From Bugula neritina (taxonomy: Eukaryota > Animalia > Bryozoa): 64,000 nucleotides of DNA. The translations under genes were made by a program, and so were the position numbers. The notes below the pieces were generated by a model. It worked only from the letters and a program-made list of their open reading frames with translations, had not been told where the DNA came from and made no database searches. Location of the stretch: the NCBI GenBank assembly GCA_964035545.1, contig OZ037769.1, positions 4,445,929 through 4,509,928 of the forward strand, in the 5' to 3' direction. Positions 1 to 64,000 of this stretch are shown here, one piece after another; positions within the stretch are counted from its first letter, which is position 1, and each line of letters starts with the position of its first letter.

Positions 1-57
1 TCTGTGGTTTTGCAAATAATTTATATTTAAAATAGCCGACAGTTATGAAGTGTGCAA

Positions 58-268
58 GAGCAGTCGTGGTCTAGGTGTTAGATCATTTGGCTTAGTAAAC
101 ACGAAATCATGATCCCAGTGAAGGCCATTGGTGATGTTGGAAGGAGCATTCAGTCATAATTGCTCCTGTGCCCCATATAACTATGTCCTTAACCGGCTTC
201 AACAACTCCTTTTTATCAGGGGCTTCTCACATGGATGGTGTCTATAAAATTGCGCGAGTTTGTTTTTG
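58..268 (+). mobile_element. tRNA-derived SINE family A, degraded copy
   Basis: Shares head GAGCAG(C/T)CGTGGTCTAGG, core GGCCATTGGTGATGTTGGAAGGAGCAT..CAGTCATAATTGCTCCTGTGCC and tail CTATAAA.TTGCG.GAGTTT with 8 other copies in the window. Confidence 0.8.
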
Positions 269-855
269 GAGTGTTCTACTTCACAAATGAAATTGCCAAT
301 AAGTCATGTTATCAAACAAAATGCATTTTAGATTGTTTGTGCAGTGCCTTAATGTAGTCATCGTCAATCAATTACTAGGGATGTTATAGATAAACCCATT
401 AAACTATGAACTTATAGTTTCAATTCAATGGATAAACCAGTAATCATTGGCTAACTAATTGGCCAAGGCACCCCTTATTGGATATGAAGAAATGAAGATG
501 ATATCCATTGTATTAGTAATGAAAGCATTTTTTATTCAATTCAAAGCAGCAGCATGGCATGTATTTTATGTCCGCTGTTATGTCTTAGTTCAAATGTGAT
601 AAGCTAGTGATCTAGCCTACACGGCTACACTTAATTATGACTTAAAACAAGGCTACTCCGGTGTAAATATAGAGCATGTTAAATGATGTGTGACAATTGA
701 TAGAAAAAATATATTTGTACCATTATTTTGATAAAGTATCCTAATTATAAAGTATTAGCCAATAGCAGTAGAGTTCAAGGTCATCGATTGTGATATAACT
801 GTGTGAAGTACCTACTAGCACTAGTTCATCACTGTATCACGTACATTAGCAACAC

Positions 856-8352
<7,497 letters not shown>

Positions 8353-8810
8353 CTTGTGGTAAACTTGCCTTAGCATTTTATTTGCTAGAAATAATTGAAA
8401 TCACGATAATTGGGTAAAACAGATCATGATTATATATTATTTATTTTTGACCTTGAAGCTTTTCTCCAGTTGTTTTTGTATAGCAAAATGTTTCAAATAC
8501 AATGATTTGTTTTATTTTTACAAGTTTAGTTTCTTGTTTTAAGAAATTCTTGTTTTGATTTCAACCTGACAGAATCTTATTTTTATAGCAGAGTGGAAGC
8601 TGTATTTTGTTTTACTAACAAAATCACTAATAGAAGATTTCACTAGTTTTATTTCAATAAATTTTTTTATAAACACTGCAAAGCTTTTAGCTCTTTCATA
8701 GTTTCTTAGGCAGCTTTTGAAAACACTGCTCTCACTACTGCTAGAGAATAACTAGGCAGATAATCAGTCAAGGGTCAAGAGATTATAGGTTGCAGATGCT
8801 GCTATATAAT

Positions 8811-9599
8811 CACCGGCTTTCCATGTACCGCTCTCAGATCGATCTCAGGGAGATCGATCCATGGAAAGACGTCAAAGATCGATCTCAGTCGTTCTGAGCT
8901 GGTCGGTCTGTAGAGCTCGAACTCAGATCGATCTCAAGGTAATAAGACCATGGAAAGACGAAAGATCGAACCGAGAAGTAGAAAAATGACTGCTCGCTAA
9001 AATTTCGTCTGCTAATAAAAATGATAACTTATTGTTAATTACTAAGCAAAGTACTTAATAATTAAGATAGCCACCTTTTCAAGTGGCAAAATTTTGACTT
9101 TCAGTAAAATGATTAAGAAAACTTGATTATGTAAAATTATAGACGGTAGAAGATACAAAAAGTGAGAGCATTTAAATTGAATTTAAACGACTAGTATAAC
9201 GCACTGTCATTAGTTATTTGCTGCGTAATGTTAAGCCTAAAAGTCCCATAAGTTTATGAATAAGCTGCACAACAGCTATCAATTTTATATAAGCTGTCAA
9301 GCTAAAATATTAAAATCAATTATCTTAAATTGGCCAAATTACTTCATATTAAAAGCTTTACTGCGTAGAGTTTATAGCTGACGTTAAATTTTAGACTATG
9401 AAAATTTTGTTTTTCACCAGCAGTAACTTTTATCACTCAGGTGGGTGAAAAAATTATACTATTAAAGTAGTCTTCACCTAAGAGGAGGCAACTCCGAGAG
9501 ATCGATCTGACACTCTCATGGAAAAACGATCGATCTGAGCACATTACTCAGATCGATCTCAGCGAGATCGATCTGAGATCGGTACATGGAAAGCCCGTG
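8811..9599. mobile_element. Non-autonomous DNA transposon (MITE), CAC...GTG termini, AT target duplication, subterminal AGATCGATCT repeats
   Basis: Left CACCGGCTTTCCATGTACCGCTCTCAGATCGATCTC matches reverse complement of right GAGATCGATCTGAGATCGGTACATGGAAAGCCCGTG; AT on both flanks; second partial copy at 16996. Confidence 0.9.
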
Positions 9600-10482
9600 A
9601 TTGTTATAATAAGATACAGCTACTGTTAATTATACTGTTATGTACTGCAATACACTGCTATATGTAACATTGTATGCTGATATACTGCTTTATAGGTACT
9701 GCATATGGACTACAATATGTACTGCTATATACCACTATATAATGACTTGTAGTTTTGCTTGCTGTCTAATATGTGAAGTTCAAAGTTTTTATCTGATTAA
9801 AATTCGGAGAAATTAGCAATCTACATCTAACTCAGAACAGGTATTTTTAGACAATAGTTTAGAATTTAGACTTCACTACATTAAGTCAAGGCCTGCAACT
9901 ATATGTAAATCAAAGATTTTTATGTTGTAATGCAAATATTTTTAATTGGTGAAAGTGTAATTTTAACCAAACATTTATTAGACCCAGTTGACACACATAA
10001 CCAGTCTAGACAACTGAGATCAGGTTTTTCATGAATTTACCTTTGAGGAAAATCTCAGAAGGGCTTTTCCAAGCTAGTTTTTATAGAAATGGACACATTT
10101 ATGTATTTCCATTATCAAATGCATATTACTTTATATGCTGTATATACTATGCACATAATATATTTTATTGCATTGTGTCATACCAATATGGAAATCTGTA
10201 AAGTATTTTTGTGTATTTTACATTAGCATTGAACAATATATTACAAAAGCATCTAGAGTTGTCTTTCCTAAGATTGATAACTGTGTATATTAATCTTCAT
10301 TATAAAATTGTGCTGTGAAAAACACTATAAAACAACACAATATACAATATATGTGCATTGAATCCTAAAGAATTTTATTACATTAAGATAGACAATCATT
10401 GATGACATAACGCTGACACAACGTATTCAGAATTTACTCCTAATTGACAGTCAGCAGAGATTCTTGCTTGATTTGTGAAACT

Positions 10483-11805
10483 ATGGAAGTCTTTATATTT
10501 AATGAACCATTGTGCTGCCAATTATTCTGGCTATTTTTTGTACTGGCTGCATATTACCATTTTACTACTCAGAGGTAAGTACACTGTATAAAATTGTATT
10601 ACTACTCTTATAGGATAAGTAGGCTGTATATACCATGTTCTGGAGGACGAATAATTTATAACTTGAAGGTTCTACGCTTTGACTGTTGAATGTTCTACAG
10701 TAGATCTTTGTACAAAAATCAGATAATTTGGAAGTTGCAATACCATATTTTAATTATTGTAAATTATCACAATATTTGTTTTCATTTGCAATGTACAGAA
10801 AAGGGATGAAAAGAAGTCTGCAATAATTAAAAAGGAGAGAATTGCGCTAAAGTTAGCTATTTTATATGAAAGGCTTAACTTTAATTTTGTACAACGGTCT
10901 CTAACGTATGAAATCAAGAACACAAACACATGAGGTGAGTACCTGTGTACTGTCACACTACCACTCTTAGGTCAGTTAGCTGTCTATAGAGAAAGTAACC
11001 ATACATGATCCAATATCTTCAAATTGTAAATATTGCAAAATATGAGATAAGATTTTGTAAAATAAGGTAGCAGTTTATAAATTGCAAAACAATAACTACA
11101 ATATAATGAATATCTATTTTTCCAGTACACTACATGGATATCTAAGAAGGAATGACATCATGAAAGTTCCAATGAAGTTGACAGTCACTACAGAAGTTGA
11201 CAAACTGATGAGTTTATACAAAAAGCTTAACCATAACTTTATACAAAGATCTATTAAGGACAATGTAAAGGAGCAGCTCAATGCACCAAATCCAATACTA
11301 GAGGTTATAGTTGAAGAGATCAAAGGTCAAGGTGACAGAGAAAGTTGCAAAGTCCCATGTGTGAAAAGCATTAGCATGTTTGTATTAACCTCCCAGACAA
11401 AGTAGAGAAGTTACCAGACAGAGTCATAAAACTTGTATAACAGTATGGAAATATTGACTAAGGAAGATATGCTGGGTACCAACTTTCAACTTGATGAGGA
11501 TATGAGCGACTGCAGGAGTGTCTATTGTAAGTAAATATGTTTGTATGCCAACAGTTATAGTCACATGATCATCTTGTTGTTGTTAGATAGTTATCCTATA
11601 ATCTATAAATTTATAATTTGCATAAATTGAGTGTTAAATCTTATTTTGTAGTAGAATATGAATTCAGAATGTATACATTTGTTTATCAAGTATTTTTATG
11701 TTTACAGAAAGATTGGACACTCAGGTTGAAGAAATGGAACAACCAATTGGTTTGAAAAAAAGATTTATTAATTTCTTCATTTGCAACTCTTGCAAATCTG
11801 ACTAA
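10483..11805 (+). pseudogene. Small 3-exon gene for a putative secreted protein, apparently disrupted (or with CDS ending at 11405)
   Basis: Exon 1 10483-10574 (hydrophobic MEVFIFNEPLCCQLFWLFFVLAAYYHFTTQ, AG|GTAAGT) joins in phase to 11126 (ttccag|). Frame is open to TAG 11405, has a second stop at ~11429, and reopens to donor GTAAGT at 11527. Exon 3 from 11708 ends TAA 11805 overlapping AATAAA. No family recognised. Confidence 0.4.
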
Positions 11806-12267
11806 ATAAAGCACAGGCTATAGACTGGGTTGTGATAATAAGATAGCAGCTTATATAGAGATAGAGCAGATTATTATTATATTTTGATTTATTATAATTT
11901 AATTAAAACTTTTAATTCGCATAGTAAATTAGTATTGCTGCAATATTTTATCTCTGAGTATTAATGCAAGAGAAACGTCCATGTTTAAGTAATATATGAG
12001 TTAACTTAATTCCAATTATATATAATATTATTTTAATCGAGAATACAAGTTTAAACTTGGTAAACCCTGATTTAGTTATTTCTTCTTTTTCTTAGCAGTA
12101 TAGTTATATATGAAAAACATGCATCACAGTTATGTAAAGGTGAATAGCTCACTTGTAAGCAACTTCTTCATAGCGGGAATTTGTCAGCCAAGTTAAACTA
12201 CTTAATAAAACAGGGAGACAACTTTCCATGTGTAACATGACATCAATAGACTATGTGTTATGTTGAG

Positions 12268-12268
<1 letters not shown>

Positions 12269-12313
<45 letters not shown>
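12269..12313. repeat. (AT)n microsatellite
   Basis: Directly visible. Confidence 0.95.
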
Positions 12314-12319
<6 letters not shown>

Positions 12320-12957
12320 CGCATACGTATACATAATATACTATACCTACATTATATATGTATATATATTAAAACAGGAAGAAATGGCAAGTAAAACATA
12401 ATGTTTGAAGAGCAGAAAATTGTGTTTGTACCTTTATGTGCCATGCTATATTACTGAGTTGTTGGAAAATTAGTCATGGAATTGGTATGACAACTCCCTG
12501 TGCTAACAATATCATTTCATTTTCATATGTTAAAGGTAAACTCATAAAACAACATTATTAGTGCATATACTATCTTGCTTCGCCAGATAAGTAATGTATA
12601 AACAACCAAATATCTCAATACTTCTAACATTCAGAGATCACATTTTTTGAAAATTTAGACCTTTATTCCCGAAATTATTCATTTTTATAAAAACTTTCCC
12701 CAAGCTATAGTTGTGTGATCAAACAGCATTTTGATAATCCAATATGAACAGTTAGACTAAATAGAGTTGCTTAATAATTGTAATAATTTTATTTTTAAAT
12801 TTTCCACAATTTAACCATGAGTTTGTTGAAATTACAAAATTCATAAGAATATCAACAAAATAAAACAAAAAATCGTGCCGTCTGATAATGCAATCAGCTT
12901 GTAGAAGCTAAACAACTACAGAATATATGTATATCTTCAATTGGTTGAGACTAGGCT

Positions 12958-15900
12958 CTATGTAGACAAGTTGTTTTGTTTGTCATCCAGTTTTGACAAT
13001 GTTGATATAATTTCTGCATCATTCGGTTCCGCTTCACCAATTTTGCTATCTTCTTTCGACCTGTTGAAATAAAACAAGCTTTATTAGATAATTCGAAGCT
13101 ATATAAAGCCACATTTTTATGTGATGAAGCTTCAGTTTCGAATGTCTATTGTGTTAGCATTATAAGTTTAATTGATTAACTACTGTATAATCTAATTTAA
13201 GGGGACCAACAAAGAGATCATGCTACATCGCTCTTTATAACATGATTCTTCTGTGAAAAGACAACATATTATCTATTTTGATAAGATCAAATTATCTTGC
13301 TGTCCATGACAATGAGAAGTCTGTACTACACGTTTCTAACAACTAGAAAAATGCATCTGGTTTTCATGCTAGTACCTTCTAAATTTAGAGGGTTTTTCTT
13401 TAAAAAGCAACCTTTGCAAAACACTGCCTATTGTTGCGTTTTAATATATAAAAGCATTTATGCTTAATGTCGCAGACTGAAAGAAAATAGCAATGTGAAA
13501 AAGTTATATCATAAGTTGCAAATGAAAAGATAAGTGTCAGAATAACAGAAAATGCTGGGTTTATATAACAGTCTAAAAAGTTAGCAATTTTGTAGTGGCT
13601 ATAACCATTGTAGCTACAAACATAATGCAGCTAACATAGCTATGAAAATACAAGTAAAGCTGTAATGAATTAGGAAAGCTTTCCACGCTCATGTAATGTC
13701 CCAACACCTATGATTTACAGCCTCAAACTATATACTCTAATAAACTATAGGTTGGTCTTAAAACTGTAGAAATATTAAAATAAACCCTCCAAGACTGCAA
13801 TTAAAAAATTTAGGTTCTACAGACAAAAATATAAAAAATTCAGTTGTGAATGAAATTTGTGAAGCCAAAGAACATTCTAGTCTGCCATTTCAAGAAAATG
13901 AACAATTACTTGTTATTACAGTTAGTTACTAGATGTTACACCAAACAAGCTATACTCTTTTGAATATATACTAACAGCTAGATTGGGTTGCTTGCCTACC
14001 ACTATTTCAGAATGCTATAAATATCAAACGGGTTCTATTTTGGCAAACTTTGAGAGGATGATGCAACCATATATACACCTGCTACTATACTACTACTATA
14101 CTATAACTACTATACTACTATAATATACTAATATGTAAATAGCATACTCACATGGAGGCTGTAGAGTCATTCAAGTCGCACTCTGTACTTCTAGTGTTGT
14201 CATTCAAGTCATACTCTGTATCAGATGAACAGTTAGACTCATGTTCACAATCAGCCCTACTCTCTATCACGTGGTATATGTTTGCATCATCCTTGTAATC
14301 TCCAGCATCACTGCTTGGTTGGAACATTTCAGTATCGTTGTAATATATGTTGTCATCAGTAACAGAACCTACAGGCACATAACTGTATTACAAATCATAT
14401 ATCCAGTTAAAACGACTTCGATATAAGAAAATGTAAGTTCACTTTAAACCAAGAGCTTTTAAAGATCATTGAACACAAAGGCCAGCATTTAATTGCAAAA
14501 CTATTTATAGATAAGCCAACTTAATTTATACCCGCAAAGAATACTAATCAAACAAATACAAAGAAACTACGTGATTTTAGGAACTTTGTTTCGGAGTAAA
14601 AGGTGAGAAATATACGCTTTTTGAAAATTGCCCCTTGGTAATATACCACTTAACCTCTTTTAATACTGATGTAGATTTGAATTAATTTGTGCAAGCTGGT
14701 GGCGTCTCAACATTTTTGTACTAAAAGTAAAAAAACCAATTGCTTTTACTTCTTTAAGCCACTTTTTTACTGCTTAGGGATTAAACTAACCAAGTGTGTT
14801 GTTTCTATCCCAGCTGCCAATGTGTGGTGATATGTTATATGATGGAATGTGTCTAATGGTGAAGAGGTTGTTGTCCACGTAGCACGGCTCACTAAAACAA
14901 ATATAAAATAGTTCATCAACACTTGCAAAAGAAACAAAAGTTTCACCAAATGAAGCACATATCAAAAGTTTTGGGACATATGTTTTATGATGTTCTAAGA
15001 ACTACCTGTAAGCTTAATTGAAAGTTTTAGTACTGTGCGGCTACATAAAAACGACCACTTAACACGATGAAGCTTACTCACGCAAGTTTATAGTCACCAT
15101 CCCTGTGAGAACCTCTGATAAAAAGATTTTTGTCAAATTGGGCTAAGGACTTGATAAGATGAGGCACAGGAGCAATCATGACTGGATTCTTTTTCTAACT
15201 TTGTCCGGTTAAAACCCATAACCTCGTATTTACTAGGCAAACGCTCTAACCCCTAGACCATTGCTTGCAAGGAACCAAATTAAAAAAAAAACAACTTATA
15301 GCTTTGATCTTTCATTTAACTTGCCTGCGCTCTCTTTGCTTTTTCAAAGCAATTATGATGACAATGATCAGTACCACTACTATCACCAGAAAAGTGGCCC
15401 CGGTGCTGATTCCCTGAACAAATCCCACAAGGTCTGGTTTATTCACTTTGTTAAACTTGCTTTTCTTTGTCACTGCCTTAGTTGGATCATTTACATTACT
15501 GGATTTGGTTGGGTGAACTTCACCAGCGAGCATCTTGCTTCTAGCGTGATCGTTAGACTGAAAACCTGAAAAACCAAAACATTAATTAGTTTTGTGCTAT
15601 CAACTTCCTAGTAATTATAACGTAGCGTAATGCCAGCTTCAGCAATCTCATGCTTTATTGAACTTAATTGCTGAAAGTTACAAATTTAATTTCATGCTTA
15701 GAACTTTTTACAAAAGTATTTCAATTTAATGTCAAGTTTCCATAATAATATTTCTTTCACTCGTAGATTAGATTTACTAGTCAACTTGTTACAGCTTGCA
15801 GTGCTATGTTGAAGAGGTTGTCGATCCTTATGATTAGCATGCTGTCAAAGCCGAGTAGCAAAGATATAATTTAGTCAAGAAATGTGAAGCATAAAACCAC

Positions 15901-18900
15901 ATAGTGAAAAAGTGGCTCATAGAGGCTATAGAGCCTTCAGCAAATAACAAAGTTATTTGGCCACAGAAAGCTTTCTACTGACTATACACTGCAAAAATTA
16001 CTGCTGGAAAATAAAAAGCGATCACAAAGAAAAAATTATTTTCAAGTGACATTCCATCACTGAGAAGATATAAAAAATTTGAAGAAAGTACTTACTAATT
16101 ATGCTGTTGACACTATTTTTTGTAGAGTTGACAGCAGCTAACCAGTTTAGCTTGTACGTTATCAGCTGGTTGGTATTTGACATAGTGGTCTGTGGCTGCT
16201 CATTTATTATAGTATAACGGAGAAGAAAACCTCGGTGGATGTTATTTGAGTGTCCCGTCTTGAACTGGAAGGTTACAGAATTGCCAAGTATTCTCAACTT
16301 TCTAAATTGCTTGTTTTGAAGTTGTTTCTCATCACAATACTTGACATACTTTTTGCGAGATCCATAAAGGGCTACTCCACTGACTTTCAGACGATCCTGA
16401 CAAGAAAGGAGAGTGCTCTCTTGGAGGTCAAAGAACAGAAATTCCAGCTCCATAACCATGTGAGACTGCAGACCGGTTAAAGTCAATTTGGAGTTTATTC
16501 CTTTCCCATAACTCTCGCCAAACTTTTCAGTGAAACTGTCATGGCTGACAATGTGGCCTACATTACTAGCTTCAGCCCTATTAGGGTAAATACGGTTTTC
16601 TTTGTGAATAGCCTTAGCACCTAAAATCATCACAATGCCAACAATGTCATCAAAACCTTTTATAGAATAAGGCACTATCTGAAATGGTAATCACTGAATT
16701 TATAGGCAAATAAATTGAATTACATGAAATCACTTAGAATAGTAAATTTAAAAATAGTAATGTAAGTAGTAAAAAATAGTAACTATTAGTATTGTTACAT
16801 ATTGTAATATAATTAGTAGTAGCAGTCTAGGCTAGTAGCAATGTTGTCATTATTTTGAAATACCACAGGCACTGTTAACTTATAGCACTTGCTTTACATG
16901 TATATATGCATGGCATGAGCTGAAGGAGTTTTGGTATAAATTTAGCCAAGTTAGCATGTTATTCTTAATGATTGAGAGCGAAAGGGAAGAACTATCACCG
17001 GCTTTCCATGGATCGATCTCAGATCGATTTCAGCGAGATCGATCCATGGAACGACGTCAAGATCGATCTCCATCGATCTGAGCTGGTCGGTCTGTAGAGA
17101 TCGAACTCAGATCGATCTCAAGGCAATTGTTTACACTATAATATTAATTTAAGTGACACATATTGCTGACAAACAAGCTTTCTACTGTCACCAAGTGTTA
17201 TCCCATGACACAGATTAGTTATCATCAGATCGATCTCAAGGCAATTGTTTACACTATAATATTAATTTAAGTGACACATATTGCTGACAAACAAGCTTTC
17301 TACTGTCACCAAGTGTTATCCCATGACACAGATTAGTTATCATCTTGACCTAATTCTTTTTTCAAATAACTTAATACTTGAGTTGATCATACACAGTTCA
17401 TGGTTATTGTACCATATAGTATCAGTATGGGCATTCAATTTACAAATATCAAGAATATGTGGGTGCAGTAATAAATAAATTAATAAAAGCCTGTATACTA
17501 GATTAGAAAGGTAATTGCAAAAGCTATGACCTAACGAAAATTTCAACCTTTGTCCCAAACCAAAATTTAATAAAGTTGAGGCAGCTATTGAAGATTCTCC
17601 ACTACTGCACCTAATTGTTTAAATTTTGCTATATCGTTGTGAGATCAGTGATTAAATACCACTTTAAAAAATTGCAATATTGTTAATAGATGATAAAACA
17701 CTTCATTCTACCCAATACTGGACTAAAGCTTACTGAGTAGAATTAGAGAATGATCAGCCTATTTCATCTATATGCATTTTAATCGATATGACAGGCGTGG
17801 AACATCTGTCGCAAAATGTCATAAAAGCTGCAATTCTACTAGTCATTTCAACTTCTGCAAGTTATCAAGGACTCGGTAGTAATCAGTTTTACTGTTACAC
17901 ATAGATTACAAACGTGTATACAGGAATACGAAATGCTATTAGAAAATACTAACCAATGTAATTAAGTTGAAACACGGCTGAAGTATGTGGAATCTTTTTC
18001 CCCAGTGATATAAAGTTGAGGTGAAGGAAACTTTTAGGTGAAGATAAATATTTGCTATAAAGAAGGCCTCTTTGCAAGCCGCAGAAATGTTTAACAGTTG
18101 CAGAAAGTTCTCCGGATATAACGAGCTCGTTCTGGTCGATGCAGCTGCCCGATGGCAGGATGTGGAAGTGATCGGTATATATTCCAATCCATGAATCTCG
18201 CTCAACTTGTATACTCAACTGGCAACTATGAGACCCTGGAGTTCTATTCGGATAAGCTGGACTCTCTATTTTACCATATGGTAGGGTTGGAATGACTTTC
18301 GACGTAAGATTCCAGTCACAGATGTCAAAGGGTCCAGATTGAGCATCTGCAATACCAATTCGAAATGTAATTGAAATACAGAATTGAAATAAAAAGATTT
18401 ATTTATGTTTTATAACATATTATTAATACAGTATTATTATTAAATACATTTGACGAATCAAGTTCAAGTTAGGGGAATGTAGAATAGCTGTGGTTTTAGC
18501 AAAATCTAGTTCTGAGAAATATTTGTAATGTAAAATCCAAAATTTAAGCCAAGTTTAGGAATCTATAAAAAATGCAACAATTTTGGTAGATAAAAGTTAT
18601 AACATTGTTCCTGTAAATTGGAAAAAAACAAACTCATATTATTATTACTCATTAACTTTTGTGTCTCTACACTTTGTTATTATTGATTGCTTTCTTAATT
18701 TTCAAATTTTTATACAGTGTAATTTAACAGGAATTTAAATGGCACAATTGGAATAGTGGCTAAATAAAACATAAAAAATAGTCTTGATAAACTAATGGCC
18801 AGCACTTGATACATTTGTTATGAACTAGTCTATACCATGTTTAGCCTATCTATTCAAATCTTCTATTTTCACTTACAATTGACAAGAGCTGTTACATCCT

Positions 18901-18937
18901 TGCAAAGTAAAGCAAGAACTAGCAGTAAAACCTCCAT
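12958..18937 (-). CDS. Type I transmembrane protein with two CUB-like domains and an acidic Tyr-motif cytoplasmic tail; 7 coding exons
   Basis: Phase-consistent exons 18937-18877 (signal MEVLLLVLALLCKDVTA), 18346-17954 (CUB: C..GKIESPAYP..C.LSIQV..C.D..L.I..FCG..FQLNY), 16620-16096 (divergent CUB: LEFLFFDLQE..CQDRLKV..YC..VTFQFKT..RGFLLRY), 15565-15325 (TM ATFLVIVVVLIIVIIIAL then KKQRER), 14891-14792, 14368-14152, 13060-12958 (TAG). Confidence 0.82.
15075..15266 (-). mobile_element. tRNA-derived SINE family A, internally deleted copy
   Basis: Reverse complement of the family tail (ACTCACGCAAGTTTATAGTCACC) and head (CTCTAACCCCTAGACCA). Confidence 0.85.
16996..17123 (+). mobile_element. Left end (truncated copy) of the CAC...GTG MITE family
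   Basis: AT|CACCGGCTTTCCATG...GAGCTGGTCGGTCTGTAGAG..CGAACTCAGATCGATCTCAAGG aligns with 8811-8939. Confidence 0.88.
17107..17344. repeat. 118-bp direct tandem duplication
   Basis: TCAGATCGATCTCAAGGCAATTG...CACAGATTAGTTATCATC starts at both 17107 and 17225. Confidence 0.92.
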
Positions 18938-21049
18938 TGTAACTCTCCTTTTCGAGCCAAGCCTCCGGCAATCCCATTCCTCACAGTAACTACTCTATTG
19001 ACTAATGAAATGACTGAAGTTGTTATTGAAAATTACGCAAAGTGCGTGTACAGCTCACTCTCATAACTGGCCAATAAGCTGCTCAAACAGTAATTGAATT
19101 GTCAATGGCACATACCAGCAGACATTTCAATGACATATCTGAATTAGGTTCTGTCATTTATACTTCCTAAGACACTACTTACATGATGCATTGTTACCAG
19201 TTTTTGAGAAACTGTCAAATTAATTACTGTTTTTCATATATACCATGTAATACGCTGTTCCTTAAATTCAATCACTGAAAGGTAATTGATGGCATTTTTT
19301 ATAATAACTCTTCCATGCTAACTTCATTAAAAACAGGCAGTTTGTTCTTAGGCTATATGTCAAATTAATAAGAATCTAGGAGAATAATACCAGATTGGTA
19401 GGAGCTTAATATGGTGTACTCATCTTCAACCACACTCTTGGTGGAGTTAGTTCTTATTTATAAGTGTAGAGCTTAACAAAGGTTCTCCATATTGTAGCTT
19501 TTTGGAGGTATATAGGTGCAGTAAAGGAGAAATTGAGAAATCTGCTTGCCCTTTAGGTTAGAAATGTAGCAAAGAATTTATGCCTGCAAGAGAACTTCAG
19601 CCAACATCCTACCCAAAATTAATAAGAAGATTAAAAACTTAGGCAATTAAAATTTCTCTACTACTGCCCCTGAATGTATATTTTTGGGCTAAAAGAACCC
19701 AAGCCTAACTACTTCAAATTTTACTTTTGACATTGAAAAACTGTGTTACTTTCAACATGATGTGAGTTAAAGTAGATACAGAACAAAGTCTTTGCTCTAT
19801 AACAATATATAAATTGAAAATGCACACTAGTTTGCATCCAGTTTCAAGACAAACAACTCTACATTCACCAGGATGAAGCAAATGCAATATTAAGTATGAC
19901 CAAAAACATGAATTAATTCACACTCCAGTTATGGATGTTTTCATACAAATCAGCTTGTAAATTTGACCTTTTCAAACATTTGTATTTTAATGAGTAACAT
20001 TTTATATAACTATGAATAGGGCTGAGCTGATAACTGTTACTGGTATCTTGGGTAAATTTGTTTTGTCCCATGACAGTACCAGTGCTATGTAGTTCTAGTA
20101 CCACTACAATGTTAGTATATGATACTATGAGACCTCCAAATGAGGGTGTTGACCTCTAAGTATGGTCGCTCCAGGTAGTGGCTACTTCTGAGGATTATTA
20201 ATGCAGATTACAGATAACTGACAGATAAATCCTAGCCTAACAGTTGCATGTTAAGAACGTTTAAGTTTAGGCTCCAGTAATTAATAATAACAATATAATA
20301 TTACTACAGCTTTTGTTAGCAAGCAAAAATATTGGTGGCTACTGTAAGATTGTAGAAAGATATCTGCAATTAATGAATTACAATATAATACTACAGCGTC
20401 TATAGTTGCAGAAAAAAACATTGGAGTTTACTTCTTGACTAAGTGTTGGATGTATCATAGAATGTAGAAGGTTTATGTGATAGTAGTCCATGAAGTTGGG
20501 TGTGCTAAGAGCAATTTATCCATTCAATGTTCTTTTTACTGTTATATATTTGTTATGTTTGTGTGTATCTGCTACAGGGTGAATATAGCAAAGATGCGCA
20601 AACAATTAAAGAGAACTTACTGAAGTCCAGTGTATTGTAATATAATTGAGGAATTAATGTTTATATGCTACACACACAACACACACGCACTAAGAAAACA
20701 GGGTTAGAACTTTTATTTCATTAGCTCTAGTTTGTATATTTGTATATAAATGATCATTAAATAGCAAGAGCCTTTTGAAAAAAGCAAAACAGTGCTCAGA
20801 AAATATTAATAGATTATAGGCTGAAGCTAAAAAGTTTATGAAACACCAATGTATAAAATATTGCATATTATTTATTTTGACTGCTTACAGACCAGTGATA
20901 TCTTCAATGTGCAATACTTTGAATGATTGGTCATCTTTTTGTATTATTAGGTGTTGAAAATTTGTTACTAACAAATTACAGCATTTGTTACTTCCTGCAG
21001 TGGGAAGACAATTCCATCAAAGAGATTATAATTATTGTAGTGTTGTTGC

Positions 21050-21135
21050 AGTGGTCCCTATGGTGTCGTAGTTGACACACTTGCTTGCAAGCCGGAGGTC
21101 TCGGGTTCGCATCCCAGTCGGGGCAAAGTTTTTCA
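21050..21135 (+). mobile_element. tRNA-derived repeat/SINE head, family B
   Basis: A-box-like TGGTGTCGTAG, CTTGCAAG, GGAGGTC, B-box GGTTCGCATCCC; stems do not pair fully; homologous copy at 53205-53290. Confidence 0.7.
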
Positions 21136-22489
21136 TATGTACTATTACAACATATTACATAGAACTTTTCAAATAATCTCAATCTGCAACAAATGATACA
21201 AGAGATACCAGTAAAAGTCCTTCAAGTGTGGGGATGGAGTATTAGCCAAGCCATCTGATGTATAACAGTGTAACAGTAAGGTAGAGTCACATATGTTGTG
21301 TCTAACATTACTGCTGTCTCAATGAAAGATTCAAACAGGCATGTAACCAACATTGAACCAGCTAGAAGAGCAAGTGGTGCCGGTACTAGACAAGCTTGTC
21401 ATAACAATGAGAAAGTAAATTGAAAATAATAGAATAGTTCAGCCTGTAAAAAATGGAAGGCCATTTTAGTGGTTGCATGACTGATTTTTATGTTTAAATA
21501 TATTTTGTCCTTTTTATGAGCAAATGCAGTTGTCTGTATGTCCAAAATAATCAAGAGAGAGTTTGTTTAATTTTATATAAGCATGCAAAATGGCATGTAA
21601 ATCTGAAAGAACATATTTATATGAATTATTTGTTATTAAAATATATTTTAAAATACATATAGTAGGAAAGTGTTACCTTAAACAAAAAGCTCTGACCAAA
21701 GTATGAAAAAAATAAAAAGTACACTGGCTTTACCATCTTATTATATGAGAAATGTGGGAAATTCTCCTCAACTAATTTCTAAAGAATTGAATTTGTTTAT
21801 TGAGGCCACGTACTCTAGTTTTGCCATTAGGTCCTATTCACATTGATAGAGTGGCCACAACTTTGATCAACCTGTGATTTTTGCATTAAATTCCCTTGGC
21901 TTTTTTTAAAGCTATTGTTCTTTTGTGGAAAAAAGCTGCGAAGGCTTATCACAAGCATAATGATTCACCAGAAATTCCTAAATTTAGTTTAGATATTTAT
22001 GTTTTTTTTTACAATTTAATTTGGTGGCCATCAAAAATGCCATTTAGGTATAATGCAGAATTGTATGCCTAGCCTAAATAGTTTTATTGCATTTACAGTT
22101 GTTTTTATGAAGTTTCTTTTTTTGAACAACCCCATCCCGTGCCTAAAACAGGAGAGGGCAACTTCGTTTGTAGGACAGCCAGGTTCAGAAGCCAGTCAAA
22201 ACAGAGGCCACATCATTGTAGACATATTAGTTTTTCATTATAAGAAAGTAATATGTCACGGAATCCCTACTGTGCTAATGAGAATGTATATAACATTTTC
22301 TTAGTTATCTTGTGCATAAGAAGTGCCACTGAAAAATGGGCAAAGTGCCACAAATGGCTCTGTCCCTCCAGTTGCCTACCCTGGCCTATACTTATAGCCT
22401 ATTGTAATCGCAAATCCAAGTTGTAATAAAAATTACACTGTTTTAATTATAAGGACGTTCACTAGTTTTTGCTGATGCTAAAACTGCTT

Positions 22490-22790
22490 CTAGCTTATTG
22501 CTAACGACGTCATAATAAATTTCGTAAATAATTGTTGGGCAAATTTTTATTTTATATAACCGTCATTACAAACGATGTTCGACAACTTTTGGTGTTAAAA
22601 GCAAGAATAGTTGGACTTGCTGATTTTGGCACGCAAGAATGTTTAGCTGCGTTTTTACTAGAATTACTTGCTAAAATGTCGGTCAATTTCATGCTTATCG
22701 ACTTTTGCTGGTATATATACGACAGTACGGAACACGCGCTATCGCTCTCTCGCGAGTATACATTTTATAACACTGCGAGCATTATTACTA
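22490..22790. promoter_or_regulatory. CpG-enriched patch, candidate promoter for the DNAJB6-like gene
   Basis: Local CpG excess relative to flanks, GACGTCA (~22506) and TCTCGCGAG (~22748) motifs, upstream of the gene's putative 5' UTR exons; inference only. Confidence 0.3.
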
Positions 22791-24760
22791 TTAGTATTAG
22801 TATTACGATTATCATTATGATCATTATGCTTTTCAAGATGGTTCTGCAAGTGCAATAACAATGCCTATAACCTATATGTAAAGTTATATTAATGAAATCT
22901 TGAATTTGATTTTAAGTTAGTTTAGAAATTCGTTTAGTATTTTCCAAGTTGTTGGTAGCAGAACTAATTATACTTTAAGTTTATACTTATACTTATACTT
23001 ATAGTTTATAGTGATGAGGCATTATCATTATCATTATGATTATGATTAAATTTAATATTATCGTTATCAGTTATGATTATCACGAATCTCAGTCTGAGTC
23101 TTAGCCTCTACTAGTACTTTTACTTTTAGGCCTAGCCTTTAGGCCCTAGGCATAAGTGCACTACATTTCGATTTAATTTTACTTTGGCTTTGAGATTTTT
23201 TATTTTTTAGACTTTAGTTAATAAGTTATTGTTGACATTTTATTTTTATTTAATTTTACTTTTAGTTTTCGTTTTTGCTAGATTTTCATTTTGATTTACT
23301 CATAATTATTGAAGTCATGCGCACTGATGTTCTAATTACCTAGAGCAGATGACAACCAAGGCCAGGCTATAACACTCATAGTCATATACTCAATATAATA
23401 CTCAATACAATCTTTATTTTCAAGCATCATACTGTATTTAATAATATTATATATACCTTATAATATTAAAAAAAAAAAAACAACAAACAAACAAAAACAA
23501 AAAAAACTGTTATACAAATATACTGTAGATTGTATTTTTATACATTCAAAAATATTAACTTTCATCTTTGCCTGCAAATAGAGGTATTTTCTTTTTTTCT
23601 TGTATTATTTTATCAATAAAGAGTTCATCATCATCATGCGCATTACATTTGGTTTTACAGTGAATGTGATTACTCATCACTATGTCTTTTGTCTATCAGT
23701 ATTAGTATTACTCATACTCGTATTAGATTTAGTGATTACACGTACTCTTAGAGTTACTGTTAGTGACACTGACTTACACTTACAGCAATAATACTAAATC
23801 CAATATTAATACTATTACTATTACTAATAGTAATAGTGATAATAATACTAATAGTAATAGCATTAACTATTAGTATTATTCTGTTAGTATTACTATTAGT
23901 ATTACTATTAGTATTAGTATTACTATGGTAACTGTAATAACTAATATTAATAATTGCTCTTACTCTTAGTGTCAGTCTTGCTCTTACTCTTACTTATAGT
24001 CTTATACTCAAATAATAATAATAGTAATAGTAAAACTAAGTGCTAATACTAATAGTGATATTCATATTAATATTAATAGTCTATTAGTTGCACTAATACT
24101 TATTTATGTTTCTATGGCTAATAGTAATACTAATAATACTAATGCTAATATTATAACATTAACTAAAAGTGATAGTTTCAAATATAACTATAATTATATT
24201 ACTGGCAGTGACATTATGACTATCAGTTTGCTTATGAGCATTACTATGACTATCAGTGTCAGTCTATAACTATGGCTCAGTATGAGTATCAGTATGACTG
24301 ACTATTACTATGACAGTATGAGTATCAGTATGATTATGAGTTATAATCCAGTTGATTAAATCTTATAAATTATTATTCATATTGTAGCGTTAAAGTAAGT
24401 ATTGTTAATGACTTAATGACTTGATGACAGTGAGTAGGAGAGTATGAGAAAGAGTGCTCAGTTACTTAACTGACGTAACATATACTATACATGTGAACTG
24501 AATGGTAGTATCATACTTATCATACCCAGTGACTTTGAGTATGACTGTTGGTATAAGCCTAATGATAATTGTACGTAATTCACACTGTCACTATCAGCAT
24601 TAGTATAGTACTTACTAGTTACTGTTGAAATTTAATTAGTGTCACTGAGAGTACTATCTCTATTAATATTATTACTTATTAGCTAGTATTGCTATTGTTT
24701 AAACTTTGTATTTATATTTACTACTTTTACAGCTATAGTAATAGTTATATTCATACTATT
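22780..24760. repeat. Long AT-rich low-complexity tract of degenerate TAA/TAG/ACT/AGT repeats
   Basis: Directly visible, e.g. 23810-24320. Confidence 0.7.
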
Positions 24761-25698
24761 AAATAAATTTTTTATGATGAATATTGACTGAGGGACAAAA
24801 TATTTGTGTGCAATAAGCGATGTCCGAGTTTTTGTAATCCAATTGGATATAAATTATTTTAAATATAACATGAAATATTTTTAATTTTTTTTCTAATAAT
24901 TCCAAAGTGATTGTTATATATAACTATAATGTTACAAAGTTTTAGTTACTTTTTATCAAAAAACGTTAAGTGCTTGTCTAACAATGCAGATTGCACTCTT
25001 AGCGATTTTCCCATCTTACGTATTAGAATCATTTGTTACCTAAAATTATTCTTATGTACAATTTTTTTTTAATTTTGAAGTATGCAATGACTGTCTTCTT
25101 ATACTCTAGTTCAGCAAGTTTCATTTTTAAAAGTAGTTAAAGACAGCATTTTTACTATGTGCGCGGCTCCAAACAGTCTTGATTTTACTTTCTACATGTT
25201 TTTTTACTGGGTGTTGAATGTTGGCTGTAGCCATCTCACCTAGCCAAGCTACCTTTAGGCTTTTTACTTGCTGCTCTCATGTATTTAAAGCTGTGTCTAC
25301 TTTTTTGAACTATGATTTGGGTAAGTTAGCAGGGCATAGAACTAAGTAACTCGTACAAACTAACTAACTGTCAATCAGATGTTATCTATTTTATGCAAAG
25401 AAAGTTTTTATAATAAAAGTTATTATAATTGGCTGACTGTAACATATCACTATTTTCTATAATTTTTCCAGGTTTTAAAATTATAATTCAGAGGCTGAAA
25501 AAGACTAGGTTAAGCCACATCTTGGTTTAGACCATTTGTTGAAGCTGTACAGGTAGTGTGTATCTACTCCGGAATAAATTAAGCTCTTCATTGCATTGAT
25601 TACGTAACATGGTAACTGGAAAATTCCTCTAGGCTCTGGGAACTGTACCCTGGCTTGTTTTTTCAGGCTCAGCCTGTTATGATTTGATACCCGAAATC

Positions 25699-28600
25699 AT
25701 GTCATCAAAAAATGAAGATTATTACGATGTCCTTGGCATCCCACGTACAGCCACCTCAGCTGAGATAAAGAAAGCATACAGGTAAGCTGGCAGCAATTTC
25801 TAGAAGTTGTTAGAACCAATAACTATGGGTACTTGAAGGGAATTCAACCAACTCTATTGGTACTAAAAGGAAGTTTTAATTCCAGCCTTTCATTGTCCCC
25901 TTGTTAAGTAATGTTTGTATTAAGTTAAATTCTTTGTTAGTTTGTGTTGAGGATTGACTAGAAGTTGAAGGAGCAAATTACTGAATGAAATTATCTTGTA
26001 TGTGGAACAAATAGCTGTAAAACTGCTATTTTATAGTGACATTTTATATTATGTTGTGTGGACTGTTTTTATATCCTCCTGAAATCACAATGTTTACTTC
26101 ATTTCTCTTGTTTCAGTACTAAGATATAAAACATCTAAAGAATGCATTTATATAGAAATTGCTATAGCTACTAGCTATCTGTACCATGCAGCAACCACTG
26201 TTAGCGTTGTCATGATAATTATAATTAGTGTAAAATAAAATGTTGGTGTGCCGCAATTAATGCCTATGTTGGCTTCCTCATAATAATTGTAATGACTATT
26301 ACAATATTCATCTGCCTATGTATGTACATGCAGTAGCTATTCTAGCTCATTGCATATAATTAAAGCATTTCCATGCAAAATCAACTTGTAACTTTAAAGT
26401 GGTTTTTCAGTTCATTAAAATCTTTTCACTTTAACCAACATACAATACTGGTCATTAACTAAACTCTTTTTTCTTTCAGATCCAGGAAGCTAGAACTATT
26501 AAGTTGTCAACTTCAACCTTTACTTTCCATTATACATTTTACAAGTTCAGCTTCTTTTAGTAACTCTTTGTCTATCCTCTATGCACTTTAGTTCGATATA
26601 TCAGCTTCTTCTCTGTCATTCTAGAAAACAAGCCCTGCAGTGGCATCCAGACAAAAACCCTGAGAAGAAAGAAGAAGCTGAAACCAGGTTTAAACTTATA
26701 GCTGAAGCTTATGAAATACTGTCCGACAGTGAGTCCAACCAGATTCTTTATTTCTGACTTCCTGTGTATCATTTTTCTTCAAACAAAACACAAAATTCAA
26801 CCCTTCTGTTTTGGTGCAAAATAGAGGTTTCATTTTCACCTATAACTTTGCAATGATCTAGGTTAAGTGTATTTCTGCCTGATACTCATGCAGCTAGATC
26901 ACCATAATCATATTTATATATATGAGTCTTGGAAGTCCACTATACTCACTGATTGAGTTGTGTACTTTACGAAAAACTATTTAGTTTCTATAAACTTATT
27001 CATTACTTTCTATGTTCAACCACTTGATATCACAATTCATCTGCATTGATATAAACTTATTTCAGATATGCTAATAATATTTATTGAAGCAGAAAATACT
27101 TCCTATGAAAACTTTTAGTGTTGATAAATAAATCTAGAATATTCTAATGCTGATATTTTCCCAAAATTCATGGAAAGTTGTGCTTGTGAACACACCTACT
27201 TAATAGCCAAAATAATCATAAATACTGAACTTCAGTTTCATTTCACAAACACTAAGTTTATGTTGCTTTACCCCCTATTCACACTTGCCGTATTTTTAAT
27301 GTGTTCGGGCTGAAATTTTCAAAGTCCGCTATTAGGTACGATCTATGACACTTCATTGGACAATTATATCCAATGAATTAACGCAAAAGTTTTTCTGTCC
27401 AATAGGAGTCCGCCGCAACTTATTTGAATCAAGCAGTGTTTGATCCTACCGTACCGCAACGCCGTACAGGAAGCTCAGACATTTGTAAAAATGGCTGATA
27501 TTTGCTGTTACGGCGTACGATACGGTAAGTGTGAATGAGGGGTTAAGCTGCAGTTACACTAATTCCTAGTAACCTGGGATTTCCTATTTTTAGCACATAT
27601 TATTAAACCAGGCATTTGTAAGGTAGAAGAGATTACTTTTCTTGCTTCCGATTTTAACTTTCTCTTGTTAGAAGTTAATAGCAGCCACAATATACAGTTT
27701 TTAGTTTTTTTACCTCGAACAATTGTATGCAGTGACTTTCTGTTATAGTATAACATAACGTAGAAGCATGTTCAAAAGGTAATCTAGTGTCATTTAAATT
27801 AGGAAATGAATAAAACAATGCATTTAGCGAAACAATACAGTCTTATTTCAAATTGCAACTACTCCATTTCACACCGTCACCTACGATGGAGATTTGTAAG
27901 CTTCATCTGTATGGAAAAATCAACAGTCATCTCGGCTACTCCCAACTGCCTCTGGCTTTATACCAGTCACAACCTTTTTTTTTCTGTTTCGAAATAGTTA
28001 AACCAGTAGCCAGGTGTTTGTGCCTAGCTGTAAGGCTGACAGATTGTGTTCGTGATGTGTGGATGAGTATCACGTTCACAATCTAACAGCTATGAGGATG
28101 TGAAATGGCTTCACATCATGTCAGTGCTCTGACTCATTGATGGTAAATTAGCCTCAGCAGGTCTTAGTGATCCAGACAAGACTATATATCAACACATGGG
28201 CCAACAATACAAGGGAGCAGCCGTGATTTAGGCCCTAGAGGATAGAGTGTTTGCTTTATAAGTTTGAGCCCTGACAGAGGCCATTGGTGATGTCAGTCAT
28301 GTTGCTCTTTTGCCACATATGAATAAGTCCTTAGCCCAATCTAACAAAAAAAAAACCTTTCATTAAGGGTCTTCTCACAGGGATGGTGGCTATAAACCTG
28401 CGTGAAATTTTTTATGGGATAACAATACAGAGCATCCAACCTCTTTATTCAAAGGAATCACTTTTAGAGGTCCAGTACTGGTGTTGTATAAAAGTTTTCT
28501 AATTCTTGAGATGTTTTTTCGCTCAAGTAATATTTGAATGTTTTAGAGGAAAAGAGGCGGATATATGACAAGTATGGACACGAGGGGCTGACAGGAAATG

Positions 28601-31600
28601 AAGGCAGCGGCCGAGGGGGTCCTTCCTTTTCGGGTGCAAATTACTATGCGCACGAGCCTTTCAGTGGCTTCCACTTCCAAGACCCTATGGACCTGTTTCA
28701 GCAGTTCTTTGGAGCCTCTCCGTTTGAAGATGTATTTAGTAAGTAGAACCCTGGCTATGCAACTCAATGCCATGTTTTGGGGCAAGATGAAAACACTAGC
28801 TTTTCTTCTCTGAGCTGGAAATCCTTTACTCAATATGGGGAAATTCCTGCTCATTCAGTGTAACTGACGCTTTTGATAGTTGGGGTAACTTTTTCCTAAT
28901 GCTAATGAGTATATGTGCCAACACAAGTACCTGTCCATTCTAAACTAATGAACTGACAAGTGACAGCAGGTGAGTCAAATGACAGCAGGTGATGTGTGAA
29001 ATGACAGCATTGGTGACAGAAAACTATCTCCCACCCTTTTAGAGCAAATCTTTATGAAAATAATTACACATTAACTTGGTGCACAGGTTCCTAGTTGGCT
29101 GCTGTTACAATATCCACCTGCAATAGTTATTCTAATTAATTCATTTATTGTGCAAGTAATTTCTACCTCCAGGCATAAAAGTTCTTTGTTGGCATTTTTC
29201 CAATGACCTTAGGTATTATTTCAGGCTTGTAGTCACTGAAATATATTATATTTTAGTGCTTAGAATTATCGGTCTAGCGCTTTAGTTTACCATCTATGGC
29301 ACAGTCACCATTATATATCAGGATATCAGGCTAAAGTTGCACAAACCGTGGCTCATGGGCTACTTTTTGACTTCCATTTAATAATTACCAACCTAATGAG
29401 TTCTGTGATACACTTCATAGTATTCTACTCTGCAAGACTTTCCTTTGTTATAGGTCACTTGCCTAGACGAAGACCTCACGGTAAATGTAGCCTTAGTTTT
29501 CTTGGGTATAAGTGAAATAACCCGTAGCATCCCCTCCCTATGCTCAACTTGTTGTAGCCTAAGTTTTGTAGTAGAAGCAGTTGAAATAGCTGTTAGACCT
29601 GCTTGTATTGTTCAATTACTGAATTAATTCAACTCAACTAATACACACAAAAAGGATTTTAAACATTCTTACAAATTTCTTGGAAATTGAATTGACGAAG
29701 TGTCAATTACATTGATTTACTACTTGATTTCCTTATCAACGCATGTTTATACTAAATGAAAATTGCAGCATACATGAATCAGTAATCTACTGCTTTTTGC
29801 TTCATGTGGCAGGCATGTATTTGTTTTAGCATAATAAAGTTTTCCCTTCATATCTGCTAGCAGGTGTTCCGAGACCTTAGATAGTTAGGCCTGTGTACCG
29901 TGGTAACACCAATGCTCTCTTGTAATGCTGTGCAATATGTTGGTGCTTGTTTGTGGCGCTGCTGTAGTTCACGTTCTCAGAAACTGCTCTTTTATGCTGC
30001 TTCATCAAAGTTCAGATCCTGGTTGCCCCGCCACATCTGTAATCTACCTGCCAATCCCACTAAAACCTCCACCATAACCTTACCTGCATTCTGTTGCTAC
30101 TTAATTTATGTGCTGATTAGTTTGGAGTTGTATTCCCTCAGGCTAACAGGATTATTCTCTCAGGCTAGAAAACTAAAAATCAGCTTATGCAGTGTACAGC
30201 TTTTTCAGAATTTTGAGATATTTTTTACGATTCAATGAATTAAGTCCTTAGCCCGCTTTAACAAAAACCCTTTCCATCAAGGGGTTCTCACAGGGATGGT
30301 GACTATAAACTTGCGTGAGTTTTTTGCACAATTCAATGAAATCACAATTTTTATCCTTTAGTTAGGCATGCAATCATGAAAAGAAAAGTCCATGCTAAGC
30401 AATATTGCATTGCTATTTTTTATGGTCATGGTTAAAAGGCAGCCTAGCTAAATGTAAGCTCTCTCCATTATCACCCACTACTGGTATCCTCCATGTATTC
30501 CTCAAAGACACGTGCCGGTCTTCCTAACCATCTCATTTTGTAGCAATCTCAGCTATTAGACTAAGAGTTAAAGATAGATTTTATACAGTAGGAATTTGTT
30601 GAAAATTAATTAGTGCCCATAACCTGCTTCATAGATGCCTGCATGGCTTGTGACAACTTCGTTTCTGTGTGTACAGTGTCTGGCAACTGCTAGCATGCTG
30701 TTGTGTTGTAGTTCATATATCTGTTTTCTATTTAATATATTTGTTAGTTCTATGAGTTAAATTTTAAATGTATTTTTTTTGTAGATTTATAATTAATTAT
30801 GGCATATTACAATAACTTAATGGCGCTGCACCATCATCTTTCTCTTTTTACTAGAATATAGCAGACAGAAGAGTTTATGCTTCATGTGATGATTTATAAT
30901 ATAAAGTCTCTCTGCTGTATTTTTATGGTCAGAGCAAGCACTTTATAGTACTGAATCTAGATGTTCAGTACTACATAGGGGGAGGTAATTCCTATATTTT
31001 CCTATAATATTCTTTCAGGTCACACAGGTCGCACTCATCATTCCTCTAGACAGCACAATGCCCCGCACAGTATGCACGCTGCCAGCCCATTCGGCTTCGG
31101 CTTTTCCGGATTTGGAATGAATCACGGCCTGTTTCATGGTTTAAATAATGGTTTCCATGACGACTTCTTCAATGGAGGGTGAGATGTTGGTCTACTAAAC
31201 GAAAGAGTGTAATAATACTCCAGTGTAGTAATACAGTATACTATTTAGTGTAGTAATACAGTATACTATTTAGTCTTGTAATACAGTTTACTATTTAGTG
31301 TAGTAACACAGTATACTATTTAGTGTAGTAATACAGTATACTATTTAGTGTAGTAATACAGTATACTATTTAGTGTAGTAATACAGTATACTATGTAGTG
31401 TAGTAATACGGTATACCACTTAGTGTAATAATACGGTATACTATTTAGTGTAGTAATACAGTATACTATTTAGTGTAGTAATACAGTATACTATTTAGTG
31501 TAGTAATACGGTATACTATTTAGTGTAGTAATACAGTATACTATTTAGTGTAGTAATACAGTATACTATTTAGTGTAGTAATACAGTTTACTATTTAGTG

Positions 31601-32551
31601 TAGTAATACAGCATACTATTTAGTGTAGTAATACAGTATACTATGTAGTGTAGTAACACAGTATACTATTTAGCGTAGTAATACAGTATACTATTTAGTG
31701 TAGTAATACAGTATACTATTTAGTGTAGTAATACAGTATACTATGTAGTGTAGTAACACAGTATACTATTTAGCGTAGTAATACAGTATATTATTTAGTG
31801 TAGTAATACAGTATACTATTTAGTGTAGTAATACAGTATACTATTTAGTGTAGTAATACAGTATACTATTTAGTGTAGTAATACAGTATACTATGTAGTG
31901 TAGTAATACAGTATACTATTTAGCGTAGTAATACAGTATACTGTTTAGTGTAGTAATACATTATACTATTTAGTGTAGTAATACAGTATACTATTTGGTG
32001 TAGTAAGAAGGTATAAAATGTAGTTAAAACTAATCTGTTTTCAATCCAAATAAAGAATTTGTTCAATATTGCAATATCGGTAACTTTCTCTCGTCTCATG
32101 TTTAGACTTATGAGTTCATCATCTTTCTCCTCCTCATTTGGCGGGGGAGGGCCGGGAATGACCATGTCATCAACCTCGTCATCTTATATCAACGGTAAAC
32201 AGGTGACTACATCCAGGTAAGTGCGCCATTTTAACTTACTGGGTAGCGTACTAGATTATCAGATATTTCTCAAATAATTTCAATTTCAAGCTGATTGTGC
32301 TCTGTGTAGTTATCTTGACAAGGGTTCGATGTGGGAATATTTTTGAGTTTCTGGCTCATTTTTGTAGAACTGTGCAAAATGGAGTAGAGACTGTGATAGT
32401 GAAGGAGAATGGGGAGGTCGTATCTCACAAGGTCAATGGCAAGGAAACAGCGCAGCGCCTTGAGTACCGACCAGCCAACGGCGCCTCCAGCTCTATCGCT
32501 GATTACGCGTCACATGGAGAAAGTTCTCGTAAAAGAAGCAGGCGGAAGTAA
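25699..32551 (+). CDS. DNAJB6: DnaJ homolog subfamily B member 6-like (MRJ; class B Hsp40 co-chaperone)
   Basis: Exons 25699-25781, 26625-26728, 28547-28738, (optional 29454-29480), 31019-31178, 32106-32216, 32368-32551. J domain [59 protein letters not shown]; [15 protein letters not shown]; G/F-rich region; S/T-rich [28 protein letters not shown]; [26 protein letters not shown]. Confidence 0.93.
27271..27542. mobile_element. Tourist-like (PIF/Harbinger-type) MITE
   Basis: TTA|CCCCCTATTCACACTTGCCGTAT ... ATACGGTAAGTGTGAATGAGGGG|TTA: ~23-bp TIR with TTA on both flanks. Confidence 0.78.
28213..28412 (+). mobile_element. tRNA-derived SINE family A
   Basis: GGGAGCAGCCGTG head, family core, tail CTATAAACCTGCGTGA; AACAATACA near both flanks. 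Confidence 0.85.
30236..30325 (+). mobile_element. SINE family A, 5'-truncated 3' fragment
   Basis: TGAAT.AAGTCCTTAGCCC...GACTATAAACTTGCGTGAGTTTTTT. Confidence 0.85.
31221..32006. repeat. 25-bp minisatellite (TAGTGTAGTAATACAGTATACTATT), ~31 copies, DNAJB6 intron
   Basis: Head-to-tail units with period 25, few point variants, no spacers. Confidence 0.97.
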
Positions 32552-33175
32552 TCGACTTTAAACTTCTCAATTAACCTTCATGTCAGCTGTCGGAAACCGA
32601 GTGCACTTAAACTGTTCGTGTTTTATTTATTAATCGCATATCTCACGCCCTATTCTTTTTAGAAATTAAAATAGTTATCAGAACTTATACTACACTGTAT
32701 TTGTTTTGGTGTGTTGATAGATACTGTTTATTGTTTTGCTTTGGTATAGACAAAGTTTAGCCAAACCTCTTTCCTTCATTTCTTTATCAAGTTTCAAAAT
32801 ATATGTAAGAAATAAATGTGTATATTTATAATCGAAATGTTTCTGTTTGCTTCTGTCGTTGTATTGTCAGATAGAATTTATTATAAACATTGCATGCAAT
32901 AATATATCAAAACTCATTACATCAATTAGTGAACTGTGGCAAGTAACTAAAGCACCGTAAGATTCCTTCACAATAACACGAACATAAATATACATGCTGA
33001 ACTTATATCATATTAGTTTTTATTATCACGCGTAATAATATACTATATATAACTATAACACACGGGTGATTTTATATATTGCTACAAACTGTGTAAATGT
33101 TAGAGATGCATGTATTCTTGACTATAAAAGTAGATACATAATTTTACAACTAGGCTGTTATTCCACAAGTACGGC

Positions 33176-36100
33176 TTATGTAGGGGGTCGCAACTCTAAG
33201 TTAGTATCAAATTCTTTATCAAACAGCTGATTAGTGAAAGTGAGAGCGCCATCTGTTCCTTGACTGCCATTGTTCTCAAAGTGGACTTCAGTTTCTAGAT
33301 TATAGCCCTTAGCCTAAAAATATGCATTAATCCATAAAACATGTGGAAATAACTCTATACAAGCCAAAAATGGCATTGGGCAGTCTTCTTATGAAATGAC
33401 CAAGATTGAGAGCAAATAAGGGTAAGCAATAAATGTAATATGAAAAAAAAATATATAAGTTGCATAAAATTTAATTCTTCACCTGTTTTCTTCGGCTGTG
33501 TATGTAGAGACCAGCAAATGTGGCAACCACTGCCACTATAATACCTACGGCCACGAGTCCAAAAATAAGTGCCACATCATCATCCGTGGCATTTGGGTCG
33601 GTGGTGGCCCGCAGATTTTCTTTCCCGCCTTCCTGAGAGTGGCTAGTCACAACATGGTGCTTTGTGTGAGGTCTATTTGTAGACTTCTTCCGTGTGGTTG
33701 TTGGTGTGACGTGTCGTCTAGTTGGTGTGACGTGTCGTCTAGTTGGGGTAGTCTTAGTTGTCGGGTGAGTTACAACTTTAGTAGTCTTATCTTTCAGCGT
33801 CGTCTTTACTGTGGAAGGTGTTGAAGTCATCTTATTGGTTGTTGGTTGTGGAGTAGAAGTTGAAGGTGTAATAGGATCTACAAATAGAGTTTAAATTTCA
33901 GAAACACATATATTTATCTTATTTAATAGCACTTTAGTATAGTTAGAACAAATGTAAAACTTATAGTGCACAACAAGTCCCACTGCCGTTGGTTATTCAG
34001 CCTGAGTGTCTTCATGGAGACAGTTGCAAGGTCAAAGCAAAGTTAACGTATGTGCTATGCAGCGGAAAAGGCAGAGTTTTTTCAGTAAATTATTGAGTAA
34101 AAATGTCATAAAATTATTATTTCAAGACTATAAAAAGTTGCCTTCTTTTGAAAGGTGAACGCATTGAGTTTCAGCAAAAGTAGTTTTAAATGACAGAAGT
34201 AACGCATTGATTATCGGTAAAAATTGCTTTGATACAACCATTTAACATGAATAATATTGAGCAATTATAACAACCCAGAACATTATGATAAATTACATGT
34301 GTTGGTTTATGTAGCATTAATACTGAATATAAAATTTCAGTAATACACTTGTATTATAATAAGTTGAATTACTTTAATGAGTATACTTCACACTAAATAA
34401 ACGAAAATTTCAGAAAACTGATAAAAGTCTGTTCTGGAATGTAGCTTTTAAAGTTTTATAATAAGACAAACAAACAAAAAACGCAAAAAACAAACAACTT
34501 ACACTGATATCATCACTAAAGTACTATTAGAGTTTTAAATTATATAAATCAGGGTAGAGGTCATCTTTCTGTTGCACAATTGTGCCATTTCGTCGTAACA
34601 CATGGTAAATGTGCCAACATAATACCAGGATTGTATTAACCACCCGCACAATGACATCCACTAACCTACGCCATGATATACAACTTACACCATAGCATTA
34701 TCTAACCTACCCATGACATGACTTACACTATGACATAACTTACCAGCATCACTCATGCAGACATAATTCAACCAGTTGTTACAACCAATGTCATTCCATT
34801 TGCCACTGTCTCGCCACACCATTTCTACGCAAGCTTCATTATCGTTCTTATCATTGGGTTCGCCACGCGACCAGTACGTCCATTCAACTGGTGACTCATC
34901 CAACCAATAGAAGCCACCTGAAAAGTTTTTTAATCTTTAAGCATAATATACTACTAGATAATATATACAATTACAGTAGTGGAAAATGCCAATAAGTGAA
35001 ATATATTAACACCAATAAACAATGTTGATGTCGAAGAAAAATATAATGTGAAAGCTTTAACAGATTTAGACCAACCTTGTTAGAAACCCATTATTCATAA
35101 ATTTTAAACTTTGAGTTTAAAATAATACTAAAATTTAGAAAAATTCTGTTATTCCACAAACTTTAAAAATCAAACACCATTTACAGCTAACTTGTTCACA
35201 ACTTACAATTCTTACACTATGTGTCTTACAAGTGCAAAGGAATCTTTTTCAAGTTGAAAATTTATGAATAAGAATAACTCAGACTAACTGTCAATATTTC
35301 GAAGTAGACCGAGCCAGATGTTTGCCTTTATTCCATTATCGGCTATTAACTTCATCACGGCCATTGCTTCATCGATACTGTGAAGACTCAATAACTCCTT
35401 GCCCATCTACAACACATATCACTTAATACTGTATATTAGTACTTGTATTAGGACATATGTTAGTAGAATACAGCAATATAATATATGATGTGGTAAACAA
35501 AACAGCATGCTTGTATTTACTAACCGAAACAGCGGATAATAAAAACTATGTGTGGATTAAAATGTTTGTATGAAAGTCTGTATTAAATAAATAGGATAAA
35601 ATATAATAATGTGAATTATTTGATTAACATTGAATAATGCAAATTAATAATTAATCCAACACACAGACATGCTTCTAAAGACCTGGCAAAATAAACCATA
35701 TATAAACCATATTAATATAAAATAGAGATCAAAGGAATTTCCTAATCAATTGTGATTAGTACTGCAGTTGATGTAAAACAAATTTTTAGAATTTATCTCA
35801 TAATGCATCAATAACCAATCAATGACTACCTTCCATTCTAGTGAAGCTGTTGGCGAAAGAGACTTGTAAGCTTTTCATATGATAATAGCATTTAAACCTG
35901 ATGACTAATCACACTTACCTGAAGACAAGAGAGATGCGCACTGGACCACGTCTGTTTTCCTGTCTTTCCCACCATATAACATTTGTCATTGAATACAAGT
36001 TCATCTTCACCACATTTGTATTGTACTGGCGGTTTCACTGGCGGAGATTCTAAAACAGAGACTTCTTTTCGTTGTAAACTTGTAGAGTTCAAAGCGCTTG

Positions 36101-39100
36101 TAAATCCAATAGCCTTAGTACCACCCTAACTATACCTCCTCAGTACCACTCTAACTATACCTCCTTAGTGTAACTAATGTAGATACTAAAATAACTATTA
36201 TATACACACATAGTTTAAATTTCATGAGCAAAGTTTGATATGAGCAGTTGTTGTCTCATAAACTGCAAGTTTGAAAAATACGCTAAATGGAAGTAAGCAT
36301 AGAGTATTTACACATAACCATGTGACTATTGGTGAAGTTAAATGATTTGTTTGTGTTTTTAGTAAAAAATGATTTTTAGTGGCCACAAAGTCTATTTCCA
36401 CCAAAATGATTCAGAAAAATTGGTAAAAACAAGTTTTCATGTACCTAAAAAAAATTAGAAGCAAAATCAACTACTATAAGTAATTATGAAAGGAAATACT
36501 AAAATCTATGACACCAAATCTACTGAACACACCTATAGAAAAGCTTAAATTTTTGGTTTGATTTCATGTTAGGAAATACATGAGGTTGCAAAACTCACGG
36601 TTGGTTTTCTTGCAGACGAAGGAGTGAGTGAAGTAACAGTACGTGTCGTTCCAGTTCCCAGTAAGAGGGTCAATAGTAACACACTTCTTTTCAACAGAGT
36701 CTGCTGAGACAGGCCTTCCTTTATCCCACTGAGTATAGGTCACCGGCCACCCGTCTTGCCAGAAGAATGAGTCCCATGAAATGTTCTTAGTCTATCAACA
36801 GTCAAACAATGAAGGCAAAAGTTCAACTTGTAACACAAAGTTGGGACACAGTGTGACAGTTCTTTCAGAAATATATGGAGACGTCTCTCTCTCTACCAGA
36901 ATTAGAGATAAGATGTCCTGTCATCTTATAATAGTGTTTTACTGTTGAACTGAATGGTGTGAATAAAGCATCTGTTTTTATATTATTGGTATAATAGCCT
37001 AGAACATTTTATTGCCTACTACAATGTACATCATTTATGTGAAACTGACATAATTATTTAGTATAATAATACGATTAAGTAACGTAAACAAGGGTTGCCA
37101 TTAACAGATTATCTTAAAATCGCATGATATACTAATAAGTAGTGTATGTGCATGCTAATATGAAAAGAGTATAGGAAATAATAGTTTATAGAGTAGAATT
37201 TGTCACCCTTATTTTAAATAAAATTTCAAGACAAAAAACCTTTTATAAACTTCATCTAATAAAACACTTATGGCCTTCAGTCAGCTAGTGAAATCATGAA
37301 ACACCATATTTGAGCAGAAAGTAAGGGTACGTTACTAGACACTTACAATCAGAGCAGACAGTAAGGGTAAGTTACTAGACACTTACAATCAGAGCAGACA
37401 GTAAGGGTAAGTTACTAGACACTTACAATCAAAGCAAACAGTAAGGGTGCGTTACTAGACACTTACAATCAAAGCAGACAGTAAGGGTAAGTTACTAGAC
37501 ACTTACAAACAAAGCAAACAGTAAGGGTACGTTACTAGACACTTACAATCAGAGCAGGCAGTAAGGGTGCGTAACTAGACACTTACAAGAGTGAAATCCA
37601 GCTCAGTGAGTCCCAACCAAACAGGTTCATTGACAAACACCAAGAGTGACTCAACAAACAGCTGTTCATACACCGAGTTGACAGACACCAGCTGTGCATT
37701 GTCAGCAAGACACGTATCTGATGCCTTGTCAAATGCCACCTTCAAAAACACAAAATAGACTGTAATTCAGACAGAATAACCTGCGACGTTTAATTTTAGA
37801 CTAAGCTTTCTGATTTACAAAGTATAACAAAATTACTAATAGACTCTTATCAACAATAAAGTATAACTGAAAGTGATAGATAATAGGTTTAAGCAAACTT
37901 ATTGCCACATATTTCTTAGTATAAATGCATAAAACTGTGTAGTTATCTTACCTTGGAATCATAATATTTGTAACAAGCGTCATTGTAAAACGTATACCCA
38001 TCTTGACACAGTTTTCCATCTGGAGTAGGAGCTGGTGTAGAGATCAAAGTGTCTACAGAAGACGTGAATTTACAGCTATTTTAATAAGTGGATATCAATA
38101 TATGTACTCAATGTGAGAGAAGACAACTCAGTAAAATAAAAAATAGAGTCTAGCATAGCTTACTTTAATTTTATGCTTGAGATTGCATACTGTACGTACA
38201 TTTTGCAGATGTAAAGTGTATGTGTGAATAGTACATGTACACCTGACATATAAATTATACTTATACATGGCATACATATACCTAAATTATACTTATTATA
38301 TATGGTAAATACTTATTATATATACCTTTATCCATAACACACATGTAGTCTAGCTCCAATGAACAATCTACATCTCTCCACTTGCCAGGTTGGAGCGGGT
38401 GTAGCACCATCTCCACACAATTATGCTGAAGAAAGAGGCAATAGGTACACAGAATAAAGATCATTTATATCTGGTATATAAGTAGTCTCTGGTACAGCAG
38501 CACAACAGTTGACATTCTAACATAAAACTATTATTTGCAACAAATCACTAACTACAAGCAATTAGCCTTGGAGAACAACATAGCAATAGAGAAATACCAT
38601 ACTTTGTATAGCGATAAGCCACAAGATTTGCTAAGAATATGACGCTATAAGCAGCTAGAAGTACACAGTTTGCCATAAGAGCTGAACAGTTACCAAATAC
38701 ACGAAACCTACCAATAGACAACCAGACTTCACACTTACAGATTGTCGCAGGTCAGGTTCTCCCTCGATCCAGTTAGTGAACTGAACCTGGTCATTATTGG
38801 ACCACCAGAAGTGGTTATTCCAGAACCGATCACTTAGGCCTATCCAGATATTCTCCTCCAGAATGTACAGCTGACTAGAGATGAAAGCTACAACACAGCA
38901 GCAATATGTGTAACCTAACTGTAAGACATACGTACTCCAAGCCGTACAACTAGCCTTTAAATTTAACCAGAGTTCTAAAACTCATGTCATGTGATCTACT
39001 GATAGATTGTTGGGACATTACATGAGCGTGGAAAGCTTCGGTTGAATCATTACAGCTTTACTTGTATTATCATAGCTATGTTGGCTACATTATGTTTTTC

Positions 39101-40138
39101 TCTATTGTGATTGGTTGATATACAACGATTTTGACTACTACAAAAACCTATCTTTTTAGACTATTATAAACCCAGCACTTTCTGTTTAACTTTTCTTTTT
39201 TCACTCAGCCTGCAGTAATAAACACACATCTATATATTTAAAACACAACATATATGATACTATGAAAAGACTATACAGGCACGAATAAATAGAACCTACC
39301 TTGCTCTTTGATGCTATGGATGGCCAGCAAATCAGAGTTGAGACCTTTTCTCCTGCATGCGTCCCTGGCGTCTGTCCAGTTAAGAGGTTGGTCGGTAAAG
39401 AGGCCGTAACACATGCCTCCTGTAAAACAGTGGTGTAATATACATCAATAGTAACACATGCCCCCTGTAAAACAGTGGTGTAGCATATATCAATAGTAAA
39501 ACATGCCTCCTGTAAAACAGTGGTGTAATATACATCAATAGTAACACATGCCCCCTGTAAAACAGTGGTGCAATATATATCAATAGTAACAGCAGCCTCC
39601 TGTAAAACAGTGGTGCAATATATATTAACAGTAACACATGCCTCCTGTAAAACAGTGGTGTAGCATATATCAACAGCAAAATATACAATCTTCAACACAA
39701 TTATATAGAATACATAAACAAATGCCTGTTTTTTAACATGGTAATACAGTATATCATAATATATGAAACAGAACATACATACCTATAATATAGAAATAAA
39801 GATAATACAAAAATTTCCTTGGAAAGTCCCACCGAAAGGCAACGGTATGGCACCCTACCAATGATTTTCACATAAGAAGCAGACACAACTAGAAGAGGAG
39901 TAGTCGTACAACACATTATCTACTCACCAAACTCAACCCAGTCACGTGGACAGTGTCCTGGCTTATCATACATGATGGCGGGGCTGAGGGTGAAAGGGCG
40001 GGGGTGTTCTGGCTTCTTACAGATGTATCCTCCCTCCGTACCACAATGTTGGTCGTTCCATCTGCCTTTCTCGTGAGCTGTAAGCAACAGCATGTTGTGT
40101 GTGTTTGTGTATGTGTGTGTTTGTGTATGTGTGTGTAT

Positions 40139-40191
<53 letters not shown>

Positions 40192-40197
40192 AGTGTG

Positions 40198-40228
<31 letters not shown>

Positions 40229-43200
40229 TTGTGTGTGTGTATGAGTGTGTATGCATGCGTGTGTGTGGTTTTGTGTGTATGTGCGTGTGTGTGTACGCGC
40301 GCGTCTGTATGAGTGTATGTGTGTGAGTGTGTGTTGTGCGAGCGCGTATTTATGTCCGACATCTTCATCTGTTACTCACCTCCTTTCACAGTCTGAGTGA
40401 ACATAAAGGCACATCTCTCGGACTTGTCGTGATTGTTAGGTTCATTCACCCACCAGTTAACATAATCAACGTAGGATTTGTCCGTCCACCTGTAAAACAC
40501 AGAGTTTTAATTGTTAGGAGTTCAGTGTTAGAAATTTAAAACTGAATATTTCAATAAAAAAAAACTATTTCGAATTGAGGTTTCACATGCAATTTAAATA
40601 ATGATGTAAAAAATTGTAAACTCCCATTAAAAATTATTCTGCAACATTCAATGAATAAGAAAGAAAAGGTTGTAGTACTTACTCCCAGTTACTCAATCCC
40701 AGCTTTGTGAAGCCAATGGCTGTAATATAACTTCCCATATAGAAGGTGCTGTTGAACTACAAAACCATATACATGCATATACAACAAAACTTACACCATA
40801 TCTTCATATCATTTACTGTTAGAGGGCTACTAATAAAATGAGAAAGCAGGCTATACGCGTTTAATTTTTGGCTTAATAATAAATTTGTTAAGTTAGAAAT
40901 ATAATTGAATTTTTTCCCTGCGAAATCACCCTAGAATTACCTAGCTATTAGAACATTATTTAGTGACATAAAATTATCATATAAAGTTATTATATTTTAT
41001 TAATAAAAAAAATTGTACAATAAACATTTTAATACATAGCATTTTGTATTGAAGAAAGAGACATTTTAAAATCAAAACAAAAGCCTCGCCCCACGTCTAA
41101 TTACTATTACACAAAGCAAGGAGTTCACAAATGTAACAACACTTACTATGAAGTCAATCTCATCGGTGCCGTGGAAACTTGCCAAGTCAGCGCCCATAGA
41201 CTTACACTTGTAATTGGACTCGTGCCAAGAAATTCTCTCCGTGCCGATATAATAGCAGTTTCCCCGGTAATACTTCCAATCACGATCCCCGTCACAAAAT
41301 TCTATGCAAAAAGAAAGAAATTATCTTCGTTTACTGCTTATTTTAGTGACCAGCATTTTGTTCATTATGCAACATTAGGAATAATGTGTCCCGAGTATAT
41401 GATAAAAGATGATAATATTAATCAAGTCAACATACGCTTTTCTGTGGTAGTTGAAATGGTGGGTAAACTGGTAGTTGTGGGTTCTGTTAAAACAAGTGCG
41501 GGCTCTTGACAGACCCACCCTTTCTTAGCATAACATCTGTCTGAGGTCCAGTTGGCTCCTAAATATATAAAGTAGGTATCACCCACTTTATGTGAAAAAC
41601 TCAAATCACAAAAAATAAATTTACATTTACTTTTCAAATTGCAGTTTCAAATTTTAACATGGTTTTTGTATGAGTTTTCATAAATTAAACCTATGAAATT
41701 GAAGTGTGTTTAATATTTTATTGATTCTGATAATCAAATCAATACTGAATTAGATTACACCACTCTATTATTCATTTTTATTTATTTAACTTCCATACAC
41801 TGTTTCTGGATTTTTTTAAATATAAATAAACAGCTACTTCAACACTTGACCATCCGGGTGCTCATGACTTCATATAAAAATGAAACTAGAAATCGTCTGC
41901 CCATTTGCAGCCATATTGGTACAGGATGCAGATAAGTTGACTCACCAAAACCGAGTGCAGTTGACGTGTCATACTTGAGGAAAATACAGATATCCTTCTG
42001 ATTCTGGTGTCCAGGGGAGGGCTGGTCAGGCCCCCACTGCTCGTACTCAACCTCGCTATTGTCTGTCCACACGTAGCTACCTGTAACCATGGTAACCAAG
42101 TATTGGCTACATGTAATGACAGTGACGGCATGGAATACCGTGATAAGGATACTGACTACTAACTAACTGCTACTGGAACTACTATTATACTAACTATTAT
42201 ACTAACTACTACTAATATTCTAAATACTATATTAACTACTATACTGACTGCCACTACTAGCTACTGATTACTACAAATACCATAATACTAATTACTACTA
42301 TACTATTAGCTACTATACTAACTACTATACTAACTAATACTACTAAAAAACTCACAACCATTACTTCATTACTAACTACTAGATAACTACCATTACTACT
42401 ATACTAACTACCACACTGACGAACAATTACTACTATAATACTAACCAGATTTTGATTTGATTAAACCTATCCATACTGAAGTAGGGTTGGTAGAGAATCC
42501 AATAATAGCCGTAAGGAAATCCTGTACATCGCCATCATGTATGCTAGCTAGCTGCATACCATCCTGACAAAATGGCAGCATAATTATTAATTGCCGATGC
42601 TACATATTTTTACCCTATGTGATAATTTGCTGTGGCACTTTTTTATGGTAATTTATCTTATTGACTAATATATCTTTTTTATGTAATTTAAAATAATGGC
42701 CATGAAATAGCCATATGTCAAAAATTTACAAGAGAATATTTGCCATGTAGCGACTTTTATTATGTACAGTCTAATACTGATTTATTAGAAAAAAGTTACC
42801 AGAAATTATATGCAGTGACACTAGTTAGTTTCTGACCTTGACATTAGCCTAAGAGTTACTAAACTTACTCGTTGACACTCTGCAGAGGCGTCAGACCAGG
42901 ACTTCCCATGCCGAGGAGTGTTGACTGTGTAGCACTGATCTCTATATTGAATAGCCAATGGGTTTTCACACAAATACTGGTGAGGAGAACGAGTGGGCAG
43001 GGGAGCTGTAACAAAGGTGATATCGAGTTTTAACTCGTATGCTATTTTTATCGATTAAATAGTTTGCTGCATTATTTAAAAGTAAATCATGTAAATATCA
43101 AAATATAATGTCTGATCTCGTAAAGTTTTTAAAGAAAAACTGAAACCATTTTTATTGAATTAAATAAAACTTCACTAATACAGCAGCAAAAAAATTCAAT

Positions 43201-46200
43201 TTCGGTAGCATGCATAGCGTTAGAAAAACTCTAAGACACATCTACTAAAGTTTACTAAGATTAATCTAAAAATAGAAAGTAAAGTAAAGGTTTTCTTCAA
43301 TCCTGCTGGAAAATTTAGACTGGGAACCAATGACTCACCATTTGATATCTTACACACGTAGGGCTTAATGACTGTAGAATTACAGGCTACAGAGCTCCAT
43401 TCACCGGTTGATACGTTCATGCTGACGCAGTTAGGGGCTCCATCTACATGTCTAGGCTGGTTCTTCGACCATCTTGAATATCTCACTTCCTGTCCATCCT
43501 CCCACATGTACTGTCCAACCTTCAGTTTCTTTAATCATTTCGATTATTATAACTATGACTACGGCTATCAGTGTTGATTATTATGACTTTGACTATAACT
43601 ATAAGTGTTAATTACTATGACTATGACTGCAACTATAAGTGTTACTCAATAGCCAATTACTCTTGGCATAACTCCAACTATAGACATGTTTGTATTACTG
43701 CAGCATGTATATTGTAGTCTACAGGCTTTAGACTTACAATGTGAAGCTCTTAGAATAAAAGCTGGCCGTTTATTTAAATTGGTAAAATTTTTATAGCAAC
43801 TCTTGGTAACATAAACATACCTTTTTACATAAATTAATTGTTTACAGGTTTTCACCAACTGAGCCCTTATTAGTAAATTCCTATTAGTGTCAAACATAGA
43901 TATTACATTTTATTAATGTTTACACATTTTACTATAACTTGTACCAACTATCAGAAAACTTGACATGATGTCAAGCAATGAAATTCAGTTTTCTCACATA
44001 AGAGTAAATATAATGTTAACAAACCATTTATGCAGCCCAAGTTGCTCAGTAAGGAAAGACAACTCACGTTTACAATATACTCTTGTCTCTTCATACCAAT
44101 CCAGATATCCTCACCAAGTGTAGCCTCAGATCTAGCTAACATCAGTCTAACGAATGAGTCTTCAGCAGCCCCCAACACAGATACTAGATAACTGTTGTCA
44201 AGACTAACAAAAATAAAATAAAAATGTAATAATAAAACAAGTATGAAGATAAAGAGCATTGCCGGACAACTATAAGATGGTTATATAATTATATGTTTAC
44301 TTTCTCATCAAAATACAAAATTAAAATAAGAATGCAAAGTAACTGGAAGCATGCAACCATGCCAAACCTTGATTTATTTTCTACTAAATTATATCACATA
44401 TTATATGTTGTGTTATATTATATTATGTGTTATATGTTGTGTTATATTACATTACACACTACATATTCACTCACGCAAGTTTATAGTCACTATCCCTGTG
44501 AGAAACCCCTGTTGGAAAGGGTTTTTATTAGAACGGGCTAAGGACTTGTTTAGATGAGGCACAGGAGCAATTATGACTGGATGCTCTTCCTAACATCACC
44601 AGTGGCCTTTGTCTGGGCTCGAACCCATGACCTTCGTGTTTACTAGGCAAACGCTCTAACCCCTAGACCACGGCTGCTCCCATTACACACTACATATTGC
44701 CATATATTAAATCACATACTACATATATAATATTATATTATAATATACTATATTACATATTATCTTATATTACATACTATAATATTACATTATATTATAT
44801 ACTATAAATAGTATCATATTATATTGTGTTATATTATGTTACATACTATATTGCATCATATTATATACTATATATTACATCATATCATATAGCCTATTAT
44901 ATTACAACAATCTGCACTAAGTCATACTTTCTAGCACAGTTCTCAGCTGCGTCTTCAAAGCTAGAAGGGGAATCATATAGTCTGTAACAAGCTCCATCAA
45001 ACTCCTCATAGCCAGTAGAACACAAGCTACTTTTCACTGTTGTTGGTGGAGTAGAGATGCTTCTATCTGCATGTTTAGAGAACAAAATCCAAGTTTAATT
45101 TGGGAAAAATGTTGCGGCTTTTTACATCTTATAACATAATACAATATAAGAATATCAAAATTAAAAATATTATTTGAGTTGCTATAAAGCTCATGTAAGT
45201 ATTATTTTCTATAAAAATATGTATACAATTTCTATTAGTAGAAAGCTGGTTGAGTATGAATCAAAACAAACCAGTGGGCCCAGAACAGAAATACATCAGT
45301 TCGTCTGAGCAGTCCACCCCTATCCACTTTCCTAGTTGATGTGGGTTCTCAGTCTCAAGTCTCGCACATCTGGAGTCCTGCAGCATAAACATCACAGTCC
45401 CATAACGTAATATGCAGGTACAATTTATGTATTGAAAATATCATACATTCCTACATGCTTTTAAAACTCTTATTCACCATGTAGTAATGTTTTCATTTTT
45501 GTCTGGAAGACTGGTTTATCATATTTACCATAAAATAATGCCCAAATATTTGACAACTACTGTAAGATTAGTCAAAGGAATTAAGTCAAAGCAATTTATG
45601 GTGAAATAAATGTAGCCAACATAATAAAAAATTCAAAACTTAAGAGTGAATGAAATATTTTCAATATAAAACAAATATTAAAAATATAATGTATAGAGAA
45701 AATTAAAAAGTTTAAAAAACACAAAAAAGGTTACTGCTACTAACTGCTATTTAAAGATAAACATCAGCAAAATGAATCAAATTAGCTTAAGGTCATAAAA
45801 CTTAGCAGCATGAAGAGGGAGGGAGTGATGTCCAACCTTAGAATACTGAGGCTGAAAGGAGGCCCAGTAAGTTTCAGTGACGGGGTCGTTGTTCGACCAG
45901 ACAAATCTTTGGAAACCAGACAAGTCACTAAGGCCAATCCACACTGACTTCTTCAGCTTATACACCATAACCTCTATGTAAGCTAAACAAAAAGCACCAG
46001 AGGTCTTTGAAATAGTGCAGCATAATATTAGTATATGCAGCTAGTTGCGTGTCATCATAAGTTTGCAAATTAAAGAAAACTTAGAGTTAAAATGGTTTGG
46101 TTTACATTTGAAGCGCGTGAGTACTAGAAGATGAGTTTAAACTGGCAAAAAAAGCTGATAAAATTCTGCCAGTTTCTACATGTATCATACAAATGGTGAT

Positions 46201-49200
46201 GCAAAATTTATTCTTACTATTGTAGATTATTTTTCATTATAATATTATAAAACCCTGTATAGGTAAGAGTAACTATGAAGTATTATGATGAATGCTGCAA
46301 ATACTTGGATGTATTCAAAATGAAGAAAGTTTAAAGTTGAAACATAATAATTTTATTTTTTCAGTTAAATATATATTCAGCCTACCTTGTTGCTTTGAGT
46401 TGAGAATAGAAGCTAAATCATAACCACTGCCCATAGCCCTGCATTCAGCTTGAGCATCTGTCCAATTCTTTGGAGTTGTTTCTCCAAAAAGCCCAAAACA
46501 TTTATTGTCTAAAAGGCAATTACTAAAACATGACTCATGTCACACGGCAAATCAAAAGTCAGAGAGCAAAAAGTTCAATGCACGGCCTTTCAAAAACTAC
46601 ACTTTTGCAAAAAATAGCAGTAAATGTTAGAATCAATCTGTAGAAGGTAAACTTACCAAAGGAAGTAAAACCGTGCGGACAATACCCTAGTCCAGGTTCT
46701 GGAGTGGTTGTGGGAGGATACGTGACCCCATTTACTGGGCGCTGACATATGTGCCCCCTACTTTGCATGGCACAGTTAAAATCATTCCAGAAACCTGCAA
46801 AAGCATAAGCATTAAATATTATCTAAATAAAACAAAATCAATCAAATTGATCACAAGTATTGCTGTTTATGACTGGTGGGAAAAATCTAATAATAAAAAT
46901 ATCAAAGTTAAAAGTTGTTTATAATTTTTAACATTAATTTCTATCATTTTTGAGTTAACAAAATCATAATAGACAACTTTATAGAGAGCAGCCTTGGTCT
47001 AGGGGTTGGAGCGTTTGCTTAGTAAACACAAAGTCATGGGTTTGGGGTTTTACTGGGTTAGAACCCCAGTAAAACTATTGGTGATGTTAGGAAGTGCATC
47101 TAGTCATAATTGCTCCTGTGTCACATATGAATAAGTCCTTAGCCCACATTAAAATACCCTTTTCATCAGGGATTCTTACAGAGATAGTAACTATAAACTT
47201 GCGTGAGTTTTTTTATAATAGACCGTGTTTTATAAATAAACTTGGCTAAGTAAGAGGGGTGGCATGCAGGGTGTACCTTGTTCATTACTAATCTGAGCAC
47301 ACATCTCAGCATTACCACTACCAGTAGGTTCACTTTTTGCCCACAGAACATAATAAAAGGGAGCTCCGTTAACCCACCTGTTGAGTAAACAAACAACCAG
47401 ATTAGAAACTAAGGCTATTACCGCTATCATGATACATCTGGACACAATTCTCAGCTCCACCATGTTTAGAAGGTTCTCCCTCGTACCAAGGAGCAAAGTC
47501 TACAGCTGAGCCGTCAACCCAACTAAAATACACGGCATCATGCTATTAACAGCATTGCTGCCGAGTCGCATAAAGTTGAGTAAAACGCTGCCTATAGAAA
47601 ATTAGTAAAATGCTGCCAACAGCAGTTGGGTAAAGGCAGCCAGAAGAGCATAAACTCATTCCCTAAAGTATTTCAACATCAAATAATGTCATAGAATACT
47701 CTAATTAGCACCACGAAAACAACTTACCCCCAGTCTTTACCACCATACTGTGTTAGTCCGATAGACCAATGTCTTTGGCTAGTCTTGGTTATCTACGAAA
47801 TAGCAAGTTTAATGAAAATGCAATTCAAACTCAGTAAAAACATGTAAATATTTTTTGCTAGTAATAGACAGAGAAAGTATATGTCACCCAGTTTTACGAC
47901 AGGTCCAGCTTAACTCTGCCTCATATTACAGACTGAGTGTTTGGGTTGTCTGCTCCCATGCACCACTTTGTTACACAAGTATAATTCTATTTTTTTACAT
48001 AGTCCAATTATCTATGCTACATTCAAAATTGAAACAACTACATGTATGTTTTAATGTGTGTTAGTATGTGCGTGTGCGTGCGTGAATGCCAGTGTGTGTG
48101 TGTGTATGCGAGCGTGTGTGTGCGAGTGCGCCTGTAAGCATATATAGCCCAAACTATCTCACTATAGCCTTAGAATACAACACCTGTGAGGTAATAAAAG
48201 CATTCTCCTCCTTTGTATGAATCACCACGAGATGCGAGTTTTCATTCTCACAGTCTTTCTTTGCTTCATGCCAGGACAGATACTCCTGTCTGAACTTGTA
48301 GCAGTTGCCAGTGAACTGCAACCAACCAGGATCACATTTACCTGCAAAAGTCACTTGAAATGCAATGTCACACACACTATCAGCAGCACAAAATAACATC
48401 TTGCAACAAATGCCTTGTATATGTACAGATGCCAAGACTTTGCTGTGCAAATGTAGTAGCTAATTCAGAGTGATACATATAGACTGAGTTCCTTACCTTG
48501 TACGCCTGGAATTCTGCTAGGTGTAGGAAGTGTAGTAGTAGGCATCAGTGTGGCTGTCAAGGTGCCTAAAATAATTATTGCAGTCTTACCAAACCCTATC
48601 AACAGCATTATAAAGTGATTTAAACAAGCCATACAAAAAAATTTTTCACAATGTATGTAACACGAAAATCTAGATGAAGTTGGGTTTGTATAAACAGCTG
48701 AAAGTTCAACAGAGCCTCTTTTTGAAATTAATCTTATATTTGATGCTATGGTAGAATCCGCTAACCTGCAGGAACCTGACAGACATAGTCATGACTCGTG
48801 GGGCAGTACTTGTCATTCCATGTCATTGTGACAGGCCCTCTAAACTCAGTCTTAATATTAGCCACAACACAGTTCTCCAACATCCTGTTATCATTAGGTT
48901 CATCTTCATTCCAAGCCACCATGTCAAGGTTACTACCATCTGACCATTGATATCCTACAAGTTACATAATCTCCTGGTGGTAATTTCATATCAAAAATAT
49001 TACAAGAACTTTGAAAAAACTGAACAAAAACTTTCAACACATCCTTGTAGATCAGTTAAATGTTTTCTATTGATTTATATTAGTTGTCCGTCTATATGTA
49101 GGTAAACTATTAGAAATAAAAACTCTGAGTAAACTTTACCAAGTGGAAACTACATAATACAGGAGCAGCCTTGGTCTAAGGGTTAGAGCGATTGGCGTAG

Positions 49201-52200
49201 CAAACCTGCGAATATGGGTCCGAACCCCATTAAAGGCAATTGGTGATGTTAGGAAGAGCACCCAGTCATAATTGCTCCTGTGCCTCACCTGAATAAGTCT
49301 TTAGCCCCATTTAACAAAAAACCCTTTACATAACAGGTTTCTCACAAGGATGGTGACTATAAACTTGCGTGAGGTTTTTATGTAATACTTTTCAGCTATA
49401 AAACAGACTGCTGGTTAGAGATAACTATAATGAGGTCATAGTATGAGTTAGATGCATTAATTAGTGCTTAAAACAATTCAGGAAATAGAAAAAAATAATT
49501 TGAAAAACATATCATTTTTTAAAATTTTGCTTTTTACTTTTTAATGCGTTAATTATTAATTTTTTCTCTTAAAAATAAAAAATAATAGAATTGAATTTTA
49601 TCTTAACAAAATTTTAGTTTTTCACTGTGACACTGTGTGTAGAGAACAGCTAGGGAGTCATAGAGAACAGCTAGGGAGTCACAGAGAACAGCAAGGGAGT
49701 CATAGAGAACAGCTAGGGAGTCATAGAGAACAGCTAGTGAGTCATGAAGAACAGCTAGGGAGTCACAGAGAACAGCTAGGGAGTCATGAAGAACAGCCAG
49801 GGAATCACAGAGAACAGCTAGGTAGTCATGAAGAACAGTTAGGGAGTCATAGAGAACAGCTAGTGAGTCATGAAGAACAGCTAGGGAGTCATAGAGAACA
49901 GCTAGGGAATCATGAAGAACAGCCAGGGAGTCACAGAGAACAGCAAGGGAGTCATAGAGAACAGCTAGGGAGTCACAGAGAACAGCTAGGGAGTCACAAA
50001 GAACAGCTAGGGAGTCACAGGGAACAGCTAGGGAGTCATAGAGAACAGCTAGTGATTATACAGGTAGAAGCAGACCTTTAGAACGATCCAGAATATTGAC
50101 TCCAATCCAGTACTCAGATTCCATAACTTGTCCAAATTGGTTTCTAAAAATAACGAGGCATAAAATACTCATTTTTCAGTTTACATATCATCTATGATTC
50201 CCATTCTAAAACCAACTACATATATATAAAATAACAAATAAAGAGGTATATACAAAAAACTATAGCTAGAGCCTAAGTTGAGATTTCAAAGGATTTGAAG
50301 TTTCATATGATGAGAAATAGGCTCTGAACAAGTTCAGGTTAATAAAATCTTTAGTCTATAGAGTGCTTCTGATAAATAGATAGCACAAATATACAACTGC
50401 ATAAACATGGTTATTATTTGTAGCATACAGACTTATTTTCTAGAATAATTAAATATCGCAGAAAAAGCTCGCTAAACCCGACCAACGAAACTAAAACTCA
50501 CGTGAAAATTTTTCTTATATCATCTCCTGCTGCAAACTTGGCATGGATGCTGGCAAGGTCACCCCCGAGAGCTCTACAGTGATCTCTAGCCTCATACCAC
50601 GACTTCTTCTCCGGTCGGCGCCAACTTTGAAATGCCTAGAAGAAAATTGTATGTACTATTGTGTGTGCTTAGAAAATTGCTACACTCTTTTTAATAGCTG
50701 GAGTGTCTACACTAAGCTAAGAATTGCACAAAGTATATAGCGAAAGCACTGAAGCCAATATAACCAGTACAATTTTTGCAATGAATACAATATAACCTTA
50801 AAATACAGAAAAATTATCACTTTTGCAAAAATTATCTTCAAAATTACTGTTAATCAACTTAAGTTGATGGCCAAGATTTAATGATAAACTCTTATGAAGT
50901 CCTGTTTACATAATATAATCAGTAGCTAACCGATACATAGTAATACTACATGCTGATAAGCCCCACACATACCAACTTATTTCATAAACTATGAATATTT
51001 TATACAGCATAGCTGATTGGCTGACTGTTATATTTAGTAAATGTTTCAAGATTCACCTCAGTTAGTGATTAGCATTGACTTTACCAAGAACAACACTACG
51101 ATCCAAATAAAAATATACAGCATTTTGTCTCTACCCACCTTATAACATTTGTCGCCAACTAGATTCCACTTGTCAGGGCAGTCTGTCTGTTTGACCTTCG
51201 GCTCAGGTACATAATCTATCCTGTAGGACTTGCAGAGAAACGGCATTCGAGTTGTACAGTCATCATCATACAGCTCGCCGGTACTGGCTTTGATATAAGT
51301 ACAGCTGTCATGTTCATTACCTGTAAGACACACACAAACACCTGTCAGCATCTGCTAGCCAGTGAGCTCTTCTGTTATCATTTATTGTTATATATGCTCT
51401 TTGATTATTACCTACTATTAGTTATGATCTTTGGTTATCATCTACGAAGCATTATGATCTTTTAACATTATTTAATAATACTGGTAACTATTTATTAATA
51501 TGCATATTTTATGGTTAACATTTTTTAATATACATATATGTGCTTTTTAGTTCTGATTTATTAACCTTTGTGATCTTTGAGCATAATTTAATATGTATAC
51601 TCATTAGTTATCCTTTATTAATATATGTAATAGTTGGTTATCATTTACTAACCTGTATGCTCTTTGTTCCAAGGAGGTAAATATTGTGATGGGTATACAG
51701 GTTTACCCTCTGTAAGATGTGTGCCATTTTCATTCTTGTAGTTCAACCAGAAGGTCAGGGAATGTCCCGCCCCTTTGTAAATGTCAAGGACATATGCTGC
51801 TTCCTCCCTAAGTATATACAGCAGTTTATTAACCCTACATGACTAGCAAATGACAGCCGAGAATTAGAGGTTTAATACTTTAGAGAATATTATATAGAAA
51901 ACAATATATATTTGTATAATAAATTATATTTAATACACTCTCTAAACAGTATATAATATAATTTTATCATGTTCTATCACAAATTAGAAAACTTTCCAGA
52001 CTTCAATAATACTGCTAAGGCAAGACACACAATAAATTAACAGAAACATAACTGCAGCGAGGTTTACGGTTTATCAAGTGACATTTGATAAACATGCTTC
52101 TCGTGAAAACAATTTAGAATTACGAAATGAGCTTTGATGAGGCTTGTCTACTCGCTCAAAGTAAAAGATTTTCTCATTCTAAAGTACATCATAGTAGTTC

Positions 52201-55200
52201 TCAGGTTTCAAAGCACTTACGTTGAATCTATCCAAGCGAGTCTCATATTATTTATCTCGCAGGATCTCTTGGCAGTTTCCCAGTTGAAATGGGAGAAAGC
52301 AGTCAAGTAACAGCTGGAGTCAGTCATCCGGTTCTACCAATCAAATCAGACACTAGAGAAGCACTCAAATAGAAAATTAAATACATCAACATAAAAAATA
52401 ACATGTAAGAAATAAGTGAATAATAATTCAATTTCAGTTTGACTTAATACATAAGAAACAGCAATATTTATAGCAGAGTGGACAGCAACGTGTCATTTGA
52501 TAACAAATTGAAATTATGAATTGTCCACCTTAAATGCTTTATTTACAAGTGCTTCAAAAATGTTAAAACAGATTTGAATGTTTATTTTATTGCAACCTAT
52601 GGTTATTTTTCAGATATCAGTAGATTTACAGTAGAATAGTCCCGGATAAAGTAATGAAAAAACTAAGACAAAAATTGATTCTTTCTTTTATAAAATTGAC
52701 AGAGAGATTTTAATTTCAACATCACAACACTAAAACAATAGGTTATATATACACTGATAAATTTCAATACCACTGCCATATTTACTCTATCTTTGATTTA
52801 GCATTGTTATTAGAACAGTTTAAGATTTGAAAGTAAGAAACATGCCGAGAGGGTTGCAGGAAATGTCGAGTATCATACTTACAGCCATTGAGGGGCACAC
52901 TTTAGACATGTCGACATCTTTAGGTTTACCCAGAACAGGTGAAGTCTTGCAGATGAATCCGTCAGCTAGATTATCACACTGCGTTACTTCCCACTGCCCT
53001 TTCTGCAATACACAAAGTAAAGTCATTCACTTTCAATTAGAAATTCAATAATTAGATTCAGCAAACAACTGTAGCTCAATATTTTTTTTGAAATACAAAA
53101 CAGAAATTAGAATAATCCATTTGTATACATAATTAAATTAAAATTAAACTAAATTAAATTTCATTCATGATTATTGCTCATAAATAATTGTAATATGAAC
53201 TGTAAAATATTTGCTCCCACTGGGGTTCGAACCACAGACCTCCGGTCTTGCAAGCTGGCACACTAACCATCACACCACATGGGCCACTATGTAGACTCAA
53301 CACTACATCAACATTAGACAAAACCCCAAGTCATGACACAAAACCACATGTTACTGTAACATTATATTTACCAGTGATGTCATAACAACACAGTTGGTTA
53401 TGCCATAGACGTCTGCAGGTTGATGCTCTGCCCAGTCTACGAAGGTAACCGGTGTCCCGTCCTGCCACTTAAACTCCCCGTCATTATCTCTGTCCTCCAG
53501 CCCTATCCACCATCTTGGAATTGCTGAATATCCTTCAATGAGATAGTTTACAGCTAATTTATTTGAAAGTAGAGCCACTATCATAATGGCTAGTGATTTC
53601 TTTCTGGTGTTACTTAATCGTAAAACACCACTACGAATCAGAATAAGTGTGGACAACTCCTAACTGTTGGAGCTTCAAATAAATCTAATTGATTTACATA
53701 AATTACTTCAGCTGTTGGTTGATGGCTGAAAAATAATGTTTTAAAGTGGAAAATTTTTACAATAATAAACGAGATTTCCATAATTTTTATCTCAACAGTA
53801 ACAGCTAGTTGGTAATTCTTAAAAGAAATATTTTATTTAATAAATTATAATAGCAACTGATTAAGTCTACACAAAACAGTTATACTAAGTTGCCCATACA
53901 ATTACACAGACAACTATTCTTATCAGCTGGTCACACTCTAAATTATGACTCACCTTTCATTACCCAACCTCTCTGCATTTCATTGATGTCTTCAAGTCTG
54001 CTGCTTACGCTAGCAAGAAAAGCATTGTCCTCTCTGCATTTATCAGTAGCACCTTTCTGAGTGACGGACTCATTGTAAAACTTGTAGCAGTTTGACCCAA
54101 TCAGATCGTAACCATCTAAACAGATTTTCTTCATTCCTACATCAGAGTGAAGAGACGGAGTAACCCACCAATCAGATAACAAGTAGAGAAGCAGACGACA
54201 ACTGATAAGAAGGGTTAAATAACTACATACCGGGTGGTAAAGTTGTAGTAGGAGGAGCTGTCTTTGGAGTAGTCGTCAACTGGTTGTCAACTGGAAGAAC
54301 AGAAATTGACAGAATTTACTAGAAAGCTGATCAATTAATAAGTTGAGTAAAAAACCTGCCTAATTATTACATAACATAAGCATAAGCAGCCGTGGTCTAG
54401 TGGTTAGAGCACGTGGCTTATTAAACACAAAGTCATGGGTTCGAATCCCAGTTAAGGCCATTGGTGATGTTAGAAAGAGCATCCAATCATAGTTGCTCCT
54501 GTGCCCAATCTGAATAAGTCCTTAGCCTGCATTAAAAACCTTTTCAATCAGGTTTTCTCGAAAGGATAGCGACTATAAACTTGAGTGAGTTTTTTTTATA
54601 ATAGACTGTGTTTTATAAACAAACTTGACAAAGTAAGAAGGGTGGCATGCAGCGTGTACCTTGTTCATTACTAATCTGAAAGTTTATAAGCACAGCTTCT
54701 CAAGTGTTTGATGCATACAAAACTTAACTCAACTCTTAGCATTAAAAAGAGAAAGCTAGATCCGGCCCTGCTTGCCTTCTGCAGAAACTTACCAGACGGT
54801 TTCTTACAGATATACGGCTTCTTTACATCACACTCGTCTGTTATCCACGTCTTGCTCTCTAATCTCATGGCCATACATCTGTTCAGCTTAGTTGAGTGTC
54901 TAGTGAGACCATCCCAGTTCATGTAACTGAACGGGGTGCCGTCTAACCACGCCCATGCTGAGGAGGAAGTCTTGTCACTACCTCCAATCCAAAGAGCCAG
55001 GCCCGCCAAACGGTGCGGCACGTATTCTATACGAACCAACAAGCACAAAATATAGCCTTAAATAACAAACCAACAAATTCGGAAAATATAGCAAAAGCCT
55101 GAACTAACCGAAAACTGTAATTTTATTCACAAAACTCTTAGCAGTCAAGATACACTGTCTAGTTTAGATAAATCTCCATAATATCATGTTATGAAAAACA

Positions 55201-58200
55201 AGTAATAACATTCGCTATCAAATGGTGTGTTGGCATTATTTGCGAAACTGGAAAACTTACTTTGCACAGTAGTCTGTTCATAAGGGGAGGCAATGCTAAC
55301 CAAATTACCACCCTTCCTTCTACAATCATCTTGGGCTTCAGACCACACTCTATGTTCCTCGTTCAGCTCATAGCAAAACCCATCAACACATTCCGGAACC
55401 AAGGCTAACAACACAGTGTCAGTCAAAAATTAAACTATTATATACATTTGGTTTTGTAATTGCGTCATGTTATTTACATGCATACAGCAGAGTGCATTTA
55501 TTTAATAAAATATAAGCTTCTCTATGACTACATGATACCAATATTCTCTTTAAAATAAATAGCATTTACTTTTACACATTAGGTCAGATATTTTTGCAAC
55601 TGTCAATCAAAAATTGTGAAATAAATACATGATAAAGAGTGATGTGTCACTTTTCTATATTTAATTTGTATCAATAACACTATATTCTGCATTGGAATAA
55701 GCAATAGAAACATTAGATATGCTTACGTCGTGAAGGAGGGGTGGTTTTTCTAACAGTTCCCAGTTTTTCACAGATATAACCAAATTTAGAATCACACACT
55801 CCCGCACTCCATTGGCCCTTGTTTCTCCCGGGAGTACCCATCATAAACGCACAGTTTCTACCTGCAAGACGTCATACTTTGTTTAAAAACAGCCATTGCA
55901 ACACCAAGTTGGCGTTAACTTTAGAATACATACTTATAAGACATAAAACAGTAACTGAAACCTAGCAGTGCATTTTATGAAACTTATTAATATAAGTAAG
56001 AATTTCAGGTGAAATTTATATTCGAATTACCCTCAATATTTAGTTATAAACCATAATAGCATATAATCTAATATCCACTAAAAGAGACGCAGATAATTAA
56101 AGCAGTTGATGAAATATTATTCTCTCCATTAGCACAATCTTAAATGGACTATGATTATTACTAGTGTTATATGTTCAACTGTAGCTCTAAAGTCTAATCA
56201 GTACACTCAATGTTAGCACTACAATCACAGCGGGCATCAAAATGGAGAAAAGTTATAAAAACAGTTTCAATCTTCCATTGCTCACTTTGATGGGCATGAT
56301 GTGTGGAGCTCCGCATGAAGTTTCTATAATCTACAGGTTCTCCCAAATCCTCCCATCTCCATACTGAACTGTGGCCGGAACTACGAAGGCCAATCCAATA
56401 GATTACACTGGTGTGGGCTGAAAATACATGATACTATATATTATGCTCTGACGTATTCTACAATTATTTACTATATTATACATACTACATTGTTATTTAA
56501 TGCGTACTAATAAACAGGCTGTAAATTATTGGCTTTGTGGGACACTTAAAAAAATCATTTATTATTAGTTATCCGGTAATTAGGTAGAATATATAGTTTG
56601 TGAAATGTAGTATATAAAACATAAGACCTTTATCTGGCACCAATATCATTAGCCTCCAAAAGTATTATGAATGAACCAATAAAACTATTTTGCAAAAAGG
56701 ATGCCAGTTTTGAGCTTGCAAAATATTAGGATCTAAAATTATAACTTCTCAAAATTAAATGTTTGCAAAACTCATTAATTGCTTTAAAACTATTCTATTG
56801 CAAATTAATTTTTTGAAAGTATTTGAGTAAATACTGAAAATATTTTAGCATCAATTTAACTGCTTACATAGTATGTAAGCAGTTAAATTGATGCTAAAAT
56901 TCTTGTATTGAATATATTATATTTAATACAACAAACATCAATGCCAAAATAATTCCTCATTTGTCGAAAATGAGAGAGTTAATGCTGCATGAGCAAAAAT
57001 TCATTGCATTTCTATATCAACCAGCAAGTTTAAGAATACCGTTGAGAAAGGCTTGCTCCTGGCTGTCTGAAATGGACACAAGCTTAGCTCCATCGTCCCG
57101 GCACGCTTTCTGTGCATCAGACCAACTCTTCTCATTGTCGGAGACCATCTTGTAACAATGCCCCTTGTACTGGAAGTGGTCATACTCACAGAACGTGTCC
57201 ACTGAAAATACTTGCTCAGTAATCACACAGATAAGTCGAAATGATAATTTTTCTGGCCTCTGTTAGCGATTACTGAATATCAAAGTGAGCCACTTCCTGT
57301 TATATAACTTTCTCAGTTTCTCGCCCTTTCTCATTGTATTAAATTTAGTCTTTATATGGGAATATAATTATTTAAGCAAGATGTCTTTATTAAACATTAT
57401 ATCACATGCAAATGTGTAGCAAACATGCTTATCAAAAACATTCTTTCAATCCTGCAGCAACTAAAGCTATTGTCAGGTGATACGTCTGCAGATAACACTC
57501 TCACCTGGAGGATGTTTATACTCAATAGTTGAGTCATCTGCTGCAGATTCGCACAAGAAAGAATATCTGTGGCCGCAGTTATCAGAGACGGTCATGTTAC
57601 CATCTCCGTCTGTAAACATAAACACATCGCCATGACAACCAGCAAGACTAGTGTATTGTAATGAATATAAACTATTATACCTTCTATCTTGTGACTTGAA
57701 TTTAAGCCTAAATGATATAATCATTCATATCCCACCATTCACATCAAGCAATAAAGGTTAAAGGTGTCCAAGCTTACCAAATAGAATTATTTAACAAGAT
57801 ATAAAGATTGGATTGTTAAGCTTCCAGCTATGTTGCCATTTTATATGCAAATACATACACTGTGTTTCCATCACTCACATTATGCGAATGAATTTTTTTC
57901 ATTCAGTGTTTGGAAACAGTTGCATCAAATGAAACGACAACTCTAAGTGCATGCAAACCGCAACCACAAATTCATCCATATGAGCATCCATTCACATAAT
58001 GCACAGTCATGGAAACGTAGTAATAAAAGATAACAAAAAAATTAATACTTTATTAAAGAGTCTCTGACGCAATTCATTTTCACAATATTAAAACATTTAT
58101 CGGCAGACTTTTTGAAGGCTTCATGCTCCAAAAATAATATTCTATAATAGATTTTGCACTCATACTAATGATGCTAGCGTTTGGCTCTAGCGTCTGTAAT

Positions 58201-61200
58201 AATGTAAAACTAATATGGATTACTGTTGCCTTTATACAACAGGATGACAAAAACTAAAGTTCTAAGACTTGTTCTAGAACAACAGCTAGCGGTGAATAGA
58301 AAACAATATAATACAAGAATAAAAACCAGAATATATGTATGATACTGAGCAAACATCGAACAATATTTGGAATTCCAGAAGAATGTAATACGAAAGGTTT
58401 GAGTAAGGAGTGGAGGCTGTTTACTGACCTGTATAGACAATTCCACATAACTCGTTGCTAGTATCAATATGCTCAGGTATAACAAAGATGGAGGGGTTCA
58501 CGTGACCCCCGGAGATCCACCTGTAAGATCTGAAGCCACCTGTAGAACAAAAAAAACAATTTCAGTGCCTCTCAATAAAATCAAAATGTAAAAAAATTAT
58601 TTATTTATTTTTGATTGCAAAATAAAATTTTAAATACTCTAAGGCCTAAGGCCTAAGCTATTACAAATTTTATATTCAATAGCTTACAATGCAAAAGCAC
58701 ATAATTATTGTCACAAAAACTACTCTAAAAACTAATAAAGTGCCTAAAGTCTCAACTTCTCAGTTTTGTATGAAAGCCTTAGTTATGGCAACGTTATAAA
58801 CAAATTTAGCAAATCAGGTTAAGGTTAGAGTTATCTATTCACCAAACATACTTTATGACATGGAAATTTCTTAAATAATTACTTTCTATGAACATAAATG
58901 AAACAGTCAACTTAGCTTATAATAAAACACTTTCTCACCAGAGAAACCCAACCAAATGCCGTCGACATCTTTATTGTACAGATGGTTGGAGCTCCTAAGT
59001 AGCCCTTCCTCCATCTTGTTGCTAATTTCCAGTAGGGACATGTTTTGAGCCTCACAGTATTCCTTAGCCCCGTCCCACGACCTTCTGTTCTGCACGTTGA
59101 ATTCATAGCATCGGCCATTGAATGATATTAGCCCAGGTCTGCACACCCCTGCATACAACATAATGAGTCATTACATACAAAACTATGAGTCATATCAGAT
59201 ACAACACAATGAGTCATTACATACAAAACTATGAGTCATATTACATACAAAACAATGAGTCATATTAGATATAATGAAGCTATAAGTTAAGCATAATATA
59301 AAGTAGTTGGGTTTAGTAAACTCTACCAACATGGTCTAAAAAAAAACATTTTAAATAATTTAAACTTTTAAATCATACTAAGTACAGTGGCCATATTTAA
59401 AATTGCGTCAGTATTTAGGCTTTCAAACAGCAAATCTCTTGACAAATTTATTTTCTCTTTAAAGTGAGTATTAAAAGAATAGTAGGAAAACTCTCCAGTA
59501 TCAAATTAACAGCTAACAGAACACGCAGACAAGAGTAGAAAATAGAGAAATAAGGAGTTGTTTTACCTTGAGCCTTTTGGCAGACAAAACTTTTATCTTC
59601 ATAACATCCATCAACATGCCACCCCTCTTCATTTACTTTAGAATTGTCCATAAACACACAGCCACGATTAAACCTGGTATCAAAAGTATCACAATATTGT
59701 ATAATGTTGGTAAAGATCTGAGCAATATATTAACTTACTAAAAACTACATCTGTTAAAACTGCAACTCTTGAAAGGTCCATACTGCAAAAATGGAATCAC
59801 TCACTCGCTCACTCGCTCACTCACTCATTCGCTCACTCAATCACTCACTCACCCACCCACCCACCCTTTCACTTACTCACTCACTCACTCACTCACTCAC
59901 TCACTCACTCACCCACTCACTCACTAACCCACCCACTCACTCACTCACTCACTCACTCACTCACTCACTCACTCACTCACTCACCCACTCACTCACTAAC
60001 CCACCCACTTTGAATTTTATGCCAGACTAATCATATGTAATGACATAATAAATTATAATGTAATAAAATCATCCATATATAATAGTAAACAAATTAGCCT
60101 CTAATAGCATTTATTAAAATAAGTTAAAAAAATAACTAAATATACAAAAACATAAAATAGCATAAGATCTTGAAGAATGCTCACACAGTGAAGTCTGGCT
60201 GTTGAGATGCCCAGTAAGTAGGTTGTTTATCATGATCCAGCGTGGTGCCATCAGTCCATAAGCTAGAGGTGTGAGAACCAGTCTATAACACAAGAAATAG
60301 TCTTAATATATACATAAATACAAACCAATGATGTTCTAGTCTTTATATATAATTATACAACTTTCAATATCTTTCACCTGACCGTTTTAATGAGTTGTAC
60401 TAAAATGGACAATTTGAAGAGATATTTAATTTTGTAGCAAAAAACGTCAAAATTTTCATAAATAAACCACTATTCTCACAAAAACGCATAAATATAAAAT
60501 TAAAGAAAATATATATAATTATAAGACAATGACGCGTCTATCCTATTTTTTTTAAAAAAAACCAATAATTGCTGAAATAAACTACAAGCTGGTATGTTTA
60601 TTTTTTAATGGCTTCAGTCACCAAAACAAACAGAACCAATCAATGCTTTACCTTGTTGATCTGTAGACCAATCCAGAACTTATCAAACTTGTCAGCTGAG
60701 ACAGTGAGGAGAGAGAATTGATCATCATGTGAGTGGACTGTTGCCAGCTGACTATCTTCTGTGAACTCACAGTATTCCCTGTGGAATATATTATATTATA
60801 GAATATCTTCAGTGGGCAGACAACTCTCAGGTTATTCCTATAGAAGTTTTTTTTTGCGATAGAAGCAGAATCGAATTAGCTAAATCCTTGAACTGTATTA
60901 AATAAATATTATCTATGTTACATATGTTGAAACTAGAAAAAGTTTTTAAACCATATTAAGCTAATTTCATTACATGCAAACATTCCAGAAGTCCAAACTT
61001 ATATAACAAATAAACATGCTCCATTTTTCATGTTCAACTGTTTTTATTTGTTAATGGTAACCATAGTAACTTGCCTGCTAACAATAGCCTTAATATGACA
61101 GGATGTTGTCTTTGAAGAGATAATTATCAATTGAATATTTCAAAAACTACAACATCTAAAAAATTTCAATAATCTTATTTAATCAATGAAGAGTAGCAAA

Positions 61201-63428
61201 ACACTCACTTAGCTTCATACCACGACATCTTGCGGTCAGAAAAAGATTTCCAGCAAGTATTTCTCACTTCAAACCAGCCATCGCCATAGTCACAATGTGA
61301 GGGTGAGACTTAAGAACAAAATACACAACAAATCACAAGGTAATTACAAAATTTATTCAACACACTGAGCAAGAAATGGTAGATTTGAGCAGCTTGAGTA
61401 TAAAAAAAAATCAATTTTCACGCCATGGCTATTGCTTGAAAATGAAAACTGTCTAATCACAAATTGTTTGCAAACAGCTGGACTTTTTCTAACATAATTA
61501 TTATAATAGAAGAAATACAAAGACCTTAGTTTTTGTATTACTATAAAAGGCATTTCATAATTAAACATCTTTTAAACACAGTGACTGCATTGTAACAGCA
61601 TTACATTAAAAAAGAATTAATCATCGAAAATAGAAGATCTATTAAAAAAAAATACACTCAAACGCAGGATAGGTTTGGATCAAAGCTAATTTTCCATCTA
61701 GCAAAGTTTACAAGGAAGATAACTCTGTAAGTAGGCAAACACTTACTAGAAATGTTAGTCCGTTTACAAATGTAGGGCTTCTTGACGTGACAACCCTGTT
61801 CACTAAGACCTCTAACAATACTTTCTTTCTTCTGAAGAGGAATAAAGTCTAGAATAGTAGAGATCAGGGCACATCTGTTGCATGTTTTGTGCCTACAATC
61901 CACTTCACTATGATCTTTGGGATAGCCGTCCACCCATTTCCTGTGAGTCATTCATTGATTCGAAATTAGATAATAAATATGGAAACTGCTTCAACTCAAT
62001 AAGCTGATAAAACATAATCATAAAATATGCGCATACGAAAACATTGAATGCCATTTAAAACTAAATATTAAACTACAGATGTAGTCCAGTTGTTGCATTG
62101 ACACAATATTTGTTAAACTAACAGAGTTGTCTCCTTATTTAAGGGTGAATTGTTGGAACTCCACACCCAGCTGTTGGGTTTAGACACGTCTGTTAGTCCA
62201 GTCCACCACTCTTGTTGTATCAGTTCATTTATCGTAATGTCATTCATTTGGTAAGAGAGCCAATCCTGCAATCAACCAATCAAAACCAAGTGTACGACTA
62301 CAGATAAATGTTCGGAGAAAAATCTTGATTTTTATAACAGAAATACTAAACACTAAATATTCAACACTAAACCGTTAGGTAACTAACACACTACCAGTCC
62401 GTTGCTGTGAAGCAATAATAAAAAACTGTATGCAAGCTATAAAAATACTGGAAATCTACCTTCAAACATTCAGTATTTGTTTTACTAAGCTATAAAATGG
62501 TTTACTTCATAATTCACAAAATCAATAAAAATTCACATACATTACAGTTTGCTCCATAAAAATAAGGCAAAATTATCCAAAAAAACCTCACACAAAACCA
62601 GTTGAAAATTAGAATAATGTTATTGCCAAAATGTGTAAATCTACAAAATAAAAACTTAATAACCAGTTTCATATTAGAGTTTACAAAGAGTGAATGATTC
62701 TGAAATATTTTAATAACAACAACATACAGCATATAATAGCTTCTATAAACTCACCAATTCTTCCTGAGATTCTATGTAGAGGAGATCTGACTGCGTCTGC
62801 TTACAGAAGGAGTTGGCATGATGCCAGCTTTTAGCGGGACTATTTCTGGCAGATATATAGTAGCAGTTGTCATTCCATGACCGCCATCCAGGTGGACAAA
62901 CGTAACATTCGGCTGAAGTCAAAAATAAAATATAATAAAGATAGATAGGAATTATATATATAGGTTGTATTTGGCGTGTAAAAGAGGTAAATTTGTAATG
63001 TTTTGTGTATACTGTCAATTAGATTTCTTAAGATAAGCAATTGAAATGTTTCCATTACCAAAAAGTAAACAAGCAATGGTGGAGTTTTGAACCTTTAAAG
63101 TATCAACGTTCTTGGTGAAGTTTCATCCACTACTTCAACAGGCCAAATATGCATAGCTTAGTTTTAAAAGATTCTGCCAGAGAAATTAAAAAATAACTGA
63201 CACATGTTTTAACAGCTCTATGATAGTTGGCTACACAAGAAAAAAAAGTAAATATATCATCTTCATTCGGCTACAAAATATTTTAGGATCTTTAAAGCTG
63301 TAGGCTAAGTTTATTTAAATACAGCCTTACACAATGACTTCTTACAAAATAAATAAGCACATCTATAAAAACTTACCAGTTAGAAGTATAGCCAACAGTG
63401 GCAATAAATATTTACCACGCAGCCACAT
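33176..63428 (-). CDS. Macrophage mannose receptor-like multi-C-type-lectin receptor: signal peptide, 16 CTLDs, Thr-rich stalk, TM, short tail; roughly 50 exons
   Basis: ATG 63428 (exon 63428-63377, MWLRGKYLLPLLAILLT|AEC). CTLD starts (C..W/F...CY...W..A...C; WIGL; W.DG; final C pair) near 62.9, 61.3, 59.1, 57.2, 55.4, 54.1, 52.9-52.3, 51.2, 48.3, 46.7, 45.0, 43.0, 41.3, 39.95, 38.0 and 36.0 kb. EPN+WND in CTLD8, 13 and 16. Stalk/TM exon ~33877-33483 (VALIFGLVAVGIIVAVVATFAGLYI). Last exon 33313-33176 AKGYNL..HFENN..FTNQLF..RPPT*. Confidence 0.92.
37313..37588. repeat. 40-bp minisatellite x7, each unit containing the lectin gene's 5' splice site
   Basis: ACTTAC (GTAAGT on minus) at 37341, 37381, 37421, 37461, 37501, 37541 and 37581. 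Confidence 0.95.
39406..39675. repeat. 45-bp minisatellite x6 spanning a 3' splice site and the first 14 nt of an exon
   Basis: Minus-strand unit ...CACCACTGTTTTACAG|GAGGCATGTGTTAC; acceptors at 39420, 39465, 39510, 39555, 39600 and 39645. Confidence 0.95.
40096..40340. repeat. (GT)n microsatellite
   Basis: Directly visible, intronic. Confidence 0.95.
42148..42445. repeat. Degenerate (ACT/ACTA)n simple repeat
   Basis: Directly visible, intronic. Confidence 0.8.
44468..44680 (-). mobile_element. tRNA-derived SINE family A, near-intact copy with 18-bp TSD
   Basis: Minus strand GGAGCAGCCGTGGTCTAGGGGTTAGAGCG (A box) ... GGGTTCGAGCCC (B box); flanked by CATTACACACTACATATT at 44450-44467 and 44681-44698. 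Confidence 0.93.
46986..47214 (+). mobile_element. tRNA-derived SINE family A
   Basis: Family head, core and tail; degenerate TSD ATAATAGAC..TTTATA on both sides. Confidence 0.88.
47277..47377 (-). CDS. Alternative exon B of CTLD9 (WVNGAPFYYVLWAKSEPTGSGNAEMCAQISNEQ)
   Basis: caacag|G TGG...CAA G|gtacac, 101 nt, phase 2->1. Confidence 0.8.
47422..47522 (-). CDS. Alternative exon A of CTLD9 (WVDGSAVDFAPWYEGEPSKHGGAENCVQMYHDS)
   Basis: ttttag|T TGG...AGC G|gtaata, 101 nt, phase 2->1. Confidence 0.85.
49161..49379 (+). mobile_element. tRNA-derived SINE family A
   Basis: GGAGCAGCCTTGGTCTAAGGGTTAG, GGTCCGAACCC, family core and tail. Confidence 0.9.
49640..50055. repeat. 21-bp minisatellite (AGAGAACAGCTAGGGAGTCAT), ~20 copies
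   Basis: Head-to-tail units in a lectin-gene intron. Confidence 0.96.
53205..53290 (-). mobile_element. tRNA-derived repeat/SINE head, family B
   Basis: Minus strand GTGGCCCATGTGGTGTGATGGTTAG..GCTTGCAAG.CCGGAGGTC..GGTTCGAACCCCAGTGGGAGCAAA aligns with 21050-21135. Confidence 0.7.
54385..54597 (+). mobile_element. tRNA-derived SINE family A carrying ~85 bp of the 3' flank of the 46986 copy
   Basis: A box TGGTCTAGTGG, B box GGTTCGAATCCC; downstream 54595-54679 aligns with 47212-47296. Confidence 0.9.
56842..56900. repeat. Perfect inverted repeat, 29-bp arms and 1-nt spacer
   Basis: ATTTTAGCATCAATTTAACTGCTTACATA G TATGTAAGCAGTTAAATTGATGCTAAAAT. Confidence 0.95.
59152..59265. repeat. Short ~21-23-bp tandem repeat (ATACAAAACTATGAGTCATTAC) abutting an exon acceptor
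   Basis: ATGAGTCAT recurs 5 times. Confidence 0.85.
59797..60008. repeat. (TCAC)n tetranucleotide microsatellite
   Basis: Directly visible. Confidence 0.95.
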
Positions 63429-64000
63429 GACTTGTAGCTGAGGATTTCAAACACAAATGTACATCTAGAACGCCTGATGGCATATAAGCATATATGAAGT
63501 AATAAACACATTTTATATGCGAGTAAAACAATGTAACCAGGTGATATCATGTCTACAGTTACTCTTATTCTCATGTGCCTTGCTATCTCAAACAATGGCT
63601 CTCTTAGTAGACAATCGACAATGTTACAAACCTACTGATAAGGTTAAACTATTACATACCATGTCATTTAAAAATAAACACTACATACAATTAAGGTTAC
63701 TGTAATATCTGTTAACTATATGAATAGATATAATTACTTGTGATAAAGAGCATTTAACTTATTGGGTAAGGGTGTCTTTTACTGCCTTATCAGCATATTT
63801 CGACACACAGAAAAATTACTGTTGGTCACTATTGTTATGAATGCAGATAGCTCTGTATAAACACACATAATGGTGTATACTATTTACTTGGTAAGGAAAG
63901 TCTATTATTTAAACATTTTCTCCCACTTGGCTATTTTTCATCATGAAAAAATTTGGTATTTACAAATTTCAGATAAATAGCAGCCTAAATTCATTCATAA

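Follow-up and report, generated by a model that had tools for sequence, protein, structure and literature searches.

A receptor gene of Bugula neritina built of C-type lectin-like domains (CTLDs), lying on the minus strand of the 64,000-nt stretch of DNA analysed here (the window, meaning this whole stretch), carries within one of its domains two adjacent homologous exons, designated A and B, and both forms of the receptor are probably made by either/or splicing of this pair. The case for such splicing is built on genomic anatomy, homology and selection, and it is from these that we infer mutual exclusion. According to the proposed scheme, the pair would have originated when the long-loop exon of one CTLD was duplicated in tandem, each mRNA would take exactly one of the two copies, and the WND strand together with the remaining part of the domain would stay constant. 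The resulting isoforms would keep the ligands of the Ca2+ site and differ at exon residues 3-11 and at most positions of the loop; because these positions differ consistently, the isoforms probably present different ligand surfaces on one and the same domain. The elements of the gene and of the affected domain to which the text refers are the following (all on the minus strand, in window coordinates).

33471..63018, minus strand: host gene, approximate extent, based on Pfam Lectin_C matches, motif ORFs and the stalk/transmembrane ORF
33830-33471, minus strand: ORF encoding, by ORF reading, a Thr-rich stalk, a single hydrophobic/transmembrane helix and a basic tail
48184..48341, minus strand: exon 1 of the affected CTLD (CTLD9), with the first three cysteines, ending in phase 0
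47728..47792, minus strand: constitutive exon 2, WIGL-type strand, 65 nt, ending in phase 2
47523..47660, minus strand: 3' portion of the intron preceding exon A, with unusually high conservation against the sister lineage
47522-47422, minus strand: exon A, 101 nt, phase 2 to 1, reading EPS and beginning WVDGSA
47421-47378, minus strand: spacer between A and B, 44 nt, containing the branch-point-like TTCTAAT
47377-47277, minus strand: exon B, 101 nt, phase 2 to 1, reading EPT and beginning WVNGAPFY
46795..47276, minus strand: intron between exon B and exon 4, 482 nt
46657..46794, minus strand: constitutive exon 4, starting in phase 1 and encoding the WND strand, the two final cysteines and the stretch linking to the next CTLD

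The host gene encodes at least 12 CTLDs distributed over small exons. Matches to Lectin_C (Pfam PF00059), each covering an exon piece, follow one another in the right order on the minus strand from about 63.0 kb to 34.7 kb, and the tandem CTLDs are succeeded by a single transmembrane helix with a short tail, a trait of the mannose receptor family (MRC1, MRC2, PLA2R1 and LY75), whose members are likewise type I membrane proteins with many tandem CTLDs. The other trait of this family, an N-terminal cysteine-rich domain and FNII domain preceding the CTLDs, was not found: the 10 kb upstream of the first CTLD hold no CTLD, FNII or ricin-like ORFs (the cysteine-rich domain being sought only as ricin-like ORFs in these 10 kb), and across the 216-Mb genome FNII matches (PF00040) are confined to contigs C1, C2 and C4, with none on C5, the contig of the host gene. 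FNII-bearing poly-CTLD genes of the same genome lie elsewhere, in a cluster on contig C1 at 5.12-5.17 Mb. The host gene differs from the family also in its larger number of CTLDs and in its Thr-rich stalk. Thus, of the designation “mannose-receptor-type” given in the earlier note, the multiplicity of CTLDs and the type I membrane topology stand, while the N-terminal part, FNII or other, has no counterpart at the locus; since the FNII domain is absent there, the gene is, judging from its predicted architecture, a poly-CTLD type I membrane protein and not a true member of the mannose receptor family.

Within CTLD9, exons 1, A/B and 4 have cysteines where a long-form CTLD is expected to have them. 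Exon 1 is bounded by AG at 48343-48342 and GT at 48183-48182, exon 2 has orthologues in loci L017, L018, L024 and L027, and exon 4 in L018, L024, L026 and L027, all of which are described below. Exons A and B are each preceded by AG and followed by GT, with donors GTAATA for A and GTACAC for B; both are open in the frame set by exon 2 and both pass phase 1 to exon 4. They share 58 of 101 nucleotides and 11 of 33 amino acids, and their homology is recognised by BLASTP at E 2e-8, so that a tandem pair of equal length (101 nt) and identical phase, as first perceived from the letters alone, is confirmed. The same applies to the arithmetic of inclusion: A and B together (202 nt, or 205 nt in L027) or neither of them (0 nt) shift the frame, and only single inclusion keeps it, while reading through the spacer meets TAA and alters the frame as well. 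A third copy of the loop exon was sought by tblastn between the flanking exons, the 482-nt intron included, and none was found. Another split loop exon of the gene, that of CTLD13 (40488-40390), is single and reads EPN, as the earlier note had it. Three of the four features defining a mutually exclusive pair born of tandem duplication are therefore present at the level of the genome, namely homology with equal length and phase, open frames and splice sites retained in relatives, and an unproductive product when both or neither of the exons are used. Spliced protein fragments of the gene were absent from the protein collections searched with the frames of exon 4 and exon A, a result silent on the A and B forms alike.

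The origin of B may be traced by the residues it shares with A. EP[ST] and C-x-Q are common to A, B and the orthologues of A and are absent from 15 other loop exons of this genome and its relatives, therefore B stems from an exon of the A type, not from some other domain. The 43 nucleotide differences between A and B spare all 21 nucleotides of the seven codons for canonical CTLD scaffold residues (W, G, W, E, P, E and C), with p 1.3e-6 if differences were placed at random. The open frame of B, taken alone, is weak evidence, because a random derivative of A carrying 43 differences would contain no stop with probability of about 0.17. The flanks show no trace of the duplicated unit itself: the spacer is unlike both the 44 nt that precede A and the 44 nt that follow B.

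Each of the two exons aligns over its full length to the long-loop region of CTLDs with solved structure, the best match being human CD23 for exon A (E 1.6e-5) and CRD4 of the macrophage mannose receptor MRC1 for exon B (E 0.013). Taken alone, exon A scores 19.2 bits against Pfam Lectin_C with a cut-off of 22.6, as expected for one third of a domain, and exon B alone reaches no Pfam match. The swapped piece comprises 33 residues running from the W-x-x-G strand through the EPx loop to the third-last cysteine. By alignment it carries the Glu of the motif, a hydroxyl residue in place of the classical Asn, a further Glu eight residues past the motif Glu (E16/E24 in both exons) and one disulfide cysteine, while the WND strand opens exon 4; the motif Glu, the hydroxyl residue and the later Glu we take, from established knowledge of CTLDs, to belong to Ca2+ site 2. 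The classical tripeptide EPN/QPD is found in neither exon, A reading EPS and B reading EPT. Human CD23 (FCER2) shows the same kind of hydroxyl substitution, its aligned motif being EPT where classical lectins have EPN; unlike the product of the host gene, CD23 is a type II protein with a single CTLD and without alternative loop exons.

The distinction between EPS and EPT had been regarded in the earlier note as the functional switch, and this part did not survive comparison with relatives. Orthologues of A read EPS, and because both exons of the distant locus L027 read EPS too, the contrast is, on comparative grounds, a feature of the window's clade and not a conserved distinction between the two exon types. 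What is conserved instead is a difference at exon residues 3-11, ahead of the EPx motif: the A type is WVDGSA followed by V or F and then DF in three deep lineages, and the B type is WVNGAPFY followed by Y or F and then VL in two lineages. In their C-terminal two thirds both exon types vary freely, scaffold residues excepted. We infer that the isoforms would differ in the strand and first loop that neighbour the sugar site, as well as in the surface of the loop, not in the Ca2+ ligands.

Evolutionary constraint on the pair was assessed in relatives located at increasing distances. The open frame around B led, through one protein cluster, to the Logan contigs L017 and L023 (runs SRR4020080 and SRR4020081), which represent a sister lineage. 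They are of genomic origin, with an identity to the window of about 87%; in both of them exons A and B are present, the splice sites are unaltered and the spacer measures 44 nt. Alignment to the window places the L017 orthologues as follows, and the mismatch counts between the window and L017 are given segment by segment.

L017 585-683: orthologue of exon A, 4 mismatches in 101 nt
L017 730-828: orthologue of exon B, 3 mismatches in 101 nt
Exon 2: 4 mismatches in 65 nt
Introns flanking A and B: 13 mismatches in 248 nt
Distal intron: 80 mismatches in 392 nt

Relative to the distal intron both exons are significantly conserved (Fisher p 4e-6 for B and 2e-5 for A), and the changes accumulated by B over this short interval, one synonymous and two replacement ones, are too few to be informative. 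The conservation extends over the entire block 47660-47211, the flanking introns being almost as conserved as exons A and B; in particular, the intron part 47523..47660 has 6 mismatches per 138 nt against L017, compared with 13-20% in the distal intron. Conserved flanks are typical of regulated exons. Because the whole block is conserved, the sister lineage taken alone leaves coding and regulatory constraint inseparable, and locally low divergence could also explain the pattern. Between L017 and L023 the differences are confined to introns.

The same pair is present in a much more distant lineage. A metagenome scan with the B frame as a query returned no match, and a second one, queried with an alignment of exon 4 (A1), gave loci L026 and L027 (ENA assemblies ERZ1740059 and ERZ1740070). 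L027 displays the order exon 2 (ending in phase 2), A, a 55-nt spacer, B, a 328-nt intron and exon 4, with the two loop exons located as follows.

L027 1447-1547: A-type exon, 101 nt, with the same donor as in the window, GTAATA
L027 1603-1706: B-type exon, 104 nt, one extra codon, same phases, open and with splice sites

Synonymous sites between the window and L026/L027 are saturated (pS 0.68-1.0), and introns of the window and L027 show no conservation, their alignment being no better than that of shuffled sequences. Against this background 20 of 33 residues of exon A are kept in L027 (omega about 0.17) and 16 of 33 residues of exon B (omega about 0.25). When the L027 B exon is compared with the whole 216-Mb genome, exon B comes first with E 3.5e-5 and the next match has 0.25, making B the genome-wide reciprocal best hit of its L027 counterpart, and the tree groups the B exons as a clade (support 91/90). 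A comparison of L026 with L027 shows changes at 0 of 104 positions in B, 0 of 55 in the spacer and 3 of 101 in A (all synonymous), while their introns differ by 7-24%. Selection on both exons, suspected initially from their divergence at preserved length and frame, is thereby seen in three lineage groups (the window, L017/L023 and L026/L027), and B, for which stops or indels in relatives would have been damaging, is intact in L017, L023, L026 and L027, with the single extra codon of L027 being in frame. B has thus remained open, in phase and bounded by splice sites despite saturated synonymous sites and unalignable introns, so that neutral decay of B is excluded on these comparative data, by which B is a coding exon that has adjoined A behind a short spacer since before the split of the window's lineage from L026/L027.

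The pair is not universal. A search among representative proteins with exon 4 gave no near-identical protein; it retrieved the outgroup loci L018-L021 from ENA assemblies labelled BRYA16-1, in which the same order of three CTLDs is kept. Their loop exon is single, of the A type and 101 nt long (6792-6892 in the orthologue L018), with a strong donor GTAAGA, and is followed by a 69-nt intron and exon 4. A second locus of the same assembly and coverage, L024, also has one 101-nt loop exon, followed by a 77-nt intron. The exon 4 products of L018 and L024 are 91% identical (41/45 residues, dS 0.24), whereas their loop exons are only 48% identical with saturated dS. In the tree, calculated over 33 columns, the L024 loop exon is placed with the B clade (93/82), in discord with its best match in the genome of the window, which is exon A. 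Either the pair predates the outgroup split and was resolved there into two loci, or it arose later.

The physical arrangement of the pair suggests how joint inclusion might be prevented. The 44-nt gap with TTCTAAT close to the donor of A is as first described, the motif occupying spacer positions 15-21 and setting the branch adenosine 20 nt from the donor of A and 24 nt from the AG of B. The length class of the spacer is kept, being 44 nt in the window and L017/L023 and 55 nt in L026/L027, while neighbouring constitutive introns measure 148-482 nt in the window and the shortest ones in relatives 69 and 77 nt. In the human atlas of mutually exclusive exons a branch point less than 50 nt from the donor serves as the criterion of steric interference (PMC5740500), and for OGDH exons 4a and 4b a related mechanism has been described in which branch points lie close to the 5' splice site (PMC7969005). 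Because the spacer is only 44 or 55 nt long, any branch point for the A-to-B splice falls less than 50 nt from the donor of A, in agreement both with this published criterion and with the donor-proximal branch point invoked in the earlier note. The A-to-B splice would be disfavoured inasmuch as the spacer would put any usable branch point within about 25-35 nt of the donor of A; if, alternatively, the branch point of B lay upstream of A, the A-to-B splice would be impossible too. The means of exclusion proposed here would be steric, by way of the predicted branch point. A docking/selector RNA structure received no support, the folding of 47740-47260 being ordinary (z -1.46). An 11-nt pairing of the branch-point motif with the 3' end of B was considered and rejected, being broken without compensation in L017.

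Several other readings of the same locus deserve attention. It might be supposed that B is a dead, unused duplicate of A, an intronic pseudo-exon still open by chance; B alone has no Pfam match, its openness, given a stop-free probability of about 0.17, is weak evidence of use, and the outgroup orthologue lacks it. We regard this as highly improbable: in a lineage with saturated synonymous sites and unalignable introns the orthologue of B has its frame, phases and splice sites intact, scaffold codons were spared (p 1.3e-6), and changes in B are scarce (0/104 for L026 against L027, 3/101 for the window against L017) where introns diverge by 7-24%. Only a slight chance is likewise left for B acting as a regulatory “poison” exon, the inclusion of which together with A would shift the frame and direct the mRNA to decay. 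The frameshift upon A+B inclusion is real, and the conservation of flanking introns and spacer is usual for regulated exons; yet a poison exon needs no coding capacity, and B has retained its scaffold residues and open frame over deep time, with a length class of 2 mod 3 and an omega of about 0.25, while the spacer of 44-55 nt makes splicing from A to B mechanically unlikely.

A less remote alternative, which we still consider unlikely, accepts both exons as functional and assumes that one of them is used almost always, the other being rare (limited to a cell type or stage) or in the process of loss, so that the gene effectively yields one protein. Single loop exons at each of the outgroup loci would fit this reading, as would the stronger conservation of A-type exons (omega 0.17 versus 0.25). 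Continuing use of B is indicated, on the other hand, by the identity of B and the spacer in L026 and L027 and by the equal conservation of B and A in the sister lineage. Either/or splicing producing both receptor forms is the reading we prefer. Its extended version, in which A and B constitute an old either/or switch predating the lineages with unalignable introns and retuning the ligand surface of one domain, and in which the outgroup resolved the two versions into L018 and L024, is offered tentatively and appears rather doubtful at present.

Known systems provide useful points of reference. In FGFR1-3 the mutually exclusive exons IIIb and IIIc encode the C-terminal half of Ig domain III, and exons 2 and 3 of alpha-tropomyosin represent a sterically enforced exon pair. 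With the FGFR1-3 exons the A/B pair shares the layout of two tandem homologous exons for the ligand-contacting part of one extracellular receptor domain, as well as the principle that the choice would alter the binding surface of an otherwise constant receptor. The fold concerned is Ig in FGFR and C-type lectin here, the kinase has no equivalent in the present gene, and exclusion in FGFR is achieved via regulators, not by a 44-nt spacer. In the latter respect the pair is closer to alpha-tropomyosin exons 2/3 and to OGDH exons 4a/4b, which also have a short intervening intron with the branch point close to the upstream donor; unlike in those pairs, the branch point here is only predicted, from the motif TTCTAAT/TTCTAAC. 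Tandem exon duplication with equal length and phase is common to A/B, alpha-tropomyosin, OGDH and the pairs of the human atlas. The parallel with Dscam-like diversification drawn in the earlier note is overstated, the choice being only two-way.

Diversification of C-type lectin receptors is generally ascribed to the duplication of genes and of domains, and full-text searching of the literature found no alternative loop-exon pair described for C-type lectin domains. An exon switch confined to the loop of one CTLD would be a cheap third route of diversification, comparable to FGFR IIIb/IIIc. Two versions of the loop on a constant scaffold, each version with residues of its own that have long been conserved, represent a natural experiment, which could show what loop positions outside the EPx motif set the choice of ligand, and the spacer of 44-55 nt would lend itself well to testing steric exclusion in an animal that is neither vertebrate nor insect. 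If the extended version of the either/or reading is true, the locus and its outgroup counterparts would offer a natural example of how alternative splicing and gene duplication can substitute for each other in a receptor of innate-immune type.

Conservation around the two tandem loop exons of the lectin gene extends well into the adjoining non-coding sequence and delimits the following block:

Window 47660-47211, conserved block of 450 nt, running from the 3' part of the intron upstream of exon A, through both exons and the spacer between them, to 66 nt beyond exon B.

Its identity between the window and the sister lineage reaches 95.6%, compared with 94% for constitutive exon 2 and 80-87% for the distal intron, and no repeat or RNA structure accounting for this high identity was detected. 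Ten of the 11 positions of the branch-point-like motif of the spacer (47408-47398) are complementary to 47295-47285 at exon B's 3' end; since one of these pairs is broken without compensation in the sister-lineage contig (L017), the complementarity is probably due to chance.

Repeats of the window, and its other genes, seen as open frames, are located as follows:

Window 48170-48060 and 40375-39950, CA-rich microsatellites within lectin-gene introns.
Window 28534-28746, plus strand, DnaJ-like open frame.
Window 3637-4122, plus strand, carboxylesterase-like open frame preceded by a (CT)n run.

Across microsatellite 40375-39950 a frame of 151 codons stays open by chance, running on into a real WND exon. 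The contig of the distant relative (L027:1280-1375) carries about eight tandem copies of a 12-nt unit in the intron upstream of its A-type exon, an array having no counterpart in the window.

Another contig of the window's genome harbours a second gene cluster:

G000:C1:5119113-5172378, poly-CTLD cluster with FNII domains at 5142867 and 5172259.

Owing to these FNII domains the cluster comes nearer to the architecture of true mannose receptors. A length of 101 nt with phase 2->1 recurs in some of its loop exons, and no tandem exon pairs were detected within its limits.

The outgroup metagenome assembly ERZ1740065 contains two loci, on contigs of approximately 12x coverage each, with single loop exons:

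L018:6792-6892, loop exon of A-type.
L024:986-1086, loop exon of ambiguous type.

WND exons of these loci are identical at 41 of 45 protein positions (91%; dS 0.24), while identity of their loop exons is just 48% with saturated dS. Gene conversion confined to the 3' part is one possible explanation; alternatively, the two loci may represent splice variants resolved into paralogues.
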